NCBI GenBank assembly: GCA_964621305.1
Contig: CAZUOM010000001.1
Coordinates: 165,448 to 229,447 of the forward strand
From: an uncultured Gammaproteobacteria bacterium
GTDB lineage: Bacteria > Patescibacteriota > Microgenomatia > UBA10105 > UBA927
Direction of reading: 5' to 3'
DNA length: 64,000 bases
In this document: piece by piece, positions 1-64,000 of the stretch
How positions within the stretch are numbered: the first letter of the stretch is position 1
How the letters are laid out: every line of letters begins with the position of its first letter
The notes under the pieces: model-generated
Database searches by the model: none
What the model was told of the DNA's origin: nothing
The model's input: the letters and a program-made list of their open reading frames with translations, nothing else
Position numbers and translations under genes: made by a program

Positions 1-111
1 AGCTTACGCCAGAAATTATTGTTCAACTCGAAGGAAAAAATCCAGTCAACTGGCTTCAACTTTCCAAAGCTAATCTTGAAACAAATTGAGGTATTGACAG
101 ACAGCAAATAA
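1..111 (+). CDS. 3-prime end of an ORF that enters from the left window edge; product unknown
   Basis: Frame 1 is open from nt 1 to TAA at 109-111 (SLRQKLLFNSKEKIQSTGFNFPKLILKQIEVLTDSK*). No start is visible, and no recognisable motif. Confidence 0.2.
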   Translation, partial: SLRQKLLFNSKEKIQSTGFNFPKLILKQIEVLTDSK

Positions 112-123
112 TTATTTACGCTG

Positions 124-429
124 GTGGTGGGTGTTGGTATGGCGAGAAAAAAAATTTCTTCAACAGGATCATTTCGATCAAAAGATATTGCTTCTTGGAA
201 CTTTATTATTTTCCTGACGCTTGCATTTATTTTGCTTGTGGTAGTATTGACTGCTATGCGCGGAGTTTCACTTGATCTACGAAGTAAAGCCGGCCTTTCT
301 TGCCCTCAATTAAGTCTGCCCCGTGCCGAGGACTGTGCCGGCGGCTGGACGTACAAGCGCGACACCAAGGGCTGCCTTGCCTTCTTTTGCGAAGTGAAAG
401 CAACTCCTACAACAAAATCTTCAAAATAA
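124..429 (+). CDS. hypothetical small membrane protein (one TM helix)
   Basis: 101-aa ORF with a hydrophobic stretch NFIIFLTLAFILLVVVLTA. No recognisable family. Confidence 0.3.
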   Translation: MVGVGMARKKISSTGSFRSKDIASWNFIIFLTLAFILLVVVLTAMRGVSLDLRSKAGLSCPQLSLPRAEDCAGGWTYKRDTKGCLAFFCEVKATPTTKSSK

Positions 430-741
430 CTATTTCTCTGGCGCAGCCGGAGGGGGCTGAGGTACTGGTAGCGCTTCTGTTGGTTTTTCAGTAGGCACGT
501 CTGCAGCAGGTGTATCCTTGGAATCAGGAGTTGCTAATTCACTAAGTGCACCACGTGCCTTCCCACGAGCAAGAACAAATACGTCTGTTCCGTCTGTAAA
601 ATTCTTAGGGTGAATACCTTGAAAATATGGATGGAGGGGGTTTCTCCGCTGAATCTCTCTGGCCAGATCAACACTAATCTTCCTTACACGAAACTTAAAA
701 TCTCCATATAAAGTATTTAGATTAATATTAGATTTTTCCAT
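430..741 (-). CDS. hypothetical protein with a Pro/Ala-rich C-terminal tail
   Basis: 103-aa ORF downstream of the Tat-secreted protein gene in the same orientation. No family recognised. Confidence 0.35.
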   Translation of the reverse strand: MEKSNINLNTLYGDFKFRVRKISVDLAREIQRRNPLHPYFQGIHPKNFTDGTDVFVLARGKARGALSELATPDSKDTPAADVPTEKPTEALPVPQPPPAAPEK

Positions 742-763
742 AATGTTATTAATGTTGTTTTAA

Positions 764-1774
764 TTATACACTTGATTGGACAACTTGTCTGCGATTGCGA
801 AAAGCAACCAACGCCGAAACAAATAAAGCAATAGCGCCCGCAGTTGGGCCTAACCAACTCAGGTCTCCATCTGGTATTTGTACGGCCTTGCTCCCAGGAT
901 ACTCAACGGCGGCGGGATTTACTTTAGGCACTTCTTGTGGTTGGGTGCGTGGAGACTGACCATTTGGACCGTTGCAGGGCCCATGCAGCCTGTTATACAC
1001 TTCTTCTTGTGCTTCTTTTAGTTCTACGCCTGATATCTTTCTTGCGCTCTTTGCAATATGTATTTGTTCGTTCATTGGTTTCACCAGCGCTGTCCCAGGA
1101 GATGAGGCGTCTGGGTTGGATATAAATAGAAATTTTTTCACCTCGCCATTTCTCATAGTCACATTTCCTGTAAACTGGTAGGACCTAGCAGAAACCAATT
1201 TCTTTGTTTTTGGATCATAAAACGACCCAGAATACACATCCTCAATCTCCACCTTGAGCCCTGTCTTGGCATTTGACAATGATGATTGAGCCGGAAATTG
1301 ATTTGCAACCAGTGCAGTGACAATCTCGCGAATTAAAAGGTTTGCCAGTGGTGCGCAGTGATATGTCTTTTTATCATTCCTTGAACGAGCTAGAACATGA
1401 TTTGTGATTTCATTTAGCATTGTAGACGTCATTGTCTGGAGTGATTGGCTGGTAAGCATCATAATTTGTACATCACCTGAATTTTTTTGGAAATCGAAGG
1501 ATTGACCATACGCGAGTTTTTCTTCTGGTGTTAAATCTGCAAACTTAGCCACGCCTACCTCACCACGAATTGCCTGTTGAATGCGATCGGCAAGCGCACT
1601 ATCTGCCATGAGCTCACTTTCTGTTAGCTCTAGTGAGATGGTCGGGGTCGGTTGAGGTCCTTGAGCCTCAACTGATTTCGTCGATAATAAAGAAACACCA
1701 ACTAATCCACCGAAACCAGCTGCACCAAACTTAAGAACGTCACGACGGGATAGAATAGCTCTGTTTTCAAACAT
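764..1774 (-). CDS. Tat-signal secreted protein with a C-terminal LPXTG-like sorting or anchor signal
   Basis: N-terminus has the twin-arginine motif SRRDVLKFGAAGFGGLVGVSL...VEA. C-terminus is LSWLGPTAG + hydrophobic helix AIALFVSALVAF + basic RNRRQ, i.e. the sortase-substrate-like tripartite layout. Confidence 0.5.
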   Translation of the reverse strand: MFENRAILSRRDVLKFGAAGFGGLVGVSLLSTKSVEAQGPQPTPTISLELTESELMADSALADRIQQAIRGEVGVAKFADLTPEEKLAYGQSFDFQKNSGDVQIMMLTSQSLQTMTSTMLNEITNHVLARSRNDKKTYHCAPLANLLIREIVTALVANQFPAQSSLSNAKTGLKVEIEDVYSGSFYDPKTKKLVSARSYQFTGNVTMRNGEVKKFLFISNPDASSPGTALVKPMNEQIHIAKSARKISGVELKEAQEEVYNRLHGPCNGPNGQSPRTQPQEVPKVNPAAVEYPGSKAVQIPDGDLSWLGPTAGAIALFVSALVAFRNRRQVVQSSV

Positions 1775-1834
1775 GATAACGAGAGAATATCACAAAATAC
1801 GCTAATTGTCAACTACTATAAGATATAGTAGCTA

Positions 1835-2068
1835 CTAGAAGACGGCTTTGCGCAGGTCGAAGCGGACGCGCTTGATACACGAGGTGCAGGCACGCACGCG
1901 CTTGAGGACCCCGTCAAACGGCAGGCTCACCCAGTGAAGGTTGGGCTTAAATCTGCGGATGGTCGTCTGTGCCCGCTTTTTCCACTGCCCGCCGGCAACT
2001 CCAGTGTGATGGGTGTGAGAGCGACCCATGTGACTTTTTTTATTGCATATTTCGCATCTTGCAGCCAT
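1835..2068 (-). CDS. rpmB: 50S ribosomal protein L28
   Basis: 77 aa, MAARCEICNKKSHMGRSHTHH...RRFKPNLHWVSLP. Matches the L28 signature (C-x-I-C-x-K, SH, RrF-PNL). Confidence 0.8.
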   Translation of the reverse strand: MAARCEICNKKSHMGRSHTHHTGVAGGQWKKRAQTTIRRFKPNLHWVSLPFDGVLKRVRACTSCIKRVRFDLRKAVF

Positions 2069-2079
2069 AATAAAAAGAA

Positions 2080-2155
2080 GCTTAGCGTGCTTAGCAAGAC
2101 CAGTAGCTTAGAAGTTTCTAAGCCACCAATCTACTAAGCATCTAAGCTACTAAGC
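2080..2155. repeat. hexamer inverted-repeat cluster: 3x GCTTAG followed by 4x CTAAGC (empty IVS-like stem site)
   Basis: GCTTAG at 2080, 2089 and 2106. CTAAGC at 2118, 2134, 2142 and 2150. The central GCTTAGAAGtTTCTAAGC is a near-perfect palindrome. The same hexamer arrays flank the four-helix-bundle gene at 10381-10823. Confidence 0.6.
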
Positions 2156-2194
2156 TTCTAAACTTCTCCTCAATCACGTATACTATACCACAGC

Positions 2195-2800
2195 ATGACT
2201 GATCTTGTCTATTGGTTCGGATCGCTCATAATAGCCATCACTATCCACGAATTTGCCCATGCGGTGGCGGCGGACCGGCTTGGAGACCCCACCCCCAGAC
2301 TCCAGGGGCGGATCACCCTTAACCCCCTCTCGCACCTGGACCCAGTGGGCACGATCATGCTCCTTCTGGTTCACTTCGGTTGGGGCAAACCCGTCCAGTT
2401 CGACCCGTTTAACCTGCGCCACCCCAGGCGGGACGCAGCCATCATCTCCCTTGCGGGGCCGGCGGCAAATTTAGTATTAGCGACGATCATCTCAATTCTT
2501 CTTCACTTTATAAACTTTATAAACATTACAAACTTTCTAACTACGCTGGTAGTTTTAAACGTCGTCCTTGCTGTTTTTAATCTCCTACCCCTTCATCCGC
2601 TCGACGGATTTAAAATCGTCGGCGGCATCTTACCGACAGAATATGCCAAAAGCTGGTACGAGCTGGAGCGCTACGGCATACTTTTTCTCCTGTTTCTCCT
2701 CTTCCCAATCTTTGGAAGTACTGCACCAATTACAAAAATCGTCACACCGGTTATCAGTCTCGTACTGGGTATCCTTCTACCCCGCGCACCAGTTATCTAA
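2195..2800 (+). CDS. site-2 protease family (peptidase M50) integral membrane metalloprotease
   Basis: HEFAHA (HExxH) in the first TM segment, downstream LLPLHPLDGFKIVGG (LDG motif), and a multi-pass hydrophobic profile. Confidence 0.7.
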   Translation: MTDLVYWFGSLIIAITIHEFAHAVAADRLGDPTPRLQGRITLNPLSHLDPVGTIMLLLVHFGWGKPVQFDPFNLRHPRRDAAIISLAGPAANLVLATIISILLHFINFINITNFLTTLVVLNVVLAVFNLLPLHPLDGFKIVGGILPTEYAKSWYELERYGILFLLFLLFPIFGSTAPITKIVTPVISLVLGILLPRAPVI

Positions 2801-3049
2801 ACAAATTGCCCTTGACATATGTACTCGCCTTGCTCTACGATAGGAGTTGCCTGGTGTGGAGCTTTGAGGCGATTTTCCTCCACAAATTCAAAAACAATGA
2901 GGTAGTCTTGCTGAATTCCTCAGCGGGGCAACAGGACGATGTCTCCGAGCTCCTTGGAGTTTCGGAGCAGTCCCTCCGATATTTCTAGTCGGGGAAAATC
3001 TTCAAAGCCATCCAGGCCATGAAATTATTCTTCGCCAAATCTACAGACT

Positions 3050-3078
3050 TTGTCGTTTTCCCATCTACCTATTATAAT
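3050..3078 (+). promoter_or_regulatory. sigma70-like promoter upstream of the tRNA-Thr locus
   Basis: TTGTCG (3050-3055), 17-nt spacer, then TATAAT (3073-3078), about 35 nt before the first tRNA exon. Confidence 0.4.
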
Positions 3079-3114
3079 GTGACTAGGTGCTTGAGCGGGG
3101 TCCCGTAACATTAT

Positions 3115-3348
3115 GCCGCCTTGGCTCAGTGGTAGAGCGAGTGTTTTGTCCCAGCACTATCTTGCCCCGCCGAGCGGGGCGTAGAAGTGCGGGATCCCAT
3201 ACTTTTAAGCTGGCGTAGCTCAATGGCAGAGCAACTGTTTTGTAAACAGTAGGTTGGGAGTTCGATCCTCCCCGTCAGCTCAAAATAACCGCCAGCAAAA
3301 AGTACTGGGATAAACACTAGGTCGTCGGTCCGATCCCGACAGGCGGCT
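3115..3348 (+). tRNA. split or interrupted tRNA-Thr(UGU)-like gene: 5-prime half 3115-3149, 3-prime half 3312-3348, with a 162-nt insert in the anticodon loop that contains a complete tRNA-Thr
   Basis: 5-prime half: GCCGCCT-TG-GCTC-AGTGGTA-GAGC-G-AGTGT-TTTGT. 3-prime half: AA-ACACT-AGGTC-GTCGG-TCCGATC-CCGAC-AGGCGGC-T. Acceptor, anticodon and T stems all pair perfectly, and the rejoined loop is TTTGTAA. The insert 3150-3311 ends in 9-bp inverted repeats CCCAGCACT / AGTACTGGG. Confidence 0.45.
3209..3280 (+). tRNA. tRNA-Thr (anticodon UGU)
   Basis: Manual cloverleaf: acceptor GCTGGCG/CGTCAGC (one GU), D arm GCTC-AATGGCA-GAGC, anticodon arm ACTGT-TTTGTAA-ACAGT, T arm GGGAG-TTCGATC-CTCCC. No encoded CCA. 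Confidence 0.85.
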
Positions 3349-3641
3349 CAAAACGAAAGGCTTCTGAAGACGTTTTCCACTTCTATCATGGTTTTTTTGT
3401 TTCCCTTGTAAAACATCCGCGCACCGATCTGATACCTAGTGACAAATCCCACTTTTATGAGCTCTTTAAGGTGATGGGCAAGGAGGCTTTGCGAACATGG
3501 CATATGGATAGCAAGCTCTTTGAGCCTCATGTCACTTTGTGACAAAAGGTGCAAAATAGCAATCCGATGCGGGTGAGCTATGGCATGCAGGATGCCAGCC
3601 TCTTTGGCAGATCGCACAATTAGTTTCTTGCCGGCAAGCAT
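3348..3641 (-). CDS. ArsR/SmtB-family HTH transcriptional regulator
   Basis: 97 aa; winged-helix region HPHRIAILHLLSQSDMRLKELAIHMPCSQSLLAHHLKELIKVGFV typical of ArsR. Confidence 0.65.
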   Translation of the reverse strand: MLAGKKLIVRSAKEAGILHAIAHPHRIAILHLLSQSDMRLKELAIHMPCSQSLLAHHLKELIKVGFVTRYQIGARMFYKGNKKTMIEVENVFRSLSF

Positions 3642-3667
3642 AGGAACCTATTATAATTGATCCCAAT

Positions 3668-3752
3668 GCCGAGGTGGCAGAGCAGTCAAATGCACCAGTC
3701 TGTAAAACTGGTGGCCGAAAGGCCTACCTAGGTGCGAATCCTAGCCTCGGCA
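3668..3752 (+). tRNA. tRNA-Tyr (anticodon GUA), class II with a long variable arm
   Basis: Acceptor GCCGAGG/CCTCGGC, anticodon arm CCAGT-CTGTAAA-ACTGG, variable hairpin GGCC-GAAA-GGCC, T arm CTAGG-TGCGAAT-CCTAG. A TATAAT box sits at 3652-3657 upstream. Confidence 0.85.
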
Positions 3753-3805
3753 CAGAGCACCTAAATACCCTCTTGCATCGAAGAGACAAGGTTGTCTATA
3801 CTTAG

Positions 3806-4321
3806 ATGATGGCAGATCAAGCTTCACAAGCAAGTGAGCAGGAAGAAAACATGGACGGATCGATGATGTATTATATCATCGGTGGACTCGTGGTTGTAGC
3901 GATAGCTGCGGGCGTATGGTTTCTGCGGCCGCAAGGCGGTACAGCCCTGACCGGTTTTGGCACTCCTCTTCTCCCCACTCCTACACCTGGTCCTATCACA
4001 GCCCTTTCCTGCGAAAAACAATATTACAACCCGGTCGTCGGTTTCACCGACTACTATATAGGTCTTGACGGAGTCGACGTTCCGGCAACCAAAAGTGTCA
4101 TCTGCGAATTTACGATATCTATGGGTGGTACAATCCTTTCCACCGAAAGCGCAAAGGCATCATTTGTCGCAGCACCTGAAAGGAATGGTCAAGTATTTAC
4201 GTGCCGGACTAAAAAACTTAGCCTCACACCAGAACTTAATACGGATGTAACCGTCAAAATCACCAATGACTTGGGACTTACAAACACGTGCTCAACGACA
4301 TACGTCCTCCCAAAGCCATAA
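3806..4321 (+). CDS. hypothetical membrane-anchored extracytoplasmic protein
   Basis: 171 aa with an acidic N-terminus, then TM helix YYIIGGLVVVAIAAGVWFL, then a Cys-containing soluble domain. Confidence 0.45.
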   Translation: MMADQASQASEQEENMDGSMMYYIIGGLVVVAIAAGVWFLRPQGGTALTGFGTPLLPTPTPGPITALSCEKQYYNPVVGFTDYYIGLDGVDVPATKSVICEFTISMGGTILSTESAKASFVAAPERNGQVFTCRTKKLSLTPELNTDVTVKITNDLGLTNTCSTTYVLPKP

Positions 4322-4368
4322 ACGCTAGCCCACCTCCTTCCAGTTAGCCATGATATAATTGGTTTTAT

Positions 4369-4440
4369 GCCGTCGTAGTTCAGTGGTAGAACGTCTTCTT
4401 GGTAAGAAGAAGGTCATGGGTCCAATTCCCATCGACGGCT
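4369..4440 (+). tRNA. tRNA-Thr (anticodon GGU)
   Basis: Acceptor GCCGTCG/CGACGGC, D arm GTTC-AGTGGTA-GAAC, anticodon arm TCTTC-TTGGTAA-GAAGA, T arm ATGGG-TCCAATT-CCCAT. TATAAT at 4354-4359. Confidence 0.85.
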
Positions 4441-4565
4441 CCGTGAATCTAATATCTCTTTTTTCTACCGCTGTATTTGCCGCTGAAGTCGTTCTTTCAC
4501 CCGTACCCGATGAATTGGCCGGTTATATATATCCAGGCTTTCATCAGCCGAGTGTTAGCTTTGGT

Positions 4566-5315
4566 ATGCTTGCCCAACCGACATTGCCTGAAGTTGTCGA
4601 AATCACCACCGAAACCATACCCTCACTAGCCCCTGTCGTATCTCCTAGAAAGGCGAGAAAAGATGCCTTCACTATAGCCGTCATCGGCGACTCAATGGTC
4701 GATACCCTTGGCCCGGACATAGGGGGACTGCCGAAAAAACTTCAACAAACATACCCGGGAGTATTTTTTGACGTACGAAACTACGGCGTGGGAGCCACCA
4801 ATATCGACTACGGCATCAGCCGCCTCACTAACGACTACGAATACTTGGGCGTCGGTAAACCTTCTGTAGTCAGCCAAAATCCGGATATCGTAGTTATCGA
4901 ATCATTCGGCTACAACCCCTACCCATTCGACGAAGGCGCCCTTGATAAACATTGGCTCGCGCTCTCACAAATGGTTGATATCATAAAAGCAAATCTCCCC
5001 GAGGCAAAAATAGTGATAGCCGCAACGATTGCTCCCAATTGGGACGTATTTGGTGACGGCGTTCTTGGTTGGGATTCTAGCGGCAAGAGGAGAAAAGTCG
5101 AAGAAATCAAGAGATACATCGAAAATACAGTCGGCTTTGCCAAAAGCCAGAATCTGCCACTGGCCGACGTCTATCACCCAAGCCTAGACGACACCGGCAA
5201 CGGGAAGCTCGCCTATATAAATCCCGGCGACCACATCCACTACTCAGATGCCGGACGGGAGCTATTTTCAAAAAAGGTATTTGAGGCACTCGAGAGACAC
5301 AAGCTACTAGAGTGA
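4566..5315 (+). CDS. SGNH/GDSL-family hydrolase (lipase or esterase-like); start uncertain
   Basis: Block I motif FTIAVIGDSMVDTLG. The ORF-track start 4359 overlaps the tRNA-Thr(GGU) gene, so the first ATG after the tRNA (4566) or a nearby non-ATG start is more plausible. Confidence 0.6.
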   Translation: MLAQPTLPEVVEITTETIPSLAPVVSPRKARKDAFTIAVIGDSMVDTLGPDIGGLPKKLQQTYPGVFFDVRNYGVGATNIDYGISRLTNDYEYLGVGKPSVVSQNPDIVVIESFGYNPYPFDEGALDKHWLALSQMVDIIKANLPEAKIVIAATIAPNWDVFGDGVLGWDSSGKRRKVEEIKRYIENTVGFAKSQNLPLADVYHPSLDDTGNGKLAYINPGDHIHYSDAGRELFSKKVFEALERHKLLE

Positions 5316-6368
5316 ACGGTCGTTTAACAATTTACTCGTACCCCTGGCATCACGAATAAAATCTGGCAAGTGTGCCTTACCGGTCACCGGACTTTTCGGG
5401 AGAAATGCTTCGTATCGATCCATCAAGGTTACTATTTGGTCCGGGCAACTCTGCATCATACGAAAAATTTCATCTTGGATCGCTTTATAAAAACTGTTTG
5501 CCTCCTGTAATCGAGTACGCAAATGATCAGGGACAGGAGCATTTCTTTTTTTCAAAGCCTCAATTTGTCCTTCCTCTTCATTGGTCAGCGAAACTGCGGC
5601 ATAAATCATAGAATATAAATCTAGCACGGCTATGTTTTCGTCTTCTCTCCTAATGGGAGACGCAGGATCAACATCGATAATATTAGCTATCGGTACGCCC
5701 GCTGATAAAGAATAGCGATTTTTTTTTCGCAATACCCGCTGCCCGAGGCTTGTGATGACGTTCCAATCAGTCTCTGGGTGAAGTAGCGAGATGCGCCGTT
5801 CATCCTCCATCTTATCTAAAAAATCAACGACCTGCCCAAATAGTACCTGTGCGGAGCTGAGTTCATCATAACTATTGGAATTTACACAAACATCGTTGAT
5901 CACATCGAGGGCTTGTTGGATCCTCGACTTGTTGGGGTTTGCTTTATGCAAGTAATATAGTCGGGCTCGCAAAACCTCTCCGTCATTAGTCCAGCGGTCC
6001 AACATATCTTTAAAATACTCCTCCACATCAGGATGTATGTTTTCCAACCCAGGTACTCTAACACTATCAGCATTTAGTTGACGATTTCTTTGACTGAACA
6101 GATATGGATTATTCTCAACTGCATACCGCGCAGAGTCCAGGATTGCTGGTAATGATCCAGATTCGACTACGTATCGGATTCTGACCTTGTCATTATTGGT
6201 CATCCCCACACCGCTTTGGCATCCCATAACAACCGGTACCAACACTCTAGTAGCTATAGCCTCAGTAGACAATTGATTGTTAGAAAGTAAAATCGCAAGA
6301 TCAGCAACCGACGGATCGACTGACTTAGGGTGAGAAATATCAATTGCACTATTATGTTCTTTTGCCAT
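5307..6368 (-). CDS. hypothetical protein (353 aa)
   Basis: Long ORF with no recognisable motif; divergent from the 6444-8498 gene. Confidence 0.5.
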   Translation of the reverse strand: MAKEHNSAIDISHPKSVDPSVADLAILLSNNQLSTEAIATRVLVPVVMGCQSGVGMTNNDKVRIRYVVESGSLPAILDSARYAVENNPYLFSQRNRQLNADSVRVPGLENIHPDVEEYFKDMLDRWTNDGEVLRARLYYLHKANPNKSRIQQALDVINDVCVNSNSYDELSSAQVLFGQVVDFLDKMEDERRISLLHPETDWNVITSLGQRVLRKKNRYSLSAGVPIANIIDVDPASPIRREDENIAVLDLYSMIYAAVSLTNEEEGQIEALKKRNAPVPDHLRTRLQEANSFYKAIQDEIFRMMQSCPDQIVTLMDRYEAFLPKSPVTGKAHLPDFIRDARGTSKLLNDRSL

Positions 6369-6443
6369 AAAGCGTGAAATAACAGAACAAATACCGTATA
6401 CTTACACTTCTTGGCTCAATAATATATCTTAAAAAAAAGGCCT

Positions 6444-8498
6444 ATGTCAAATATAGAATCTCCTTCGCAACCATATGAGCTTGATGCCGTATCAGCTGTT
6501 TTTGACCGTTTTGTTGAGCAGCTCAATCTGTCTGATATTAAAACTCGGCCAGACCGACCGCAAGTACTCTCCCGCTGTTTTCGAATATTTTCCGACGCAC
6601 TCTCCCGAGGCATATCGCCCTTATCTATAAAGCTATCCACTAACGGCCTGATAATACCTACTATAGCAAAAAACAACGAAACGTGCCAGATACGCTACAG
6701 AGGGGATCCGCAGACAATATTACAGTGGGAACTTATTCCAGCCAAAAGAAATCCATCTACATCGGAAATATTTTTTTTTCAGCGTAGGATGGAGGAGGCA
6801 CAAGAGCCGATAAACGGTGAAAAGTGGTTTGCCCAGGTTCCAGACCTTATACAGGCAGCATTAGTCTTAGGTCAATCGATACAAATGGCCCAGGTCCAAA
6901 AATCAAATGAGTCACGTCGACGAATAGAACATGCATTGGCAACAGCTGGTTTTCTGGTTCGTCATGTGCCAGAAGTCAAGGAGCGCTTTGATATGTTTTC
7001 CAAAGATTTCCAAACATTTAAAAAGGATATTATCGGTTCCCAACTTGCTCTGTGCGAACGGCACCTCGATGATGCCTCATACGCACCAAGGCTTTTGGCC
7101 CTACAAAATGATGCCGAAGCACTAGTACGACTTCGCACACATCTATTTCGTAATGGAAAAAGAGCCATCGGCGACCATGATCGACCAAAATATGAGCATG
7201 CGCTGGCTATAGAATATATCATCAAACCAAAATCACTGGCGGACCCTAGCCATTTGATGTATCCAGAAACATCGATAGAAAAAATCATGACTGTCTACAA
7301 TTTTTTTATCTCGCTACGAAAACATATTGAGGACAGAGGCTACGCTTTCGGCCAGCTACGACATCAGCCTGATATTGAGGCACCCGTTGGCGCTGCATTT
7401 GAAGCTATCGGCATTCCCAGACACATCGGCCTTAGCTATTGCGGCAGCATCTGTGGGCAGCTCATCGACGACGTTCTTACTGATCCAAAGATTTTTCCAG
7501 ACCCCACTGCGACCATTGATAAAACACTACTTTCACAAAACGATTCGTTGCGTATCGATCTTAGTAGACAATTTTTACTCGAAAGAGCATCGCCGGCAAG
7601 TAAACCAGTAGTTGAGTCACACATGGCAAACGAGATGGCTATAAAGATAGAGTATCTGAATCTCGCACAGGCTAAACGTCTACCAAACACATCCCTTCTG
7701 GAAGCCGATCCGACCACCCGCAAGCAGATCTTTAGCCGGTTATTTGTTCAAGAAAATTCGGTTGAGGCAAAGAAGACATCGCTGCGGCTTGTTCGTTGGC
7801 TATCGCTTGTGTATAACTCACGAACACATTCTTTTACTCGCTCAGAAAAGACACAAAAAGAGTTGTCCCCAAGAGAAAAAGCCATCGCCCACGACTTTCT
7901 CTCTACGTGTATTAGCCTAACCAGATGGAAAAATACTTACGTCAAATCACTCTTTGACCAGCTCATTATAGAGTCGCAGCTGGCGGCATTCGTCGACGAA
8001 GTCTTTGGCAAAGGCACGCGCCGAGACCAGGCGGAAAGACAGTTTAAAAGTGAAATCATAAACGTCGTAACTGATGCAGAACTGGATGGCCTCATGACGG
8101 TCCACCGCAAGCTAAGCCCCAACCCAAAAAGTATAGAGGGTTACAATAAGATTGCCACCATGGCGGTGGCACTAGCGCTTTGGAATCTTTCAGATACGCT
8201 AGAGGCCGATCGCGAAACCATCATCGACACCCAGGCCATGGAAGGGGTTACGCTCTCTGCAGGCCAGATCGTATCTGCTCAACTGATAGCCCATGGCAGA
8301 AGTATGGAAAAAACTAAACAAAGCAATTTAGCAAGCGCAGTAGCAGATCTACTCTACCGGGGATCAATCGAAAAACGCATCCCTCCCATCGTCAAAGAGT
8401 TTGTTGGAGAAGCACTCAATAGCCTCTACCATCGCGACCGGTCAGCGTACGGTCAGCTTCATGAAAGTCTCGAAAAAACCATCAGGTCATTTTCGTAA
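6444..8498 (+). CDS. hypothetical protein (684 aa), predicted soluble and alpha-rich
   Basis: Long uninterrupted ORF. AAAAAAAAGG lies 6-15 nt upstream of the ATG. No family recognised. Confidence 0.5.
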   Translation: MSNIESPSQPYELDAVSAVFDRFVEQLNLSDIKTRPDRPQVLSRCFRIFSDALSRGISPLSIKLSTNGLIIPTIAKNNETCQIRYRGDPQTILQWELIPAKRNPSTSEIFFFQRRMEEAQEPINGEKWFAQVPDLIQAALVLGQSIQMAQVQKSNESRRRIEHALATAGFLVRHVPEVKERFDMFSKDFQTFKKDIIGSQLALCERHLDDASYAPRLLALQNDAEALVRLRTHLFRNGKRAIGDHDRPKYEHALAIEYIIKPKSLADPSHLMYPETSIEKIMTVYNFFISLRKHIEDRGYAFGQLRHQPDIEAPVGAAFEAIGIPRHIGLSYCGSICGQLIDDVLTDPKIFPDPTATIDKTLLSQNDSLRIDLSRQFLLERASPASKPVVESHMANEMAIKIEYLNLAQAKRLPNTSLLEADPTTRKQIFSRLFVQENSVEAKKTSLRLVRWLSLVYNSRTHSFTRSEKTQKELSPREKAIAHDFLSTCISLTRWKNTYVKSLFDQLIIESQLAAFVDEVFGKGTRRDQAERQFKSEIINVVTDAELDGLMTVHRKLSPNPKSIEGYNKIATMAVALALWNLSDTLEADRETIIDTQAMEGVTLSAGQIVSAQLIAHGRSMEKTKQSNLASAVADLLYRGSIEKRIPPIVKEFVGEALNSLYHRDRSAYGQLHESLEKTIRSFS

Positions 8499-8864
8499 AC
8501 TTGTATCGAATACGATAGGAGAAATCAACAACAGGCACGGATGCCAGACGATTCAAGAGCTCGGCTCCGCGGTACGTAAGCGTTTTGAGAGCTTTGCTTT
8601 CAACTAAATTAAAAAGATCTGCCTGCAAGAGATGGCCAGTTGAAGAGCGAACATAGGGAACGTCTTCAAATTCGTAAAGGGCGACGTCGTCCAGATTCCT
8701 GTTGTCTTTCTCAAAGTATCGGAACCTAAGGTAGTGTTTAACGATGTTGGCCGGACAAAATGCCTCCATAACAGAACCACCACTGGGTACTTTTTTTCAA
8801 TAACCAAGAGGGTAAAAGAGTCTCACGGGAAAATTGAATCGACTCAACAAGCTCAAGGGGTAAA

Positions 8865-8900
8865 TGCTCGATCTGAGCAACTTTTTTTATTTATTTTATT
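8865..8900 (+). terminator. possible rho-independent terminator (short stem plus a long T-rich tract)
   Basis: TGCTC-gatct-GAGCA followed by ACTTTTTTTATTTATTTTATT. Confidence 0.3.
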
Positions 8901-9028
8901 GCGTCTTTGTGAACGATATATACTCCATCAATACGGCGCACCGATGCAACAGGCGGGTCAACGTGTGATGGAGCAATATCCCAACTTCGTATATCCGACT
9001 CTTTGGTTTCCAACAAGGTCATAATGTA

Positions 9029-9982
9029 TTACCGTATTGTGTACACCGGAATTTCTAATAAGCGCTCCATAATGGCATTCTCCCCTACAAACTGTTTTGA
9101 GGGAATCTCTTTTCGTTGAATCTTTTCTACAAGCGCCTGGGTGGACAACTCTGGGATGTCTTCGCATTCAAAAAGTATCGTCTGTTCTGGAGCTTCTTGG
9201 GGAAACACCACCAGTCCGCGACGGAGGAATGGATCGGCCTGGCGTGGAACTAGAAAATCACTGACAACCCTCTCACCAGTCGGTTTCATATCATAAATAG
9301 GCTTAAACCCCCGAAACCAAAGATAGTGGAGGAAGGGGCTGTCTGGATAGACGAGAATGCGTCTGGGTTTCTTTTCTGAATAATCAACAGCAACCTGAGG
9401 CGTCCGTTTTGTCACACTACTAAGCTTAATTGCCTCCACAGCCGACAATGGGATAGTCAGTGGCATGCGGCTACGATGGAGAACAAGCGCCAAAAGCACC
9501 CCTTTTCCTCTCCGGTAGGGAAAAAGTTCCGTTGGTGCCAGAGAGACAGAGCGATATGGGACATCTTCAGCTCCCAAATCGTACCCCCGCATAAACTCCC
9601 CATAGGGAAGAGGGAGGATAAAAAGTGACGGTTTTTCCATCCCAAGCGCTGCTACTAAAGCATGGTATTGCTTGAGTCGATTGAGAGTCATTTTGATACG
9701 AATGTTAGGGTTATTCTTCAAGAATAAAAGGCCTGATCGGTCGATAAAAACTTCTACGGAAGAAACCAAATTGGGAAAAAGGGTGATTGCCGAAGCCAAG
9801 ATATCGTTTGCCTTCACAACATGGGAATTTCGGGAGTATTCATCCGGATTCGTCCGGGCCTGTTCGATCGCAGCGTTGAGCACTCCATTGAGGCCAGCGA
9901 TTCCATCGGATGCAACAATCTTTAGATATTCTCCATCATGGATCAATCTCTGGTAGAATCGATACAGATCAATCGTGATCAT
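9029..9982 (-). CDS. hypothetical protein (317 aa)
   Basis: ORF convergent with the 6444-8498 gene. The frame stays open upstream to 10207 but holds no alternative start. No motif recognised. Confidence 0.5.
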   Translation of the reverse strand: MITIDLYRFYQRLIHDGEYLKIVASDGIAGLNGVLNAAIEQARTNPDEYSRNSHVVKANDILASAITLFPNLVSSVEVFIDRSGLLFLKNNPNIRIKMTLNRLKQYHALVAALGMEKPSLFILPLPYGEFMRGYDLGAEDVPYRSVSLAPTELFPYRRGKGVLLALVLHRSRMPLTIPLSAVEAIKLSSVTKRTPQVAVDYSEKKPRRILVYPDSPFLHYLWFRGFKPIYDMKPTGERVVSDFLVPRQADPFLRRGLVVFPQEAPEQTILFECEDIPELSTQALVEKIQRKEIPSKQFVGENAIMERLLEIPVYTIR

Positions 9983-10206
9983 GGTATCGGAATCAAGCCC
10001 AATGGCGACCTCACCTTTCTCTATGCGTAAAGGGTCGATAGGACCACCATGGCCATAAGCACGACGAAAAAGCGCCCATCGCAGCTGATAGGCTTTGATC
10101 GAAGAACTAATCGCCGAATCACCGGCTTCTGTTAGAGAAGGAATTTCGCCCAGAGGGTGAATTATACCACTTGGCGAAAGCAGCGTAAATCTATTATAAT
10201 ACCTCC

Positions 10207-10380
10207 ATGGCTACCAAATCACAACGCGAACTCTTTGCCCTCGTTTGTTCTGTCTGCAAACGTCAGAATTATGTGAAGAAGAAAAACAAGCTGAATACGC
10301 CAGATAAACTCCTCCTGAAAAAGTATTGCGCGGGATGCAAAAAACACACGGAACACCGAGAATCCAACAAGCTGGATTAA
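10207..10380 (+). CDS. rpmG: 50S ribosomal protein L33 (zinc-ribbon type), 57 aa, absent from the ORF track
   Basis: MATKSQRELFALVCSVCKRQNYVKKKNKLNTPDKLLLKKYCAGCKKHTEHRESNKLD. This is the C-x2-C ... C-x2-C layout with KNKxNTPxKLxLKKYC and KHTxHRE, characteristic of L33. Confidence 0.8.
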   Translation: MATKSQRELFALVCSVCKRQNYVKKKNKLNTPDKLLLKKYCAGCKKHTEHRESNKLD

Positions 10381-10823
10381 AAGAGGCTTAGAAGCTTAGT
10401 TATTTAGAAGCTTAGAGCTTATGACTTCTTTCAATTTCGAAGGGCTTACGGTCTATCAACGCTCCTTGGTATTCTCACAAAGAATTTTTGAAATATCCCG
10501 GGATTGGCCGAAAGAATACCTCTTTGGGTTAACGGATCAATTACGGCGTGCGTCATTATCCATTCCTTTAAATATTGCTGAGGGAAGCAGTAGGACAAAA
10601 AAAGATTTTAGACATTTTTTGATTATTTCTCGAGGGTCTTGTTTTGAATCCATTCCTCTGATAAAACTGGCACATTCTTTAAAACTCCTTACTTCAATCG
10701 AGGAACAAACTTTGTATAATGAACTGAACGAGATAGCTCGTATGCTTAGTGGTCTTCGGTCATCTCTCGGGAGTATCTAACCAAGCTACTAAGCATCTCT
10801 AAGCCACTAAGCATCTTTTAACC
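10381..10823 (+). mobile_element. IVS-like cassette: four-helix-bundle gene bracketed by 3x GCTTAG (5-prime) and 3x CTAAGC (3-prime) inverted hexamer arrays
   Basis: GCTTAG at 10386, 10394 and 10411, immediately after the rpmG stop. CTAAGC at 10789, 10799 and 10807, immediately after the ORF stop. The arrays are mutually complementary and could form a long-range stem enclosing the ORF. An empty version of the same repeat sits at 2080-2155. Confidence 0.5.
10421..10780 (+). CDS. four-helix bundle protein (23S rRNA intervening-sequence protein family)
   Basis: 119 aa, YQRSLVFSQRIFEISRDWPKEYLFGLTDQLRRASLSIPLNIAEGSSRTKKDFRHFLIISRGSCFES. Matches the conserved core of IVS-encoded four-helix-bundle proteins (GLTSQLRRAAVSIPSNIAEG...F..FL.IARGS..E). 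Confidence 0.75.
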   Translation: MTSFNFEGLTVYQRSLVFSQRIFEISRDWPKEYLFGLTDQLRRASLSIPLNIAEGSSRTKKDFRHFLIISRGSCFESIPLIKLAHSLKLLTSIEEQTLYNELNEIARMLSGLRSSLGSI

Positions 10824-11339
10824 ATGCATCGCAATACCTACCTGCTCCTGATACTGCTTACGATCTTTGCCGCAATCGTGGCCGGTGTGAATATTGCCAA
10901 ACCGCAATCGGGTGAACCAAACCAAATAAATCTCCCAGAGACCGCCCAGCCCACACCGACTCCCCGACCGACCGTGTATAACTTAGGCAGCTGCGGCATA
11001 TCACTGATCGTGCCACCAAACTATACTACCATCGACGGTCCGGAAAGTACCGTGGTCTTAACCGGACCATCTGCCGGCGACACCATCATCGTCACCTGCC
11101 AAAAAAATATCCCGCGTCCCCCACTGCCAGCGGCGAAAATCGAACGGCTCGTCTTTGACATTGCCGAGCCGCCCGGTGCAAGTATTACCGCCACTCTCTA
11201 CCACGACGTTTCTTCCCGTGACGCGACGCCGGTCGACAAGTTAATATTTAGAAACCCCAAAAACGGCCTGGATATCTTCGTCTCCGGCACTGGGGAAGGC
11301 TTCCAATCCCTCATCAGAAACCTGAGCATCCTCCAATAA
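10824..11339 (+). CDS. hypothetical membrane-anchored secreted protein
   Basis: 171 aa; N-terminal signal or anchor LLLILLTIFAAIVAGVNIA, then a Pro/Thr-rich linker. Confidence 0.45.
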   Translation: MHRNTYLLLILLTIFAAIVAGVNIAKPQSGEPNQINLPETAQPTPTPRPTVYNLGSCGISLIVPPNYTTIDGPESTVVLTGPSAGDTIIVTCQKNIPRPPLPAAKIERLVFDIAEPPGASITATLYHDVSSRDATPVDKLIFRNPKNGLDIFVSGTGEGFQSLIRNLSILQ

Positions 11340-11486
11340 TTACATCAAATACTCATCAATGATATAATTATGAAGTTAGGGCTGTGATGAAATGGTATCA
11401 TGGCGCTCTCCAAAAGCGCTCTTCCCCGTCCGAGTCGGGGCAGCCCTGCAAAATTACTACAAAAACTCAGGTTGCACCTAATTTTT

Positions 11487-12113
11487 TCAGTGACGGGATA
11501 AGGAAGCCTGTGACAATGTTCTGTAGACCCATACGGAAGCAAGAGCAACAAGGGGAATTGTCACAAAAATTCCAACGATAAATATCAATATTCCTAGAAG
11601 AGAAACCAGGAAAACCAATATATTAAAAAGCAATGTATTCACTGTTGACCTTTTCGTTATCCGCCAGCTCTCTTTAAGAGCCGCAACAGGGCCGACTCCT
11701 TTGTCCACTAATACATAGGTCCAAAACTGCAGCCTTACGCTGAGGATAACGCCAGGAACGACAAACAATAATAAACCAACCAGCACCGCGCAGCCGTATA
11801 ACAGCGAACCGATGACATACGGAATAATTTTTTTCCGATGAACAAAAAGTTCTGGATAGCCCACTGTACTGCCTCCAGCTATTGCCAAATAGATGGTCAG
11901 CGTGCCGATGGTCACCATTGTTTGAAACAGAAAAAGCAACGCAAAGCCTGTGATGGAAACCCACCAGGGCAGGTTCTCAATACTATTGAGGAGGTAAATA
12001 GGTACGTTCTGAATTAATACAATGAGCAAAGTCAGAACAATGAGAAACTTTTTTTGTGCTTTAAATGTCGACCAGCCAAAACGGAAAGACTCAGTGATAG
12101 AAAAAGAAGCCAT
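11487..12113 (-). CDS. hypothetical polytopic integral membrane protein
   Basis: 208 aa with about 5-6 hydrophobic helices. Confidence 0.5.
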   Translation of the reverse strand: MASFSITESFRFGWSTFKAQKKFLIVLTLLIVLIQNVPIYLLNSIENLPWWVSITGFALLFLFQTMVTIGTLTIYLAIAGGSTVGYPELFVHRKKIIPYVIGSLLYGCAVLVGLLLFVVPGVILSVRLQFWTYVLVDKGVGPVAALKESWRITKRSTVNTLLFNILVFLVSLLGILIFIVGIFVTIPLVALASVWVYRTLSQASLSRH

Positions 12114-12152
12114 ATATTATTTTTATAGATCCAACGCCTAGCAAAGTCAAGC

Positions 12153-15100
12153 TCACCGTTTGGTTCCCGAAACCGGAGTGACATCGGGGAATAGGAGGTT
12201 TTTCAAGTCCTTTTGTGTATAGCGCTGCTCTATCAATTTAAATTCGTTATCTGATGTCATCATGAGGGTACGCAAACGAGCCGCGTTACCTAAAACGTCG
12301 GCGACGTAGACGCCAGCTTCATTGGCAAAACGAATCCCGATCGTTTCCCCAAAAAGAAATTTTGACGAGTATAATAAGTGTTCAGATTTTGATATATGTT
12401 CCCATTTAATCTGACTTTTATCAATAGTCCTACAGGTACTTTTTTCTGTTTTCAAACAGGAGGCCACTGCTCTATCGATCAATTTGCCTTTATTGTATCT
12501 GCCTACAGTAAGGGCCCACTGCGTAGCTTCGGAAAATTCCGGAGCCACGGATGAAGCGATATAATTTTTGATCCACGCCATATACATGGATCCTATGAGA
12601 ATGTTTGCCGTGGGATCTCTCTTCCAATAGTCTTTTTGTTCCACAAGACGTTTATGCACTCTGGCTACTTCCAAGCGCTGCGGTCCCTCTGGCATGTTGC
12701 TGATAAACTCTGGAAGCCTGCGAGTCATATCACCTGCAGCATCCTGCCCTATTTGCATGAGGCCGAAGTATCCATTTCCATGAACATATCTGCCAAAGAG
12801 CGATTCACGATGGATCTGGGCCATAAGAATTTCCGGCGGAATACCAAAAAGATCTGCTATCTGGATGATGCCGAGCGTCTCGGACATCGTTCCCAGGCCT
12901 GCCTGGGGATAAAGTTTAGTAAGCAAAGCAACTAGGTCCTGATGCCGTTGGTTGATATCTGGGAGTGACCTCTTTGGAGATGGAGCAAAGACTTTGGGCA
13001 TTAGATGAGGCCGCGTTAATCGAATGACTTCTTCATCCCTGTGGTGGGTAGGCGACGGGTCTATCGGGATAAAGTTTGCGCAAAGCCGCTGATGTAAAGG
13101 TTCACGCGCGTCCCAGCAAAAAGCTAAAGCAACGAAGCTCCCTGGCACAATCCGTAGCAGTATCATCCGGACAGGTGTATTGCCATTTCCGGCTTGCTCT
13201 ACTACTTCTGTCAAATGCGTGGCGAAGTATATTGACCGGGCAATAGCGCATACGATACTTTTTCCAATGCTTTGGCCTTCCCCGCTAGCCGATGTTCCGG
13301 CAGCATGGACTTTTGATATCAGGAATGCTCTGCCTGAACAATCATCTTGCAAGCGTGATAGATTCTGCAAACCATGCCACATCGTATTAATTGTCCGAGA
13401 AAACATGTAGCCGGCTAGCGGCATCTGCCAAAAATCCCACTGGGGATTGAAAAACGAGATCACAGCGCCTGCAGCCGGCAGCGCCACGTCCATCCAGTTA
13501 CGCACCTTCCCCTCTGCATCGGAGATGCCTTTATCCGGATGCAAAAACTCGGGTGTCCCAAATCTTAGTACGTCTTTTGCAAATGAAACCACCTGACGCG
13601 CAATGGAAAACAGATTGACCGGAATAACCTTGGCATCTCCAATCATCTGACCGACCCGCCCAAATGAAGCGTGATACCAGAGGCGGGCAATACCATACCC
13701 CCCTATTGGCCCCCACGTCTGGAATACGTCAATATCTGCCGGATTAGGGGCGATTCCGCCGGCCTGGATGGCTAAGGGGATTGCAAAAAGACCGAGAACT
13801 TCAAAAAACGTCGCCGTAGCCCTCTGCCGCAGCGAGATTGACGGATCGGCCGGATCTGCCCGCCAGGGGGTGGCCGCGCCGGGGAGGACAAAAAGGGCAG
13901 TATTTGCGGCAAAATGCGCCGCGCGGCCGATTGTATCAAGAATCAGTGCTGGCATCGTCGCGCACGGATCTCCCCTCTGACCGTCATCCTGGGCCAAAGC
14001 GCGTGGCACAAGCTGCAGCGATAGACACGGCTGCCGCCACGTCTTCGGCTGGCTTGATGGAACCGATAGTCTTACCGACATGACATTAGCGACCGCATAC
14101 GACAGCCTCGTTAAATCATCGTCATGCGCTTTGACCTGTTCCTGAAGAGTCGTCTTTGCCAATCCGCGGGCTAAGCGCAGGGCTGCCAGATACTTCCGCT
14201 GCGCATCGCCGATACGACCGGCTGCAGCAAGCCCATCAGCGGTTGCAAGCTGCTGGGAAAGTTGGGCTACGCCAAAAGCAATCATATTTTTCTTCCTTTG
14301 CAACAGAAAATTTGTTAACTGGTTACCAAGATGATCTTTTATATATGATGCCGTTGATCTAGATAGCGCAAGCATTTCTACCATCTTTCCCTGTCTGCCG
14401 AGGTCCTTGATATTGCCTGCGGCTGCAAACACGACGCGGAGAAATGAACTGCACACCGAACAGCTAGTTTTATCGGCCGCAACAGCCGCAACCGCCGCTA
14501 CCGGAAGGACCTGATTGTACGGAATATGATGAAAAAGTGTCATTGCAGCCGCGTATTTCATGGCATCGGCAAACATTCCTATTGACTGGTGAGTAAATCC
14601 GGACGAATGCGTCACAATGATACCTCCAGGCTTTCCACCAAGTGGCAGGAGATGTATTGCTTCTGGTTCAAGCGCGTGTCCTTCCTCATGCGTTAAAGTG
14701 CCATGCGCTCTTCCCAGGTCTCTGGCTAATGAACGATTTAGATACACCTCGTCACCATTAAATGCTCCGGCAAACGATACACTTTCGTTGACTAAAAACA
14801 CGCGCCGGTAACCAAGAGGTGCGTAGTTGTGGAGGGCAATTGCCAATAGAAAAAACTCATCCGGTGTTTTCGGCTCCACGACAAAATCCTGAGGATGGCG
14901 CATCTGCTCATGTCCTGTTTCAATGCCCGCCGCCATAGTCACGCGAGCTTCAAAATTTGGAATGTCCTGCTTGTTGGGGACTTCTGTTTTTTTCACGCCG
15001 AATTTCTTGCGCATCTCTTCAGCACGTTGACTTGCTTCTTTGCGTGCCCCAAGGACTGCAATTCTGCGGCCAAAAAGGCTTTCTGTAGTCAATTCCCCAC

Positions 15101-18100
15101 GACGGGACACTGATACATTCACTAAGGTCATAAGCGGAATATGCGCATCAGCATACGGCGCAGCACCCGTGGTTGTTTCAAGATATTTCATGAGCTGACT
15201 ATTGCTGATTCCGGCATAGTCGGCGGCATTGATTTTCGTTTTGAGTTCGATGAGCTCAGCGCTGTAGTGATTTTCCATTACCCTCCAGTAATCATCATTC
15301 TGATCCCAATCCGTGGGAAGGCCATAAAAGGTAAACTCCGGATTGGTTTGCGTCAGAGCCTTGTATGCTAGAGCTTTGTAAAATTCTATGGCTATGTACT
15401 TTTGAATCGTGGGTAGGTAGTCTTCTTCATGGGCAAATGACGTACGGCCCTGGATAAGTGGGAGCGGGATCTGAATCACAAGCCCAAGCTCATCAATTAG
15501 CGGCCAGAGCGTTTTTGGTATCAATGCTTTGTAACTATCCGGTATATCCGACACTTTTCTCCCGCCGGCGTCAACCACTTTGGAAAATAATCCTTTTGTT
15601 TGCGTCATCCGGAGGAGTCCGAAATTATTTAGCGGTACCTCAGTGAGTTTCTCCGTGTTCTTCATGTCATAGATTGCCTCTTTGGCCCCTTTCTCATTGA
15701 TGAGCGAAATAGCGAAGCGATCTGTTTGGGCCATGGCAGTGTTTTCCCGCCAGGATTCAACCGCCAGATACTGGTCCAGTTCAGCGATGGTCCGGTCGGC
15801 GTTTCTGATGCGTCTCACCAACAGGCCCTGTTTGACCCGGCTGTCCCTGATCCGGCGGACACCCGTTACTCTGCGGCCTACATACCTTCCGTTTTTATCC
15901 CGGTCAACAGTAACTGTAAATTGATAGGCGAGCTTACCGTTGTTGTTAACAAACTCAACCCGGTCGACGCCTTCGTAGTAACTGTCTAGTCCGCTGCCGA
16001 AAAACCCACCACTGGCTTCCTGCAAACCTTTCTTCTTGGTTGATTTCCGAAGCAGTAGCACCAGCTCCTTATCCGCACCAGTGCCGTCATCATAAAATTC
16101 CTCTACAGACTCTTTCCCAAGCGGCCCGTCCTCTAGATAATAGGCAATGGTCAACTCTCCCCGTGAATTGTCTACGGTTGCATCCTGGGCGTTTTGGACT
16201 GCTTCCGTCGTGTAGGTTCCCGGCGGCCGCTTGGTACGGGCTTCAACAGCCAGCCGTTCCTCCCCTTCTGGATCTTTCGGCGGGAGACTGTCAATATCGC
16301 TAAAAAGCTCTTCCGTGTCCATGACTTCGTTGCCCTGCTTATTAGTGCGGTTGGCATTTTTAGCAATCAACTGGGTCAGGTAAGCGCCGTCTTGCGGCAG
16401 AGCTATTTCACTACCCTCATACACCAGCCTCTCGCGGGTAGGTAGTTCAGGCACGCGGTTGGTCAAAAATATAGCAAAACCGCGGGCTGGGCCGAGCTTA
16501 TTGTCCGGCTGTGGGGCGCGGACAAAGTCGGCGAGTTCTGCTGACGAAGGTTTGTTTAATGCAGTTGCCATCTGACGAAAGTAATCATCGCGAACTTGTG
16601 GGTCTTTCGTCGTAATTTTGCCTAGTTGATCTAAGATCACCCCAAGTTTTTCCGCTCCACCGGCATCAACAGCCGCATCCCACATCCTCACAAGCTTCTC
16701 CCGGGCTCCCGCTGTGTTATTTACAGCTTCCCGGTAACTGTTGAGAAAATTTGATAAAGTCGGCAGAAGCGTCGCATGCTGAGCAGATTTCACCTGCCAA
16801 CCAAGGGCAAGCACCTCCAGCATCGCTTCGTTCCACCCGTCCACAGGTATTGCCGGATCAGCGACAAGAGAAACAAGGGACGAAAAGAGATTGACTATAT
16901 AGTTTTTTCGGACCGCGGCGCTTTCCTGATGAAGAAGCGGGCCGACCCGATCCATATGGGCTTTCGCTAGATCCGTCATTCGACGAAATCTTGGTGCTAT
17001 GTTATCGAAGGGCAACTGTGTGGTTGTATCTAATTGACCTCCTTGGACATGCGCGGTGAAGCGCCTCCGGAACTCTGCATCTTCGGCTTGATAAAGTTGA
17101 CTAAGAGTTGAAGTAATTTTTTGTTCAATATTACCACGGTATTCTTCTGGAGCAGCATCAAGGAGGGGTTGATATCCGGAACGAATCAGGGCTATCCGGT
17201 CATTTCGCTTGGAAAGAACTTCGGATTTCCATGTATCGTAGAGCTTCTGTTTTGCGGCAATATCCGCTTCGTTTTGCGCTGGAAACCTCTGCCGTTGAAC
17301 CAAAAGTGCTGCCGGATTGACAAATCGTACATCATTGGGATCCGACTCGGATGCAAGCACAAAAGTGTCACCGTTTGCCTCCATCAGGGAATAACCGCCG
17401 GGAATACTTGGTGCTATTACGTTTTCGGGTCCGGTTGTATTTTGCACGCGCCATCCGCCAAGCGTCCTCATCAAGGAATATTTGCCGTCGACAGTAATAT
17501 ATTCCTCCCCACTAGCAAGATTTCCCTTGCCTACGTACACAATCTGCGCACGTCCGTATGGGGCGGCTCTGTTGCGACCAAACCACTCATCCGGTTCAGA
17601 GGTTGGTAATCTGGTCAAACCAACCGTATCCCACCAACCGGCAATGAAGTTTGTCTCACTCCCTGATAAAAGATCAACAAGCCTGGTTTCTGGCCCGGAT
17701 GATTTTTCCACTTGTTCAACTACATAATCGCCCTCCAGGCGAAAGTTAAGTCTAGCACCAAATGTTGGCGGGTTTGAAGAGTACGTCAGACTCAATTCTG
17801 ACGATGGGCTTCGAACGACTCGATCAGAGCTTCTATCCCAAATAGATTTCTGGTCTTTATCATACCGCTCCCAGAAACGTGGAAGCATGTCGCTTGCCAG
17901 AAATTTGTTCAAATTCTTGAAGGTATATACATCTTTCCGGGTACCGTCCTGGCGGGAGAATTTAGCCACTTGATAACTCGGCCCTGATCCTATTTCAACT
18001 ACAACATAGTCATGCTCGTCGTCAGATGAAACAAATATATTATCCATTTCTATCCCAACGTTTTCCCCATCGATTTTCGAAATGCTAACGGAAACCCCAC

Positions 18101-21100
18101 TGGGCAAACTGTTTTTACCGATGATAAATTTACCTGTCGAATCTATTTCTATGTGGTCGGCAGGATTTGCCGGTGTCCAAGCGACGTAATCTTTTTTATC
18201 CAACGAAAACAGCGCATACTTGCCGCTCTTAAGCTTTACGATCACGACATCTGCGTATGTGTGAACGCTGTAGGAGTCAATAGCACCCATGTCGCCAATT
18301 CGATCTTGAAGAATAAAATTGTTGGAGTTATTAAATACAAGCTCACTTTTATCATTAACATATACTATATATTTCCCGCTAGCTGAAAGTTCGATACGGG
18401 AGTCACTAGCGACACTGCCCATATTGGTAGTAAGATCCTGTTTAATATCATGAAGCAATACTGCTTTATGTCTAATTCCCGTCCCGAAAATCCCACGGAA
18501 AAGCGCGACGTCTTCAGACACCCGTACGAGTTTGTAGCCGGGCTGAATTACTTCATCAACTACCGGAAGCGCCATAGACAAGGGTTTTGTATCATCGAAG
18601 GTCAAGAGACGCTGTTCACCGGTTTGCTTCTCTATGACGAAAAATGAATTCTTCCCCAGCCGTGTCACTTCGACATATTCCTTTCCAAACGGCTGTTTAT
18701 TATCCGTGTCAAACAGCCGATACGATCCGCTTCCGTCTTTTGTGATCACGAGCCGGTTGGGAGCAGTCGGCGGCCGGATAGTCGTGATGGCCGACTGATT
18801 AGCTGCATCTGCCTGAGCGGCTACTTCGGCCGCGGAGAGCAAGGCACTCGGATCGTCCGGCTTCATATACATTATAGCTCCGGTCGTGTGATTGGAAAAG
18901 ACAAAATACCTCCCGTCAAAGACAACGTTCGTCATGCCGGCTGCCGCCTTCAGTTCAACTTCCGGCGTGTTTTCTCCCAGGTCAACGAAGAAGAACCGAT
19001 CCAGTGCGCCTTTACGGACAAGGTAGCGCTTGTTGATATCCAACGCATACCCAAAGTCTCGACCAACAAAATTACCATTATTAACTTCAGTCAGTTTGCC
19101 ATCTCTATCGATAAAGATCGCATTTCTCTTCTCTGAATAGGAAACAATTGTTCCCTTGAAAAATGTGGTATTTATCTGCCCGGTCGACGGATTGATGGCA
19201 GTTAGTTTACTAGGATGGGACGAATCCATAATCAATCCCAGATTCGCGTCATAATATACATTTGCATCGCCTGTTTGTTGCAATGGTCCCAAGTCTCCAT
19301 AGGGTTTGGCCGGAAGCGAATGCGTGTTTATGTTGTTTGCGTCAAATAGATAAAAAATCACAACATAGTTATTGGTATAAAATAGTCTCAATAGTATTTT
19401 TATTCGAGGTTTCGTCCCAAACTGATTAACAAAAGCCCCGTTCTCCAATATCCAAATCTTTCCATCTTCATCAGTCACAAAGACATCTACCGATCCGTCA
19501 ATATAAAAAGTTGTTACCGCCTGTGTAATTGATTTGCGATTTGGCATTTGCCAAATTACGTCACGCCCAGACCCGATGAGATAGATGCCGACGCGGTCGT
19601 TTTTGTCAACTACTACCGCGTACGCGCCGCTGGAATCAACCCGGATATGTTTGCCTTCAATTTGCTGACCGTTCTTTAAGTCCCATAATATTATCCTGTC
19701 CCTATCCTGAAAAAGCATAACTGGCGCATGCGGGTGGATTCTCCAAACAGGCTCTTTCAACGAACTGACAGATGTATTAGTATTAAGGATACTTCCTGAA
19801 ACAGCATCTATAATAAACGTATGCTGATCTTTTGACGCAGTATCCTCAGTCTGATAGATCAGATATTTCCCGTCGCTAGTGAATTGAACAGAATTTTGAA
19901 TGACTTGTTCATTGACAACTGACGGAGCATTTGTTTTAAAATTATTGGTTAAAAAGTGCTTTTGCCCTGTTTTGGTGTTTACGGCAATCTTGTACCCGCG
20001 TCCATATACCCACTGTTGGTTGGAAGATACAAGAAGCTCCTCACCTTTTAAACTACCTGTCAAAACCTCTGCTACATATCCACGGATATGAAGTAATATT
20101 TCAGTATGCATTTTTTTATCTTTATATCTAAAATAGCCCTTCCCAATGGGTTTTACCCATTCAACGTTATCAACAGATTTTGCAGTACCACTAAAAAGAA
20201 TCGGCTTTTTGGTCTCCGCATGAATGAGGATCCCGTTCTGGATTGCTACAAGCATTGGCTGTTCCGCCAGTGCCGTTTCTCCTGCCGCCGCGTCTAGTGA
20301 AACGAACATGATGTCATCCGGCTTAGCCGGATCGAGGTAGGCGGCTTTCTTAGTATCGGAATTTGTAAAAACAAAGTACTTGCCATCAAAGATAACTTCT
20401 GGATAGTCTGTTTCTGAAAGACCGGGAAGCACACGCGGCGAAGGGCTAGCCGTATTAAGACGCATGAGTATATATTGTCCGTTGTCTCCCGGCGATGCAC
20501 GAACAAAGAACCCGCCAGCTTGTCCGTCCCAGGCGCCGGTGTATTGTTGCTGGCTCGTGCCGCCACCGACATTTGCCATCACGACCACATGAGGGCGACG
20601 CCAAACCAGAAGGGTATCCCCTATACTTCCCATCACGGCCACATCACCGAATTCTAGAGGTGCCGGATTTGTGCCGGGCAAAACGTGCGCGTGATACGCT
20701 CTCTTCACTGTTGGTATCCGCGTATCAATAATGAGCTTATTGTCCGCATCCAAATAAACCGTCCCATTCCCACGCTGTCCAAGAAGATCAAGTTCGTTAG
20801 GAGCTAACGAAATCCGAGTCCCGACACCTGGAAAAGAAAAATATCTAACGTCCGTCTCAGAAAAAGATACAGCAAATAGCGCATTTTTGTTTAAATAATC
20901 CAAAGCCGGATCCCCCGCAATAAAACCTTTCGCTGCATCGTTATACAAATAAAGCTTGCCGTCTTTTGGATTAATGCTTCCAACACCACTTAATCCACCA
21001 CTCCCAAAAAAGCTGATAACTGATTCTATCGGAGTACCATCAGGAAGCTGGGTATGAGAAACTCCGTCTGAACTAAGGACTGCTTTTATCTTGTCATTGT

Positions 21101-24100
21101 AGCCTATGGCCATCGTGAGCCTCCCGGTTGGCTCCGTCATCAGATGCTTTGCATCGGTAATAAGCACCCGGCCGGTTGCCAGATCAACAAGCTGCATACT
21201 CCGCTTTCCCTTATAGTTAAGCGCTACGTAAGCAACATCTGCATAAGGATTTATCGCCTGGCTAACAGTAACATTTTTTAAGATTTCTCCCCTGGTATCG
21301 CTGGCAAGCCAGGAAGAAGGAATCTGAAGAGAAACAGACAGCGGTTTTTGGTCCGGCTTTTTCAGATTCACGATGCTCAGATTGGTTTCAGTTCTATGGT
21401 TACTATCTACTTCCAAATACGTCAGATATGTTGAGGTCGGAGAAAATGAAACATTTCCATAGATATTCTTGCTTGCGGCCGGGCCAGTGGTTGAAAATTC
21501 ACTCTCCGCCCAATATCTCTTTTCGTTTTCCGGCAGGAGGTGGATCACGGAGCCTATGATGTCCCATCCTGGCACTTTTACATACACCCATTGTTTATCC
21601 GGAGAATATTCGAAGACGAACCCCGGATCTGCCCGCGTAATTTCTGTCCAGCCAGCCGGAGCAACCCGGTAAAGGACTAGCGTGCCATCTTCAAACAAAA
21701 CTTCAGTATGATTGCCGGGCAAAAAATCAATCTTTTTAACCCTGGATTTCTGACCCAAAGTGTTGCCGGAGTTGTCGACCACTAAACGTCCGCTATAAAG
21801 ATCGATAAGCGTTCCTTCCGAAGTGAGGAAAGCATTGACTTTGGTACCCACTGGCGGCAGGGTATGGGTGACACCGGCAACTGCCTCTTTAGGCGGATCA
21901 ACTAGATACCGGTTGATTGCCGCCGAATCAATCTCTCCCTCGCTTCGGACAAAATCTGCAAGTGAGAGTGCAATGCTTGGTGATGTCGGTACTTTCTCGT
22001 AACTTGTCACTACTCGGGACGAGGTGACGATATTAATTCGCTCGATTAGTCCTGCCAACTCTTTCTCTTCCAGGTCGCTCTGTGATCGGGAAATCTTTTT
22101 ATCGATTATTTCAAGAAGTCGCCTCATACCCAACTCCGGCGGGATGACGACGACACGGTCTGTGATAATAATGGGCAGCCGGTCACGTTCCGGTACTGTC
22201 CACCAGTCTTCTTTAACCTTGCGCACATGGTCAAATGATGCATCTGTAAATGGAGCTACGACGATCTGCGCACCATTGGCTAGCTCAAGTCCGCGGATTG
22301 GTTTGGCTCCGAACTGTTTCACTAAACTCGTTGCCCCTTCCCAGGCAAAAATCTTGGGATGTAAAAATAGTGCGGTTTTCCCTGTAGGTATGGCTAGCTT
22401 GGTAAATTGTCCGTCATCGGGAACAACGATGTATCTATCGGCAAGACTGCCGATTATCGGCTCGATTGCCTTCATTGTTTTTGTTCTGATAGAGGCGACA
22501 GCAGCTATTGCCTCAGGATTACCGTGCTCAATGCCTTCCAGTCCGACGATCATGGTATTAATAATCGTAAGATACTCAGCTTTTTGCTCCGGTCCTATCT
22601 CCGGTCTTTGGGCATATTCAACTAATAGATTTACAAGATGCATGACACCCTGTTCAAATGCCGTTATCTCGCCTGGGTTATTCGACTGGGGAATATTGAC
22701 CAAATCCCTGGCTTCAGAAACTTCAAAAAGCCGGCCCAACTCAATCATGAGGCCGCCTGGCATCGTTGAGGACTCGGCAAGTGTCTCGGGTATTACAACC
22801 GTCTCGATGACTTCACCGTTTCTGGCAAAGGATACTGCATGAGGAAGTGTGTCATCGGAAACTATCATCATGCGGTCAAGTTCAGCTTCAATGTCAAGCG
22901 GCCCGGGAGTTTTCGTTCCGGTTTTGGAGACCATCATCCGCGTAAAAACGCCAGCGTCCATCCCTGTCCCGTTATCAACAGTTGTAGTCCCCTGCTCGTT
23001 TACGAATACAAATATATGCCGTTTATCAACTTCTTTCGGGTCCGGAAGTTTCCGTCCTGCGGGCACAATGATGCGTTTATGCTCATGACCATTGACCCGA
23101 TGAGTTCCAGCATCCCCTACCTGCGTCGTCAGCCGCACGCGCGTTTCAAAAGGGAAGCGTTCTCTCAGCCGCCTATCGATTTCTTCTTGTGTTATGAAGT
23201 TTTCCGGTGTCGTCTGTTTAACTAACGGAGTTGATAAACGAAGTGCAAAAATAGTTCCGTGCGTAAACGGCTGCCCGGATTCTTTCTCAAATGCAGTTAT
23301 CTGCGCTTGGGCTTTGTCTCTGAATTCCTCTTTTGAAATCTCTTTAGCCGGTGAAATAAAATACTGCCCGCTTGGAGCCCGAATGAACGATTGGACAAAA
23401 AATTTACCGCCGTTTGCCGTCAGCACGAAGAGGGTGTCTTTCCCGTTGGGCTCAAGCCACCCGAGATTTTGCTTAACTCCCTTGGAAAACTGTCCAATTA
23501 TTGCTTCAGGAACCAACGCATCTCTACTGTTGCTAACCGTTTCTGCAATCCCTTGCACTTTCTGACGACCGCTTTGAAACGATATGTCAACGTCGGTTAG
23601 TGGATCCTCAAATGTTCCCGCATTGACCAGGTTGATGATTTCCGGCGTAAACCCGGTACGGCTCAATGATTCAAAAATTGCTTGTGCAGCATCTTTGCCA
23701 GTCAAGTTTATCGATAGACCAAGCTGTGATAAAAGCGTTGTTAGGGTTTTCCCGTCAACTTGCCCGGAATGCAACCGCTGCACAGCCCAAACGTAGTGGT
23801 CGTAATCGATACCGCCAAATGTCTCCGTCTGGTAGGCAAACGCGGTTTTACTCGCCAAGACCTCCTCATGCGTCGGACCGTTATTGTTGAGCCGTAGGAT
23901 AGGTAGCTGTTCTTTCTCTTCTACAAGTGTTTCATCCGAGGCGCGCAGAAGATTCCAGATATCTGAGACAGCTCCAAATCCGCCAATTTGAGGGATTGCT
24001 GCCCGTGCGGCAAATCCGAATGAAAACACGTCCGCTTTGTACTCTTGCTCATGTCGAGCCATCCATACCTCTAGGGCCGAGATTTTTTCGTTATCTTCAT

Positions 24101-27100
24101 GATTTACTATGCCAAAACTTAGAGATTCGACTAATGTGATAATTGATTTGATTTCACGTACGACAGATATGTTCTCCTCCATGATTCTTTTCGACCTATC
24201 TTTTTTTTCATTCGCAAAGCGCTTTGATAATCGGCGTTCTAGCTCGTCTATTTCGTTTAGCGTTAGTTGAGTCAATTCGTCATCGTGTAAGGAACGGCTT
24301 GTTGCAAGCTGGACCAAAGGATCAAGTTTTGGGTTGATTCTGTATTCAGTACGTACAGTCGTATTGTGGGCCACAATACCGTTGGCGACGAAATTGTGGG
24401 TGCCTTCTACTTCGATATCAAAGACCTCTTTGCGGCCAACTTTTTCTATCGACACAACCGTGTCGTAAAACGCATGGCCTGCTCCGGCGACGGCTATCCT
24501 GTCTCCTACCCGAAGCTGGGAAACCCTGCACCATTGACCGCCCTTGACATGGTCCATGCGATTTGATAAGATGTATACGGTTTCTTCACCCCGCGCAAGC
24601 GGGGCTTTTTTGCCTCCTTTGTCAAGCCATACGCGTAATTTTTCGATAAACAGATGGGGAATTTTTCGGATTTCCCACGCGGCGTTTTGTTCAAAACACA
24701 TCATGGTGAAATTCTTTCCTTGCGATTTAATCTGTTTAGCTAGATTCACAAAATCGCTGTCTCCGCTTACTACCACAACATCCGTAACACTTGCCAGATA
24801 TGACTGGATATCCCAGGCCATCTCTACGTCAAAATTACATTTGTAGATGAAAGCGCCAGTTTTGGGATTGGTAATAATTTTCTTGAGCGGCTTTGTGACG
24901 ACGCGATATCCTTCGGTAGCGCGATCGGAAATGTAGGAGGCGGCCTGCGTTTTCAGTTTCCCCTCGGGCGTGCCAACGTAATAGCCCGCATAGACAATGT
25001 CGCCACTTGCGGAAAGAAGCCGTAAGAACTTTTTCCATGATACTCTCCAGCCTGCACGGCGCTGTGCATAAAATACATTTGCATCGTCAATGAAGACTGC
25101 AATTTTGCGCTTAACCGATGGCCTGCTTGTTTCCCTATAATACGGGTGAGTGCTCGTTGTCTCAATTTTACGGCCCAAAAGCGTAGAGAGTTTATATACA
25201 TCCTGCATCCCCTTTACCAGCAATTTGTTTACATAAGCAGGAACGAGGCAACCGGACCGCTCGTCCAATGTCAAAATTTCATCGCCCTCCTCGATCTCGT
25301 CGATCCGAACATCTTCCCAGCCTTCATCAAGACTATGGCCGGCAAGCCAGTCCTCATCAAGTCCTCCAACATTTCGGAGCATACCGCAAACCATCATTGA
25401 CAGAAGTCCCAATGTCGCCGTATCATCACCATCAGTGCCACATCTTGTATTTATCGCCAACCCATTCCGACTCTCCCCTGACCAGCTCCGATCGCTCTCA
25501 GGAATCTGCCAGGACATTGGCCAAGTTCTGTTCGCCGGATTCGTAGTGGCGCCCATTGCGGCCAAGGGTGCGGATGCAGCATTCCTTACATTGGGGTTGA
25601 CATCCTCCGTCGCCTTTTGGTACATTGAACTGGTCATTGTCAGGAAACTCGAAGTATGAATGTCGCCCAAATAAATACGATCTACCTCGTCTATATTCTG
25701 GCTGCACTGCTTGCTATCTTTTTCCTGCTGGCAGTTTATTTCTCGTTTAAGGATATCGACAGCAGGCGGGGTCATTCCTCCAAAACCTCTTCCCGATAAA
25801 ACGACATCGCCAAATCCGAAGGATTCGGCAATACTTCCAATTATGGCAATAACTCGACGAAGCAGAGACCACTGCGTTAAAAGGTCACGTGTTTTCCAAT
25901 CTCCGTCCCCTCCTCCTATTTTTACTTTTTGATCTTTGATTTTTGATTTTCTCCGCCGTCGGCGCAGAATAGTGTCCCCCGTCACGCACTCGGGCAGCCG
26001 GGCTTCCGGCACCGCGCCAGCCGGTGTTCGTGGCGTTACTGGTCTTGCTTGTTCTGCTTGTCTTGCTTGTTCTGCCACCTCGCCGGGGGCAAGCGGGATT
26101 TGTTGCTGGCCCGGTTTGAGAGCGAGCGGTTCGGCCGGCAAAACTTCATGAGCGATCTGCCGAGCAAGCTTCTCGACGCGCTGATCATACTTGCTATTCC
26201 AAACCGCTTCACCAAGGATGGCTATCTCCTCTTTGAGCGCATCTTGAATTGCTGCTTTTACAAAACCCACAGCGTAAGGAAAAGGATATCTCTTTGCATT
26301 TTGAGCTACTTCCTTCCACTCTCCGTAATAAAGGAAATTACCTTTGTCCGAAAGAACTCGTTCGATGTGCTGTTCCGCTTGAGAAATTGAGGCTTGTTGT
26401 TTACTAACAACAATTTCGTAAATCTGCTGTGCCCTCTCCCGTGCTGCCTCCTGTACCCGAGCCCGCTCGTCGGCCGTCAGTTTCGCGATTTTGTCAGCTA
26501 CGTCTTTTGACGTGAGTATTGCCCCCCGAATTGAATTCACGACCTCATTTTTATCAGATGTTTTTTTCAGTGCATTTTCCCCAACCTTTTTCCACTCATC
26601 ATTCAACCCAATATTGTCACCGCGTATCAGATCAAGGACTTCATTGAGTTTTCGGACCTGCTCCAAGCGCGTCCGAAGTTCGTTGATGCCATTTTGAATG
26701 CTCGCAAGATCCGCCTGATTCACGATTGGAACTGCGATGCCTAGTTCTTTTGCTTGATCGGAAAGATCATTGAATACTTTAACCGCGCGATCAGTATCTG
26801 ACTGTGCTTTTTCTGCTGGTTGGGCTGTAATTGATTCCGGCCCAGTAGGTGTGTCTGTGGTTGGGGTCACCGGTTCAAATAGGGCCTCGGGGAAAAGGGC
26901 CGGGTGGCCGGAACCGCCGCGACCGGCTAGGTTCCCCCAATAAACCAAACCACTCCCTAAAAGCTTAAACCAACTGTAATTAGCGACAATATACTTGAGT
27001 TGGGTGTGATTGGTTATGGGAATCTTGGTTCCCTCAATGGGATCGGCTTTCCCTAACCCCTGGGCTTGCGCAATCACATCCTCACCTCTATTGAGTACGG

Positions 27101-30100
27101 ATTTGTCGCCAAGCTTCCTCATGGCATAGACACCTACGTGGGTGCGAACGGCTGTTCCTTCTTTAAAAACAACCGGATTACCCCAGCGTAGTGGCGCTGG
27201 CGCACCAATAATCGGGAGCGGAATCTTAGATCTGATAGCTTCAACAATCCCCGGATTCGGATCAGGAATTCTTGGAATAACGGCGATTACATTGTCGCTT
27301 GCGTCTTTGGCAATCACTAGTCCATCCTCAAGCGCCAACTCCACGCTATGTACCTGGGATGCCTGAACATTGGCTTGGGCGGCAGAAGCAGATGGAGGAG
27401 CTGGTTGCGGCCTGACGTTTTGCCACACCCAATTGACTGACCTGGCAATATCGTATCCAAACGACCAGATGCCAAACTTAGGTAGCAAGAACCAACCGAT
27501 CGGAGATCGCGTAATGACAAACCGACTCGTTTCCGCCCAACCGGCGGGGCTAGTCGCATAGGTCCAGTTAAAGAGTCTGCCGCCACGGCCTAGCCCAAAA
27601 AACGCGGCATTGGTCCATTTGCCGATCGGCCCTCTAGCACCCATCCAACCAAATCTACCTGCGGTTTCCTTGGCCACGTCTATACCGTAAGCCGTACGCA
27701 ATTGGTCATCCGAAAGCGTGAAATTGAAAAACTTGCGGAAAGTAGGCCACTGTTGAACCTGCCCCCCTTGTTTGGTAGCCCGATAGGAAGCCGTAAGAAT
27801 CGTAAGGATTCGTTTGGACGAACTGTCTAACCGCCCTTCTCCAACAGCTGATTCAAGATCAATATCCGGATTTGCCAATAGCTCTCTTGCCACGGCAACC
27901 TCCTCGTTGACCACGGCATCAACAGCGCCTTCGGCAACCCTGTGTTTGGCCGCATTCCGGTAGGCATCCTTCCACTGATCGGCTTGCTTAACTATGTCGC
28001 TATCGGCCGATTCGTAAGCTGCGGCTATACCAGCCAAGAGAACCGCCTGGTCTTCTTCGGATCGTTCCTGCGCGCGCACTTGCTCCCAGCGGAAAATAAC
28101 CGCACTTGCCCTCTTTATGGCCTCCCGCCGGTCTTTGCCTGGTGAAGGGGCTGATGTATCTGTTCGAACTTCACCTTCTAAAGATTCTGGCTGAGAAAAA
28201 AGAAATCCAGTAAGCTGTAGAAATCGTTGATCATTGATATCTGAAAAATCTCGAAGATAGGTACCTATCCCCCTTTTACTCTCATAAAGATCCCGTGCTT
28301 TCTCCCACTGGCCCAATCTAGCAATCTGATATGCGTCAGCTTCTCCAATTACATCAACCAACTTGCCAAATCCATCGATAAAAGGTGTTTCGTATTGAAG
28401 AGTATGTAAACCGAGCTTTCTTGCAAACCAACGCACCGAAGCTTCCTCTAAACTAATTGGTTGCCCATACAGTCCATAACCGGATTTTCCCATACGAGCG
28501 CCATGGAAAGCCTCTTCAAACGCCGTTCTGGCAAAACCATCTGGATGCTCTACGTTAGAAACATTAATGATCGCCTGGCCCAATGACGGCTCGAAAAATC
28601 CATAGGCCGCCTCCAACCGAGCATCTATCTCTTTTACTGTATGACCACTTGCAACACTAATGGCCGTAAATCTAAACGATGGTAAACTTCCGTCAGCGAT
28701 CCCAAAAGTCTGTTCATAAGTACTTATTTTGTCATTGAGCTCTCCTATCTTTTCCTGTGATCCTGGTGGAAGTTGAGCTGCTGCATTTCTTGCTCTCACC
28801 AAAAACCGATACAGAGCTAAAAACAATTCCGGATCCTGCAGTATATCTTTGCCTAGCTGAAGACTTGGTAAATTGTTCTGCGTCAAGCGTGCATTTATCT
28901 CAATAAAAACAGCTACGTCGCCCGGAGTTAATTTCTCGTGTGGTTTCCACTGAGCAAATCGTTGTGCTAACTCCACCGCTTCTTGTTTAGAGGACTGCCG
29001 AAGTGTGTCGGGTATGTTTCTGTCAGAAAATTCAACATCAGCCTGACGAGCGAGGTCTGGACGAGCGGACGCAATGTTATCAAAGATCTCTAATGGCGAG
29101 GGCGTACTAGCAGGAACCTCCTGCGGCCCCAAGCGCACCGGCGTTTCCGCTCCTTGACGGACAATGGATGCGGCGATGTCAGATTGAGAAACTTTGCTAT
29201 TGATGATGGCGGTGCGATCATCGATGCGGACGGCATCCTGCAAGTTTTTGCCTCTTACTGCTTCCGGATTAAAGCTAAGCGAAGGGTTTTCTATTAATGC
29301 AATTTCTGTCCGCTTGCCGCTGTTGTAAATCCGATCATAATAGAACTCCTTGGCTCTATCGCTCAGCAGCCCAAACTCCGGTGTGTCTTTGAGTCCGTTG
29401 ATAAACTCCCGTGCCCGTGCCGCTGCCCGGTCAATAGTCGCTGCACCTGACTCTAGGCCATTACTCAAGCTGTCACTCCCGCCGGCTACACGGTCATAGA
29501 GGGATTTCCACTTTTGTGAGACATCTACCGGCTTGCCGTCTGCATCGAGTACAAACGATCGTGGTTTTCTCCGAAAAAGCCTGTCTACGAAGCTTTGTTC
29601 ATTGCTTTCAAGAACCAGCTGGTCAATCGTATTTTTTACCAGGTCGTCATACCCTTGGGCTAGTGAGTGAGTGAGTGCTTCTTGTCGAGTTCCCTGTCTG
29701 GGTCCCTGGTCTTTGGCAGCCAGGCCTTCGTTTTGGTCAAAAATCTTCTCTGCGTCAGCAAGCGTGTACGATGCATCCGCCTCACCCAACACATAGACTG
29801 TTGCGTCGCTGGCTATCTCCCGCGCCCGTCCGATGTCCTGGACCAGACCGTTCTTGGTGGTTTTATATTTACTCGCTATGATATACTGTGCGTCGCTAGA
29901 GGCAGACGATCGACCGCTTCTTGGTACGTCACCTTTTCGAAAAACTCCCGCAATATCTGTACCACGGCCGGAGCCCTGGGTATAGACGAGGATAAACCGC
30001 CTGTCACCGCGACTGCCTACCTCGTACTGCCGCAAAAACTCCTCGAGCGCCGTCCTGCCTTCTCTTCCAACGATGGAGTGATCCGGATTACCGTTTTTAT

Positions 30101-33100
30101 AGACACGTACTTTTTCACTTTCTGCAATCGTATTGTCGTTATTGATGATAATTACTTCAACGTCCTCTCCCATCTTCTTCCCTTCGTCTACGATTTTCCG
30201 CTCCAATATCCTTCTGTCTGTATCCACCGCATCGAGGATGACGCGAGCGGCTTCCCCTTTTTGCAATTCCTTCACGGCAATTTTTTCCGTGCTATCAATC
30301 TCCTTCCACGTAAAATCCCGAGTCCTGTTTATCTGGCCAAAAATCTGCTCCACAGAACTTCTGTCAGGCTGAAAGGCCTTCATCTCCATGCCCAGGCTCA
30401 ATCGCGCATCCAATACGACTCCATCTGGTGTGCCGGAAAATCCGTACACTCGCTGGGAATAATGGCCGCTAGCTATAATCTGCTTCCATGTGGTCGTCTC
30501 GCCTTGCTCAGAAACCGTAACGCGGGATGTCTGTTTTCCTGCATCTTCGTGAGAAATCGGCCGATTGTTTAACGCTTCCTGGATGCGATTGCCGACCGTA
30601 TCCAATGAAAGTGCCGCGTAGGCATCCTGGGGCCGTGTGTTCTGCAGCCGGCCCGTGCCGTCGCCATAGACCAAATCCGCACCCGGCGACGGCCTGCCGT
30701 AACTGTTCGACGGCCGGCCAACGTCGGCGATAATGGCGTTAACTACACTCAAACGTACGGACAAGTCTTGGACAAAGGGTCTCGGCGCATCCGGAGCATT
30801 CCGGTATACGTTAAGCTGAGCAATTATCTCCTCCGGTATGACGCGCCGATTTCCGTTTTCATAATGGGTGATATGTTTCTCCTGGGCCCAGGTCTCAAAT
30901 GCCGGATCCGACTGGGATTTTGTGCGATTGTATGACTGCTCCGCAGCTTTTAGAACCATTTTGAGACGCATTTCTTGCGCTTTATTGTCCGCTGACAGCC
31001 GCACCCCTCCCTGATCATCGATAAATAGTTTTGATCGCCCGCCTTGCTGCTTTTCAGTTATCCCTGCATCCACAAAATCCTTCACTTCTTGCGAGTGATA
31101 TATTTCTTCAAACGCCTTCACTATTTCCGGGTTTGAATCTACAACCAATATCTTTTTACCCCCGGAGGAAAACCGCGTGCTAGCCAAAATCATGTCAAAT
31201 TCGTCAATGAGGAGAATGGAATCTTTGGTTGCGGAGAGAAATGCTCGCGAGAGCTCATCGCTTGCGCGCGAGGCGTGGTGCTCGTAGGGCGTGTCTGCCG
31301 TTGCCGAATACACAACGTCACTAGAAGCCATGGCAGCTGCCCCTTCGCTTCCGCCTACGGTTTTCCGGTTCCCTTTACCATCAACATAGGTGACTTGGCG
31401 ATTCTGAATATCATAATAGACCGCCTTGACACCATTTCTTGCGTGCACTTCCGGCGGGTACTGGGCCATCATGCCCTGGACATCGGCAAACGTCGTAGCC
31501 ATGACATGGACTTTGGACCCGGTAAGTTTTGCTTTGACGTCGGCGATGGCGTTGAGGAGAAAAGCGGATTTGCCCAAGCCCGTCGATCCGTCATAAAGGA
31601 CTCCCGTGATGTCATCTTTGACCGATGCGTCAAACACCGCGTCGTAGAAAATGCCCGATTGGTCAGCGCGTTCTTCATTGGGACCGACCATTTTGCGTTG
31701 TTCCTGGTTTCCGGTTTTTCGGGATAGTTCGTCTGACCAGATCGTTTCTATCTCTCCGAGGAGCGCACTCACTTCTGTCAGCCGTGCTTTTGCTTCCGGC
31801 TTGGGCTCGTTTTTCCCATCAAGGGAAACAAGCTCAAGCTCTCCTGTGTCTTTGCGTTGAATACGGAACCCGTCGTCGCGAAGCTGTTTCGCCACTTCCC
31901 CTAGCCGGCCGGTTGTATCTGCCAGCTTTTGCCGGGCAGCTCCCTCGCCTCTATTGATTATGTTGTCTATCGTTTTTCCTAGTTTGATACGGATTGACTC
32001 ATCTGTTTGTTTTTTAGCTCGGTTATACAACTCGTCTGCTGCCTTCTCGTTGGATTTTGCCGACTCCAATGCCTTTTCCAGGTCCGCAGCCACTGGTTTG
32101 CCTTCGGATTTAAGAAGATCAATCCTGCGTTCCAGTATCTCCCGCGCTTCATGTGACGCAACCATCCTGGCTTTGGCATCGAGCGCGCTTTTTTTCAACG
32201 ACTGCCCGGACACTCCATCTCCAATGGCAACCGTTGCCGCCACCAGTGGGCCAGGGTTTCTCTTGGTTCCTATAAAAACCTCCGCCACTTTGCGACGCAG
32301 GCCGCCGCTTGCAGTAAATTCTTTCTCGAGAACGGCAATTTTTTTGTTGGCACTGTCCCAGTCGGCAGCAAGCTCTACCTGCTGATCCGCGCGTTTCGTA
32401 AATTCCTGCGCATCTTTTTCTGATCTATTTTCCTGCACAAGCTTCTGATAAGCTTCCTCTCTCTCCGCTTGATCTTTCTGCAACTGTTTAAGCTCATCCA
32501 TTACTTCCCGCTGGCTCTTTGTCCACTCGCGGCTCTCCAGTTTCTGCCGGGCGTCAGCCAAGCGCGTAAATGCCTCTTTGTAAGCCGTAGCGTCTGCGTC
32601 CGGTTTTTTTGCGATTTCTTCAAATGCCTTTCGTTTTGCTTCAAAGTCTTTATAGTCTGCGTTACCGCTTGCGCGGTCAACTGCCTGCCGGATAAAATTC
32701 CCGGGGCTAGTGCGGATGGCCGCCTCTTGCCTGACGGCAGCATCGGCGGCATAGAGCGCCGATCGGGCCGCATCAACTTTTTCTGGCGTAATCAGCGACT
32801 CTAGATTGTTAGATACCCTCAGGCTCCCGTCTTTTTCAAATAAACTATTCCAGCGTTTTGCTGCTTTATCAAATTCCCTCTCGACCCTCGTCCTGTTTTC
32901 CTCTTTTATGGAAAGCTCCCGCGCCATGGCATGGGCCTGGGCTTCTGCTTTGCCGGTATCGATGATGGCTGCGCGCAGACGCGTTTTTGCTTCTTGTAAC
33001 CGTTCTGGCAATTGCTCGGGCGCAGCCGTAAGAGCGTCTATATCTGCAAGTGCTTTTTCAAGCCCGACACGAGAACCGACTGTTTTCCCTCTCTCTCCTA

Positions 33101-36100
33101 ATCCTTGTCTCAAGCTTCCTGCGGAAAGCCCTGCGGCGCCCAACTGACTGGCGCACTGATCCGCACTTGCGCCGCCGGAAAACGCCGCAGCACACGCCAC
33201 TGCAGCTTGCAGAGAATTGACGGTCGTATCTGCCTTTTGAATCAAAGCTTTTGCATTGGGATTAAATGCCGCCTGCCTGGGTTGCGTCAGTCGCGCAAGG
33301 GAAACGCCTGCCATTGCCAGGGCAAGTTGACAGTTACCAGAACCGATTGATTCTTTACTGCAGACATCGGCAGCATTCCAAGAAAACACCACGGGTCCCA
33401 GATAGTGATTGATCCTTTCCAACGCTCCGGATATGCCCTTCGTAGGAACCAGACTCGGCTTGAGGGAATTGCTGACAGCTACGACTGCGTCGCTACTTTT
33501 TTCAACGAGAGCTAATTTTCCGCTTGCATTTCCGGCTTGGCCCACAAGTGCGAGTGCTCCCGCCGGTGCATTTTTGGCTACCTCAAGTTGCTTAATCCAT
33601 TTGGCTGTCTGGCTAATGCTCGTTGCGCTGGAGAGTCCGGCAAACGTCGTCATCATGGCTGAGCGCGCGCACTCTCCTCCGTCCATCTCATGCCCGAATG
33701 CGCACGCATGGGCAGTCTGTTGGAGGCTGTCGCCGGTAAAGTAGAGTCCGACCGCTGACCCGCCCACATTCAAGGCAACGGGAACGGACAAAATTTTTGC
33801 TCCGGCTTTGGCCAACTGAAAGAGTTGACCGCCCGGAGCTACCAACGCCCACGTCGACAATACCGGTTTTCCGTAGCTCATTCCCCAACCACGAACCATA
33901 TCCAGCCGTGCAACTGCCTGATTTTCCTTGGTTTCATTCGGATCCCACATCCTTCTTTCAGCATCCTTTATCAAAAATTGTCCCTGCAAGTATGATCCGG
34001 AGGTAAAATTATTAACCCCTACAACAAAGTGTTCCGCAAGATTAAAATTGTCAATATCTTTTTTCACCCGCACAAAATCCGCTTTGCCGGCAAAGATGTC
34101 CTTTGCGTTAACTCCCTCCCCTTTGGCAGACAGAATATTGGCAACGCTATCGCGCACAGCTCCCATGGCGATGAACTGCTCAACGAGAAATTGTTTGTCA
34201 GTTTTGCCGGCATTGTCTGGGTCGCTACTCCACTGCTTATAGGCAAGAGCATTTTTCCTCTCTTTTTCTAAATTGGCACGGTCTTCTGCCGATAGTGTGG
34301 CGGCATACGTATCGACGACGCGCTCAACGCTTGTTGGCGCATTATCTTTTGTTCTCGCAAGATCCTCCCGTAACCGTATCGCATTCACTGCTCCAGAAAG
34401 CACCCCGCGCCGCAGCCACCCTGGGTCTGCTGATATTGCGGCAGATACTTCGCGCGACACTAAGGCCCCAGTGGCAGCTTTGTCCTCCATCTCAATTGCC
34501 GTAGCAAGCTCTCGGACGACTTCATCGCGGGAGGTTGATTTATACCGTTTTGCGGCCGCTAGCGGATTGTAATATTCAGCGTCCCTAGTGATTAGTTCGG
34601 CGGCAAAGCCCCACTCTGCTTGTTTGGCGGGGCTAGATCCCAAAAGCTGCGATCCTCCTTCTACAACCGGAAGCATCTTGAGAGCATTGAACGTCTTGAC
34701 AACCGCGTTATCTATGAAGCTCAGCGACCGTATGTTCTTATCAACGCGCAACATATCGACTTCTCCCCGCAGCACCTGGCTCAAAATAATTCCTTGAGTA
34801 TCGTCGCGGATTGCTCCGATATCTCGAAGATCCACTTCACGCAAAATGAGGGCTTTAAGTTGTTCGAGCTGGAATTTTTCAGGCGTTGCGTCGATTTTCC
34901 CTCTTTTCCAATCCCTGTAAATGGAAGATTTTTCAACTGCAGCCAACTGGCGCAGCCTCTCGGTCTGACTCTGGGCCGCCAGCAGCGAATCTACTCGCAT
35001 ATCGATAAACGAGTCCCCACCTGCAGTCCGTACCAGAGCGCCGCCAGTGATATCGTTGAGTGTGCTTCCGAGCCAAATGAGCGGATGTTTGCCAAAATCT
35101 CTTGCTTCAGTCATGTGCTTCTCAATTTCAGTGGGAAGTCTTTCCCCTCTTTTCCATTCCGACACTGCTTGCTCTTCCTGACCTAAATTTTTTAGGCTGT
35201 TCCGAATGCGGTTAAGGGCATCTTCTTGGATCTTTGTAAATTCTTCTATAGATAACGCGCTACTGCCGGAATCGGCCTTGTATTTCTCAAAAATTCTTTT
35301 CCTATTGTTCTGGACAAGTTGATTCTCCTCATCTATTGCCCGGATAAGATTGGCTCGTTGATTTTGTACGACAGCCGTGTCAAGCAGAAATCCTACCTGT
35401 TCTTTTTCCAAACAACTCGTCAAGCCAGTCCCCAAATTGCCTTTGCACGCCGCAAGCTTTTGGAGGACAATGTTTGCTTTGGAGGCTATAGAAAGGCCAC
35501 CAAAAGCTATATTCTCAAGTGAAGCTTTCGCCCCTTCAATCATGTCTGCGTGGCATCTGGCATAGTACCGGCTATCCTGCCCGGTACAAACGGTGTCAAC
35601 GATTGCTCTTGCCGTTCTATCAATTACCTCGGTAGAGTTCAAAAGTGTTCCACTGCCACATTCATAAATATTCGAATCGCCTTGAAACTGGATGTATCTA
35701 TCCGTATATCTTTGCGATACGCACGATCGTCTGACTGATTCTGCCGGGACGTAGGTCGTCCTGGTCTTCAAATCGATAGTCAACCCTTGATCCAACACGT
35801 TTTTGGTCGTTTCGGCACAAGTTTTTTCCTTTCCCGCGCAGTAGGATGCAATGGCCCGATTCTCCTGGGCAATCGGATCAACGCTCGATATGTTTCCTGC
35901 GGCGATAAGCTTCTCCTGTTTGGTCTCACATTCTTTCGGATCAATTCCAAGCGCCTCAAGCCGCCGACACAAATCTCGTGCAGCAGCCGCTCCCGCGTTC
36001 GGGGTAGTTTTCGTCCCGATCCCGTAGTCGACGCCAGCACCTGTTCCATATACTTTGTTATCAAATGATATGGCATAATCATGCGTTCCTTCTTTTTTCG

Positions 36101-38399
36101 AAAATGAGATCACTGCTTTGACCTTCTCGCCGTGCAACGAAAATGTCACCTCTTTCTTTACAGGTTTCGTAGGGTTTATTGTTGCCAATTCCGCGAGGCT
36201 TTTCTGATTCTGCGGACCGAGGATTTGAGCCAGTTGTATGAGACCGTTTGCTCCGGTATTTTCGGGGCTAATACAGTTGCCCGTCACCTGACAGGAAACC
36301 AGGGTACCGACGCGGTCGATAACTTTTTCTCGGTACAACTGGTCTAAATTCACGGATCCAGACACGGGAGCAGTGATTCCTGTTGCGGATAAGTCCTGCG
36401 ATGAGACTGTTGAAAGCTTGGCAGCTGGTTTTGTCTGATCGATCAAGAGCTCAATATCCGTCGACTCGTTCCAATACTTTGTCATTACAAACACGCCTTT
36501 GCCTTTTGTCGATTGATTGAAGTAGATCTTCGAAAAATCTATACCAGGAAACTTCTTCCTAAATCCACCGTCGCCCACTATGGCTGAAATGAGTTGGTTT
36601 TGCCGTTCGGTCAGTTTCGCGTTTGGTTTGGAAAAATACGTTTGCACTGTGGACGCCAGTTCAATTTCAGCTAGGGTAAAACTATCCCTCGCACGAGCTT
36701 GAGCCGGGGCCGCAACCGGCTTTGGTGCAACGGGCTTATTGGCTGTTGCAATAATGGCTGCAATTTCGGCCGGCGTTTTATTTTTTGCAGACTCTATCGC
36801 TTTGCATCCGACACTCTCTTTATTTTTACATACTGCTTCTTTTGTCGCCTCATAATCGGCTCTTGCCCATGCACCACAGTCAACTGGCGTACTAGATGCT
36901 TTTTTATACTGCTCGCAGGTTGTCTGTGTGGCAGCTTGTTGCATGCACGCTGCGTCAATACAGGGTTTGCGGTCTTTTTCCGGTATCGCAAGATACAAAA
37001 GCACTCGCGGGTCGTACTTGCCAAGAGAATCCAATGCAATCTTTTCTTTTGCTATGGTCGCCAGAAGTGATGAGTTCGGTACCGTTAAGCTCTCCCTCAA
37101 ACGATTGACTATATCGATATAGGCCCGATCCCGCAACGCTTTTTGGCTCCCGCTTGCTTGCCCCTCTGCCAATTTCCGATCAACGGCGTTGTATGCATCT
37201 TGAGCAACAGGCAAACAGCTAAAATCAGATCCGCCGGCAAGTTTACATGCGCCCCAAGCGGCTTTTCCTGCCTCACACGGAGCGCTACCAAAACACTCAT
37301 CCGGGGCTGTTGCCGGTACCACGACAGTCGCAGGCTTTATCGCGGTAGCGGCTTTCGGACTTGGCGTAGGCGCTTCGACTGGCCGGGGTGCTGGGCTTAT
37401 CGTAGGGGGGGTTGGATCGACTATCATTGCCATACCAGGACCCCGTCCTTTAGCCAGCGATGGGGCCAGAGACGGGGCGGCCGTCGGTTCGGGACTGGGT
37501 ACGGGAGATGGAGTCGACCCAAAACAACTCACCTGACAATCGCTCCTTTTCTGTTCAATACAGCTTAAGTAACATCCCATACTATTTACTTTTGAGATCG
37601 CCTGAGCGATTAACGACTCCGGGGCAGTAGGCGCTGCTGCAGGTTGCGTCGGCGGTGGTGTTGGTGCTGGTGTCACATCCGGCGGTTGACTCGGGGGAGC
37701 AGACGGACAGACCCACGCCCAAAGCGTCTCCGCCAGTTTTTGACAACTGGCAGCTCCATAAGAGCACGATGGGCTGCCGCCGGTACAATACTTTGGCACA
37801 TCGACAGCTGCCGCCGTCACGACAGGAGTCGGAATAGACTGTGGAGTAGGCTTCTCTATAACGGCGCATCTGCCGCCGTCAACCGTAGGAATGCACCAAC
37901 TGGCCTCCGCAGCACATTCACTCGTGGTGGAGGAATCACAATATGGCTCCCGCGGCTGCGGCGGTGGTGGAGGAGGAGGGGGCGGTGACGGAGGAGCAGG
38001 TGATTCAATTTGTTCGTAATTGCACCGTCCATGCCCGCCGCACCACGCACGGTATCCTGGCTTGTCGTCGCATCTCCCCAAGTCGACACCATCAAAAAAA
38101 CCGCACTCCCGGATTACCCGCGGCCTCTCATCAGGAGCCTGTGCTGGATTTGTCGGTAGCGGTGGTGGTGGTTGAGGAGGGGGCGGCGGAGGTTTTGGTT
38201 CTGGAGGTGGCCTCGGCGGTTGTGTGGCTGGTGGTTTGGGCGCAGGCGGCCGTTTTATTGCTGCAAAATTACGAATATCGCCAACAACATCGCGGTCCGA
38301 AATAACCTTTACGGTTAGCGGCATGGTCACAGCCACCATAACAATGGCAATCAAAGCGATAATTTGAAAAAAGCCCCTTTGGGACTGTGACGTACTCAA
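12153..38399 (-). CDS. giant multidomain membrane-anchored protein (8,748 aa; 26,247 nt; TTG start, TGA stop)
   Basis: Single uninterrupted frame. Layout, N to C: signal-anchor helix; Pro-rich (PPPPPPQPPPP) and Cys-rich regions; long coiled coils; SF2 ATPase motifs; intein; PD40 repeats; GHKL boxes; HEEGH; a multi-helix hydrophobic block; C-terminal SLT domain. Antisense ORFs from the track inside this span are shadow ORFs. Confidence 0.8.
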   Translation of the reverse strand: MSTSQSQRGFFQIIALIAIVMVAVTMPLTVKVISDRDVVGDIRNFAAIKRPPAPKPPATQPPRPPPEPKPPPPPPQPPPPLPTNPAQAPDERPRVIRECGFFDGVDLGRCDDKPGYRAWCGGHGRCNYEQIESPAPPSPPPPPPPPPQPREPYCDSSTTSECAAEASWCIPTVDGGRCAVIEKPTPQSIPTPVVTAAAVDVPKYCTGGSPSCSYGAASCQKLAETLWAWVCPSAPPSQPPDVTPAPTPPPTQPAAAPTAPESLIAQAISKVNSMGCYLSCIEQKRSDCQVSCFGSTPSPVPSPEPTAAPSLAPSLAKGRGPGMAMIVDPTPPTISPAPRPVEAPTPSPKAATAIKPATVVVPATAPDECFGSAPCEAGKAAWGACKLAGGSDFSCLPVAQDAYNAVDRKLAEGQASGSQKALRDRAYIDIVNRLRESLTVPNSSLLATIAKEKIALDSLGKYDPRVLLYLAIPEKDRKPCIDAACMQQAATQTTCEQYKKASSTPVDCGAWARADYEATKEAVCKNKESVGCKAIESAKNKTPAEIAAIIATANKPVAPKPVAAPAQARARDSFTLAEIELASTVQTYFSKPNAKLTERQNQLISAIVGDGGFRKKFPGIDFSKIYFNQSTKGKGVFVMTKYWNESTDIELLIDQTKPAAKLSTVSSQDLSATGITAPVSGSVNLDQLYREKVIDRVGTLVSCQVTGNCISPENTGANGLIQLAQILGPQNQKSLAELATINPTKPVKKEVTFSLHGEKVKAVISFSKKEGTHDYAISFDNKVYGTGAGVDYGIGTKTTPNAGAAAARDLCRRLEALGIDPKECETKQEKLIAAGNISSVDPIAQENRAIASYCAGKEKTCAETTKNVLDQGLTIDLKTRTTYVPAESVRRSCVSQRYTDRYIQFQGDSNIYECGSGTLLNSTEVIDRTARAIVDTVCTGQDSRYYARCHADMIEGAKASLENIAFGGLSIASKANIVLQKLAACKGNLGTGLTSCLEKEQVGFLLDTAVVQNQRANLIRAIDEENQLVQNNRKRIFEKYKADSGSSALSIEEFTKIQEDALNRIRNSLKNLGQEEQAVSEWKRGERLPTEIEKHMTEARDFGKHPLIWLGSTLNDITGGALVRTAGGDSFIDMRVDSLLAAQSQTERLRQLAAVEKSSIYRDWKRGKIDATPEKFQLEQLKALILREVDLRDIGAIRDDTQGIILSQVLRGEVDMLRVDKNIRSLSFIDNAVVKTFNALKMLPVVEGGSQLLGSSPAKQAEWGFAAELITRDAEYYNPLAAAKRYKSTSRDEVVRELATAIEMEDKAATGALVSREVSAAISADPGWLRRGVLSGAVNAIRLREDLARTKDNAPTSVERVVDTYAATLSAEDRANLEKERKNALAYKQWSSDPDNAGKTDKQFLVEQFIAMGAVRDSVANILSAKGEGVNAKDIFAGKADFVRVKKDIDNFNLAEHFVVGVNNFTSGSYLQGQFLIKDAERRMWDPNETKENQAVARLDMVRGWGMSYGKPVLSTWALVAPGGQLFQLAKAGAKILSVPVALNVGGSAVGLYFTGDSLQQTAHACAFGHEMDGGECARSAMMTTFAGLSSATSISQTAKWIKQLEVAKNAPAGALALVGQAGNASGKLALVEKSSDAVVAVSNSLKPSLVPTKGISGALERINHYLGPVVFSWNAADVCSKESIGSGNCQLALAMAGVSLARLTQPRQAAFNPNAKALIQKADTTVNSLQAAVACAAAFSGGASADQCASQLGAAGLSAGSLRQGLGERGKTVGSRVGLEKALADIDALTAAPEQLPERLQEAKTRLRAAIIDTGKAEAQAHAMARELSIKEENRTRVEREFDKAAKRWNSLFEKDGSLRVSNNLESLITPEKVDAARSALYAADAAVRQEAAIRTSPGNFIRQAVDRASGNADYKDFEAKRKAFEEIAKKPDADATAYKEAFTRLADARQKLESREWTKSQREVMDELKQLQKDQAEREEAYQKLVQENRSEKDAQEFTKRADQQVELAADWDSANKKIAVLEKEFTASGGLRRKVAEVFIGTKRNPGPLVAATVAIGDGVSGQSLKKSALDAKARMVASHEAREILERRIDLLKSEGKPVAADLEKALESAKSNEKAADELYNRAKKQTDESIRIKLGKTIDNIINRGEGAARQKLADTTGRLGEVAKQLRDDGFRIQRKDTGELELVSLDGKNEPKPEAKARLTEVSALLGEIETIWSDELSRKTGNQEQRKMVGPNEERADQSGIFYDAVFDASVKDDITGVLYDGSTGLGKSAFLLNAIADVKAKLTGSKVHVMATTFADVQGMMAQYPPEVHARNGVKAVYYDIQNRQVTYVDGKGNRKTVGGSEGAAAMASSDVVYSATADTPYEHHASRASDELSRAFLSATKDSILLIDEFDMILASTRFSSGGKKILVVDSNPEIVKAFEEIYHSQEVKDFVDAGITEKQQGGRSKLFIDDQGGVRLSADNKAQEMRLKMVLKAAEQSYNRTKSQSDPAFETWAQEKHITHYENGNRRVIPEEIIAQLNVYRNAPDAPRPFVQDLSVRLSVVNAIIADVGRPSNSYGRPSPGADLVYGDGTGRLQNTRPQDAYAALSLDTVGNRIQEALNNRPISHEDAGKQTSRVTVSEQGETTTWKQIIASGHYSQRVYGFSGTPDGVVLDARLSLGMEMKAFQPDRSSVEQIFGQINRTRDFTWKEIDSTEKIAVKELQKGEAARVILDAVDTDRRILERKIVDEGKKMGEDVEVIIINNDNTIAESEKVRVYKNGNPDHSIVGREGRTALEEFLRQYEVGSRGDRRFILVYTQGSGRGTDIAGVFRKGDVPRSGRSSASSDAQYIIASKYKTTKNGLVQDIGRAREIASDATVYVLGEADASYTLADAEKIFDQNEGLAAKDQGPRQGTRQEALTHSLAQGYDDLVKNTIDQLVLESNEQSFVDRLFRRKPRSFVLDADGKPVDVSQKWKSLYDRVAGGSDSLSNGLESGAATIDRAAARAREFINGLKDTPEFGLLSDRAKEFYYDRIYNSGKRTEIALIENPSLSFNPEAVRGKNLQDAVRIDDRTAIINSKVSQSDIAASIVRQGAETPVRLGPQEVPASTPSPLEIFDNIASARPDLARQADVEFSDRNIPDTLRQSSKQEAVELAQRFAQWKPHEKLTPGDVAVFIEINARLTQNNLPSLQLGKDILQDPELFLALYRFLVRARNAAAQLPPGSQEKIGELNDKISTYEQTFGIADGSLPSFRFTAISVASGHTVKEIDARLEAAYGFFEPSLGQAIINVSNVEHPDGFARTAFEEAFHGARMGKSGYGLYGQPISLEEASVRWFARKLGLHTLQYETPFIDGFGKLVDVIGEADAYQIARLGQWEKARDLYESKRGIGTYLRDFSDINDQRFLQLTGFLFSQPESLEGEVRTDTSAPSPGKDRREAIKRASAVIFRWEQVRAQERSEEDQAVLLAGIAAAYESADSDIVKQADQWKDAYRNAAKHRVAEGAVDAVVNEEVAVARELLANPDIDLESAVGEGRLDSSSKRILTILTASYRATKQGGQVQQWPTFRKFFNFTLSDDQLRTAYGIDVAKETAGRFGWMGARGPIGKWTNAAFFGLGRGGRLFNWTYATSPAGWAETSRFVITRSPIGWFLLPKFGIWSFGYDIARSVNWVWQNVRPQPAPPSASAAQANVQASQVHSVELALEDGLVIAKDASDNVIAVIPRIPDPNPGIVEAIRSKIPLPIIGAPAPLRWGNPVVFKEGTAVRTHVGVYAMRKLGDKSVLNRGEDVIAQAQGLGKADPIEGTKIPITNHTQLKYIVANYSWFKLLGSGLVYWGNLAGRGGSGHPALFPEALFEPVTPTTDTPTGPESITAQPAEKAQSDTDRAVKVFNDLSDQAKELGIAVPIVNQADLASIQNGINELRTRLEQVRKLNEVLDLIRGDNIGLNDEWKKVGENALKKTSDKNEVVNSIRGAILTSKDVADKIAKLTADERARVQEAARERAQQIYEIVVSKQQASISQAEQHIERVLSDKGNFLYYGEWKEVAQNAKRYPFPYAVGFVKAAIQDALKEEIAILGEAVWNSKYDQRVEKLARQIAHEVLPAEPLALKPGQQQIPLAPGEVAEQARQAEQARPVTPRTPAGAVPEARLPECVTGDTILRRRRRKSKIKDQKVKIGGGDGDWKTRDLLTQWSLLRRVIAIIGSIAESFGFGDVVLSGRGFGGMTPPAVDILKREINCQQEKDSKQCSQNIDEVDRIYLGDIHTSSFLTMTSSMYQKATEDVNPNVRNAASAPLAAMGATTNPANRTWPMSWQIPESDRSWSGESRNGLAINTRCGTDGDDTATLGLLSMMVCGMLRNVGGLDEDWLAGHSLDEGWEDVRIDEIEEGDEILTLDERSGCLVPAYVNKLLVKGMQDVYKLSTLLGRKIETTSTHPYYRETSRPSVKRKIAVFIDDANVFYAQRRAGWRVSWKKFLRLLSASGDIVYAGYYVGTPEGKLKTQAASYISDRATEGYRVVTKPLKKIITNPKTGAFIYKCNFDVEMAWDIQSYLASVTDVVVVSGDSDFVNLAKQIKSQGKNFTMMCFEQNAAWEIRKIPHLFIEKLRVWLDKGGKKAPLARGEETVYILSNRMDHVKGGQWCRVSQLRVGDRIAVAGAGHAFYDTVVSIEKVGRKEVFDIEVEGTHNFVANGIVAHNTTVRTEYRINPKLDPLVQLATSRSLHDDELTQLTLNEIDELERRLSKRFANEKKDRSKRIMEENISVVREIKSIITLVESLSFGIVNHEDNEKISALEVWMARHEQEYKADVFSFGFAARAAIPQIGGFGAVSDIWNLLRASDETLVEEKEQLPILRLNNNGPTHEEVLASKTAFAYQTETFGGIDYDHYVWAVQRLHSGQVDGKTLTTLLSQLGLSINLTGKDAAQAIFESLSRTGFTPEIINLVNAGTFEDPLTDVDISFQSGRQKVQGIAETVSNSRDALVPEAIIGQFSKGVKQNLGWLEPNGKDTLFVLTANGGKFFVQSFIRAPSGQYFISPAKEISKEEFRDKAQAQITAFEKESGQPFTHGTIFALRLSTPLVKQTTPENFITQEEIDRRLRERFPFETRVRLTTQVGDAGTHRVNGHEHKRIIVPAGRKLPDPKEVDKRHIFVFVNEQGTTTVDNGTGMDAGVFTRMMVSKTGTKTPGPLDIEAELDRMMIVSDDTLPHAVSFARNGEVIETVVIPETLAESSTMPGGLMIELGRLFEVSEARDLVNIPQSNNPGEITAFEQGVMHLVNLLVEYAQRPEIGPEQKAEYLTIINTMIVGLEGIEHGNPEAIAAVASIRTKTMKAIEPIIGSLADRYIVVPDDGQFTKLAIPTGKTALFLHPKIFAWEGATSLVKQFGAKPIRGLELANGAQIVVAPFTDASFDHVRKVKEDWWTVPERDRLPIIITDRVVVIPPELGMRRLLEIIDKKISRSQSDLEEKELAGLIERINIVTSSRVVTSYEKVPTSPSIALSLADFVRSEGEIDSAAINRYLVDPPKEAVAGVTHTLPPVGTKVNAFLTSEGTLIDLYSGRLVVDNSGNTLGQKSRVKKIDFLPGNHTEVLFEDGTLVLYRVAPAGWTEITRADPGFVFEYSPDKQWVYVKVPGWDIIGSVIHLLPENEKRYWAESEFSTTGPAASKNIYGNVSFSPTSTYLTYLEVDSNHRTETNLSIVNLKKPDQKPLSVSLQIPSSWLASDTRGEILKNVTVSQAINPYADVAYVALNYKGKRSMQLVDLATGRVLITDAKHLMTEPTGRLTMAIGYNDKIKAVLSSDGVSHTQLPDGTPIESVISFFGSGGLSGVGSINPKDGKLYLYNDAAKGFIAGDPALDYLNKNALFAVSFSETDVRYFSFPGVGTRISLAPNELDLLGQRGNGTVYLDADNKLIIDTRIPTVKRAYHAHVLPGTNPAPLEFGDVAVMGSIGDTLLVWRRPHVVVMANVGGGTSQQQYTGAWDGQAGGFFVRASPGDNGQYILMRLNTASPSPRVLPGLSETDYPEVIFDGKYFVFTNSDTKKAAYLDPAKPDDIMFVSLDAAAGETALAEQPMLVAIQNGILIHAETKKPILFSGTAKSVDNVEWVKPIGKGYFRYKDKKMHTEILLHIRGYVAEVLTGSLKGEELLVSSNQQWVYGRGYKIAVNTKTGQKHFLTNNFKTNAPSVVNEQVIQNSVQFTSDGKYLIYQTEDTASKDQHTFIIDAVSGSILNTNTSVSSLKEPVWRIHPHAPVMLFQDRDRIILWDLKNGQQIEGKHIRVDSSGAYAVVVDKNDRVGIYLIGSGRDVIWQMPNRKSITQAVTTFYIDGSVDVFVTDEDGKIWILENGAFVNQFGTKPRIKILLRLFYTNNYVVIFYLFDANNINTHSLPAKPYGDLGPLQQTGDANVYYDANLGLIMDSSHPSKLTAINPSTGQINTTFFKGTIVSYSEKRNAIFIDRDGKLTEVNNGNFVGRDFGYALDINKRYLVRKGALDRFFFVDLGENTPEVELKAAAGMTNVVFDGRYFVFSNHTTGAIMYMKPDDPSALLSAAEVAAQADAANQSAITTIRPPTAPNRLVITKDGSGSYRLFDTDNKQPFGKEYVEVTRLGKNSFFVIEKQTGEQRLLTFDDTKPLSMALPVVDEVIQPGYKLVRVSEDVALFRGIFGTGIRHKAVLLHDIKQDLTTNMGSVASDSRIELSASGKYIVYVNDKSELVFNNSNNFILQDRIGDMGAIDSYSVHTYADVVIVKLKSGKYALFSLDKKDYVAWTPANPADHIEIDSTGKFIIGKNSLPSGVSVSISKIDGENVGIEMDNIFVSSDDEHDYVVVEIGSGPSYQVAKFSRQDGTRKDVYTFKNLNKFLASDMLPRFWERYDKDQKSIWDRSSDRVVRSPSSELSLTYSSNPPTFGARLNFRLEGDYVVEQVEKSSGPETRLVDLLSGSETNFIAGWWDTVGLTRLPTSEPDEWFGRNRAAPYGRAQIVYVGKGNLASGEEYITVDGKYSLMRTLGGWRVQNTTGPENVIAPSIPGGYSLMEANGDTFVLASESDPNDVRFVNPAALLVQRQRFPAQNEADIAAKQKLYDTWKSEVLSKRNDRIALIRSGYQPLLDAAPEEYRGNIEQKITSTLSQLYQAEDAEFRRRFTAHVQGGQLDTTTQLPFDNIAPRFRRMTDLAKAHMDRVGPLLHQESAAVRKNYIVNLFSSLVSLVADPAIPVDGWNEAMLEVLALGWQVKSAQHATLLPTLSNFLNSYREAVNNTAGAREKLVRMWDAAVDAGGAEKLGVILDQLGKITTKDPQVRDDYFRQMATALNKPSSAELADFVRAPQPDNKLGPARGFAIFLTNRVPELPTRERLVYEGSEIALPQDGAYLTQLIAKNANRTNKQGNEVMDTEELFSDIDSLPPKDPEGEERLAVEARTKRPPGTYTTEAVQNAQDATVDNSRGELTIAYYLEDGPLGKESVEEFYDDGTGADKELVLLLRKSTKKKGLQEASGGFFGSGLDSYYEGVDRVEFVNNNGKLAYQFTVTVDRDKNGRYVGRRVTGVRRIRDSRVKQGLLVRRIRNADRTIAELDQYLAVESWRENTAMAQTDRFAISLINEKGAKEAIYDMKNTEKLTEVPLNNFGLLRMTQTKGLFSKVVDAGGRKVSDIPDSYKALIPKTLWPLIDELGLVIQIPLPLIQGRTSFAHEEDYLPTIQKYIAIEFYKALAYKALTQTNPEFTFYGLPTDWDQNDDYWRVMENHYSAELIELKTKINAADYAGISNSQLMKYLETTTGAAPYADAHIPLMTLVNVSVSRRGELTTESLFGRRIAVLGARKEASQRAEEMRKKFGVKKTEVPNKQDIPNFEARVTMAAGIETGHEQMRHPQDFVVEPKTPDEFFLLAIALHNYAPLGYRRVFLVNESVSFAGAFNGDEVYLNRSLARDLGRAHGTLTHEEGHALEPEAIHLLPLGGKPGGIIVTHSSGFTHQSIGMFADAMKYAAAMTLFHHIPYNQVLPVAAVAAVAADKTSCSVCSSFLRVVFAAAGNIKDLGRQGKMVEMLALSRSTASYIKDHLGNQLTNFLLQRKKNMIAFGVAQLSQQLATADGLAAAGRIGDAQRKYLAALRLARGLAKTTLQEQVKAHDDDLTRLSYAVANVMSVRLSVPSSQPKTWRQPCLSLQLVPRALAQDDGQRGDPCATMPALILDTIGRAAHFAANTALFVLPGAATPWRADPADPSISLRQRATATFFEVLGLFAIPLAIQAGGIAPNPADIDVFQTWGPIGGYGIARLWYHASFGRVGQMIGDAKVIPVNLFSIARQVVSFAKDVLRFGTPEFLHPDKGISDAEGKVRNWMDVALPAAGAVISFFNPQWDFWQMPLAGYMFSRTINTMWHGLQNLSRLQDDCSGRAFLISKVHAAGTSASGEGQSIGKSIVCAIARSIYFATHLTEVVEQAGNGNTPVRMILLRIVPGSFVALAFCWDAREPLHQRLCANFIPIDPSPTHHRDEEVIRLTRPHLMPKVFAPSPKRSLPDINQRHQDLVALLTKLYPQAGLGTMSETLGIIQIADLFGIPPEILMAQIHRESLFGRYVHGNGYFGLMQIGQDAAGDMTRRLPEFISNMPEGPQRLEVARVHKRLVEQKDYWKRDPTANILIGSMYMAWIKNYIASSVAPEFSEATQWALTVGRYNKGKLIDRAVASCLKTEKSTCRTIDKSQIKWEHISKSEHLLYSSKFLFGETIGIRFANEAGVYVADVLGNAARLRTLMMTSDNEFKLIEQRYTQKDLKNLLFPDVTPVSGTKR
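12480..12900 (-). other. C-terminal lytic transglycosylase (SLT) domain of the giant protein
   Basis: ILMAQIHRESLFGRYVHGNGYFGLMQIGQDAAGD ... VGRYNKG, i.e. the ES ... GLMQ ... Y-N-x-G signature of family-1 lytic transglycosylases. It is preceded by about 5 hydrophobic helices. Confidence 0.6.
14683..14697 (-). other. HExxH zinc-metalloprotease-like motif in the giant protein
   Basis: GTLTHEEGHALEP. Motif only; the surrounding fold was not recognised. Confidence 0.3.
15950..16230 (-). other. GHKL-type (Hsp90 or histidine-kinase-like) ATPase motif block in the giant protein
   Basis: N box EAVQNAQDA, G1 box FYDDGTGAD, G2 box ASGGFFGSGL, in the canonical order and spacing. Confidence 0.4.
18000..22500 (-). 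other. array of PD40 or TolB-like beta-propeller repeats in the giant protein
   Basis: Recurrent F/V-x-x-DG-K/R-Y-x-x-F/Y units, e.g. VVFDGRYFVFSNHTTG (about 18870), VIFDGKYFVFTNSDTK (about 20360), QFTSDGKYLIYQTEDT, ELSASGKYIVYVNDKS. Confidence 0.45.
24633..25103 (-). other. NYN (LabA-like) nuclease domain in the intein's endonuclease position
   Basis: IAVFIDDANVFY ... VTDVVVVSGDSDFVNLAKQI, the two NYN/PIN-like acidic motifs. No LAGLIDADG, HNH or GIY-YIG motifs are present. Confidence 0.55.
25269..25962 (-). other. about 230-aa basic and Cys-containing insertion splitting intein block A, flanked by duplicated GDTIL / GDEIL motifs
   Basis: CVTGDTIL is followed by RRRRRKSKIKDQKVKIGGG...; block A resumes at EEGDEILTLDERSG-CLVPAYVNKLLVKG...VYKLSTLLGRKIETTSTH, which aligns with the N-terminal region of the Mxe GyrA intein (sequence recalled from memory, not verified). 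Confidence 0.4.
29800..31600 (-). other. SF2 helicase or SecA-like ATPase module inside the giant protein
   Basis: Walker A GSTGLGKS (about 31563-31590), motif II ILLIDEFDMILASTR (about 31190-31225), motif III-like GFSGTP, and motif VI QDIGRAREIA (about 29830). Confidence 0.5.
38301..38369 (-). other. N-terminal signal-anchor TM helix of the giant protein
   Basis: Residues 11-33, FFQIIALIAIVMVAVTMPLTVKV. Confidence 0.5.
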
Positions 38400-38431
38400 G
38401 TTTAGAATCTTATTAAAGAAGATCTATAAAT

Positions 38432-38461
38432 ACAGTATTAGTTTAAATGCTATTGTGTCAA
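38432..38461 (-). promoter_or_regulatory. candidate promoter of the giant gene
   Basis: On the minus strand: TTGACA, 18-nt spacer, TACTGT, about 30 nt upstream of the TTG start. Confidence 0.3.
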
Positions 38462-38475
38462 GTCGATGAAAAGAT

Positions 38476-39018
38476 TTACCGAAGGATTTTTGAGGCTGTT
38501 TGAGGTCTTCGGTTGTCGAAATGATATAGTACTAAAAAGGTTGCCATGAGAGCAAAAATTCCAGCTATTGCTGCCAACACGGACCAACTATCGACTAATC
38601 TTCTTACATTGTGCACAATCAAACGAAAGAAAAGCAAGAGGTAAGTTGTCTGAATTGGGAACGAGACCATGTGCCAATACCCAGCAAAGTTCCACCGGAA
38701 TGGATGGGGCATAGACCAATTAGTCATCTTGACTTTTCCCTGAATAAAATGGGTCAAAAAATCCAATACCAAAGCACAACCAACAGCCCACAACAAGTCA
38801 TTCGGAGTCAATTTATAACCCATCTTTACCGTTACGTAATATATCAAAACATTAATTAACGGAACAATAAAACCATCTCCCAACCAACCGGTGTAGTAAT
38901 CCAGAAGAGTCTTTTGCCCGACAAACGCGCGCGGATTTTCCCTTTTTTCCCAAATGTAATAGGATAACTGTACCCCGTAACTGAGAACAAAACTTGCAAT
39001 AAGAATCAATACATACAT
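38476..39018 (-). CDS. hypothetical integral membrane protein (180 aa)
   Basis: Four or more hydrophobic helices; no family recognised. Confidence 0.5.
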   Translation of the reverse strand: MYVLILIASFVLSYGVQLSYYIWEKRENPRAFVGQKTLLDYYTGWLGDGFIVPLINVLIYYVTVKMGYKLTPNDLLWAVGCALVLDFLTHFIQGKVKMTNWSMPHPFRWNFAGYWHMVSFPIQTTYLLLFFRLIVHNVRRLVDSWSVLAAIAGIFALMATFLVLYHFDNRRPQTASKILR

Positions 39019-39032
39019 ATACTGATTCTATC

Positions 39033-39764
39033 ATGCACTGCCCCAACGGCGACAACCTACTCATCGACAAAGCCCCAAAACACGACGGGTTAACTCTCCA
39101 TTACCTACTATGTCTCAGTTGTGGCGGCATCTGGGTGTCAAGTTTTGACGCAAACTACCTCAAATATGTCGATATTCCAGCTTCGCAAGGAGAGTCCTTG
39201 CGGACGCAAGGACTCTCCTTAATACTTTTATGTCCGCAATGCCGGAAGGGTCTTTTGAGAGCTACCGGCGACAATGTCCCGCCGGATGTTGTTGCCTATC
39301 GCTGCCCTGACGGTCACGGCTACTTTTTCCCGGCAGGAGAGCTCCTGAAGTTTAAGGAAGCGCAGGAGGTAAAAATTGAATATCACCAAAAATGGCATAT
39401 ACCGCTTGCCTCCGTTGCCAGCGCTCTCCTCATGACGATGACGGGCCTGATCATCTCCGCAGGCCTCATCATCGGCGTCATCGAGGGGGAGCGACAACAG
39501 ACGATCACCTCGCAAGCAGAAGAGATCATCAAATCTCAGAAAGCCTACGTGGACCAAACCAACCGCGCCGTCACCATCATCGCTCTGACGGCCGAACCGA
39601 TAGCCCTCACCGTCGTCGTTGACGGGAAAGAACATCCCATGCTAGCTCCCGATGCCCGCTCCCACGTCGTCCGCATTACAAACATCGCCCCCGGCGACCA
39701 CTCCTACTTCTTCCGCTTCCATAAAGAAAGGGAAAGGATAGAATCTCCAATATTCTCATTCTGA
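39033..39764 (+). CDS. zinc-ribbon-containing membrane protein (243 aa)
   Basis: CPNG...CLSCGG, CPQCRKG and CPDGHG Cys pairs, with a central TM helix LASVASALLMTMTGLIISAGLIIGVI. Confidence 0.5.
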   Translation: MHCPNGDNLLIDKAPKHDGLTLHYLLCLSCGGIWVSSFDANYLKYVDIPASQGESLRTQGLSLILLCPQCRKGLLRATGDNVPPDVVAYRCPDGHGYFFPAGELLKFKEAQEVKIEYHQKWHIPLASVASALLMTMTGLIISAGLIIGVIEGERQQTITSQAEEIIKSQKAYVDQTNRAVTIIALTAEPIALTVVVDGKEHPMLAPDARSHVVRITNIAPGDHSYFFRFHKERERIESPIFSF

Positions 39765-40004
39765 AATCTTCATTTCTTTCAGTATTTCTTGAAAAAATTA
39801 GGAAATCCTGATATAATAAGCCGTTTCCACAATGTGTCAATTTTCGCCGACCATCTGTGGTCTAAAATTCTAGATATAGTAATGTATTCTAGGATATAGC
39901 TCGAGATTTGAGCTACGCGAATTCCTCTTACTGAGCGTCTTCGCGAAGTACTTTAACAAGTTACGGTGCAGATATTGGTAGGGAGGACGATGGACGGATG
40001 TAGC

Positions 40005-40118
40005 CTACGGGAGACGGACAAAGAGAAGGATCGTCAAAAGAAGCGCAATTACGGCCAGACCGAACGCAATCTGCGCTCTGACGTTGATATCGGTAAAATC
40101 CATTTCTTTGATTTTCAT
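40005..40118 (-). CDS. possible 37-aa hydrophobic peptide
   Basis: MKIKEMDFTDINVRAQIAFGLAVIALLLTILLFVRLP, with AAGGAA 9 nt upstream of the ATG. Not in the ORF track because it is under 60 aa. Confidence 0.25.
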   Translation of the reverse strand: MKIKEMDFTDINVRAQIAFGLAVIALLLTILLFVRLP

Positions 40119-40247
40119 GGTGTTATATATTCCTTAACTGATACGCGATGAATAAACACACGATAGCAGACACAATGTTGTTCGTCAAGGCTACGATGCG
40201 CTGACTGAAACTCAAATAGTTAATGCAATTCTGAGTACGAAACGTCT

Positions 40248-40793
40248 TCAGGGGATTTGGCTGTCAGAAGTGTATTTATATGCTTTTTTCCCTCTTCCAA
40301 GACGTTTCCAGTTGGGATTGAGGCTGCCCAGAATTATGAAGTCATCGAGCATGTCAAAACCATAATGGAGAAGCATCGCGCCAAATAAAACCACGGCCGT
40401 CTGCCACTCGTAGAAATACGCCAGAATACATAATGCTAACAAGACTCCCATCGTGAAAAAATTATGGGAAAGCAAGCTCGTATTCTGCTTATGTCCGTTT
40501 TCCCACAGATTCCACAGATTCCGTATCTGAAAATGGCGAAGGTAAAAGCGGGTCTGGACGGAAAATGCATCTTTCCTTCCGTAGGTATAAAAATAGAGGA
40601 TGTGGTCGATATCCGGGAGCACCGAGGCTCCCACTGAGAGCCAAATCCAGCGAGGATTCAACTGCCCCCACAGCTCCCTAAGAAACCACGCCCATATTAA
40701 GCCAATGAGAACATGGGTGATTTCGTGCTTTGTGTGCCAGATGACCCACGCCACACTCTTGACTTTAGCCACTGACCTGCGGATTCGACGCAT
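40248..40793 (-). CDS. hypothetical polytopic membrane protein, possibly a membrane-bound metal-dependent hydrolase-like protein
   Basis: 181 aa, several TM helices, conserved His/Asp such as PDIDHILYFYTYG. Weak assignment. Confidence 0.35.
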   Translation of the reverse strand: MRRIRRSVAKVKSVAWVIWHTKHEITHVLIGLIWAWFLRELWGQLNPRWIWLSVGASVLPDIDHILYFYTYGRKDAFSVQTRFYLRHFQIRNLWNLWENGHKQNTSLLSHNFFTMGVLLALCILAYFYEWQTAVVLFGAMLLHYGFDMLDDFIILGSLNPNWKRLGRGKKAYKYTSDSQIP

Positions 40794-40810
40794 ATATCAA
40801 GTGTATCACA

Positions 40811-40862
40811 CAAAAAAATCCCCGGCTGATGGACGCTTTTATCCATTGCGGGGATTTTTTTG
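40811..40862. terminator. bidirectional rho-independent terminator
   Basis: AAAAAAA-ATCCCCG-(24-nt loop)-CGGGGAT-TTTTTTT. The A-run and T-run on both sides would serve the minus-strand zinc-ribbon gene and any plus-strand read-through. Confidence 0.55.
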
Positions 40863-41265
40863 AAATGCTCCATTCAGTGGAGCAGAGATCTGAAAAGCCA
40901 AAATTTAGCTCCTCAAAACAACTGCTCCACTCAACAAACTTACAACAAACCTACAACAAAAAAAACAAAAAATGGGACAACAGGAGGAGGACAGCGTGAT
41001 AAATCGAAATTATTGATGATTATGATATAAGTCCTCCCCCCTTTGTTCCACAACTAGCTAGCTATCTATATCACGCGTCTCCGTGCCCGGCTGTGTTGCC
41101 GGTTATGATCACGCCGATTCCTACGACAGCGGGCACGATGACAACCAAAATCAAAAATACTATCTCCAACATGTTGCCTCCTTGGTTCTTTGTTTTGGTA
41201 ATGTGCACTCAGAACTTAACTTATAGTATACCACACTCCCATAGAAAAGCAACTGTCTCGGGTGT

Positions 41266-41484
41266 TTACTGCTTTGGCCATGAGAGTTTGACTCCGCAGG
41301 CAGGGCAATACAGCCATTGCACCTGGCCCAGTCCGTAGCTGCAGGCAGGACACTGCTTGCCTCCCCGATTGACCATAAGGTTCTGAATAAGACTCTGCGG
41401 CGGCGCCGATGCCTCAATGAGTGGTGCGGCACACTCGTTGCAGAAATTGCCTGCTTTCTCACCGTGGATGCGGCATACTTTCAT
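41266..41484 (-). CDS. double zinc-ribbon protein (72 aa)
   Basis: CRIHGEKAGNFCNEC ... CPACSYG ... CPACG, four CxxC pairs. Preferred over the overlapping 41160-41462 ORF. Confidence 0.45.
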   Translation of the reverse strand: MKVCRIHGEKAGNFCNECAAPLIEASAPPQSLIQNLMVNRGGKQCPACSYGLGQVQWLYCPACGVKLSWPKQ

Positions 41485-41547
41485 CGGGATTCTCCTTTCT
41501 TAAGCCTGACGTCATTTTGATTTTAAAGAACCATATGTCCTATAATA

Positions 41548-41576
41548 TTGACATCAGTGTTATTTTATGGTATACT
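41548..41576 (+). promoter_or_regulatory. sigma70-like promoter for the 41585 gene
   Basis: TTGACA (41548-41553), 17-nt spacer, TATACT (41571-41576). Confidence 0.45.
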
Positions 41577-41584
41577 AACAGGTT

Positions 41585-42442
41585 ATGAGCGCAGCAGCAA
41601 GGGCTGAAATAGCAGTCCACGGCATACATTTTTCTCCGAACGGAAAAGAACCTAAGATGTTTACGCCTGCCTCGCATCGCGGCCTGGTTCACGGCATCGA
41701 CGCAGACTTCAAACTACCGTTTGTCATGGCAAAGCCGTCTTGGATGAATGAGCACATTGAGACAATGCGTAATAAATTTGATATATACACCCAGCCTGCC
41801 TCGGAAAGAGATTTTCGTGAAGCCATGAGAGCAGTAACAATTAGGAAAGACGGCAAAGTAGCCTTTCGTAATCCCTCCCTGCCATATCCGAAGCCGACCA
41901 GGCCCCACGCAAAGCTTAATCGCCACCGCCATCCATCTCCTGCACCCGAGGATGAACGACGTGATGACGAACCGAGGTGGGAACGGCTCCCAGATCATGT
42001 TGATGAAGCGAATCGCGCAGACTTATTCGATCCTACCCTCGACCGATTCCACAGAAAAAACTCTATCAGAATCCAAAATCCGGCCTATCTATTGCATATG
42101 CCATCACGTCCTGCCGTCGAGCCTAGAGGCAACGGCCGTGACATGCCCGATTCTTTAATTCAAAGACTTTCCAGTGCAATCAGTGCAGTTGATAGAGCTG
42201 CCTCAAACGGAAACACTCTAATAGAACGGCAGCGGGCAACGATTGATTATTTTATGCGCAATGGCGCGATAAAAGCAGAATTCACGAGCAGGGCTCGAGC
42301 CCCCAATAAAATACATACCATACTGAAAATTTCTGTTCGTTCTTATAAGGACAAAGGCCAATTTATCGGCCTCGGTGGTAGCATAGCACGCCAAATCAGA
42401 CGAATCGTCGGTGTGAACTCCGTTATGGTCAGTGTCGATTAA
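41585..42442 (+). CDS. hypothetical protein (285 aa)
   Basis: Basic, His-rich ORF behind a good promoter. No family recognised. Confidence 0.5.
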   Translation: MSAAARAEIAVHGIHFSPNGKEPKMFTPASHRGLVHGIDADFKLPFVMAKPSWMNEHIETMRNKFDIYTQPASERDFREAMRAVTIRKDGKVAFRNPSLPYPKPTRPHAKLNRHRHPSPAPEDERRDDEPRWERLPDHVDEANRADLFDPTLDRFHRKNSIRIQNPAYLLHMPSRPAVEPRGNGRDMPDSLIQRLSSAISAVDRAASNGNTLIERQRATIDYFMRNGAIKAEFTSRARAPNKIHTILKISVRSYKDKGQFIGLGGSIARQIRRIVGVNSVMVSVD

Positions 42443-42513
42443 AATCGATCGTTTTTTGCACCCCGACGCCTCCTGTGCTACACTCCCAATCGGCCAATTC
42501 AATAGGCTGATCT

Positions 42514-42543
42514 TTGACAAGTGATAAAAAATTCTCGTATAAG
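42514..42543 (+). promoter_or_regulatory. promoter of the nadD-nadE operon
   Basis: TTGACA (42514-42519), 18-nt spacer, TATAAG (42538-42543), then AGGAG and the GTG start at 42555. Confidence 0.4.
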
Positions 42544-42554
42544 GAGATGAGACA

Positions 42555-43187
42555 GTGTTTGATAAAATTGCCCATCCGGAAGAAGTCAGGGGAAGCAATG
42601 TCGGGATAATGGGAATTACCGCTGACCCGCCACACCGAGGTCATCGGGAATTAATCGCCGGAGTCCTTGCATGCAATCGTTTTACCACGGTCGTGTTGTA
42701 TCCGACCGGGGAACAACGAGATGATAAAACAATTTCCGCTGGTCCCAACGACCGGGCAGCCATGCTCATGCAAACGCTCAACCCGGAGTTATTCGGGTAT
42801 CCGACAAAACTTATAGTCGTTTTTGCCGATATGTACGGCAAAAACACATACACGATCAAACTCCTGCAAGCGTATCAGAAACGATTTCCGGACAAACACT
42901 TTTCATGAATCACAGGGAGTGATTCTGACATCGGCACCTGGCACTGCGGCAAAGAACTGCTTGAAAAATGGCATTTTTGCATCGTACCGCGGCCGGGATT
43001 TGACAGGCTCCCGCCAGCCCTGCCGGTTCACTACGAAATTCTCGACGTGCCGCACGGGCTCCACGTTTCAAGTACGCAAATCAAGCAGCTCATAAAAAAC
43101 GGCGAACCGTTTGAAAGATTCGTTACGCCGGCAGTCGCCCGGTTTATAAAGGAAAATAGACTTTACAAATACCAAGAAAGACGGTAA
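42555..43187 (+). CDS. nadD: nicotinate-nucleotide adenylyltransferase interrupted by a single in-frame TGA at 42906-42908 (pseudogene or recoding)
   Basis: N-terminal part GIMGITADPPHRGHRELI is the (H/T)xGH nucleotidyltransferase motif. Downstream in the same frame: ITGSDSDIGTWHCGKELLEKWHFCIVPRPGF ... VSSTQIKQLIKNGEPFERFVTPAVARFIKENRLY, the NadD C-terminus. The TGA falls in the conserved FFIIGAD-like segment (FS*ITGSD). Ends at TAA 43185-43187, inside the RBS of nadE. Confidence 0.6.
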
Positions 43188-43193
43188 GGAGGA

Positions 43194-45164
43194 ATGCCGA
43201 TGTCACGGATAAAAATCGGCCTGGCCCACACAGACAGTTGGGTCGGCGCCTTTGACGACAACTTTGCCAAAATCTGCCGATCTGCAGAACGCGTGGCTTT
43301 TGCGCAAAGCACCTTTGGCGTCTTTGGTGAACAGGTTATCTCGGGCTACCCAAGCGAAGATCTCACGCATTGGCCAAGTTTCGTTGCGGGACAGATGGAA
43401 AAACTCGTGAAGTTTGCCCGATTTACCAAAACGCTTGAGTTTAAGACCATCTTTGTCGTCGGTCTCACGGTTGCTCACGGAGGCCACAACTACAATTGTG
43501 CGGCCCTCGTCTACGACGGCAACATCATCGGCATCGTTCCGAAGCAAAAGCTACCCAACTACGATGTCTTCTACGAAATGCGCTGGTTTACACCGGGCTT
43601 GCCATATCAGTTCGAAACAGTCACGCTTGCCCCCGGCATCAGCGCACCGTTTGGGGATATAATCTTTGCAACCCCGTTTTGCACATTTGCCCTTGAAGTG
43701 TGTGAAGACATCTGGTCAAACGAAGGGCCAATGGCGCGGCGCGCATATTCGGGAGCGGAGCTCGTGATGAATATATCAGCGTCTCCCTTTCGGATCGGCG
43801 TCGTCGATACAAGACGGGAAATGATTGCGACACGAGCCTCAGACAACCAAGCAACCATCGTCTACTGCAATAAAGTCGGCGGTCAGGGTAGCCTAGTGTT
43901 TGATGGTGGCGGATTTATCAACCAAAACGGGAAGATGGTATACGAATCGCCTCGCTGGCAGGAAACGGCGTCATCCTGCGTTGTTGACTTGGACATCACG
44001 CGGGCGCGTCGAACAAAAAATACCACATGGCGAACGGACGCAGCAGAATTTGCGAGAAAGAATAGTCCGGTTCAAACCGTGATGGTTGATATGGGTGATT
44101 TTGTTTTACCGCAATATCGCGTTTTTGAACCGTTGAGACAATCCAAGAGCGTCTTCATGCCTGCATTTCAAAAGCCAAAAAATCCGCGCGCCGATTACTT
44201 TAACGATCTCATCGAAGCCATGATCTGGGCCCTCGGCGGGTACTTTGAAAAAACAAAGGCATTTCAACGGATTGGCGTTGCTCTTTCCGGCGGTCGTGAT
44301 TCAGCGCTTTCCTTCATCATTGCATATCTTTATGCCAAGAGGAAAGGCGCTCATGTCTCTGATTTCCTCCATGCATTCTCGATGCCCTCTAGGTTTAACA
44401 GCAAAACAACCAAGAGCATTGCGCGAATGCTTTGCCAAGAACTCGGCGTTTCGTTTATGGAACTTCCTATCGAGGAAGCGGCTCGTCGGGAAACCCGCGC
44501 AACCAAGATGATGCTTGGAGGCAAAGATCCTACTGCAATCACCAAACAAAATATCCAGGCACGAATCCGTGCCGCTCGCATGTGGAACTGGGCAAATACA
44601 GCACATGCGATGATGCTCCAAACGGGCAACATGAGTGAGAAAGCGGTTGGATATACGACAACGATCGGAGACCTCTCTGGAGCATACTCGCTTTTGGGCA
44701 ATCTACCCAAAACCGTCATCAACGAGCTCCTGCGGTACCTGTACGAAGTGTACAAATGGAAAGCGCTCGGCGAACTTTTGAAAACCAAGGCATCTGCTGA
44801 ACTTGCCAACGGGCAAAGCGATGAGGCAGATCTCATGCCGTTTCCGGTCCTGGATGCTTGCTTTTTCCACTTCGTCGGAGACAAGATGGATGTAGCAACG
44901 CTCTATCTCACGCTTCGAGCAAAATGGAGCGATAGTCAGCTGCGAAAGATGGATCCAACGTATACCAAAGGGAAGTTGAAAGAATGGGTCGAAAAATTCA
45001 TCACCCTTTTCTTTCGATCCATCTACAAGTGGGTCCAGGCGCCAGAGACAGCACATCTGGCATCAGTGGATTTGGACCGCGAGCGCGCACTGCAGCTTCA
45101 AGCCGCAAGCTCTACCCAGTGGCTTGGAAACGCAAGAGAGGTCCTCGCCTCCCTTCCGGACTGA
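43194..45164 (+). CDS. nadE: glutamine-dependent NAD+ synthetase (N-terminal CN-hydrolase domain plus C-terminal NAD synthase domain)
   Basis: 656 aa; nitrilase-like N-terminal half; PP-loop SGGRDSALS in the C-terminal half; GGAGG RBS 8 nt upstream. Confidence 0.85.
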   Translation: MPMSRIKIGLAHTDSWVGAFDDNFAKICRSAERVAFAQSTFGVFGEQVISGYPSEDLTHWPSFVAGQMEKLVKFARFTKTLEFKTIFVVGLTVAHGGHNYNCAALVYDGNIIGIVPKQKLPNYDVFYEMRWFTPGLPYQFETVTLAPGISAPFGDIIFATPFCTFALEVCEDIWSNEGPMARRAYSGAELVMNISASPFRIGVVDTRREMIATRASDNQATIVYCNKVGGQGSLVFDGGGFINQNGKMVYESPRWQETASSCVVDLDITRARRTKNTTWRTDAAEFARKNSPVQTVMVDMGDFVLPQYRVFEPLRQSKSVFMPAFQKPKNPRADYFNDLIEAMIWALGGYFEKTKAFQRIGVALSGGRDSALSFIIAYLYAKRKGAHVSDFLHAFSMPSRFNSKTTKSIARMLCQELGVSFMELPIEEAARRETRATKMMLGGKDPTAITKQNIQARIRAARMWNWANTAHAMMLQTGNMSEKAVGYTTTIGDLSGAYSLLGNLPKTVINELLRYLYEVYKWKALGELLKTKASAELANGQSDEADLMPFPVLDACFFHFVGDKMDVATLYLTLRAKWSDSQLRKMDPTYTKGKLKEWVEKFITLFFRSIYKWVQAPETAHLASVDLDRERALQLQAASSTQWLGNAREVLASLPD

Positions 45165-45195
45165 CGGAAAAAACATTCTAACGGAGGAAAATCAA

Positions 45196-45513
45196 ATGAA
45201 CAAGAAACATTGGTGGGAAGAGATCATCGAGGCCGTAAAAGAAAGCATCGCCTTTCGTGCCAAGCTAAACCCTCGGAGGGTATTAGATAAAGTGGCGATT
45301 AAGGTGGTCAGCCTCCAAATCTGTCGACTCTTGAAAGTTCTTGAGTGTGTGGATGACATTCCATTTGCTCGTCGGGCAAAGGTATACGATCAGCTTGATC
45401 AACTGATCCAGCTGGACGAGAAGGCAGGTAGCGACTCGACAGTTCAGATCGTCCTTGCCGGTCTGAAAATTCAGTACATGCAATATCAAGTGAAAGAGAA
45501 GAAGGAAGAGTAG
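45196..45513 (+). CDS. hypothetical small protein (105 aa)
   Basis: Internal ATG with GGAGG 8 nt upstream. The track start at 45124 overlaps the nadE 3-prime end and is less likely. Confidence 0.4.
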   Translation: MNKKHWWEEIIEAVKESIAFRAKLNPRRVLDKVAIKVVSLQICRLLKVLECVDDIPFARRAKVYDQLDQLIQLDEKAGSDSTVQIVLAGLKIQYMQYQVKEKKEE

Positions 45514-45525
45514 AAACCCTCAACA

Positions 45526-45584
45526 AACCCATGACCAGGCTGATGCAATTATGCATCAACGCAGAACGGTCATGGGTTTTTTTT
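45526..45584 (+). terminator. rho-independent terminator
   Basis: AACCCATGACC-(31 nt)-GGTCATGGGTT followed by TTTTTTTT. Confidence 0.6.
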
Positions 45585-45606
45585 GGCAAGAAGGCAACCC
45601 TATAGT

Positions 45607-45635
45607 TTGACTGTGCATGCCAGGCATGGTAAAAT
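45607..45635 (+). promoter_or_regulatory. near-consensus sigma70 promoter of pncB
   Basis: TTGACT (45607-45612), 17-nt spacer, TAAAAT (45630-45635). Confidence 0.55.
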
Positions 45636-45677
45636 ACATAGGTTCTCTCTGGCTCATTGACATACAAATGAGAATTC

Positions 45678-45751
45678 CCTCCTGTTGGTATTGCCATGAT
45701 GTACTCAAAATGTAGAGTACAGCAAGCAATACCAACAAAATTTTGAAGGAG
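45678..45751 (+). promoter_or_regulatory. 5-prime leader hairpin that sequesters the pncB Shine-Dalgarno sequence; candidate riboswitch or translational control element
   Basis: CCTCC (45678-45682) pairs with the SD GGAGG (45747-45751). The 12-bp stem TGTTGGTATTGC / GCAATACCAACA encloses a nested hairpin GTACTC-aaaatgta-GAGTAC. An 11-nt A/U-rich internal loop lies on the 3-prime side. Confidence 0.4.
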
Positions 45752-45756
45752 GCAGC

Positions 45757-46971
45757 ATGATTGTTGGCCATCAAATCATTCAAGGCAAGTGGGACTCGGA
45801 TACGTACGCGTGGACCATGGCAAATGCGCAACAGTTAAACGACCAGAGCCACGGCCGCAACCTTTGGCTCCACTACAAACTCATCCATCGAAACAAATGG
45901 GGGTTTCCCCCAAATATGGTCGATGTGTTTCGGGAACAGGTCCAAAACATGACCACGCTCGCTACCCCAGCCCATCAAACGGCTCATTTCAAAGCGCGTG
46001 CCACATGGGTGAGACCGTCGTTTATTGACTGGTTTGCCAATGAATTTCGCTTTAATCCCAATCAGGTCACGATCGGAAGCGACAGCGGTCGACTGTCTGC
46101 GGATATCATCGGACCGGTTCCGGATGTGATGTTTTGGCAGTTTCCGATCATGCAGACAACCAATGAACTCGACAACATCCTTTCCGGTCGCAAACCCAAA
46201 CCTGGCTGGGAAAGACGCACCAGCAATAAAGGAATACTCTGGAAGAAGCACGGCGTGCCGGTTGCAGAATTTGGCTCGCGGCGCAGATTTTCCTATGCCG
46301 TCCAAAAACGAGCCCTTGAGATTCTTATCGAAACGATGGGGTTGAAGGAAAACGGGGGCCTTCTTTTGGGAACAAGCAACGGGGCTCTGGCGGGAGACGT
46401 CTTTGCGCAACCTATGGGCACCAAAGGACATGATCGCAAACAGATCTACGCAGCACTCGTTGGGTATCTCCTGGCAAACAAGGTCGAGCGCGCGGAGTGG
46501 TTGGAGGCGTACCCTGAATTTCCCGGATACGATCTTCCCGATACCTTCACTACAAAGGTTTATCTGCGCGATTGGGACGACCGGACGATCCTCGCCTTCA
46601 CAGGAATGCGTCAGGATTCGGGCGACCCGTACTGGTTTACCGATGCATTCGTAAATTTCTACAGGTACTGGCGGGTGCCGTTTAACAACAAAGGTATGAT
46701 CTACAGCAACAAGCTGGACTCGCTAACCGCGGTACAACTTGTTGAATACAACCGAAAAAACAATTTGTTCACCGCATCCTGCGGCATCGGCACCAACATC
46801 ACCAACGACGTCGGCTGGCCGGCTCCGGATTACGTCGTCAAATTGTGGGCGGTCAGTCTGGATGCTGGCAAAACATGGATTAGTGTATGCAAACTCTCTG
46901 ATGATGACGGCAAAGTGACTGGCGCCCCGGATGCAGTCGCCCGCGCGAAGCGGGAACTGGGGATTGGGTAA
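45757..46971 (+). CDS. pncB: nicotinate phosphoribosyltransferase
   Basis: 404 aa; LLLGTSNGALAG and PMGTKGHD motifs of the NAPRTase family; sits in a NAD salvage context with nadD and nadE. Confidence 0.75.
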   Translation: MIVGHQIIQGKWDSDTYAWTMANAQQLNDQSHGRNLWLHYKLIHRNKWGFPPNMVDVFREQVQNMTTLATPAHQTAHFKARATWVRPSFIDWFANEFRFNPNQVTIGSDSGRLSADIIGPVPDVMFWQFPIMQTTNELDNILSGRKPKPGWERRTSNKGILWKKHGVPVAEFGSRRRFSYAVQKRALEILIETMGLKENGGLLLGTSNGALAGDVFAQPMGTKGHDRKQIYAALVGYLLANKVERAEWLEAYPEFPGYDLPDTFTTKVYLRDWDDRTILAFTGMRQDSGDPYWFTDAFVNFYRYWRVPFNNKGMIYSNKLDSLTAVQLVEYNRKNNLFTASCGIGTNITNDVGWPAPDYVVKLWAVSLDAGKTWISVCKLSDDDGKVTGAPDAVARAKRELGIG

Positions 46972-47000
46972 GATCGAAAATCGTTGATAATTCACCACAG

Positions 47001-47049
47001 CACCTGCGATAGCGGGAACTTTTCCGACTAATTGCAGGTGCTTTTTTTT
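47001..47049 (+). terminator. rho-independent terminator after pncB
   Basis: CACCTGC-(26 nt)-GCAGGTG followed by CTTTTTTTT. Confidence 0.55.
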
Positions 47050-47088
47050 GTGGGAAAAACATTGTTGACCTGCTGATTATCTGCTACC

Positions 47089-47394
47089 TGAGTTTCTCAA
47101 ATTCTCCATTTCCCCATTAACTCGAGGCTAAATTTCCAAAATTCAGGGCACTAAGGGGTATCATTGTGGGATGACGTATATTCGCCGGGTAAAAACTGCC
47201 AGATATGCAGTTGCCATTCAAGTGGTCCGGAAGTAGCAGGGGGAAATTGTCCAATTCCGCTTTACTGGGCGAGGTGCTGCGGGAACAGTACCGCCTCATG
47301 AACGGCCGGGAGTATCCAGCAGAGGCAGACATTCCTCCGGTTATCCACACGCTATTACAAAAACTTCGCTTAGGGCACTAATTTGAGAAACTCA
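47089..47394. repeat. about 300-bp segment bounded by 15-bp inverted repeats (TGAGTTTCTCAAATT / AATTTGAGAAACTCA) plus the direct repeat GGGCACTAA; possible MITE-like element
   Basis: IR-L 47089-47103, IR-R 47380-47394. GGGCACTAA at 47146 and 47373. Contains only short ORFs (e.g. a 58-aa plus-strand ORF 47205-47381). Lies between the convergent pncB and purM genes. Confidence 0.3.
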
Positions 47395-47507
47395 AGTTCC
47401 AGAGCGCTTGTCTGGTTGCCTGCCACTTAGTCTGCCGCAGCAGAAGGTCCACTGTTTTTCAATGGACGCAGATGTAAACTAGGTTGCTCATACTTTAAGA
47501 AAAACCG

Positions 47508-48563
47508 TCAGTCGCGAATCTTGAGCGTCTCACGGGAAAAAACTATGTTTTTTGGTTTAATGACGACTTGTTTTTTCCCATTTCTCACGCTCCCCGCGTG
47601 CCACGCGTGAAATCCCTTCTTTTCTGCAATCGCAATGGCCCGCGCCACAGCATTTGCTCGTACGTAGAGCGCAAATCCGGCGCCCATGTTGAAGGTTTCA
47701 AACATCTCCCGATCACTAAGCTTGCCGTGTTTCTGTAAAAAGGAAAATAGCGGTGAGTCTGGAGGCGTCTCTTCGATCACGTACGTAAATGCTCGGGTTG
47801 GTCGCATGAGCTTTCGCCACCCGTGGCCGGTAACGTTGACCGCGTAATGAATATCAACGCCTGCGTCAAAAAGCGCTGACATGAGCCGGGCATAGATATG
47901 GGTAGATCGAAGCAGCGCTTCGCCATACATGAAGCCGTTTGTAAGCTTCGTGGCATAGCCTCCCGGCAGAACATCCGCAATCGCGCGGGCAAGCGTCAAA
48001 CCGTTTGCATGGATGCCACTGCTTTCGACCAAAACGATTGCGTCGCCGTGAGTAATTGCCTCTCCCAAAAGCAGGCGCTTTTTGGGTTTGACGATACCGA
48101 TTGCCGACCCGGCAATGTCTATAACAGCCGGCTCAACAATCCCTTTAAGCGTGGGCGTTTCCCCGCCGCCCCAGACCGCACCCGCGAGACTGCAGGCGTT
48201 TGCCCAACCACGAATCAGATCGCCTGCCCGCTTTTTATCTTCAAACCATCGACAGTCGCCAACGGCAAAGTAGGCATTGACGACTTCAGGTTTGGCGCCA
48301 ACCGTGATGAGATCGTTAACGATCATCGCTAGCGCGTCTTGGGCGATGGCATCGTAGTAGGTCTTGCCGTTAATAGGCCGCATTGCGTCAGCCACGAGAC
48401 TCTTTGTTCCGAGCCCCTCAATCACCATCGCTCGATAACAATCCCGCTCTTCCCAGACATAGGCCGACTCTCCGCGAATCGCGCTTCCTCCTGTTCTTTT
48501 CGCGGCGCGCTGCGCGGCGATTTTGAAGGAATCAAGAATCGTATAGTTTACCTGATAGTGCAT
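47508..48563 (-). CDS. purM: phosphoribosylformylglycinamidine cyclo-ligase (AIR synthetase, PurM-like)
   Basis: PurM/AIRS-family architecture as the last gene of the pur operon. Start placed at ATG 48561-48563 (MHYQ...) rather than the GC-rich 55-aa extension in the track. Confidence 0.65.
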   Translation of the reverse strand: MHYQVNYTILDSFKIAAQRAAKRTGGSAIRGESAYVWEERDCYRAMVIEGLGTKSLVADAMRPINGKTYYDAIAQDALAMIVNDLITVGAKPEVVNAYFAVGDCRWFEDKKRAGDLIRGWANACSLAGAVWGGGETPTLKGIVEPAVIDIAGSAIGIVKPKKRLLLGEAITHGDAIVLVESSGIHANGLTLARAIADVLPGGYATKLTNGFMYGEALLRSTHIYARLMSALFDAGVDIHYAVNVTGHGWRKLMRPTRAFTYVIEETPPDSPLFSFLQKHGKLSDREMFETFNMGAGFALYVRANAVARAIAIAEKKGFHAWHAGSVRNGKKQVVIKPKNIVFSRETLKIRD

Positions 48564-49519
48564 AGCGAGTCGCGGATGCGTTCTTCGATCGTGTACCCAA
48601 ACGCCCGGAATGCCCGGCCGGTAAGTTTTTCGTAGACGGCGATGTAGCGCCGGGCAAGCGCAACAATGAGATGTCTGGGCATTTCGGGCGGCGGCCCGTC
48701 CCCGCGGTAGCCGCGCTTGGCATACCAAAGTCGCAGGAACTCCTTGTCAAAGTTCTCCGGCTCAAGCCCGCGCTTGACGCGTTCCTTATACGTATCGGAT
48801 ACCCAGAAACGTGAGGAGTCGGGCGTATGGATTTCGTCAATAAGCATAAGTTTGCCCTTATATAATCCAAATTCGTATTTGGTATCAACAAGGATAAGGC
48901 CGCGTTTTCTGCAAAGCCTGCTCCCAAAATCGAATAGCTTACGCGAAATTTTTTCCATCTCTTCATAGAGTTTTTTCGGAACTATCTTCTTTTTTATGAT
49001 TTCCCCGCGGGTCAGCCGTTCGTCATGAAGCGCGCTTCCGGCAAGAGGGTGCGTTGTTGGTGTAATGATCGCAGAGGCAAGTTGCTGATTCTTTTTCAAT
49101 CCGTCGGGAAATCTGATGCCATAGATCATCCGCTCGCCGCGCTCGTAGGAGTACCATATGGAGGTTTTCGTGACACCGGAGATGTAACCGCGCACGATCA
49201 TCTCCACCGGAATCGGCTTGCATTCACGCGCAATCATCACGTTGGGGTCCGGTACGGCGATCATGTGGTTGGGGACGATGTGTTTGGTTTTCTCAAACCA
49301 AAACTGCGACAGGAGATTAAGAACCGCTCCCTTAAATGGGATATGTCCGAGGATGACGTCAAATGCCGATTGTCGATCCGTGGTCACGAGAATCCTCTTG
49401 CCCTCCACTTTATAGAAATCTCGCACCTTGCCCTGATATTTTTTCCCCAAGCCAGATACGTCAACGGTTTTGAGCACCGACGGTAACGCGCGAAGTATTG
49501 TTTTTGATTGCACCATCAT
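48548..49519 (-). CDS. purC: phosphoribosylaminoimidazole-succinocarboxamide synthase (SAICAR synthetase, long form)
   Basis: 323 aa; YKGKVRDFY ... LILVDTKYEFG and general PurC-like similarity. Confidence 0.75.
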   Translation of the reverse strand: MMVQSKTILRALPSVLKTVDVSGLGKKYQGKVRDFYKVEGKRILVTTDRQSAFDVILGHIPFKGAVLNLLSQFWFEKTKHIVPNHMIAVPDPNVMIARECKPIPVEMIVRGYISGVTKTSIWYSYERGERMIYGIRFPDGLKKNQQLASAIITPTTHPLAGSALHDERLTRGEIIKKKIVPKKLYEEMEKISRKLFDFGSRLCRKRGLILVDTKYEFGLYKGKLMLIDEIHTPDSSRFWVSDTYKERVKRGLEPENFDKEFLRLWYAKRGYRGDGPPPEMPRHLIVALARRYIAVYEKLTGRAFRAFGYTIEERIRDSLCTIR

Positions 49520-50013
49520 TGCCTCCTTTTCTCCAACCTCTTTGATTTTTCTACGACCGCTTTGGCTTGCTGCTTTTTGAATACCACAAGCTTTTTTTGA
49601 AGCGACGGGTCCCCCACCGCAAGGATTTGGAGAGCCAGAAGCCCGGCATTTTTTGCGCCGTTGATACCCACCGTCGCCACGGGAACGCCGGGAGGCATCT
49701 GCACCGTAGAGTAGAGTGAATCCATGCCGCCAAGCGCCGCGGTTTGTATCGGAATACCAACAACCGGCAACGGAAATTCTGATGCAATAACTCCGGCCAG
49801 ATGCGCTGCCCCGCCGGCCGCCGCGATAATAACTTTTATCCCTCGCGCAACAGCAGTTATGGCAAACGCGTGGGTCTCCCGTGGGCTTCTGTGCGCCGAA
49901 AGAACAAGTAATTCATAGGAAACGCGAAACTGGTCAAGGATATCCGTCGCATCCTTCACAACTGGTAAATCCGAATCTGACCCCATGACGACTGCGACAG
50001 CCGGTTTATTCAT
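49516..50013 (-). CDS. purE: phosphoribosylaminoimidazole carboxylase catalytic subunit / N5-CAIR mutase
   Basis: 165 aa; VAVVMGSDSDLPVVKDA ... SAHRSP signature. Confidence 0.8.
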   Translation of the reverse strand: MNKPAVAVVMGSDSDLPVVKDATDILDQFRVSYELLVLSAHRSPRETHAFAITAVARGIKVIIAAAGGAAHLAGVIASEFPLPVVGIPIQTAALGGMDSLYSTVQMPPGVPVATVGINGAKNAGLLALQILAVGDPSLQKKLVVFKKQQAKAVVEKSKRLEKRRQ

Positions 50014-51412
50014 AATGAATCGTTTTTGTTATCCGTTTCGCAAGCTCTCGCGCCCGCTTGGGCGCATCGCCGACGTGACGGGATACGTCCAGAAGCATCT
50101 CTATTTCCGAAAGCTTTAAATATCGTGCCAGTCGTTTGTCGTCCCTCAAGAGTTGCGCCATCGGGTTGGGTTTGCCTGCTCCAACTGCTTGCCACGCTTC
50201 CATTGACACGGTCCGCAACAATTCGTGCATTTCCTGCCGGTTGGCGCCGCGCTTGACGGCTTCGATGATAATAACCTCCGTTGCCGCAAACGAGCCGTAT
50301 TGGGCGAGATTATAGGCAATGCGCTCTTTGTTGATCACCAAACCCTTGAGGATTTTTTGGGCTGACAAGAGGATTTCGTCAAGAGCTAGAAACGCCTCGG
50401 GAATAACGAGGCGGCGATTGGCGCTGTCATCGAGGGTGCGCTCCAGGTGAGAAAGGGTCGCATTCTCAAGGAAAATAGCCGGAAGATGGGAAAGGTAGCG
50501 CGCAAGCGAACATATCTTTTCGCTGCTCACCGGATTTTTCTTAAACGGCATGGCGGAAGACCCTACCTGCTTTTCCCCAAACGGCTCGCTCCACTCACCG
50601 ATACCCGGCGACTGAAGGATGCGAAGATCCTCCGCGAACTTGGCCACAGATTGCGCCGTGCTTGCCAGAGCGCAAAGCAGCCAGTAATCCACTTTTCGGG
50701 GATACACTTGCGTCGTGACCGGAAACGCTTCAATGTGCAGCCGATTCAACACCACTTCCTCCATCTTCGCCGCCGTGCTATTCGTCCCTTCCAAAAGCTT
50801 CTTGTAACTTGCCGCCGTGCCGACAGCACCCTTGAAGCCCTTGCCCCGAAGATCCTGGAGTTCAATGTATCGGCACATTGAAGTGTCCATCAGTAAGTCC
50901 TGAGCGTAGACCGCCAGGCGATAGCCGACCGTTGTCGGTTCTGCCGGCTGGAGGTGGGTATAGCCCAGGCATGGTACCGAGGCGTATGTTTTTACTTTTT
51001 CTGCAAAAAGCTTGAGCAGGTCGTCAACTTGTTTTTTGATAATTACCATCGCTTCCCGCATGCGTATCGTGTCTGCATTGTCCACGATGTCCATACTCGT
51101 TGCGCCCAGGTGAATTTTTGCTGCCCCGATTGTTGCTTTCTCTGCAAACTCCCGGATAGCGGCCACCACGTCGTGCTTCGTTTCTTTCTCGAGTTCCAGG
51201 ATCCTACCGATGTCGATATCTTCCTCGTGCTTCTCCAAATCGCGAAGTTCCTCGCGCGATAACAGACCGGCCACATGGTGCGCGCGGGCCAGTTCGACCC
51301 AAATCCTACGCCATCGTTCGTATTTATAACGTTCGCTCCAGATCCAACGCATCTGCCGGCTCCCGTAACGCCAGGAAAAAGAAGAAAGATAGGTGGTAAA
51401 GTCAAAAACCAT
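50006..51412 (-). CDS. purB: adenylosuccinate lyase
   Basis: 468 aa; fumarate-lyase family signature GSSAMPFKKNP; pur operon context. Confidence 0.8.
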   Translation of the reverse strand: MVFDFTTYLSSFSWRYGSRQMRWIWSERYKYERWRRIWVELARAHHVAGLLSREELRDLEKHEEDIDIGRILELEKETKHDVVAAIREFAEKATIGAAKIHLGATSMDIVDNADTIRMREAMVIIKKQVDDLLKLFAEKVKTYASVPCLGYTHLQPAEPTTVGYRLAVYAQDLLMDTSMCRYIELQDLRGKGFKGAVGTAASYKKLLEGTNSTAAKMEEVVLNRLHIEAFPVTTQVYPRKVDYWLLCALASTAQSVAKFAEDLRILQSPGIGEWSEPFGEKQVGSSAMPFKKNPVSSEKICSLARYLSHLPAIFLENATLSHLERTLDDSANRRLVIPEAFLALDEILLSAQKILKGLVINKERIAYNLAQYGSFAATEVIIIEAVKRGANRQEMHELLRTVSMEAWQAVGAGKPNPMAQLLRDDKRLARYLKLSEIEMLLDVSRHVGDAPKRARELAKRITKTIHYE

Positions 51413-51413
51413 G

Positions 51414-52469
51414 TTATGTCGTTATCTTCTCTAAAGCATTATGTTCCGTCGCATCGTGGATTTCCATGGCGATGCGTCTTCCCATGCTTACTGATTCTCC
51501 ATATAAATACCCGCTGTACGGGGTTGCGGCAATTCCCGGCGAGCCGGGCATACGCGGCGAGACATCAACCACGACGATCTCCTTTTTTCGCTTCCCGGAT
51601 ACGATGATCGCCTGCAGGGCAAACGGCCCGATGATTCCTGGCGGGACGAGCGTTTGGGTGGCTTTTATAAACCGCTCGGCCATGGCAAACGCCTCCTCCA
51701 GCATCGATTCTACCACGGTGACGGCGATATGCCCAGTTTCTTCAAACGAAACAGTAACGTTTTTCTGATACGCAGCCGGCAAGCGCACTAGGCCGTCGAT
51801 ATTCGTCTGACGGCGCGTGTCCGTCCCCAAAAGTTCCAGCCGTTTACGAATCGGAGAATAAAAAAAATGGAAGTTCACCGCTACGCCAACCGCGTATTCT
51901 TCGATAACCGCCCGTTCCAGCGCCGGCGCTGTTATTTTTCCTGATCGTAGCATTGCCCGCGACGTTTGCAGGAAGCTTTTTTCATCACGGCAAAGGAAAA
52001 ATGCCCGTTCCCACGGACGGTCTTTCTCGCTTACCTTGACTATCACAAGCCGGTCGATGTTCTTTGGTGAGAGAAAATGTTGCGGAAACCGAATATTGGC
52101 TTCTTTGAGAAGGTCATACTGATTTGGACGTTTTGCGCGCTCTTCGTACTTCAAGAGGTATTTATTGCCGAACAAAGGCACCGTAAAGCGCGTCTCGATA
52201 GCCTTGTAATCAAAGTTGCAATATGCCTCAAACGACCGGTGCGGCACAAACGCACAGCACTTTTTTTGTAACGTTTTCTGCACCGCGGGCGTAAGTATGT
52301 CAGAAAACTGCTCAAGCACAAGGCACTCGTCCACACAACATTTGTAATACTCACGATAGGTTTTTTCCCTGCCTTTTTGCGCAACGACGAGCGTGCCAAG
52401 CCCTTCATCTTTGGCCCCGCGGCAGATGTCCAGAGCAGAATGACTCCCAAGGGTAGCAATGGTAACCAT
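51414..52469 (-). CDS. purP: archaeal-type FAICAR synthetase (PurP-like, ATP-grasp), copy 1
   Basis: N-terminus MVTIATLGSHSALDICRGAKDEG, characteristic of PurP; 351 aa. Confidence 0.6.
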   Translation of the reverse strand: MVTIATLGSHSALDICRGAKDEGLGTLVVAQKGREKTYREYYKCCVDECLVLEQFSDILTPAVQKTLQKKCCAFVPHRSFEAYCNFDYKAIETRFTVPLFGNKYLLKYEERAKRPNQYDLLKEANIRFPQHFLSPKNIDRLVIVKVSEKDRPWERAFFLCRDEKSFLQTSRAMLRSGKITAPALERAVIEEYAVGVAVNFHFFYSPIRKRLELLGTDTRRQTNIDGLVRLPAAYQKNVTVSFEETGHIAVTVVESMLEEAFAMAERFIKATQTLVPPGIIGPFALQAIIVSGKRKKEIVVVDVSPRMPGSPGIAATPYSGYLYGESVSMGRRIAMEIHDATEHNALEKITT

Positions 52470-52475
52470 ATATAG

Positions 52476-53480
52476 CTAGCTTACTAAGCAATCAACGATC
52501 CCTTTGCGATGGGCGATTTTAATATCCCGCGCAATCCTCCTTCCCGTGCTCATTGGTTCATCATATAGGAGTGAAGCGTACGGGGAACTATCGATGAAGA
52601 GATTCGTGCCGGCGACGATGCGGCAGGATACTTCTATCACATAAAACTGCTGGTCGGGAGTGACGATCGTCTCCAGACAAAACGGCCCGAAGAGGCCCCG
52701 CTCGTCAATAAGCTTTTGCGATGTGACTACCAACCGTTCGGCCATTGCGTACGCCTCCGGCAGGAGCGACTCACGCAGAGACAAGGGGCTATTGCCGACC
52801 ACGACAAATGACGGCGTGATATCAATGCGCTCTTGGTGCGCAAGCGGCATGCGCCCCAGAGAATCAACGTTTGTTTCGTATCTCCGGTCGATACTTAACA
52901 GTTCCATGGTCTTCGTTATCGGTGAGTAATAATAGTGAAGGTAGATGGGAACGCCAACGATGTACTCCTGCACAATGAAGTCCTTCTTGGTAAATAACGA
53001 AATCTTTTTCTCAAAATCCTTTTGACTATGCGCGACGAAATACCCTCTTCCGCCGTCGGCGCCATAGGACTTGACGATCACCGGCCGGTCAATCCGGTCG
53101 CGGCGGGAAAACTTGCGCGGCAGCCTAATCCCTGCAGACGCAAGCCAGTTAAGCTGCTTTTTGCGGTCTGCTTCCCAGTCCAGCACTGCTTTGTTGCCAA
53201 AGTACGGTAGACTTATTGCTTTGTTGCCCTCGATACCGAGGTAGGCAATGAACGATCCGTGAGGAATAACAATAACATGGCGTCTGGAAATACTATGCTG
53301 TACCTCGGGGAAGTCTCCGTATGAAGATATGGTGATAATGTCATCGATGAAGCGAAACCGCCGGTAAAACGCCTCGCGGTCGGATTGCGTGATGAGCAGT
53401 GTCGAAAAACCCTCGTCTTTTGCCCCTTTCATTATCTGAAGGGCGGTATGGCTCCCCAGCGTTGCAATCGTATACATCAT
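52476..53480 (-). CDS. purP: archaeal-type FAICAR synthetase (PurP-like), paralogous copy 2
   Basis: MYTIATLGSHTALQIMKGAKDEG; 334 aa; paralog of the adjacent gene. Confidence 0.6.
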   Translation of the reverse strand: MMYTIATLGSHTALQIMKGAKDEGFSTLLITQSDREAFYRRFRFIDDIITISSYGDFPEVQHSISRRHVIVIPHGSFIAYLGIEGNKAISLPYFGNKAVLDWEADRKKQLNWLASAGIRLPRKFSRRDRIDRPVIVKSYGADGGRGYFVAHSQKDFEKKISLFTKKDFIVQEYIVGVPIYLHYYYSPITKTMELLSIDRRYETNVDSLGRMPLAHQERIDITPSFVVVGNSPLSLRESLLPEAYAMAERLVVTSQKLIDERGLFGPFCLETIVTPDQQFYVIEVSCRIVAGTNLFIDSSPYASLLYDEPMSTGRRIARDIKIAHRKGIVDCLVS

Positions 53481-54217
53481 AGAAAATACCGCACTGCGTT
53501 CTGAAATATCCTAAGGCCCGGCCCGAATTTCGGAACCCGTTTCCCTTTTCTTCGATACGTTTCCTTAAGATGCGTCCAGTATGGCAACTGGGTAAAGAAG
53601 ATCGCCCGCTCCGGATGCGGCATGAGGCCTAAAATTCTTCCGCTTGTATCGGTAAGTCCGGCAATACAATCAAGCGTTCCCGTCGGATTTTCGCTTACGT
53701 ATCGTATCGCAATAGTTCGCTTTTGTTTCATTGCCGCCAGAGTCGTGGCATCAGCATATAGTTTCCCCTCGCCGTGGGCAATAGGGAGAGAAAGCGTCGT
53801 TATTCCTGCAAGCCACGGAGTTTCGCGCTCAACACTTAGATCCGTCCATCGGACAATATAACGGCCCGAGTCGTTCGGAAGAAGAGCCACACGAGGAAAT
53901 ACACCAAGCGCAACGAGTATCTGAAACCCGTTACAAATACCGATCACCAACCCATCGCCATCGATATATGTTCGTAGTTGTTCTCCCAAGAAGTGGTTCA
54001 GTTTCCTCGCATAGGCATTGCCGGCACCGGTATCGTCGCCGTAAGAAAATCCGCCGGGAATGGCCAGAATCTGATACGCCCGCAATTTTTTGGATCCGGC
54101 GATGAGATCGTTGATATGGATGATATCTGCGCTCGCTCCGGCCAGTTCAAACGCAAACGCCGTTTCCTCTTCGCAGTTGAGGCCGTAGCCGGAAAACACT
54201 AATACTCTAGGTTTCAT
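53477..54217 (-). CDS. purQ: FGAM synthase glutamine amidotransferase subunit
   Basis: 246 aa; MKPRVLVFSGYGLNCEEE class-I GATase N-terminus typical of PurQ. Confidence 0.8.
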   Translation of the reverse strand: MKPRVLVFSGYGLNCEEETAFAFELAGASADIIHINDLIAGSKKLRAYQILAIPGGFSYGDDTGAGNAYARKLNHFLGEQLRTYIDGDGLVIGICNGFQILVALGVFPRVALLPNDSGRYIVRWTDLSVERETPWLAGITTLSLPIAHGEGKLYADATTLAAMKQKRTIAIRYVSENPTGTLDCIAGLTDTSGRILGLMPHPERAIFFTQLPYWTHLKETYRRKGKRVPKFGPGLRIFQNAVRYFL

Positions 54218-56843
54218 ACGTTCGATATGCCTTTATACATGTCTCAAGCGCTGTGCGCTGGCCACCAATGACGATCTCGGGAGTTTTGGTTACGACACCG
54301 ATAGGCTTGCAACCGGAGCCTTCCATCATGCGCTCAAACGTTGGCTTCTTTTTCGGATTGACGGATACGATGACCTTTCCCATTTTGAGCGAAACGTCAA
54401 CGCCGAGCATTCCTGCCATCGCGGATTTGGCAACGGCCGCCGCCATCCCCCCACGGCTGACGACCATGGCAGAGGCGACTAGCTCGCGTCGTATTGCCAG
54501 GGCGAGCGCGTCGTACATAGACTTTGCGCCGCTCAATACGTACACGAGGTCGCCGGGAAACTTGAAATCGATCGTGACGCTTTTTCGCACGTCTCGGATG
54601 ATTCCGATTGCCGAAATGAGAAGCGTAGGGAGAATGGAAATGCTCACGGGATTGCCATGTTCGTCAAATCCGGAAAAATCGTTGAACATGCTGTCTTTGC
54701 CGGAAATAAACGGCGTCCCGTAGGCCATTGCCCCGTCGTAGCAGCCCCGTGCCGCCTCTTTGAGCTGCCAAAGTCGCGTGGGGTCCTTGGCGCTTGACCA
54801 GCAGAAGTTATCAAGAAGAGCGATCTTCTCCGGATCCGCACCCGCCGCTACCGCACGCAGTACTGCTTGGCTGATCGTCACCCTCGCCATTTGGTACGGA
54901 TTGTGCTCGCCAAACTCCGGATGCAACGCGTGGGTGAGAACGATTCCTCTATTAGAAGAAAGAATGGGCCGGATGACGGTTGCATCCCCGTTCACCCGGC
55001 CTTTACCCTGAAGGGGCTTGGTTACAGACGTCCCTTGCACCTCATGGTCAAACTGTTGGCTGATCCAAGAAAATCCCGCGATTGACGGATGCGAGAGCGT
55101 TTCCGGACGGAATGGGCTTGCCTCATTCGGAGGGGCTCGTCGCGGCTGCGGCTTCGTATGAAGCGGTATGCGTGGAAACCCATTGTGGAGGAAATCCATG
55201 GAAAGATCCATCACTTTTTTCCTGCGGTACCGCACGATGCATCGTCCGGATTTGGTAAATGTTCCGATTACGCTCGCCTCCACGCCGCGACGACTACAGA
55301 GTGCTTTCAATTTCCTCCATTCCTTTTTGGGTACTGCAAGGGTCATGCGCTCCTGGGATTCGGAGATCCATATCTGCCAGGGCGTAAGACCAGGATACTT
55401 AAGCGGCACGCGGTCAAGGTCAACTAAACAACCGCCCGAGTCTCTGGCCATTTCCGCAACCGAACACGACAGTCCGCCGGCGCCGTTATCGGTAATGCTA
55501 TGGTACAATCCGCGATCGCACGCTTCTCGAATCAGCATATCCGAGAGTTTCTTTTGCGTAATCGGGTCGCCAATCTGGACCGCCGTGGCGGGGCTGCCGC
55601 TGGTTAACGCTTCAGAAGAAAAAGTCGCGCCGTGGATACCGTCCAGCCCCACGCGACCACCAATCATAACGACGAGATCGCCAGAACGGGCGCCTTTTCG
55701 CATACGCGATCGCGGCAGGATCCCTACGGTTCCCACAAACACGAGCGGCTTGCCTCCATAGCGTGGATGCGTCAGGACAAATCCCTGCGGCGTGGGAATA
55801 CCGGAGCAGTTTCCGCCGCTGTTGACACCGGCAACGACGCCGTCGAGTATTCTCCTCGGCGTAAGCCGCGGTTGTGTACATTTCTTATCGCGGTATAGGT
55901 CTGTCTTGTCGCTCAAATCGCCCACACAAAACCCGTAGGTGTTGGCAACGGGCTTGGCGCCCAGGCCAAAGCCGATGCAATCGCGGTTCACTCCCACGAT
56001 GCCGGTGATCGCTCCGCCGAAGGGATCAAGCGCCGACGGGCTATTGTGCGTTTCTACTTTATGCGTCACCACCCATCGGCGGTCAAAGGCAATCGCGCCT
56101 GAATTATCCGAGAATACACTCACACAGAAATCTTTCCTTCCCTTTTTCTTCCGGATCTCTTCGGTCGCACGCTTTATATAGCGGCGGAACAGGCCTTCGG
56201 CAATATTATCAATGGGACTGTTAAAAATCGTATGCTTGCAGTGCTCGCTCCACGTCTGTGCGAGGGATTCAAGCTCCACATCCGTCGGATCCCTGCCGAG
56301 ATTGCGAAAATGTGTCTGTATGGCTCTCATGGAGGGAAGATCCAGAGCAAGCGGCCCCCGACGCGACCCGTCTGCGTTTTTGATACCGAGTTTACCGATT
56401 GTCACAAGTTCCTCATCGGAGACATCAAGGGAAACCTTGTCTGCTTTTATTCTATTTGTCAAACGAACTCGTGGGACAGGCAGGTTTTCATTAATCGCAA
56501 CACGCTGGATGAGAGGATTTATTGGGAGTTCCACGTAGGTAATTTGCGAAGTATAGACCCCTTCGCCCTGGACAAAACGTACCCCCAATTCATCCTCAAT
56601 CATCTCTCGGACGGTATGGCCAACATTATCCGTCACCCCCGGGAGAAACCCTGTCTCAAAGGCCCGGGTACATGACGCCGGTCTGGGAAACGCATTGATA
56701 TAAAAACGCTCGGACACGGGGTTAGCCAGGAGACGGCCGATTGTTCGCAACTCTCTGACCGAAAACCGTTTTTCAATAGTATAAACTCGCACGGGCGATT
56801 GCCCCTCGGCAATAGCGGAGACTACAAATATTCTATGTACCAT
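54207..56843 (-). CDS. purL: FGAM synthase II, with an N-terminal PurS-like extension (purSL fusion)
   Basis: 878 aa; about 80-aa N-terminal PurS-like segment followed by the PurM-like repeats of PurL. Confidence 0.8.
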   Translation of the reverse strand: MVHRIFVVSAIAEGQSPVRVYTIEKRFSVRELRTIGRLLANPVSERFYINAFPRPASCTRAFETGFLPGVTDNVGHTVREMIEDELGVRFVQGEGVYTSQITYVELPINPLIQRVAINENLPVPRVRLTNRIKADKVSLDVSDEELVTIGKLGIKNADGSRRGPLALDLPSMRAIQTHFRNLGRDPTDVELESLAQTWSEHCKHTIFNSPIDNIAEGLFRRYIKRATEEIRKKKGRKDFCVSVFSDNSGAIAFDRRWVVTHKVETHNSPSALDPFGGAITGIVGVNRDCIGFGLGAKPVANTYGFCVGDLSDKTDLYRDKKCTQPRLTPRRILDGVVAGVNSGGNCSGIPTPQGFVLTHPRYGGKPLVFVGTVGILPRSRMRKGARSGDLVVMIGGRVGLDGIHGATFSSEALTSGSPATAVQIGDPITQKKLSDMLIREACDRGLYHSITDNGAGGLSCSVAEMARDSGGCLVDLDRVPLKYPGLTPWQIWISESQERMTLAVPKKEWRKLKALCSRRGVEASVIGTFTKSGRCIVRYRRKKVMDLSMDFLHNGFPRIPLHTKPQPRRAPPNEASPFRPETLSHPSIAGFSWISQQFDHEVQGTSVTKPLQGKGRVNGDATVIRPILSSNRGIVLTHALHPEFGEHNPYQMARVTISQAVLRAVAAGADPEKIALLDNFCWSSAKDPTRLWQLKEAARGCYDGAMAYGTPFISGKDSMFNDFSGFDEHGNPVSISILPTLLISAIGIIRDVRKSVTIDFKFPGDLVYVLSGAKSMYDALALAIRRELVASAMVVSRGGMAAAVAKSAMAGMLGVDVSLKMGKVIVSVNPKKKPTFERMMEGSGCKPIGVVTKTPEIVIGGQRTALETCIKAYRTYET

Positions 56844-58110
56844 AGGCTTGACCTCCTATATCGCGCCGGTATTGCATTCCTTCAAAACGCACGCCACCGG
56901 ACCCAATTACCCCGTATGCACGCCGGATGGCGGCTTCGATCGTTTCTCCGTATGCCGTCACTCCCAGAACTCTCCCGGCGCTTGTAACGACGCCGCGATC
57001 GTTCAGGAGCGTCCCTGCGTGAAACATCCGGATATTCGGATCACGCACGGTATCCAATCCCTCAATGAGCACTCCTTTTGCGCAAGGCCCGGGGTAGCCG
57101 GCGCAGGCCAGTACCACACAGACGCTAGCCCCCGGGCGAAACCGTACCATCTCCGGCTCGAGGGTCCCGTTCATACATGCAAGAAGAATAGGCGCAAGGT
57201 CAGATTTCAAAAGCAACATGAGGGGTTGCGTTTCCGGGTCGCCGAAGCGCGCGTTGTACTCAAGCACCTTCGGCCCCTGCGCTGTGAGCATAAGGCCCGC
57301 GTAGAGCACTCCTTTATACGGATAACCTTCTTTACGCATGCCCTCAACCGTCGGCTGTAGGATGGTCCGGTGAATCTCTCTGATATCAATATCGGCAACC
57401 GGAGCATACGCGCCCATGCCGCCGGTGTTGGGGCCGCGATCCCCGTCGCCAATACGCTTGTAATCCCGTGCCGGCAAAAGCGGCACGGCGCTTTTGCCGT
57501 CGCAAAACGCCAATACCGATAGCTCCGGACCGGTGAGCCGTTCCTGAATGACGATGGTGCGGCCGGCACCGCCAAAGGACCTACCCGAAAGCATTTCCCG
57601 CACCGCAGCTTCTGCCTCCTCCAGCCCATCCGGAAGGATAACTCCCTTTCCTGCTGCCAACCCATCTGCTTTGACAACCATCTTTCCCCAGGGGAAACGG
57701 CGAACAAAACGGATCGCCTCTTGCTCATCGAGAAAAACCCAGGAGCGTGGGTGCGCAATACCGTGCCGCGCCATAAAACCCGCTGCCCACGCCTTGCTCG
57801 ATTCCAGCTTCGCTGCGGCTGCCGTCGGTCCGAATATTGGCAGTCCCCGGGCTTGAAACTCATCGACTATACCCATCGCAAGCGGCGCCTCCGGCCCAAC
57901 GACCGTGAGATCCAACCTCAATTTATCTGCTAATTCGCTAAGTCCGGCGATATCTTCAGCCGGTATTGGAATATTTTCTCCAATTTCCGCCGTCCCCGCG
58001 TTTCCCGGCGCAAAATAAAGTCTTCCTGACTTGCCAAGTTTCCACCCCAACGCGTGCTCCCGACCGCCGGAGCCAACGATCAAAACCTTTTTTTGTTTTG
58101 GCATCAGCAT
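56833..58110 (-). CDS. purD: phosphoribosylamine-glycine ligase (GAR synthetase)
   Basis: 425 aa; KVLIVGSGGREHALGWKL N-terminus and ATP-grasp core. Confidence 0.85.
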   Translation of the reverse strand: MLMPKQKKVLIVGSGGREHALGWKLGKSGRLYFAPGNAGTAEIGENIPIPAEDIAGLSELADKLRLDLTVVGPEAPLAMGIVDEFQARGLPIFGPTAAAAKLESSKAWAAGFMARHGIAHPRSWVFLDEQEAIRFVRRFPWGKMVVKADGLAAGKGVILPDGLEEAEAAVREMLSGRSFGGAGRTIVIQERLTGPELSVLAFCDGKSAVPLLPARDYKRIGDGDRGPNTGGMGAYAPVADIDIREIHRTILQPTVEGMRKEGYPYKGVLYAGLMLTAQGPKVLEYNARFGDPETQPLMLLLKSDLAPILLACMNGTLEPEMVRFRPGASVCVVLACAGYPGPCAKGVLIEGLDTVRDPNIRMFHAGTLLNDRGVVTSAGRVLGVTAYGETIEAAIRRAYGVIGSGGVRFEGMQYRRDIGGQAYGT

Positions 58111-58112
58111 AC

Positions 58113-58928
58113 TTACGGATACAACTGCACGGCCAACTCTTTTGCTTGCATTGCGCTACCCTGGTACTCATCGGGAATAAGCGGGTTGGGGCGTTGAAAC
58201 GAAGGAAACTTGCCCATCGTACCATAGGCGGCAAGCGCGGCAATAACATTTTGGTGTTCTAATGGAAGAAGCAACTTCTGAAGACTAGCTGTTCGTCTTT
58301 TCAATTCGTCCGGTGATTGCCGGAGTTGCGCAATAGTTAGGGCACGAGAAGCTCGCGGCAATTCGAGCCGCTCAACACGGATAAGTTCTCCCTGATCGTA
58401 CGCTTCCGTCACATGGTGTACCGTGGACTCGGTCCACGCGTCGCCATCGGTTACCCAACAGTAGGCAAGGCGCGCGCACACGACTCGCGCTCCGTACATG
58501 CCCTTTCCACCAAAGTCCACTCTTCCCGGATCAAGAGGGCCTGGGTGCTGGTTAATGATCCTGCCTCGATATGCTTGGACAACCGATTCCGGCGTCAGAG
58601 GCAACCAGCCGTTTTGACTCACGAGAAGAACGTTATATTTTTGAAACATGCCAAGAAGTGCTTCCCCGAACGCATCGAGGCTGGTGAAATTTCTCCGTGC
58701 AACAGTCTCTGTAGGTATATCCATCGCCCTTGCACGATCTAAACCTCGCGCATCGTGTCTACTGGCAATGACCACCACCGGACGAATGTGAGAAATTTCG
58801 CCATGCTGGCACGCCCGGATCACCGCCTCCGCCGTTGTCCCCTCGCCGGAAATCAAAAAAGCCGTGTTTATCTCACTTTCTTTCATATATAACATTTCCG
58901 AATCGATCAATCGGGGGCTTATGTCCAA
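58113..58928 (-). CDS. purN: phosphoribosylglycinamide formyltransferase-like protein
   Basis: Formyltransferase motif IINQHPGPL and pur operon position. Longer than typical PurN (271 aa), so the start is uncertain. Confidence 0.55.
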   Translation of the reverse strand: MDISPRLIDSEMLYMKESEINTAFLISGEGTTAEAVIRACQHGEISHIRPVVVIASRHDARGLDRARAMDIPTETVARRNFTSLDAFGEALLGMFQKYNVLLVSQNGWLPLTPESVVQAYRGRIINQHPGPLDPGRVDFGGKGMYGARVVCARLAYCWVTDGDAWTESTVHHVTEAYDQGELIRVERLELPRASRALTIAQLRQSPDELKRRTASLQKLLLPLEHQNVIAALAAYGTMGKFPSFQRPNPLIPDEYQGSAMQAKELAVQLYP

Positions 58929-60372
58929 CCATGCACCCCATACAGAACTGACAGTTTTCCGGATTCCCTGTTAATGCCTCTCGCAATCCCCGAGAGCTTA
59001 AATATGCCAAGGAATCCGCACCGATAGCTTGACGAATTTTTTCTACGTTTCCTCCATAGCGATGAGCAATAAGCTCCTCATGCGTACGAGTGTTTATTCC
59101 CAAGTGACACCCCTTATCGATAGGAGGTGATAACGACCTGCTGTGTACTGCAAGAGCGCCATATTTTCGAAGCAGCGCAATCACTGCACGCTGGATATTT
59201 CCCCGTACGATCGAATCGTCAACAATAACAATCCGTTGTCCGGCAATATCCCCCGCATCGAACGCAAAGTGCCCAACTGCCAGCTCATGAATGGAGGCGA
59301 TATCCGCCGTCAGAAACGTTCTCGGATTTTGTTGAGGAACACGATCCGTAATAACCTGTTTGTAGGGAAGACGCAGCGCTCCGGCAAACGCCCGACCGCC
59401 CGCAATCCCGGTTCCGGGGATACCCACAACGAAATCTACGTCTTTTGCAGTGAGTGGCGCTTCGAAGGCAAGAATCTTGCCGCATCGCTGTCGAAGCTCG
59501 TAAGTAGTTGGGGATTCATTGATCTTAAACGGATCACCGCGAGCTATATGTGCTCTACTTTCTTCATCGTGGATATATACGGTCTCAAAAATACAGGACG
59601 CAGGCTGCGCGCGATTACAACGATATGGCACCGCGACAACGTTCTCTGTTATATGAAGCAGTTGACCCGGCATGACCTCGGTAAAATCTCTGATTCCCAT
59701 CTGTTCTAATGCCCTTGTTTCTGACGCAGCCACAGCCACCCGCTGTCGTGACTCCCCATGCCAAAGCCACCCATAAACAAGAGGCCGGAACCCGTAGGGG
59801 TCGCGGGCCAAAAACATTCCTTCGGGAGTCGCAATTGCCAGACTCCACGCCCCGCGTTTCTTTTCTAGAACAGAGATTATGCGCGTTTCCCATGTAGAAC
59901 CGGGACTTTCTGCAAGTTCTTGGGTAAAACGATAGGTATCGCTTGTGCCATCGTCAACCTCATGAACTTCGCCGGAGAACTGCCCGTTGTGGGCGACAAT
60001 AAAAGGGTCGCGAGAATGCGCATGAGAGCCAAGAAGCGGTTGTACGTTTTTAGCGCTAAAGTTGCCGTTCGTTCCATACCGAACCTGAAATACCCACATT
60101 CGTGCAGCACGCGCCGAAAAATCCTGTTGTACGGATGATGGAAAAACGTCACCAAGCATGCCTTCACCTTTATGCCAAAATGTTGCTCCGGCAAAAGTAA
60201 TTGCACCGAAACCAGCACCATCCTGTCCGCGCGTCTGAAGTGCCTTTAAAGCCTCTAGCCCCGGCTGGAACAGTTTGATGTCTGCGCGGAGCGCGCAAGC
60301 GGCAACGATGCCGCAATGATCGAGAACGGGTTCACGCTCAGACCGGAGGAATTCTGCGCTCATAAGAAACAA
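58873..60372 (-). CDS. purF: amidophosphoribosyltransferase
   Basis: 499 aa; Ntn-hydrolase Cys (..DHCGIVAACA) after a propeptide, and a C-terminal PRTase domain. Confidence 0.8.
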   Translation of the reverse strand: MFLMSAEFLRSEREPVLDHCGIVAACALRADIKLFQPGLEALKALQTRGQDGAGFGAITFAGATFWHKGEGMLGDVFPSSVQQDFSARAARMWVFQVRYGTNGNFSAKNVQPLLGSHAHSRDPFIVAHNGQFSGEVHEVDDGTSDTYRFTQELAESPGSTWETRIISVLEKKRGAWSLAIATPEGMFLARDPYGFRPLVYGWLWHGESRQRVAVAASETRALEQMGIRDFTEVMPGQLLHITENVVAVPYRCNRAQPASCIFETVYIHDEESRAHIARGDPFKINESPTTYELRQRCGKILAFEAPLTAKDVDFVVGIPGTGIAGGRAFAGALRLPYKQVITDRVPQQNPRTFLTADIASIHELAVGHFAFDAGDIAGQRIVIVDDSIVRGNIQRAVIALLRKYGALAVHSRSLSPPIDKGCHLGINTRTHEELIAHRYGGNVEKIRQAIGADSLAYLSSRGLREALTGNPENCQFCMGCMVGHKPPIDRFGNVIYERK

Positions 60373-60394
60373 AAAATCCCGCTATTTGCGGGAT
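60370..60394 (-). promoter_or_regulatory. terminator-like hairpin plus U-run immediately upstream of the purF start (candidate attenuator or riboswitch expression platform)
   Basis: On the minus strand: ATCCCGC-aaatag-GCGGGAT-TTTTTTGTTTCTT-ATG. It lies between the divergent promoter region (60400-60600) and the purF ATG. Confidence 0.4.
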
Positions 60395-60618
60395 GAGTGA
60401 TTATCTATAAAAAACCAATACCATTTTGGTCTATTTGCCCTGGATGCATACTATTTCCCCGAAAAGGCAACGGAGTATTACGCTGTTTAGAAATAACTTA
60501 TCGCGTCTGTCTCATCGTGTCAAGTATCGTACAGTATCAGAGTTCCGTTTACATCCCTCCGCGCTTTACACATGGGCCCAGAGTATAACATCGGCGCAAT
60601 GTGCTATACTGCGGGCCT

Positions 60619-61419
60619 ATGAAATGGCCCGAGACCCTCACTCTCATCCGACACGACACGTCTATGTATAATCGTCTAAAAGAACAAAAGGCAGACGACC
60701 CCGGCTATCGCGCATTTCGGAAGGCCTATGATCGCAATCCAGAATCCGGAGAGACTCGGCGCCTAGCGACAGAGGTGGTCGACCGCTTTGCTCTTTTAGT
60801 CGGAGATCACGATACTCCGCTCGCGCCCGATGCCGGCGGGCAGCAGGCAATAACTGTTGGAAGTCGACTCAAAAACCTCATTGCCCTGCCCGACGTGATA
60901 TTTGTTTCGCCGTATACTCGTACTAGACAAACACTAGAAAAACTGATCGAAGGCTGGCCTGACCTGCGCGACGTCAAGGTGATTGAGGACGAACGCATTC
61001 GCGAACAAGATCATGGGATAGCACTCCTTTATAGTGATTGGCGTGTGTTTAACGTGTTCCATCCCGAACAAAAGAAGCTCCGGGATCTTCAGAGTCCCTA
61101 CTGGTACCGCTACCCCCAGGGAGAAAATGTTCCTGACCTCCGTGACCGGCTCAGGTCTTTGGCCTCGACACTCACCCGAGACTACCAAAAAAAACAGGTG
61201 GCGATGATAACTCACCACCTGGCTATCCTTGCCTGGCGGGCTAATCAAGAACGATTGAGCGCTTCAGAGTTTACTCGTCTGGACCAGGAGGAAAAGCCCA
61301 TCAACTGTGGGGTCACCATCTACCGGGGCAAAGAAGAATTGGGCACCGACGGTAAGCTCGTATTAGAAGCGTATAATTTGAAGTTATACACTACGACAGA
61401 AGAAACGGAACAAGAATGA
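60619..61419 (+). CDS. histidine phosphatase superfamily protein (phosphoglycerate-mutase-like)
   Basis: TLTLIRHDTSMYN is an RHG-like catalytic motif near the N-terminus. The start could equally be the upstream ATG at 60601. Confidence 0.55.
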   Translation: MKWPETLTLIRHDTSMYNRLKEQKADDPGYRAFRKAYDRNPESGETRRLATEVVDRFALLVGDHDTPLAPDAGGQQAITVGSRLKNLIALPDVIFVSPYTRTRQTLEKLIEGWPDLRDVKVIEDERIREQDHGIALLYSDWRVFNVFHPEQKKLRDLQSPYWYRYPQGENVPDLRDRLRSLASTLTRDYQKKQVAMITHHLAILAWRANQERLSASEFTRLDQEEKPINCGVTIYRGKEELGTDGKLVLEAYNLKLYTTTEETEQE

Positions 61420-61453
61420 GAGGAAAGTTCACTTGTGCATCAGAACAAAGAAG

Positions 61454-62077
61454 TTATCCCCTTTTTGCTCCCTCTAAAGCTTCAAGTAGTCCGTTGGTGG
61501 TTTCTACCCGATCGAGTTCGTAACTATGTGAAGACCTGTCCGTATACATGCCACCGCCCGATGAACTCTGGTTTGACCAACCTGAGTAATATTTGGCGAG
61601 TACAACCGCCGGTTTTGTCCTATCGGCAAAGGATAAGTTAACAACAACTTTACCGCGATATTCATTGTGTTCGTGCATCAAGTATCCTGCTGATCGTGAC
61701 TCTTCAGTTTCATCAAATTCAAGATTGGCATTTTTGGGGAGGCGAGGCTTGAGGATAAGAGTTATTTCTTGACCTATTTCAGACGCAGTTCCAAAAATAT
61801 ATTTTTTACGCCTCGCATCTTCTTCGGCTTCCGCTCGGCGTTTAGCCTCATCACCCTCTCGTTGTATTCTCTGTTTGAGCTCTTCAAGTGTCGTGAGCTC
61901 GTCAAGCGGGAATTCTCTCCCACTGAATGCAACAACTCTAAAGCCATCTAGAACTAAAGCGTCCTTATTGTCAACAATTAAATGCCAAAAGGACTCGGGG
62001 GGGGCAGCCTGGGCTCCCAAATGTAATTCAGCCCTCGTAGAATCTTTTATATCCACGCGGAAACCTATCTTGTACAA
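61454..62077 (-). CDS. hypothetical protein (207 aa)
   Basis: ORF with an acidic coiled-coil segment; no family recognised. Confidence 0.45.
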   Translation of the reverse strand: MYKIGFRVDIKDSTRAELHLGAQAAPPESFWHLIVDNKDALVLDGFRVVAFSGREFPLDELTTLEELKQRIQREGDEAKRRAEAEEDARRKKYIFGTASEIGQEITLILKPRLPKNANLEFDETEESRSAGYLMHEHNEYRGKVVVNLSFADRTKPAVVLAKYYSGWSNQSSSGGGMYTDRSSHSYELDRVETTNGLLEALEGAKRG

Positions 62078-62290
62078 GTCCTGGTCTAAATCAGTAGGGT
62101 CATAATCAACTCTGGTTACTTTTCTGGCCCTAGGCGCTCGGCCAATAGTAAATTCGCTTTTCCATCGCTCATGTGATTTCTAATATACCATCAAAACGGA
62201 ACGTTTTCAACACATTTCTTCTTCCATGCTATACTCCTATTAATATGAGCCCGCAGGACCTCATCAATTTTCTTGATCACACTCTATGGT

Positions 62291-62613
62291 TCAAAAATCA
62301 ATTCTAAATGCCTCACCAAAAACACTGCTCAAACGGTATAGGTAAGTCTTAAAAAACTTACCAGCGATGTTGACTCGATGATCGAACCACACCCGTATAA
62401 TCCGCGTGACCTTGCCAATCCATATGATCCTTTGGCGTTTGAAATTACGAGCTAGGGCAAAATAATACGGTAATTGGGTATTAAATGTGTACAAAAAGTG
62501 CCTTACTTAGCGAGGTGGTTTAATATTTCTCCACCGAATACGCGCAGACTACTGACGTCCTTTCAATTGCGGCAAGGTGGTTATACAAGACATCCAATAA
62601 GATCGCTGTCAAC
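62291..62613 (-). pseudogene. disrupted HEPN-like (DUF86-type) toxin remnant next to the MNT gene
   Basis: A 32-codon frame (TTG 62613 to TAA 62520) starts 4 nt after the MNT stop and encodes TAILLDVLYNHLAAIERT.... A second frame (62291-62494) carries an Rx4H-like motif RVWFDH. Together they are about the size of a HEPN protein, but a frameshift and stop separate them. Confidence 0.3.
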
Positions 62614-62615
62614 TG

Positions 62616-63038
62616 TCATAGTGCTGAAAATCGCCTAACGAGGGCTGAATCGTAAATACTGCGCATATACGCTGTGTCGTAATAATTGCACATGGCAAAA
62701 GATTCAAAAGCCAGAACTTCTTTCTCTGTGCGGAGATAGACCCGGTCCCCGCTTTTGATAATCTGAAAAAGAAACAGAGGCGAGGAACCGGTGTCTACAA
62801 CGCTCAAATCCAGATTTAGCGGGAAGCTGATGGGTTGCAGTGTTTTGTATATCCGCTCTTCATCTCTCGGTTTTTTCCGATCGACCACAACTGCAAGATC
62901 AAAATCGCTGTCACCACGCTCCCTACCAGACGCAACAGAACCGATGATGTATGCGGCAATCGCCTCGGGGATATGAGAAAGAGCATCAACAATTTTCCCG
63001 CGCAGTTTTTCGCTGACAATGCATAAACCATTCTTCAT
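62616..63038 (-). CDS. nucleotidyltransferase (MNT / Pol-beta superfamily) antitoxin-like protein
   Basis: IIGSVASGRERGDSDFDLAVVV is the GS-x9-13-DxD minimal nucleotidyltransferase motif; 140 aa. Confidence 0.7.
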   Translation of the reverse strand: MKNGLCIVSEKLRGKIVDALSHIPEAIAAYIIGSVASGRERGDSDFDLAVVVDRKKPRDEERIYKTLQPISFPLNLDLSVVDTGSSPLFLFQIIKSGDRVYLRTEKEVLAFESFAMCNYYDTAYMRSIYDSALVRRFSAL

Positions 63039-63280
63039 GATAGCCTCAGTATACCATCACACCCAAAATCTGAAAAGACAACAATGGTCATTTGGTAAAA
63101 AGTGGGAAAAGTTAATAACTGAAGGAAATAAGAGGATTATTAATGAAGAAAAAACATACTCGGGAGGTCCATCATCATAAATCAGAAACAGGAACCACGC
63201 ATATTTGTGGCCGTTTCTTTTCTACAACAATGGACCCCCCGTCGCGCTAGATACAAAACCGATCCCAATTCCATGCGCGA

Positions 63281-64000
63281 TTATGGATTTGCAAAGCCGC
63301 CGCCAGCGACCTTGCTAAACGACGCGGCGTTTTTCGATGCGCTGCTGGCGCTGCTGGAGAACAACTGGAACGCTTGGCGAATTTCTTTTTCGGTGTTCCC
63401 CGGTGTCAAAATCCAGTTCTCGTCGAGCCCCATTTCCGCGAAGACTTCATTGAAGTTGGTTCGGGAGAATGGCTGGCCACAATTCGGGCAATTCGTCACA
63501 CCGATTGGCGACCCAACGAGATTTGTAGCACAACGTTCACATTTCTTCGGTATATCATCAATCCCCAATCCCGCGATGATATTCTGCTCGGTGGCAAGCA
63601 TATCGCGAACGATCGGACGCACGTCAGATGCCGATCGCCTGGATCCCTCATCATGCCCATCACTCACCGTCAGATTGACTGATCGTACCGTGATGCCGTA
63701 ATCGCGCAGCTCCTTCGTCTTGGCAAGCACGGTTGCGTAGAATACAATACTTTCGTCATAAAGCGGGGTGCCGCCGGAGGGATTGTAGTTATGCGTATCA
63801 AGACGCGGCGCTTGCTCAATCGGCACATACTCACAGATGAGCAACCCGTTAAGCGTGCGCATGAAGACGAGAATCTCGTCGCGTGCTTTTGCTTTCTGCA
63901 CCGCATCAAGACCCAGATTGTTAGTACAATCCCGAAGAATTTGTGAGTTCCCGCACATGCGAATTGAGGTCGAGTCGTCAATCAAAATGTTGAGAAGTAC
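63281..64000 (-). CDS. zinc-ribbon-containing protein running off the right window edge; possibly a radical-SAM activase-like enzyme
   Basis: C-x2-C-x15-C-x2-C ribbon (CERCATNLVGSPIGVTNCPNCG) and an SGGTPLY segment. The frame continues past nt 64000, so the true N-terminus is not visible. Weak functional call. Confidence 0.3.
   Translation of the reverse strand, partial: VLLNILIDDSTSIRMCGNSQILRDCTNNLGLDAVQKAKARDEILVFMRTLNGLLICEYVPIEQAPRLDTHNYNPSGGTPLYDESIVFYATVLAKTKELRDYGITVRSVNLTVSDGHDEGSRRSASDVRPIVRDMLATEQNIIAGLGIDDIPKKCERCATNLVGSPIGVTNCPNCGQPFSRTNFNEVFAEMGLDENWILTPGNTEKEIRQAFQLFSSSASSASKNAASFSKVAGGGFANP

Follow-up and report, generated by a model that had tools for sequence, protein, structure and literature searches.

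A candidate ORF-less, IVS-like stem-loop in the predicted mRNA leader of rpmB and its relation to a four-helix-bundle cassette beside rpmG

Introduction

Why does an inverted array of short tandem repeats, holding no gene, stand between the ribosomal protein gene rpmB and a divergent site-2 protease gene, when arrays of the same units bracket a small gene next to rpmG 8 kb away? A sequence-only reading of this 64-kb stretch of DNA (called the window here) took the first array (site A) for an empty copy of the second (site B), i.e., for a cassette site either excised or never filled. It also saw in the proximity of both arrays to ribosomal protein genes a hint of insertion-site preference or shared regulation. 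Reports of IVS elements with their S23p/four-helix-bundle ORFs in 23S rRNA go back to the 1990s, and “four helix bundle protein” is now among the commonest unexplained bacterial annotations. The two sites were compared with those of Gottesmanbacteria-like genomes (L204, L206, L208, L211, L212, and L213, with L124 and L214 added for the rpmG site) and with a family sample of 74 homologous PF05635 genes from metagenomes, set against 200 shifted controls.

Results

Site A carries GCTTAG on the + strand at 2080, 2089, and 2106, followed by CTAAGC at 2118, 2134, 2142, and 2150 (Table 1), so that the three and four units of the sequence-only reading are confirmed. The number expected between 2080 and 2155 is ∼0.03, and the units recur with a period of 8. 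The center of the site, from 2106 to 2123 (GCTTAGAAGTTTCTAAGC), had been described as a near-perfect palindrome and is a perfect one (8+2+8), and the apex comprises 2 to 4 nt. As also claimed, no credible ORF lies in the interior, the two overlapping ORFs being shadows of rpmB. The genes named as neighbors are borne out by family matches at both sites, with rpmG adjoining the second array as rpmB does the first.

The GCTTAG hexamer itself is not enriched across the 64-kb window (22 matches against 24.75 expected from shuffles), and 13 of the 22 matches fall in two clusters, the only GCTTAG arrays that the window contains. Seven hexamers in 76 nt have a Poisson probability of 1.6e-15 per position and ∼1e-10 over the whole window, and these and the shuffle statistics rule out a chance origin of the site A array. 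TRF places period-8 arrays at 2112-2167, 10382-10421, and 10789-10816. A candidate third copy at 47368/47716 has a cassette-like spacing of ∼350 nt, yet it consists of single chance hexamers and has no PF05635 ORF.

Table 1. Positions of the features of sites A and B and of their neighboring genes in the 64-kb window
Feature	Position	Strand	Basis or remark
rpmB, ribosomal protein L28, 77 aa	1835..2068	-	PF00830, E 2.3e-09
Complete array hairpin, site A	2069..2172	-	Insert relative to four related genomes; predicted rpmB 5' UTR on minus strand
Arm with 3 GCTTAG units, site A	2080..2111	+	Hexamer positions
Apical perfect palindrome GCTTAGAA-GT-TTCTAAGC, site A	2106..2123	.	Matches ORF position in site B cassette
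Arm with 4 CTAAGC units, period-8 array, site A	2118..2155	+	Hexamer positions, TRF
Predicted rpmB promoter	2182..2211	-	-35 TAGACA, 18-nt spacer, TG-extended -10 TATAGT; 10/12 consensus matches; consensus match alone
M50/site-2-protease-family gene, divergent from rpmB	2195..2800	+	PF02163, E 7.9e-14
rpmG, ribosomal protein L33	10207..10380	+	PF00471, E 1.8e-17
Site B left arm, 3 GCTTAG units and degenerate units	10381..10420	+	Hexamers, inverted repeat, TRF
Four-helix-bundle gene (PF05635/TIGR02436), in loop between arms	10421..10780	+	PF05635 E 2.8e-31; TIGR02436 E 9.4e-31; PDB 2GSC E 1.7e-13
Site B right arm, 3 CTAAGC units then ATCTTTTAA	10781..10823	+	ATCTTTTAA pairs with TTAAAAGAG of left flank
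Downstream gene, 171 aa, no family hit	10824..11339	+	Directly abuts right arm

Site B is a filled cassette, in which the arms (inverted repeat I3, 23 nt, 87%) enclose a PF05635 ORF of 119 aa. This four-helix-bundle (4HB) gene is under purifying selection, with a pN of 0.25 to 0.34 against a pS of 0.76 to 0.88. The rpmG gene upstream has a leaderless-type arrangement, with a TATAAT box ending 6 nt before its ATG. PADLOC found no defense-system match, and an assignment of the 4HB protein to the accessory protein bAvd of diversity-generating retroelements (DGR) was rejected, the scores being 19.9 bits for PF22296 (cutoff, 40) and 21.2 for NF033474 (cutoff, 80).

Aligned with the joined arms of the cassette at 10381-10823, site A (2069-2172) scores 73, against 18.6 ± 3.5 for shuffles. 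The alignment crosses the ORF junction: GCTTAGAAACTT and CTAAGCTACT adjoin each other at site A, and their counterparts GCTTAGAGCTT and CCAAGCTACT stand on either side of the ORF at site B. By its sequence, site A is an ORF-less copy of the site B arms, and the alignment looks as though the loop had lost its ORF. The similarity of sites A and B is higher within a genome (53 and 42, for the window and L208) than between these genomes (29 to 30). The notion of an empty copy thus stands as regards the homologous arms; excised and never-filled states are indistinguishable, because no relative carries a 4HB gene inside site A.

Terminal inverted repeats can form a long enclosing stem at both sites. 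At site A, the RNA of the minus strand, on which rpmB is encoded, folds at −51.1 kcal/mol and that of the plus strand at −32.2 kcal/mol, a difference of 19 kcal/mol that arises through G-U pairs; z scores for the 136-nt region are −7.45 (minus strand) and −4.09 (plus strand). The arms of site B, joined by a tetraloop, give −43.7 kcal/mol (+) and −44.7 kcal/mol (−), without strand asymmetry. Transcription of rpmB is predicted to start near 2175, where the hairpin has its base, and site A, located between promoter and start codon, is accordingly predicted to be essentially the whole rpmB 5' UTR. Along the rpmB strand, TTCTTTTT comes after the hairpin. The minimum-free-energy structure pairs TTCTTTTTATT, behind the hairpin on the minus strand, with a 5' GAGGAGAAG, and the hairpin stem is AU/GU-rich. 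A terminator scan left the site A hairpin uncalled. An Rfam search at gathering thresholds gave no match for site A and none to a ribosomal-protein leader; membership in a known RNA family was rejected, the sub-threshold matches being solely to eukaryotic miRNA precursor hairpins. The window contains no rRNA, and neither site lies inside a 23S rRNA helix.

Comparison with the relatives revealed polymorphism at both sites. Orthologues of rpmB in L204 to L213 are 70 to 85% identical to that of the window (L204, 85%; L206, 80%). Four of these genomes (L204, L206, L212, and L213) have no hairpin, only ∼20 nt separating the rpmB CAT from TATACTATACCA. L208 and L211 have inserts of ∼100 nt with weak folds (z scores of −1.9 and −1.1), which look like decayed versions of the element; the three site A inserts are so divergent that a consensus-structure alignment yields 4 pairs. 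The −10 core of the promoter (TATACTATA) is invariant in seven genomes, and the array is present in one to three of those. No variation in unit copy number was seen, the window, L001, and L002 being identical.

L214, L208, and L124 share with the window a cassette at the rpmG site, which L213 lacks; there, 6 nt separate the rpmG stop from the next ATG, that of an orthologue of the gene at 10824..11339. The 4HB cassette is therefore polymorphic beside rpmG, although no relative bears out the same for site A with a 4HB gene inside. Neither site shows a target-site duplication when filled and empty alleles are compared. GCTTAG units are kept in both the window and L214 despite saturation of synonymous sites (pS, 0.80); the L214 contig ends short of site A. 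L208 has two cassettes, with CGAAGCT-type and TTGACAA-type units and proteins 35% identical.

In L124, the cassette is preceded by an additional, diverged copy of the final ∼16 rpmG codons.

Inverted tandem arrays of 7- to 8-nt units are a general flank of the PF05635 gene family. Tandem periodicity of 6 to 9 nt was found in a flank of 49 of the 74 PF05635 genes but in only 7 of the 200 controls, and inverted repeated 6-mers in the flanks of 32/74 genes against 2/200 controls. ORF-less hairpins of the same kind but made of different units are found across several phyla, e.g., in Flavobacterium, Thermoanaerobaculia, and Acidobacteriales. The duplex energy of the flanks does not discriminate the cassettes from shifted controls (P = 0.17), because GC-rich controls pair well too. 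Folding across the 74 cassettes favored the sense strand in 35 and the antisense strand in 39. The G-U asymmetry toward the sense strand is thus confined to site A and was rejected as a general signature; because neither the 74 cassettes nor site B shows it, RNA-level selection in general is not demonstrated.

A scan of the collection for GCTTAG arrays gave at least 120 matches, mostly one-orientation (GCTTAGNN)n microsatellites in unrelated phyla; among the matches listed, only L112 and L025 have a 4HB gene at E < 1e-3. Two candidate neighbor preferences were rejected: a tRNA lies within 300 nt at 3 of 80 loci (L134, L139, and L142), and the neighbors of the metagenomic homologues are diverse operon genes with diverse Pfam matches rather than ribosomal protein genes. 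The suspected insertion-site preference holds only loosely within the clade, in which cassettes occur 3' of rpmG and, in L208 and L211, also 3' of rpmB, but not among the metagenomic homologues.

Discussion

We favor, with moderate confidence, the view that site A represents an IVS-like stem-loop without an ORF, borne on an mRNA and probably a substrate of RNase III. This view builds on the observed anatomy of the array, its homology to the cassette arms, the insertion polymorphism, the folding potential, and the generality of array flanks in the PF05635 family. It suggests the following. (i) The element would belong to a family of stem-loops whose two arms are inverted arrays of short tandem units, in this genome of 8 nt with a GCTTAG core. 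The filled form carries a PF05635/TIGR02436 four-helix-bundle gene in the loop, the same architecture as that of the ORF-bearing IVS of 23S rRNA. (ii) Site A would be transcribed, from the putative start, as almost the entire 5' UTR of the rpmB mRNA, which in relatives is leaderless, and the folded element would bring the 5' end of this mRNA and the AUG together. (iii) The long imperfect double-stranded RNA would most likely be a target of RNase III, and the rpmB mRNA, once cut, would retain a short leader. (iv) Site A would then be a dispensable passenger, gained and lost and probably neutral, and a paralogue of the arms around the 4HB gene next to rpmG, 8 kb distant. A search confined to the 64-kb window and related loci found no RNase III signature motif.

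A model in which any stem will do does not explain why the stems consist of tandem 7- to 8-nt units, why GCTTAG is retained in the window and in L214, or why sites A and B resemble each other more within a genome. These features could instead point to recognition by protein. The arrays, (GCUUAGNN)n and (GCTTAGNN)n, may be sequence-specific sites for the pentameric 4HB protein encoded at 10421-10780, bound in a TRAP-like manner by several subunits on evenly spaced repeats. Site A would then be either a target in trans, so that a single regulator controls rpmB and the rpmG-4HB operon, or a non-autonomous element that depends on the 4HB protein for its maintenance. We regard such recognition as rather unlikely, though several lines of evidence argue for it. 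First, the units are common to sites A and B of a given genome (CTAAGC in the window and CGAAGC(T) type in L208), in keeping with the higher within-genome scores. Second, the GCTTAG units and the 4HB gene are both conserved, the former despite synonymous saturation, and the two L208 cassettes differ in their units while their proteins are just 35% identical. Third, the PDB relative 2GSC is described as a homopentameric toroid (PMC4990558). Fourth, the window and L208 have both hairpin and cassette, and L213 has neither (n = 3). On the other hand, units vary widely among loci with proteins 40 to 70% identical, and several solo hairpins with different units occur within 8 kb of one genome (L004 and L059), which would therefore require many specificities. 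The within-genome likeness comes from two genomes and could equally reflect gene conversion or common descent.

An extension of this proposal has a similarly small chance of being right but wide reach. The 4HB proteins (TIGR02436/PF05635) and inverted tandem 7- to 8-nt arrays might form one widespread two-part system, in which the pentamer recognizes, maintains, or propagates arrays of its own units. ORF-less hairpins such as that at 2069-2172 would be non-autonomous members that depend in trans on the site B cassette, 8 kb distant. If true, this would unite rRNA IVS, the heptamer/octamer long simple sequence repeats, and the large 4HB family, and an essential ribosomal-protein mRNA would be under the influence of the system. 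The link between arrays and PF05635 flanks, if upheld, would itself provide a handle on the role of the 4HB proteins and on why bacteria keep heptamer/octamer arrays.

Site A might, alternatively, be a cis-regulatory leader of rpmB, acting as an attenuator or terminator, as a 5' stabilizing hairpin, or as an autoregulatory site for L28, with the version at rpmG providing the common regulation suspected in the sequence-only reading. Its stability (−51 kcal/mol), the succession of hairpin, TTCTTTTTATT, and ATG on the rpmB strand, and a strand asymmetry favoring rpmB-sense RNA are what such a leader would predict, and at site B ATCTTTTAA follows the right arm before the next ATG. A terminator or attenuator role for the hairpin with TTCTTTTT is possible. 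However, L204, L206, L212, and L213 lack the element and L208 and L211 have decayed versions, which makes a conserved regulator of an essential ribosomal-protein gene unlikely, and shared regulation of rpmB and rpmG is unlikely for the same reason, relatives lacking the element. Moreover, the U-run and the 5' GAGGAGAAG pair with each other in the minimum-free-energy structure, neither the terminator scan nor the Rfam leader models recognized the site, and at rpmG the array lies downstream of the gene rather than in its leader. We consider a cis-regulatory leader improbable.

Still less probable is a cassette site acting at the level of DNA, an attC-like or MITE-like recombination substrate from which the 4HB cassette has been excised, or into which it can be inserted, by a recombinase or transposase. 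The presence/absence polymorphism at both sites, the exact coincidence of the hairpin apex with the position of the ORF, and folding that is strand symmetric as a general rule, as befits a DNA palindrome, would all suit such a site, and the diverged rpmG-end copy in L124 resembles a footprint of acquisition with flanking DNA. Yet no target-site duplication distinguishes filled from empty alleles at either site, and no integrase, attI, or cassette array was seen, the eight neighboring ORFs having no recombinase or transposase domain. These results speak against an integron-type version of the cassette site envisaged in the sequence-only reading. No near-identical cassettes were found in other contexts (the best non-self homologue is 74% identical), and unit sequences vary among cassettes, unlike attC or TIR motifs. 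Finally, orthologous cassettes persist at the rpmG site across a divergence that saturates synonymous sites, which indicates long vertical residence.

A transcription factor operator, e.g., for the ArsR/HTH_5 gene at 3348-3641, is the least credible explanation: a palindromic repeat cluster in the divergent rpmB/M50 region and a syntenic HTH_5 gene nearby in all relatives would fit it, but the relatives retain rpmB, M50, and the HTH_5 gene without the array, which is absent even where the promoter core is invariant, seven hexamers over 76 bp with the same units bracketing an unrelated ORF are atypical, and the array falls within the predicted transcribed leader, on the downstream side of the putative rpmB −10 box.

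Site A is not a conserved rpmB regulator, an operator, or an integron site, and its one fitting classification is as a derivative or relative, without an ORF, of an IVS-type element. If the favored view of a passenger stem-loop in mRNA is right, rpmB, leaderless in relatives, has gained a 5' UTR of ∼100 nt predicted to be pure hairpin, which would amount to a natural experiment in insert tolerance.

Comparison with known systems

The protein of site B shares its fold superfamily with the bAvd proteins of DGR, to which it has weak matches (PF22296, E 0.0011; NF033474, E 2.7e-4). Unlike in DGR, neither a reverse transcriptase nor a template/variable repeat pair lies beside the 4HB gene. Integron cassettes likewise combine a small promoterless ORF with an imperfect inverted repeat and are polymorphic in presence and absence, but attC lies on one side of the ORF and has an R/L-box architecture read by the integron integrase, whereas the arrays here bracket the ORF.

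Correia/nemis elements of Neisseria are palindromic inserts of ∼100 to 150 bp near genes that are cotranscribed, cut as hairpins by RNase III, and polymorphic among strains. Their terminal inverted repeats are conserved, a TA target duplication is present, and near-identical copies number in the hundreds, whereas sites A and B have no target duplication and variable units and are the only two copies in the 64 kb.

Long repeats of 7- to 8-nt units are known from several genomes. Tandem heptamers occur in intergenic regions, often just upstream of start codons (PMC4679880), and Xanthomonas has ∼70 convergent inverted pairs of long simple-sequence repeats (PMC4692102). In the examples compared (GGGAATC pairs of Xanthomonas, cyanobacterial STRR, and TAACTGA of Beggiatoaceae), one unit dominates the genome, whereas here the units differ by locus. 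The papers on these repeats draw no link to PF05635 genes, and in the searchable literature, the single Coxiella case apart, no general link of the PF05635/TIGR02436 family to flanking repeat arrays was found.

The best experimental precedent for a possible mode of action of site A is the heptamer-SSR hairpin of Haemophilus influenzae hmw1A/hmw2A, a long hairpin with a tandem 7-nt array transcribed in the 5' UTR, which is processed by RNase III with altered expression (PMC12721329). In that hairpin one arm is repetitive and the other G-rich, the repeat count leads to phase variation of the adhesin, and there is no PF05635 link.

Among IVS of 23S rRNA, the ORF-less ones (Salmonella helix 25/45 type) are short, sporadic stem-loops removed by RNase III (PMC4990558); unlike site A, they lie in rRNA helices and are not built of tandem units. 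The closest likeness is to the ORF-bearing IVS of Leptospira and Coxiella burnetii. In these, the loop contains a PF05635 ORF, as it does at site B, a long stem of the kind that site A matches arises from terminal inverted repeats, and tandem heptamers beside the ORF vary in copy number among strains. In Coxiella, the S23p ORF occupies the loop of the IVS, RNase III cuts the terminal stem of 28 bp, and the heptamers differ in copy number (PMC4990558). Unlike 23S IVS, site A would stand in an mRNA 5' leader and site B stands between protein-coding genes, the stems are almost wholly made of tandem 8-nt units, and site A has no ORF; moreover, the ORF here is under purifying selection, whereas that of Coxiella is described as decaying. 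The locus shows the IVS architecture outside rRNA, in filled and ORF-less form, with empty and filled alleles at orthologous sites.

Structure of the rpmB and rpmG loci

The best-supported reading of site A, the array hairpin between rpmB (L28) and an M50 gene, is that of an ORF-less element resembling a 23S rRNA intervening sequence (IVS), an insert in the leader of rpmB that is dispensable and paralogous to the arms of the four-helix-bundle (4HB) cassette at site B, downstream of rpmG (L33). All positions of the array reported in the sequence-only reading (three GCTTAG units, four CTAAGC units and a palindromic center) were located, and its gene calls around the arrays (L28, M50/site-2 protease, L33, and the 4HB ORF) agreed with gene and domain calls. 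The center of site A (2106-2123) is a perfect palindrome, GCTTAGAA-GT-TTCTAAGC. The hexamer is not in excess in the entire window (22 copies versus 24.75 expected), but 13 of the 22 copies fall in two clusters, site A and 10386-10415 plus 10789-10812, and the Poisson probability of seven copies per 76 nt is ∼1.6e-15 per position. The period found by Tandem Repeats Finder is 8, so each unit is an octamer built around GCTTAG.

Coordinates of arrays, genes, and predicted promoter elements (window positions unless a locus is named)
Feature	Position	Strand	Remark
L28 gene (rpmB)	1835-2068	-	
Site A	2069-2172		ORF-less array hairpin
GCTTAG units of site A	2080, 2089, 2106	+	
CTAAGC units of site A	2118, 2134, 2142, 2150	+	complement of GCTTAG
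Period-8 arrays	2112-2167; 10382-10421; 10789-10816		Tandem Repeats Finder
Predicted rpmB promoter, TG-extended -10 TATAGT	2187-2182	-	18-nt spacer; whole promoter 10/12 consensus matches
Predicted sigma-70-type rpmB promoter, -35 TAGACA	2211-2206	-	consensus match
M50 (site-2 protease family) gene	2195-2800	+	
L33 gene (rpmG)	10207-10380	+	
4HB ORF of site B	10421-10780		119 aa
171-aa ORF	10824-11339	+	
L004 (Flavobacterium) hairpins	422-478; 1210-1310; 4513-4589		ORF-less inverted arrays within 8 kb
L059 (Thermoanaerobaculia) hairpins	3626-3706; 4590-4671; 6395-6463		ORF-less inverted arrays within 8 kb

The site B arrays exactly enclose the 4HB ORF, with 40 nt between the rpmG stop and the ORF start and 43 nt between the ORF stop and the next ATG. 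Its product matches PF05635 (“23S rRNA-intervening sequence protein,” E 2.8e-31) and TIGR02436 (“four helix bundle protein,” E 9.4e-31) and is a relative of PDB 2GSC. The inverted repeat runs on into TTAAAAGAG / ATCTTTTAA, and the stem extends to both ends of the ORF, as far as its start codon (AGCTT-ATG) and its stop codon (TAA-CCAAGCT). A weaker inverted repeat of 22 nt (73%) links the rpmG coding end (10323-10344) with the beginning of the 171-aa ORF (10816-10837); this pairing, which may be due to chance, would lengthen the stem into both neighboring genes.

Alignment of the minus strand of site A with the joined site B arms scored 73, compared to 18.6 ± 3.5 for shuffles, and spans the ORF junction (GCTTAGAAACTT|CTAAGCTACT at site A and GCTTAGAGCTT[ORF]CCAAGCTACT at site B). 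Site A is therefore, judged by structure and sequence, a cassette minus its ORF, and the initial idea of an “empty copy” is supported both by this homology and by the polymorphism among relatives. The plus strand scored 70, so that orientation is not fixed by sequence alone.

Other repeats in the window include a 9-nt tandem repeat, ACTTTATAA, within the M50 coding sequence (2505-2540; 4 copies, 81% matches), which encodes an in-frame three-residue repeat; an inverted repeat of 24 nt (47080-47103 / 47380-47403; TCTGCTACCTGAGTTTCTCAAATT / AATTTGAGAAACTCAAGTTCCAGA; 88% complementary, 276 nt between arms) in the gap of two convergent ORFs; and a perfect 16+16 palindrome with a 2-nt center (39187-39220; AAGGAGAGTCCTTGCG / CGCAAGGACTCTCCTT). 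Directly downstream of the studied region lies a giant ORF of 26 kb (12153-38399, minus strand; 8748 aa, TTG start).

Site A as the predicted rpmB leader

The sense strand of rpmB is the minus strand, which is also the better-folding strand of site A. The folding energy of the 136-nt region was −58.5 kcal/mol (z −7.45) for the minus strand and −32.2 kcal/mol (z −4.09) for the plus strand, with corresponding values of −51.1 and −32.2 for the core (2069-2172), an advantage that results from G-U pairs in the spacers. Transcription from the predicted promoter would start near 2175, three bases ahead of the hairpin base, and two or three bases remain between the end of the hairpin and the rpmB ATG. 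The 5′ untranslated region (UTR) of rpmB would then consist of the hairpin alone.

Sites A and B in related genomes

Orthologous loci were found via homologues of the M50 protein, which carry the annotation Candidatus Gottesmanbacteria / Patescibacteria; 12.8 kb of the window is identical to GCA_005239695.1 contig SBBN01000007.1. The comparison with relatives that the sequence-only reading had proposed revealed presence/absence polymorphism at both sites. Site A is absent from loci L204/L205 (L28 85% identical), L206/L207 (80%), and L212 and L213 (76%), in which only ∼20 nt separates the start codons of rpmB and the M50 gene. This spacer includes an invariant core, TATACTATACCA, readable as overlapping divergent −10 boxes, and both genes look leaderless in these relatives. 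The core TATACTATA (2179-2187), invariant in seven genomes (the window, L204, L206, L208, L211, L212, and L213), reads as two such boxes, TATACT on the plus strand and TATAGT on the minus strand, and their distances of 7 to 10 nt to each start codon suggest leaderless mRNAs in the relatives. The TATAAT of rpmG (10195-10200), ending 6 nt ahead of the ATG, is likewise of the leaderless type.

The window has ∼100 additional nt between CCATAA and the invariant core. The insert of L208 is similar in length and has both ends in common (TGAAAAGAAGC... and ...CTTCTAAGCTTCTAAACTTCT), with degenerate units and a weak fold (z −1.9), and that of L211 has diverged further (z −1.1). No 4HB gene was found inside site A in any relative compared. 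A second 4HB cassette lies immediately 3′ of rpmB in L208 (5100-5560) and L211 (9233-9620); these cassettes are distantly related (35 to 37% identity), and their TTGACAA/TTGTCAA-type arrays are unlike the rpmG-linked units of the same clade.

At site B, the cassette separates rpmG from the 171-aa ORF orthologue in the window, L214 (= L112), L208, and L124; it is absent from L213, where only AGCTCT lies between the rpmG TGA and the next ATG. Comparison of filled and empty alleles showed no target-site duplication at site A or site B. In L124 (2200-2390), the last ∼16 rpmG codons occur twice, as KMCKKHTKHKESSKLD and, ∼90 nt on, as a diverged QMCRKHTKHKESGKLD. The second copy adjoins the left array and may be the footprint of a cassette acquired together with a piece of the donor's rpmG. 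The L112/L214 contig (CAZPNL010000021.1, titled “uncultured Gammaproteobacteria bacterium”) shows rpmG-4HB-ORF171 synteny of the Patescibacteria type, encodes a 4HB protein ∼70% identical to that of the window, and is probably mis-binned.

Non-synonymous differences among the four orthologous rpmG-linked 4HB genes (0.25 to 0.34 per site) are well below synonymous differences (0.76 to 0.88, saturated), which indicates that the gene is functional and under purifying selection. The architecture of their arrays is kept, but the units are not the same: the window and L214 have GCTTAG, L208 has CGAAGCT-like units, and L124 has TTAGTTAC. Alignment scores between sites A and B were 53 within the window and 42 within L208 but 29 and 30 across genomes, a hint, from two genomes only, that site A is closer to its own genome's site B and that the arrays change together. 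Gene conversion may account for such likeness, or a sequence-specific constraint that both sites share.

Repeat arrays in the 4HB gene family

Aligned 4HB homologues served as the query for a metagenome scan that yielded 80 loci, and in nearly all of them short tandem repeats, inverted between sides, were seen by eye on both sides of the 4HB gene. The period is most commonly 7 and sometimes 8 or 9, and units vary by locus (e.g., GGCGAGT, GTCGGGA, GGTTCAT, TATAGTT, and GAGAGTT). Flank periodicity (a 21-nt stretch with ≥80% self-match at period 6 to 9) was found for 49/74 4HB genes versus 7/200 control positions shifted by 0.8 to 1.2 kb, and a 6-mer repeated upstream with its complement repeated downstream for 32/74 versus 2/200. 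This family-wide association is a more interesting by-product than site A itself.

In 57 of 67 cases, the gene upstream has the same orientation as the 4HB gene; where the downstream gene shares that orientation, it follows after a median spacer of 39 to 46 nt. Neighbors are ordinary operon genes, e.g., sdhA/sdhB, pseudouridine synthases, panB, and nuoD, and of the 80 loci only L134, L139, and L142 have a tRNA gene within 300 nt. In L139 (2886-2950) and L142, tRNA-Ala and the cassette are followed by a conserved, non-coding-looking sequence (gtgctagacggggag.tagcggtgccctgta.cccggaatccgcta) that may be a small RNA gene. Not every cassette is two-armed: in a conserved group of loci in which a fumarate-reductase/succinate-dehydrogenase flavoprotein gene precedes the 4HB gene (L140, L147, L148, L151, L152, L153, L157, and L170), a GTTGAGA-type array occurs on the upstream side only, and in several (e.g., L147 and L153) the 4HB stop overlaps the next start codon.

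ORF-less hairpins built from other units are found in Flavobacterium, Thermoanaerobaculia, Acidobacteriales, Bacteroidales, and others. GCTTAG itself is not a universal signal, as the matches listed in a scan of the collection were mostly one-orientation microsatellites in unrelated phyla. In L117, a cyanobacterial (Leptolyngbyaceae) metagenome-assembled genome, eight perfect GCTTAGGA octamers with the same core hexamer run directly into an ATG, in one orientation and without an inverted partner.

Alternative explanations and known systems

The main rival is that the 4HB pentamer recognizes the array units by their sequence. This would explain the periodic stems, the within-genome match of sites A and B, and the fact that the window and L214 have both kept GCTTAG although synonymous divergence between them is saturated. 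Against it, units vary among related proteins, and several different solo hairpins lie side by side in single genomes, the three of L004 and the three of L059 each having a different unit sequence. A preference for insertion at ribosomal protein genes, suggested initially by the rpmB and rpmG locations, finds no general support given the ordinary operon neighbors, nor does shared regulation of the two genes. A conserved rpmB regulator or operator is argued against by the absence of site A from the closest relatives.

Under the reading of site A as a dispensable insert, the hairpin would be tolerated, and presumably neutral, in the rpmB leader because of its self-folding and its probable trimming by RNase III, by analogy with the Coxiella IVS and Haemophilus hmw. 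The Coxiella burnetii IVS carries an S23p ORF (of the PF05635 type) in its loop, a 28-bp terminal stem cut by RNase III, and two or three strain-variable GACAGAT heptamers before the ORF, and Leptospira IVSs resemble it (PMC4990558). In the Haemophilus influenzae hmw 5′ UTR, a transcribed heptamer array forms a long hairpin, the RNase III processing of which increases expression (PMC12721329). Other arrays include ∼70 convergent GGGAATC pairs in Xanthomonas (PMC4692102) and TAACTGA arrays just 5′ of start codons in Beggiatoaceae (PMC4679880). Our literature search, with most subscription journals outside its scope, found no paper that ties repeat arrays in the flanks to the PF05635/TIGR02436 family at large. 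Compared to the IVS of 23S rRNA, site A would be an element of the same type, but located in an mRNA rather than in rRNA.

Follow-up and report, generated by a model that had tools for sequence, protein, structure and literature searches.

How can a bacterium tolerate the interruption of a tRNA gene within its own anticodon? Patescibacteria have tiny genomes in which there is usually one gene per tRNA, so an insertion into the anticodon of tRNA-Thr(UGU) should be lethal. Such an insertion is found in the window, by which we mean the whole stretch of 64,000 nt that was analysed. A tRNA-Thr(UGU) gene is split in two there, and the insert contains a second, complete tRNA-Thr(UGU) gene. We consider it probable that the insert is a site-specific replacement cassette, free of protein genes, by which the resident tRNA-Thr(UGU) is killed and a substitute supplied. 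A cassette of about 160 bp, devoid of ORFs, that destroys a gene and carries a copy of that gene along would be a way around the lethality.

Judged by its flanking proteins, this is a Gottesmanbacteria-like bacterium of the Patescibacteria (candidate phyla radiation). The neighbouring site-2 protease is closest to proteins of Candidatus Gottesmanbacteria and other Patescibacteria. A cyanobacterial affiliation was considered and is ruled out by the flanking proteins.

The interrupted gene and its insert

When the insert is deleted in silico, ARAGORN calls a 73-nt tRNA-Thr(tgt) with four perfect stems; the rejoined outer halves (Table 1) are a flawless tRNA-Thr(UGU). In an nhmmer search with a tRNA-Thr(UGU) profile, the outer 5' half matches positions 1-35 (E=9e-6) and the outer 3' half positions 35-72 (E=2e-4), and these matches flank a full-length match to the inner gene on both sides. 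The cloverleaf that an earlier, sequence-only reading of this DNA had drawn from the two halves is thus borne out. So is its claim of an intact tRNA-Thr(UGU) at about 3209-3280 within a 162-nt insert, a gene found by ARAGORN and by Rfam, the end being placed at 3281 by the former and at 3280 by the latter. The insert has no ORF. In the outer T-loop, TCCGATC, position 55 is a C. Elsewhere in the window ARAGORN reports a 'tRNA-Lys' at 57421-57512, within coding-looking sequence.

The limits of the insert can be read in two ways from the window. A T is present on both sides, so 3150-3311, which corresponds to the half-gene bounds of 3149 and 3312 proposed earlier, is as readable here as 3149-3310. 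Comparison with the family described below settles on 3149-3310, between anticodon nucleotides 35 and 36 (TTTG/T...A/TAA, where a slash marks a junction). There is no target-site duplication, the outer loop rejoining to exactly 7 nt, and no direct repeat of the loop core, with TTTG retained on the left and TAA on the right. The termini of the insert are inverted repeats (TCCCAGCACT and AGTACTGGGA, 9/10), and inverted termini also occur in other members. The 9-bp inverted repeat of the sequence-only reading (CCCAGCACT and AGTACTGGG; repeat I6) exists but is complementary at eight of nine positions, not perfect.

The insert is made of two consecutive palindromes, H1 and H2, with the same foot (TCCCA...GGGA). 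H1 has a predicted dG of -31.1 kcal/mol, a value matched by none of 300 shuffles; in relatives it ranges from -19 to -28 kcal/mol, again with none of 300 shuffles as stable. An alignment of H1 from six members has 21 pairs, is 96% paired and shows changes on both sides at nine pairs. This covariation was equalled by none of 500 shuffles, and slid controls were also far lower. H2 consists of the inner leader and the first 3-7 nt of the inner tRNA paired with the trailer, the tRNA lying in the loop. The duplex is predicted at -26.4 kcal/mol in the window and at -25 to -28 kcal/mol in four complete cassettes, and no shuffle of 300 matches either.

The promoter of the unit is the resident one. TATAAT at 3073-3078, picked out earlier as a promoter element, is the -10 box of a site with TTGTCG as its -35 box, and a promoter scan finds this to be the sole promoter-like site upstream of both tRNAs, with none in 3079-3209. 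Its TTTGTCGT and TA.AAT blocks are kept in the relatives L005 and L007 (loci of relatives are given here by L numbers). In AT-rich members of the family the apex of H1 is TTTGATAAAAT or TTGTACAAT, the same extended -10 motif as in the native promoters of these loci, so those cassettes look like self-contained expression units. The H1 apex of the window is GC-rich and has no -10 box; transcription of the inner tRNA must therefore start at the resident promoter and pass through the outer 5' half.

The flanks may bear on the history of the locus. The outer leader is identical to the inner leader at 14 of 20 positions in register (repeat D1), shares the 13-mer GCGGGGTCCCGTA with the X module of the cassette in L119, and includes a stretch that the uninterrupted relatives L005 and L007 lack. 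This X-like leader suggests that an earlier round of insertion may have taken place at the same locus. On the other side, an ArsR-family gene reaches with its stop codon into the discriminator base of the outer tRNA, and from this overlap the outer 3' half can be recognised as the original resident position. The ArsR gene borders on an intact tRNA-Thr(UGU) in both L005 and L140; in L141 its neighbour is the outer 3' half.

Table 1. Features of the nested tRNA-Thr(UGU) locus (positions in the window)
Feature	Position	Strand	Basis or remarks
Resident promoter of the tRNA-Thr(UGU) unit (-35 TTGTCG, 17-nt spacer, -10 TATAAT)	3050..3078	+	Promoter scan
Leader of outer tRNA	3079..3114	+	3095-3114 (GCGGGGTCCCGTAACATTAT) resembles the 3' part of the cassette X module
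Outer tRNA-Thr(UGU), 5' half (acceptor GCCGCCT, D arm, anticodon stem AGTGT, loop TTTG to G35)	3115..3148	+	
H1, 46-nt palindrome/hairpin (TCCCAGCACT...AGTGCGGGA), first module of the insert	3149..3194	+	Fold energy, covariation
H2, 5' arm (inner leader ATCCCATACTTTTAA and first 7 nt of inner tRNA)	3194..3215	+	Inverted repeat I1 with 3290-3311
Inner intact tRNA-Thr(UGU), canonical TTCGATC T-loop	3209..3281	+	ARAGORN; Rfam tRNA, 69.3 bits
Trailer Y of the cassette	3282..3310	+	3290-3310 is the 3' arm of H2; ends CTGGGA
Outer tRNA-Thr(UGU), 3' half	3311..3348	+	Loop TAA, stem ACACT, variable loop, T arm GTCGG-TCCGATC-CCGAC, acceptor AGGCGGC, discriminator T
ArsR-family regulator gene (context)	3348..3641	-	ORF list; Pfam HTH_5

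A family of inserts at one point of the tRNA-Thr(UGU) gene

Which of the two genes is resident can be judged from relatives. An uninterrupted tRNA-Thr(UGU) at the orthologous locus, which the sequence-only reading had advised looking for, is present in L007 (70% identity in the protease) at the same place, 3' of the same conserved upstream RNA and promoter. Its acceptor stem (GCCGCCT with AGGCGGC) is identical to that of the outer gene, and it has the same T-loop, TCCGA, with C55. Other tRNAs of the window also lack U55 (TCCAA in Thr-GGU, TGCGA in Tyr and TCCGA in Trp); the T-loop of the inner tRNA is the canonical TTCGA. By these comparisons, namely the L007 orthologue, the shared C55 and the canonical inner T-loop, the outer gene is the resident copy and the inner tRNA looks imported. 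In BLAST, moreover, ordinary tRNA-Thr genes of bacteria and phages match the inner tRNA and no other part of the unit. The two genes are 73% identical, and most of their differences are compensatory. A tRNA-Asn(GUU) misread as Thr, a known pitfall with introns at position 35/36, was considered and rejected, as the stem register and the uninterrupted gene of L007 are clearly those of Thr(UGU). No empty site was found in a very close relative, searches for homologues of the M50 protease and of ArsR giving nothing closer than 80% and 64% identity, respectively.

Relatives were collected in one genome scan and one metagenome scan anchored on an 18-nt invariant block of the conserved upstream RNA. 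The yield was 41 loci from lineages resembling Gottesman-, Levy- and Chisholmbacteria, and each has the order structured RNA, tRNA-Thr(UGU), tRNA-Tyr, tRNA-Thr(GGU). Extra fragments of tRNA-Thr(UGU) surround a single intact gene at about 13 of them, or about one third. In at least 11 further Microgenomates loci, from genomes and metagenomes, an insert follows TTTG of the anticodon loop of tRNA-Thr(UGU). The X-tRNA-Y cassette, with the design seen in the window, occurs in L028, L119, L125/L118, L130, L137 and L141, and has the layout TTTG / (T/C)CCCAG-hairpin-GGG(A/G)TCCC-leader / tRNA-Thr(UGU) / trailer-CT(G/A)GGA / TAAAC.

The insertion point is fixed. In the loci with X-tRNA-Y cassettes, the 5' junction lies after TTTG wherever the contig includes it, and the right junction, /TAAAC, is the same in five loci (the window, L028, L119, L125 and L141), being CTGGGA/TAAAC in L028, L119 and L141 and CTAGGA/TAAAC in L125. 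The contigs of L130 and L137 end before the right junction, and that of L141, which was found through its ArsR neighbour, ends inside the inner tRNA, so that its right junction alone is visible. In L028, L119 and L125 the junctions read G/C on the left and A/T on the right, with no duplication. A second type of cassette, with the foot CCTGCCCG...CAGG.GGG, occupies the same point in L061 and L103, and inserts consisting of a hairpin only directly follow TTTTG in L005, L113, L119 and L120. In L127 a fragment precedes tRNA-Thr(GGU). Every anticodon-loop insert, of whatever type, has TTTTG/ on its 5' side (TTTTT/ in L103) and the orientation of the tRNA. The inserts that lie wholly within a contig are all of about 100-170 bp and of the same compact design, none with an ORF. 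On this sequence comparison the element is a member of a family that recurs at the tRNA-Thr(UGU) locus across Microgenomates, of which the window is the cleanest example, with both shells intact.

Several comparisons point to a discrete unit that changes hosts. The inner tRNA and trailer of L119 and L141 are identical at 81 of 84 positions, whereas their outer 3' halves belong to different tRNA-Thr alleles (23/40 identical), the break falling exactly at CTGGGA/. A tRNA of the GCCGAGA type lies inside a shell of the GCCTCCA type in L125, and shells of the GCCGAGA type enclose a GCCTCCC-type tRNA in L119 and a GCCCCTC-type tRNA in L093. The types found as inner or outer tRNAs in some lineages are sole copies in others, in both directions. 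Between hosts in which the neighbouring structured RNA is just 57-59% identical, the X module is conserved at 82-85% identity, though this conservation could reflect a function of X, for example as a promoter or processing signal, rather than transfer. Finally, L116 and L129 are close relatives, with flanks about 85-97% identical, and L116 has a foreign tRNA-Thr in place of the resident gene, of which a 22-nt 3' remnant and the trailer are left. The recurrence of one design at one nucleotide, with sharp boundaries and in different resident genes, favours the first of the two explanations offered by the sequence-only reading, a micro-element bounded by terminal inverted repeats that carries a replacement tRNA.

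Active mobility of the cassette is suggested by this comparison; neither an enzyme, nor a second copy in the window, nor a free or phage-borne copy was found. A Pfam scan of 38 of the 40 ORFs of the window detected no transposase, integrase, HNH nuclease, reverse transcriptase or RtcB, and no TnpA (Y1 HUH) is among the 38 ORFs scanned; the insert encodes no such enzyme either. Matches to the terminal repeats outside the locus are at chance level in the 64-kb window (4 found, 3.1 expected), which has no further copies of GGGATCCC. A high-copy MITE was rejected on these counts. A phage- or plasmid-borne cassette was also rejected: two scans of viral collections gave no relevant match (one chance match lay in a GC-rich coding region), and BLAST against phages and plasmids matched the inner tRNA alone, to generic tRNA-Thr genes.

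Origin of the nested order and fate of the outer halves

In the explanation that we favour, the replacement cassette, the resident tRNA-Thr(UGU) would have been split between G35 and U36 by the precise, duplication-free insertion of 162 bp. This would have destroyed the resident gene, which the foreign cargo tRNA-Thr(UGU) would replace, and the inner gene is presumed to be the working one. The whole unit would be transcribed from the resident promoter. The leader/trailer helix of about 22 bp (H2) may be cut by RNase III, and the inner tRNA would presumably be freed by RNase P at its 5' end and then trimmed at its 3' end. CCA would have to be added, since neither tRNA encodes it. This route follows standard bacterial tRNA processing, from which we infer it. 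The outer halves would be by-products, and the outer tRNA is probably non-functional in this genome.

How such a cassette might move is suggested by its ends. Single-strand transposition of the HUH type would fit better than integrase, serine-recombinase or DDE mechanisms, because there is no target duplication or core repeat, the 5' flank TTTTG is constant, the orientation is fixed and the termini are hairpins. Tyrosine or serine recombinases and TA-duplicating (mariner-like) mechanisms were set aside, as no core repeat or duplication flanks the insert. Homing by homologous recombination is unlikely, identity collapsing at the junction with no co-converted flank.

The nested order might instead have arisen once, by duplication or fold-back synthesis in an ancestor of the Microgenomates, and have been passed on vertically, with decay and gene conversion thereafter. 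The outer and inner leaders are alike, the palindromic design could stem from fold-back replication and the locus is syntenic in all lineages. Such a local rearrangement is improbable. It would not lead one to expect inner and outer tRNAs with as little as 73% identity, each type being the sole copy in other lineages, nor nearly the same cassette in two resident alleles, with similarity ending abruptly at the junction. The state of the locus varies between close relatives (L116 and L129; also L113, L137 and L121), and X is more conserved across distant hosts than the neighbouring functional RNA.

Alternatively, the insert might be the scar of a larger phage or integrative element that was inserted by an integrase, brought its own tRNA-Thr and was later reduced by deletion to 162 bp. 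Anticodon loops are reportedly classic crossover sites for integrases. Mycobacteriophages are documented to disrupt a tRNA and to bring a replacement for it (PMC10865867). A scar of this kind is distinctly improbable, however, as every nested insert that lies fully inside a contig is compact (about 100-170 bp) and free of ORFs, the loop core is not directly repeated at the two junctions, no integrase was seen in the window (38 of 40 ORFs scanned) and the viral scans gave no relevant match.

The second explanation of the sequence-only reading was an unconventional intron with religated outer exons. The inner tRNA would be released by RNase P and 3' processing, or by RNase III acting on the leader/trailer helix, while the outer halves, held together by their stems, would be trimmed and ligated, for example by RtcB, so that each transcript would yield two tRNA-Thr(UGU) species. 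If true, a bacterium would here splice a tRNA in a protein-dependent manner, and the intron would itself be a tRNA. In favour of a functional intron, the outer halves of the window are flawless, their cloverleaf is kept in the predicted fold of the whole 234-nt unit (z = -7.1), the outer 3' half of L141 also looks intact, and introns at position 35/36 are tolerated in Patescibacteria tRNAs (PMC13011429).

The outer halves of other members tell against it. They are truncated in L028 and L137 and degenerate in L103 and L093, their acceptor strands are non-complementary in L119, and further palindromes have entered the D arm and T loop in L125, L130, L061 and L028. After in-silico excision, the outer gene of the window alone passes ARAGORN; that of L125 does so at a relaxed threshold and after three excisions. 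As the outer halves are defective in the other members in which both can be read, they do not seem to be under lasting selection. Older outer shells appear to decay, and layers may stack. Such decay argues against obligatory splicing and for the status of a fresh pseudogene in the window, although the perfection of the outer halves here, taken alone, fits a recent insertion and continued selection equally well.

The junctions are no more favourable to splicing. Over 2780-3500 there is no match to the group I core (RF00028) at the gathering score or at E<=10, the inner tRNA alone being found. Group I introns follow a U at -1 and end in G; here G35 precedes the junction if it lies at 35/36, and the insert ends in U (GGGAU/AA) if the boundary is drawn after U36, at 36/37. 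The insert, of which 73 nt are the inner tRNA, is also shorter than the smallest bacterial tRNA group I intron, of 184 nt (PMC13011429). A classic tRNA group I intron was accordingly rejected, there being no group I signal. By inspection, no bulge-helix-bulge (two 3-nt bulges and a 4-bp helix) can be drawn at the junction TTTG/TCCCAG...CTGGGA/TAA or is present in the predicted fold, and no RNA ligase or splicing endonuclease family was matched in the 38 window ORFs scanned. We know of no bacterial enzyme set that trims and rejoins such tRNA halves. With outer halves that are defective elsewhere, no group I core and the wrong nucleotides at the splice sites, the religated intron is very unlikely indeed.

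An artefact of assembly, in which two genomes were joined through shared tRNA k-mers, deserves next to no credence: although the Logan contigs of SRR6943130 break within the inner tRNA (window 3225-3245) and the contig of L141 breaks at a similar place, each outer/insert junction is well inside an independent Logan contig of SRR6943130, the nested sequence is the same in an NCBI MAG contig (GCA_005239695.1) and identical across three assemblies, every helix that spans the break is complementary (the inner acceptor stem, the leader/trailer helix and the outer stems), which excludes a chimera, and the same design recurs in many unrelated samples.

Relation to known elements and meaning for the Microgenomates

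The closest concept to the replacement cassette is the tRNA-dependent lysogeny of actinobacteriophages, in which the phage enters an essential tRNA gene, does not rebuild it and provides an isotype-matched tRNA (Guerrero-Bustamante & Hatfull 2024, PMC10865867). In both cases a host tRNA is disrupted (here the outer Thr(UGU)) by an element that carries a tRNA whose isotype is the same (the inner Thr(UGU)). The phages concerned have 40-100 kb, a tyrosine integrase and a common core of about 10 bp, whereas the cassette has 162 bp, a tRNA as its sole gene and no core repeat, and lies within the anticodon, so that the genes are truly nested.

Patescibacteria also have self-splicing group I introns of 184-894 nt at position 35/36 of tRNA-Asn, tRNA-Asp and tRNA-Tyr, preceded by U35 (Nakagawa et al. 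2026, PMC13011429). The cassette shares with them the phylum, the 35/36 point and a tendency to escape tRNA finders. It differs in having no ribozyme core in Rfam, in following G35, in being mostly tRNA and in that its exons decay in relatives.

The intervening sequences (IVS) of rRNA genes include short insertions that are not introns and are common in CPR rRNA genes (PMC11270868). Like these, the cassette family consists of sporadic hairpin insertions at the tips of loops in the gene of a structural RNA, lacking a ribozyme and probably not followed by religation: the H1 and H2 helices lie in such a loop, and their presence varies among close relatives. IVS carry no tRNAs, and rRNA bearing them works in fragments. 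A tRNA nicked in the anticodon loop, by contrast, is inactive in decoding, so the cassette has to come with a replacement gene.

MITEs, Rickettsia palindromic elements and elements derived from IS200/IS605 are short and free of ORFs, have terminal inverted repeats or hairpins and are sometimes tolerated inside genes. The cassette resembles them in all of these features. In the style of IS200/IS605 it shows no target duplication, a constant 5' flank, a fixed orientation and a subterminal hairpin (H1), but it has inverted termini, unlike the classic members of that group. Of the traits of MITEs and DDE elements, the terminal inverted repeats are present, a target-site duplication is absent and dispersed copies were not seen in the 64-kb window. 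Small palindromic elements are usually present in many copies across the genome, whereas the cassette seems to be confined to a single gene and to carry a functional cargo gene. The intron-containing, split and permuted tRNAs of archaea rely on a bulge-helix-bulge, the EndA endonuclease and a ligase, and their pieces are kept functional. They too are encoded in pieces, interrupted in the D, anticodon and T loops; the junction of the cassette has no bulge-helix-bulge, and its pieces decay. Full-text searches of the literature, which covered tRNA genes that are nested or interrupted and palindromes inserted into tRNAs of Patescibacteria, turned up no account of the arrangement.

That related genomes carry such inserts at one and the same nucleotide points to an undescribed route by which an essential tRNA gene can be swapped. 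Should the cassette be truly mobile, no smaller element would be known that breaks an essential gene and supplies the replacement, a strategy that would make the element hard to lose and would cause a core translation gene to be exchanged repeatedly between lineages. The family would explain the odd leaders and tRNA fragments that lie beside tRNA genes in Microgenomates genomes, and the breaks of assemblies at the tRNA-Thr(UGU) locus. It would also explain why tRNA finders can under- or mis-count tRNAs, counts of which serve as a measure of genome quality. The constant insertion point, TTTTG/TAAA, with no duplication, would offer a handle for finding the responsible enzyme.

Hairpin inserts in decayed tRNA-Thr shells

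Decayed outer tRNA-Thr halves, the shells that surround an intact tRNA-Thr(UGU), carry two further kinds of palindrome in their D arm (in L125, L130, L061, L028 and L113), and the point of insertion is constant, directly after GGYAGA or GGYAG. In one kind the foot reads CCTGCCCGC...GCGGGCAGG; the other kind is a solo hairpin, CCCCAGTAC...GTACGGGG, resembling H1, the first hairpin module of the cassette. The T loops of three related Microgenomates loci (L125, L028 and L116) hold palindromes similar to those of the D arm. Dead tRNA shells at these tRNA-Thr loci seem to attract hairpin inserts in all three loops.

At L127, ~470–510 nt past the anchor (the 18-nt invariant block of the conserved upstream RNA by which loci were gathered), lies a tRNA-like 5' fragment into which a hairpin is inserted, GGCCGGCGTGGCTCAGTT[CCGCCAAAGGCGG]ATAAAG...; it stands upstream of the intact tRNA-Thr(GGU). 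Given its place before tRNA-Thr(GGU), this fragment suggests that the phenomenon may extend beyond the UGU isoacceptor.

Features of the window and palindrome-bearing loci
Feature	Sequence	Position	Strand	Remarks
Structured RNA, ~180 nt	window	2848-3035	+	promoter 2812-2841; directly upstream of tRNA-Thr promoter
Outer tRNA-Thr(UGU), 3' half	window	3311-3348		U55 absent
Native tRNA	window	3668-3753		U55 absent
Native tRNA	window	4369-4442		U55 absent
PF05635 gene, '23S rRNA intervening-sequence protein'	window	10421-10780	+	E = 2.8e-31; 600 bp upstream of tRNA-Trp
tRNA-Trp	window	11378-11449		U55 absent
Uninterrupted ORF	window	12153-38399	-	8748 codons, 26 kb
Purine biosynthesis cluster	window	47508-60372	-	near-complete
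tRNA-Lys(ttt) call, 92 nt	window	57421-57512	-	probably false positive
Palindrome	L125	1284-1330		
Palindrome	L130	2044-2120		
Palindrome	L061	7862-7905		
Palindrome	L028	~6330-6375	-	
Palindrome	L113	986-1055		

The upstream RNA and the native tRNAs

The structured RNA is present at all Microgenomates loci fetched, with the block AUUUUCCUCCACAAAUUC as its invariant part. When 16 sequences are folded with RNAalifold, 31 pairs result, and compensatory changes occur at 18 of these; a search of Rfam returned no match even at E<=10. The RNA may be a divergent form of 6S-like RNA, or it may be a regulator whose CCUCC resembles an anti-Shine-Dalgarno sequence.

U55 is near-universal in the T-loop of tRNAs. 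The native tRNAs of the window lack it, their T-loops reading TGCGA, TCCAA or TCCGA, and the same change turns up here and there among the tRNA-Thr genes of relatives (L005, L007, L053, L073, L123 and L140). The tRNA-Trp was called by ARAGORN and missed by the Rfam tRNA model. The tRNA-Lys(ttt), another ARAGORN call, is probably spurious, since it lies inside a PurD-like coding region and has no support from Rfam.

Other genes in the window

PF05635 genes typically sit within hairpin insertions of rRNA genes, and Avd proteins, known from diversity-generating retroelements, belong to the same family; any connection between the gene found here and the palindromic inserts in tRNA genes is purely speculative. 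A single ORF takes up 40% of the window. The purine cluster comprises PurD, PurN, PurL/PurQ, PurB, PurE, PurM-like and PurF-like genes and two DUF1246/DUF1297 genes in tandem, of the archaeal PurP type. Such a cluster is unusual, since Patescibacteria are generally regarded as unable to synthesise nucleotides.

Assembly of the nested locus

In each of two independent samples, Logan contigs terminate within the inner tRNA: at 3225-3245 of the window (SRR6943130) and at the end of L141. The likely cause is that the tRNA sequence of the cassette is common to several genomes of the community. The nested tRNA-Thr locus will frequently be split or absent in metagenome assemblies.

Follow-up and report, generated by a model that had tools for sequence, protein, structure and literature searches.

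A PF05635 gene enclosed by complementary repeat arrays in the spacer after rpmG: a probable mobile cassette of the rRNA intervening sequence type

Introduction

Genes of the four-helix-bundle family PF05635 are carried by intervening sequences (IVSs) of rRNA genes. Why, then, does one of them lie between two protein-coding genes, enclosed by two complementary sets of short tandem repeats? The PF05635 family is very large, and we know of no function for it outside diversity-generating retroelements. The rRNA IVSs have been suspected to be remnants of transposition for 30 years; to our knowledge, the mobile unit has never been defined. Nor do we know of an accepted explanation for the heptamer arrays of Xanthomonas, Nostoc, and Beggiatoaceae.

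The locus lies in a stretch of DNA of 64 kb, which is called the window here. A sequence-only reading of the window had proposed that the gene and its repeats have an IVS-like architecture and form a mobile, processing-prone cassette or, alternatively, that a regulatory RNase III site was co-opted there. The window offers a clean case for the question: the insertion site is vacant in some relatives and occupied at seven orthologous loci, and a sister hairpin lacks the gene.

Results

The cassette and its neighboring genes

The inserted segment occupies positions 10381..10823 of the plus strand. These 443 nt separate the stop codon of rpmG (ribosomal protein L33; 10207..10380, +; PF00471, E=1.8e-17) from the ATG of a gene that we call gene X (10824..11339, +). 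Gene X encodes 171 aa with an N-terminal hydrophobic anchor and is the conserved right-hand neighbor of rpmG in the clade; no family matched it in the profile search. Within the segment, the gene for a 119-aa four-helix-bundle protein (10421..10780, +) is preceded by three copies of GCTTAG and followed by three copies of CTAAGC, the same numbers as the sequence-only reading had given. The 5′ arm (10371..10420, +) carries GCTTAG at 10386–10391, 10394–10399, and 10410–10415, with spacings of 8 and 16, and the repeats end 5 nt before the start of the ORF. The 3′ arm (10781..10828, +), with CTAAGC at 10789–10794, 10799–10804, and 10807–10812, begins 1 nt past the stop codon of the ORF and extends into the start codon of gene X. 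The last codons and the stop codon of rpmG form the base of the long-range stem. The tetranucleotide TTAA is found at both outer ends of the cassette (10376–10379 and 10817–10820). These ends are palindromic and lie within the inverted repeat, and a consistent duplication is absent among the orthologues.

The 119-aa ORF matched PF05635 (23S_rRNA_IVP) with E=2.8e-31 and 108.3 bits (cutoff 33.8) over profile positions 2–106 of 106, and TIGR02436 with E=9.4e-31 and 106.3 bits (cutoff 24). R43, S47, N51, E54, and G55 are invariant in an alignment of 35 sequences and correspond to the family motif RxxxSxxxNxxE(G). The motif has been given as GxxRxxxSxxxNxxE (PMC3936711); the window protein has Q40 at the place of the leading G. 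The nearest solved relative is XCC0516 (PDB 2GSC; E=1.7e-13), and by similarity to it, the 119-aa protein may form a pentameric four-helix bundle. The fold and superfamily are also those of Avd of the diversity-generating retroelements. The Avd protein forms a basic pentamer, which makes contact with nucleic acid jointly with a reverse transcriptase. However, the matches of the window protein to bAvd (PF22296; 19.9 bits, cutoff 40) and NF033474 (21.2 bits, cutoff 80) are weak and below both cutoffs, and no reverse transcriptase domain was found in the neighbors scanned. On these scores and the neighbors scanned, an assignment to these retroelements was rejected.

A promoter-like site (TTGGCG-18-TATAAT; 10171..10200, +) with 10 of 12 matches lies 6 nt before the rpmG ATG. 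The site predicts a leaderless or near-leaderless rpmG transcript in which the cassette would be carried along. No terminator-like site was found on the plus strand before 11340. An SD-like motif was detected for just 8 of the 34 window genes, and leaderless starts are common in the window. The Rfam search detected no rRNA in the window; the cassette lies between rpmG and a protein-coding gene. Searches with PADLOC (defence) and PHROGs (phage proteins) gave no hits.

Repeat clusters and the predicted stem

As a whole, the window is not enriched in GCTTAG (22 matches versus 24.8 expected). Thirteen of the 22 matches fall in two clusters; the clustering, not the frequency, is the unusual aspect of this hexamer. 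In the cluster-pair test, any hexamer was counted that occurs at least three times within 40 nt and whose reverse complement forms a cluster no more than 600 nt downstream. Such a pair appeared once in the window and in 0 of 200 Markov-1 simulations. The objection that the arrays might be ubiquitous, which the sequence-only reading had itself raised, thus fails, since they are rare (two clusters in 64 kb).

The same reading had called for an RNA fold, and the result agrees with it: in the minimum-free-energy fold of 10370–10830 (−123.8 kcal/mol, z=−3.65), the two arms pair with each other. The energy of the arm duplex is −38 to −45 kcal/mol. When the single arms were taken separately, their structure was at chance level (z about 0). 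The stem energy of the window cassette is −56.5 on the antisense and −45.0 on the sense strand, the antisense stem is also the better one in the rpmG-leader hairpin of the relative L166 (see below), and the family-wide comparison of sense with antisense stem stability gave 48 versus 32 (p=0.10). Since the stem is no more stable on the sense strand, selection could act on DNA.

Occupied and empty sites

The site between rpmG and gene X is occupied in the window and in L003, L163, L166, L169, L170, and L173, whereas it is empty in L174, L175, and L176. In the empty relatives, the two genes are 3–10 nt apart, with neither the gene nor the arrays between them: L174 has the rpmG TAA, 10 nt, and ATGCATCGCAATACCTACCTGCTC, and L175 has TAA, cgt, and ATG. 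Arrays were found on both sides in all seven orthologous cassettes. Furthermore, two other MAGs (L026 and L036) have cassettes that are 88% identical to each other and lie in unrelated flanks, and the identity begins and stops at the outer array edges. Thus, the cassette was inserted, and the unit is bounded by and includes both arrays. This part of the proposed mobile cassette stands. In this clade, however, the cassette has long been in place and was passed on vertically; it is not the product of a recent jump. The close orthologues were found through exact-protein look-ups; a metagenome scan with the single window protein gave no relative above 61% identity.

Among the orthologues, dN/dS of the ORF is 0.13–0.22 where computable, with saturated synonymous sites, and the ORF is under purifying selection. 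The number of array copies varies, and L169 has 7 units upstream versus 3 downstream. Despite the saturation of synonymous sites, the GCTTAG core is retained in the non-coding arms. The conservation of the unit past saturation and the 7 versus 3 units of L169 together make pairing alone an insufficient explanation.

The arms co-evolve. Across the seven orthologues, cognate arms pair at −34.1 kcal/mol versus −25.8 kcal/mol for non-cognate arms, and the observed sum was reached in 3 of 5040 permutations. In the RNAalifold analysis of the same seven, the pairs were mostly invariant, with double changes in 4 of 16 and a covariation term of +1.1. Column-wise covariation is weak within the clade because the unit itself is conserved, and the arm-level permutation test was used in its place. 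The compensatory variation on which the sequence-only reading had made the stem depend is therefore seen between whole arms and only weakly column by column.

Survey of the PF05635 family

We compared 161 members of the family from many phyla with two control sets. A hexamer repeated upstream together with its complement repeated downstream was detected in 29.8% of the members versus 0.8% and 0.3% of the controls, so that repeated-unit inverted arrays are in 40–100-fold excess over control genes. The arm duplex energy is −34.3 kcal/mol in the family versus −24.4 and −23.7 kcal/mol in the controls (p about 1e-12 to 1e-15), with strong arms in only about 40% of the members. Five survey locus pairs are duplicates, and dropping them leaves the result materially unchanged. 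The IVS-like architecture noted at the window locus is confirmed and extends to the PF05635 family as a general trait.

The array period is mostly 7 nt across the family, and the medians per arm are 4 copies and 29 nt. Arrays occur at 7.3 per kb at the gene ends versus 0.40 per kb elsewhere. The array-bounded layout is also found around members inside 23S rRNA (two genes of L137) and 16S rRNA (L130). The gene and two complementary arrays travel together, in rRNA as well as in mRNA spacers, and the 7–8-nt unit of the arrays is lineage-specific. Within one genome, the unit also turns up without the gene: it was found in 22.7% of the other arrays on the same contig versus 4.1% in the null, and exact matches amounted to 11.8% versus 0.2%. 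Paralogues within one contig carry differing units (L123 and L137). In L137, tRNAs are flanked by direct arrays without a complementary partner.

In a count over the family loci alone, which was left out of the argument, 79% of the upstream and 76% of the downstream neighbors share the strand of the four-helix-bundle gene.

A hairpin without a gene

The second GCTTAG cluster of the window, at 2080–2155, had been overlooked by the earlier reading. It belongs to an ORF-less hairpin (2071..2172, −; hairpin 2078–2163) between rpmB and an M50-family protease gene. GCTTAG is present at 2080, 2089, and 2106 and CTAAGC at 2118, 2134, 2142, and 2150; the loop is 6 nt, and there is no gene inside. On the minus strand, the fold has −51.3 kcal/mol (z=−7.3). 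The hairpin lies about 10 nt before the ATG of rpmB (ribosomal protein L28; 1835..2068, −; TIGR00009, E=1.1e-11, 45.0 bits, just below the 48.3-bit cutoff), and the 5′ leader of rpmB would include it. At the gathering threshold of Rfam, three tRNAs alone were detected in the window, and no family matched at either hairpin. A terminator role was rejected because a T-run is missing and the genes on either side of the solo hairpin both point away from it.

Homologous hairpins are found in the rpmG leader of L166, L169, and L173, and the leader hairpin is absent in the relatives without the cassette. The sequence GCAAGACCAGTAGCTTAGA is common to the ORF-less hairpin of the window and the rpmG-leader hairpin of L166. 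In L173, both the cassette and the leader hairpin have a GATTAGA-type unit, whereas in the window both have GCTTAG.

Discussion

We estimate a probability of roughly 60% that 10381–10823 is a mobile cassette of the IVS type, with arrays as its boundaries and arms that pair into a stem of the RNase III type. In the proposed mechanism, the PF05635 gene, nested between complementary arrays of the GCTTAG unit (period 8), entered the former 3–10-nt spacer between rpmG and gene X as a whole unit. The cassette appears to have no promoter of its own and would be transcribed from the rpmG promoter. The two arms would then pair in the transcript to give an imperfect stem around the ORF, as in the 23S and 16S rRNA IVSs that carry PF05635 genes and are excised by RNase III. 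We infer that RNase III would cut the stem and separate the rpmG, cassette, and downstream messages. The cuts would leave 5′ ends a few nucleotides from both start codons, which may affect translation given the frequent leaderless starts. The arrays mark the ends of the element, and the ORF-less hairpins in the rpmB leader, and in the rpmG leader of relatives, would be its gene-less relatives.

The ORF-containing 23S rRNA IVSs of the Leptospira, Coxiella burnetii (S23p), Brucella, and Xanthomonas type have the same protein family in the loop, and their insert is closed off by a stem of terminal inverted repeats. Like the cassette, they are expressed by read-through from the host, have ORF-less versions, and are sporadically present or absent at an otherwise conserved site. 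Unlike them, the window cassette is in an mRNA spacer after rpmG, not inside rRNA. In the Coxiella IVS, RNase III cuts a terminal stem of 28 bp, and tandem heptamers (GACAGAT) precede the ORF (PMC4990558). The window unit has a period of 8, not 7, and purifying selection maintains the window ORF, in contrast to the decaying ORF of Coxiella. RNase III excision has been demonstrated for the rRNA IVS (PMC4990558), whereas the window stem is known from predicted pairing. Intercistronic RNase III sites (the phage T7 early region, rpsO-pnp, and rRNA operon spacers) are a further parallel, since a long imperfect stem would separate messages and set their ends; in contrast to these sites, the window stem consists of tandem units and has an entire gene within it, and we infer its function.

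The REP/RAYT (REPIN) systems also have a gene flanked in inverted orientation by a repeat that is dispersed as gene-less hairpins, and there too the hairpins favor intra-operon spacers and the repeat sequence is genome-specific. However, RAYT is an HUH (Y1 tyrosine) transposase, whereas no catalytic activity is known for the window protein, a small helical bundle, and a REP is one imperfect palindrome of about 35 nt rather than an array of 7–8-nt units. Heptamer arrays have been described genome-wide in Xanthomonas (GGGAATC) and Nostoc (GGGGA(C/T)T) (PMC4692102), and TAACTGA heptamers in Beggiatoaceae, cyanobacteria, and Bacteroidetes (PMC4679880). These consist of 2–6 copies of 7-nt units, typically 4 units (28 nt), and form convergent pairs with 21–67-nt loops in the spacers of highly expressed operons (atp, groESL, and glt). 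They end just before start codons, and one Xanthomonas array overlaps the start of XCC0516. In contrast, the window unit is an 8-nt GCTTAG-type with only two clusters in 64 kb. In the two papers, the arrays are interpreted as sequences that form G-quadruplexes or as regulatory sites of unknown kind; the four-helix-bundle family is absent from both main texts and is not mentioned in the supplement of the TAACTGA paper. In the literature searched, whose coverage was incomplete so that an earlier description is possible, neither the array architecture as a family trait nor a link between PF05635 and heptamer arrays was described.

A somewhat unlikely alternative is that the arrays are putative sites, (GCUUAGNN)3-4, to which the encoded four-helix-bundle protein would bind sequence-specifically, either in RNA or in single-stranded DNA. 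By our own estimate, each subunit would take one 7–8-nt unit (the solved relative is a pentamer); the gene would be flanked by its own sites, and ORF-less arrays would be further targets in regulation, processing, or propagation. REP/RAYT or TRAP-type systems would be comparable, and RNase III processing could take place alongside such binding. This alternative would fit the core kept past synonymous saturation, the extra unpaired units of L169, the typical array of about 4 copies, the partnerless direct arrays beside tRNAs in L137, and the overlap of Xanthomonas campestris GGGAATC array no. 15 with the start of XCC0516 (PMC4692102 table S2). The homogenised units within a genome (as in L173 and the window), the sharing of the cassette unit among same-contig arrays, and the differing units of paralogues on one contig (L123 and L137) also point to it, but within-genome unit sharing is expected from common descent or gene conversion as well. 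Moreover, simple protein binding does not need two complementary arms. Quite unlikely, in our estimation, is an action at the DNA level only, in which the arrays would be terminal inverted repeats or hairpin ends for a trans-acting recombinase or transposase, or would act in replication, with the RNA stem as a by-product and the four-helix-bundle gene as cargo or an accessory factor. The clean insertion of an array-bounded transferable unit, the lack of a sense-strand preference in stem stability, the resemblance of the ORF-less copies to miniature derivatives, and the TTAA at both outer ends would suit such an element. However, profile searches found no associated transposase or recombinase in the window, a clear target-site duplication is missing, the palindromic TTAA belongs to the inverted repeat, and the position has long been stable in this clade. 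The rRNA-internal members, furthermore, need removal at the RNA level for a working ribosome, and they are so removed in Coxiella (PMC4990558).

The hairpins of this clade adjoin rpmG or rpmB, and L33 or L28 might bind them as autoregulatory leaders or attenuators, the four-helix-bundle gene having landed there by chance. We regard this as very improbable: the architecture recurs in many phyla and contexts, including rRNA, cas operons (PMC3936711), and metabolic operons, Rfam gave no match, and the cassette-free relatives have neither the leader hairpin nor arrays at the empty site. Short tandem units are prone to slippage and the copy number differs among orthologues, as functionless products of chance or replication slippage would. 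Such an origin is hardly credible, since the simulations, the excess over control genes, the conservation past saturation, and the co-evolution of cognate arms together make it untenable. An IVS-type mobile cassette with an RNase III-type stem thus remains our preferred reading of the locus.

The survey joins three puzzles, the PF05635 family, the rRNA IVSs, and the heptamer arrays. As a tentative possibility, PF05635 proteins would be the cognate partners of 7–8-nt tandem arrays in the spacers of highly expressed operons, each protein recognizing its own unit, with one unit to each subunit of the pentamer. The gene with its flanking arrays would serve as the master copy, with gene-less arrays and hairpins as its dependants or targets, in a REP/RAYT-like or TRAP-like manner, in Xanthomonas, cyanobacteria, Beggiatoaceae, Bacteroidota, CPR bacteria, and others. 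If true, this would explain the function of the orphan family PF05635, the origin of rRNA IVSs, and the origin of bacterial heptamer repeats. The locus and the survey may also bear on how operon expression is read in CPR bacteria, where leaderless starts seem to be common.

Structure of the cassette

The four-helix-bundle (4HB) ORF at 10421-10780 (plus strand, 119 codons) lies between two complementary repeat arrays, the arms. A sequence scan placed GCTTAG units at 10386, 10394, and 10410 (5′ array), and their complement, CTAAGC, at 10789, 10799, and 10807 (3′ array), all on the plus strand. The bracketing of the ORF by three units on each side, claimed by the sequence-only reading, was thus borne out. 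In a profile search, the product matched PF05635 (E = 2.8e-31) and TIGR02436 (E = 9.4e-31) with scores comfortably over the cutoffs; among solved structures, its closest relative is XCC0516 of Xanthomonas campestris (PDB 2GSC). The upstream neighbour of the ORF is rpmG (L33). The downstream neighbour, here called X (10824-11339), encodes a protein with a hydrophobic N-terminus that matches no family; the named proteins most similar to it are annotated as Candidatus Gottesmanbacteria, a CPR lineage.

Over the whole window, GCTTAG is no more frequent than expected (22 matches vs 24.8), and two clusters hold 13 of the 22 copies. At least three copies in 40 nt together with at least three complement copies within 600 nt were obtained in 0 of 200 Markov-1 simulations. 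The stem proposed from the sequence was also recovered, since in the MFE fold of 10370-10830 the 5′ arm pairs with the 3′ arm (z = −3.65). The duplex energy of the arms is −38 to −45 kcal/mol, and neither arm alone showed self-folding beyond chance.

Insertion between rpmG and X

In exact-protein look-ups, the gene order GDSL lipase, rpmG, 4HB gene, X was found in all closest homologues (66-74% identity). GCTTAG-type arrays are present on both sides of the gene in all seven distinct orthologous loci (the window, L003, L163, L166, L169, L170, and L173). Their copy number varies, L169 carrying seven units upstream and three downstream, and drift has turned the L173 units into the heptamers GATTAGA and GTTTAGA.

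The cassette is absent from the more distant relatives L174, L175, and L176, which were located via X. In L174, the rpmG stop codon is followed by 10 nt and ATGCATCGCAATACCTACCTGCTC, a run of 24 bases with which X of the window also begins. In L175, the gap between rpmG and X is 3 nt, and in L176, which has no 4HB gene, rpmG ends within 10 nt of the called X start. No arrays were detected at these three empty sites. This comparison shows, at the level of sequence, that the 443 nt at 10381-10823 were inserted into a spacer that was very short, with the arrays as the ends of the insert, in line with the earlier proposal of a cassette. A free-standing GIY-YIG gene, another small and sporadically present gene at this locus, lies just downstream of X in L164 (3340-3669) and L176 (3254-3541).

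The 4HB ORF is intact in 7/7 orthologues, and its dN/dS is 0.13-0.22 where dS was computable, with synonymous sites saturated in every pair; these comparisons show it as maintained by selection. Despite this saturation, a GCTTAG or TTAGA core persists in the non-coding arms. Cognate arms pair better than arms from different orthologues (−34.1 vs −25.8 kcal/mol), the observed sum being reached in 3 of 5040 permutations. In the RNAalifold analysis of the seven orthologues, 16 pairs were conserved, four of them with a double change, and the covariation term was +1.1. The long-range stem is supported by the cognate pairing of whole arms. Covariation of single columns is weak, as the units are nearly invariant. 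At the level of cognate pairing, the two arms are shown to co-evolve.

Gene-less hairpins of the same unit

When the 64-kb window was searched for other hexamer arrays, as had been suggested, one more cluster was found, at 2078-2163, and it is gene-less: GCTTAG x3, a 6-nt loop, and CTAAGC x4. No further GCTTAG cluster was detected in the window, even with one mismatch per unit. On the minus strand, the hairpin folds with −51.3 kcal/mol (z = −7.3); it precedes the rpmB (L28) ATG by about 10 nt and is also upstream of a divergent M50-family protease gene. The rpmG 5′ leaders of L166, L169, and L173 likewise form gene-less hairpins of cassette-type units, with a degenerate form in L003, and no leader hairpin was found in the cassette-less relatives L175 and L176. 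Since GCAAGACCAGTAGCTTAGA is common to the window hairpin and the L166 leader hairpin, the two are homologous though at different loci. Comparison of these loci shows that gene-less hairpins coexist with the cassette in the same genomes.

Family members inside rRNA

In L137, a metagenome contig (Ga0265595_1001961, 1-10082) with a complete rRNA operon, two family genes lie inside the 23S rRNA, and in L130 one lies inside the 16S rRNA. These genes have the repeat-bounded layout of the window cassette; by this comparison the layout is shown to hold inside rRNA too. In L137, the one TTAGA-type heptamer found around the family genes also recurs in arrays at the borders of the spacer tRNAs and in the interval between 5S rRNA and tRNA genes. 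Such arrays flank nearly every tRNA and the 5S, most in direct orientation without a complementary partner, and a gene-less repeat insert is located near the 16S 3′ end (1860-2010).

In Coxiella burnetii, the terminal inverted repeats of the intervening sequence (IVS) form a 28-bp stem within which RNase III cleaves, and three tandem GACAGAT heptamers, whose copy number varies by strain, precede the ORF (PMC4990558). Family genes have also been noted in CPR 16S and 23S insertions (bioRxiv 10.1101/2024.02.27.582315) and between cas genes (PMC3936711). From the matching layout inside rRNA and the Coxiella features, the window cassette is the same kind of element as the ORF-containing IVSs, although its site is a spacer in mRNA and not a helix in rRNA. 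The claim of an IVS-like architecture is supported accordingly by the layout shared with family members inside rRNA. The sequence-only interpretation is thereby upheld in part, for the IVS-like cassette and for its insertion.

Survey of the family

A further 160 family loci from genomes and metagenomes of many phyla were surveyed, in which 164 genes were placed by profile. For the 161 genes with usable flanks, 70 nt upstream were compared with 70 nt downstream, with 484 random 360-nt segments and 600 other ORFs of the same loci as controls. The mean duplex energy was −34.3 kcal/mol for family genes, vs −24.4 for random segments and −23.7 for other ORFs (p about 1e-12 and 1e-15). A hexamer repeated upstream with its complement repeated downstream was found in 29.8%, 0.8%, and 0.3%, and at least three shared inverted 7-mers in 56%, about 5%, and 6.5%, respectively.

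The unit is lineage-specific (GGGTAGA, CTATGGA, ACTCCCA, CTCCGAA, GACAGA, GTTCAT, and others), with a spacing overwhelmingly of 7 nt and minor classes of 8 and 9. For arrays adjoining family genes, the medians are 4.0 copies and 29 nt, and the density of period 6-9 arrays is 7.3/kb at family gene ends vs 0.40/kb elsewhere in the same loci. The 3′ arm usually begins 0-3 nt past the stop codon, and 0-25 nt separate the 5′ arm from the start codon.

In L026 and L036, MAGs of different lineages, the cassettes are 88% identical over about 460 nt. The homology runs from the outer edge of the 5′ array to that of the 3′ array, between unrelated flanks; thus, a transferable unit is defined. With at most one mismatch, in any rotation and on either strand, 22.7% of the other period-7/8 arrays of the same contig match a cassette unit, vs 4.1% with the cassette units of another locus (null maximum 10.9% in 200 permutations); exact matches were 11.8% vs 0.2%. 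In L036, a 440-nt spacer (9026-9466) between branched-chain aminotransferase and 2-isopropylmalate-synthase-like genes is packed with arrays of several 7-8-nt units, among them ACTACCG, which matches the arm of the cassette 3 kb off. Several loci (L003, L004, L007, L010, L011, and L019) are CPR/Patescibacteria-like by gene content and closest relatives and have TPA titles reading 'uncultured Gammaproteobacteria'; the titles are probably a labelling artefact.

Arrays of this kind have been described as orphans. X. campestris has 186 GGGAATC arrays, typically four units and 28 nt, with 70 cases of convergent pairs in spacers such as groES-groEL, atpA-atpG, and gltB-gltD; among the rows examined, the loops of the pairs were 21-67 nt (PMC4692102). 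Array no. 15 (ATCC 33913, 622956-622983) overlaps the start codon of XCC0516 (table S2 there), which is the crystallised PF05635 member. The main text of that paper does not contain "S23", "four helix", or "intervening sequence", and the overlap is uncommented there. In Beggiatoaceae, cyanobacteria, and Bacteroidetes, TAACTGA heptamer arrays stop immediately ahead of start codons (PMC4679880), and that report makes no link to the 4HB family.

Transcription and proposed processing

The rpmG ATG is preceded, at a distance of 6 nt, by a promoter-like site (TTGGCG-18-TATAAT, 10171-10200), and no terminator-like site was found downstream of this site on the cassette strand until 11340. Therefore, rpmG, the cassette, and X are probably a single transcript, and the cassette probably has no promoter of its own. 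Shine-Dalgarno-like motifs precede just 8 of 34 window genes, and in many a TATAAT-like box lies 6-10 nt ahead of the ATG (e.g. starts 3641, 10207, 2195, 39033, and 41585), so leaderless starts seem common. This pattern suggests that leaderless mRNAs are widespread in this CPR genome.

Among other features, a single ORF of 8748 codons (12153-38399, minus strand) carries an intein (PF14890, 24360-25988) with an N-terminal CVTGDT motif, a visible C-terminal VAHN|T junction, and a NYN-domain nuclease (PF01936) at the usual place of the homing endonuclease. ARAGORN called a tRNA-Trp (11378-11449) and a 92-nt tRNA-Lys (57421-57512), both unreported by Rfam at the gathering threshold; the latter, which falls within an ORF of 425 codons, may be a false call.

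On the model of the homologous rRNA cases, the arms would pair in the rpmG transcript and RNase III would cut the resulting stem. The cut would free the cassette, and the start codons of its gene and of X would then lie 5-11 nt from a 5′ end. Pairing alone does not account for the conservation of the unit sequence, the surplus unpaired units in L169, the arrays in direct orientation only, or the matching of units within a genome. Such features argue for a reader that recognises the sequence, and the encoded 4HB protein, presumably a pentamer, is the obvious candidate. We regard such a reader, the main rival or complement to cleavage, as possible but rather unlikely. In addition, a strand-asymmetry test gave sense RNA no advantage, so that the arms may possibly act purely at the DNA level. 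Under RNase III processing, 5′ ends this close to the start codons would suit an organism relying on leaderless starts, and would explain how a spacer of 3-10 nt can tolerate such an insertion.

In the literature searched, whose coverage was incomplete, we found no description of repeat arrays as a general feature of the 4HB family. Taken individually, the window element belongs to a family of proteins already known, and its context is related to that of established IVSs. The family-wide repeat-bounded architecture of 4HB genes, the defined transferable unit from array edge to array edge, and the tie between this family and orphan heptamer arrays appear to be new.
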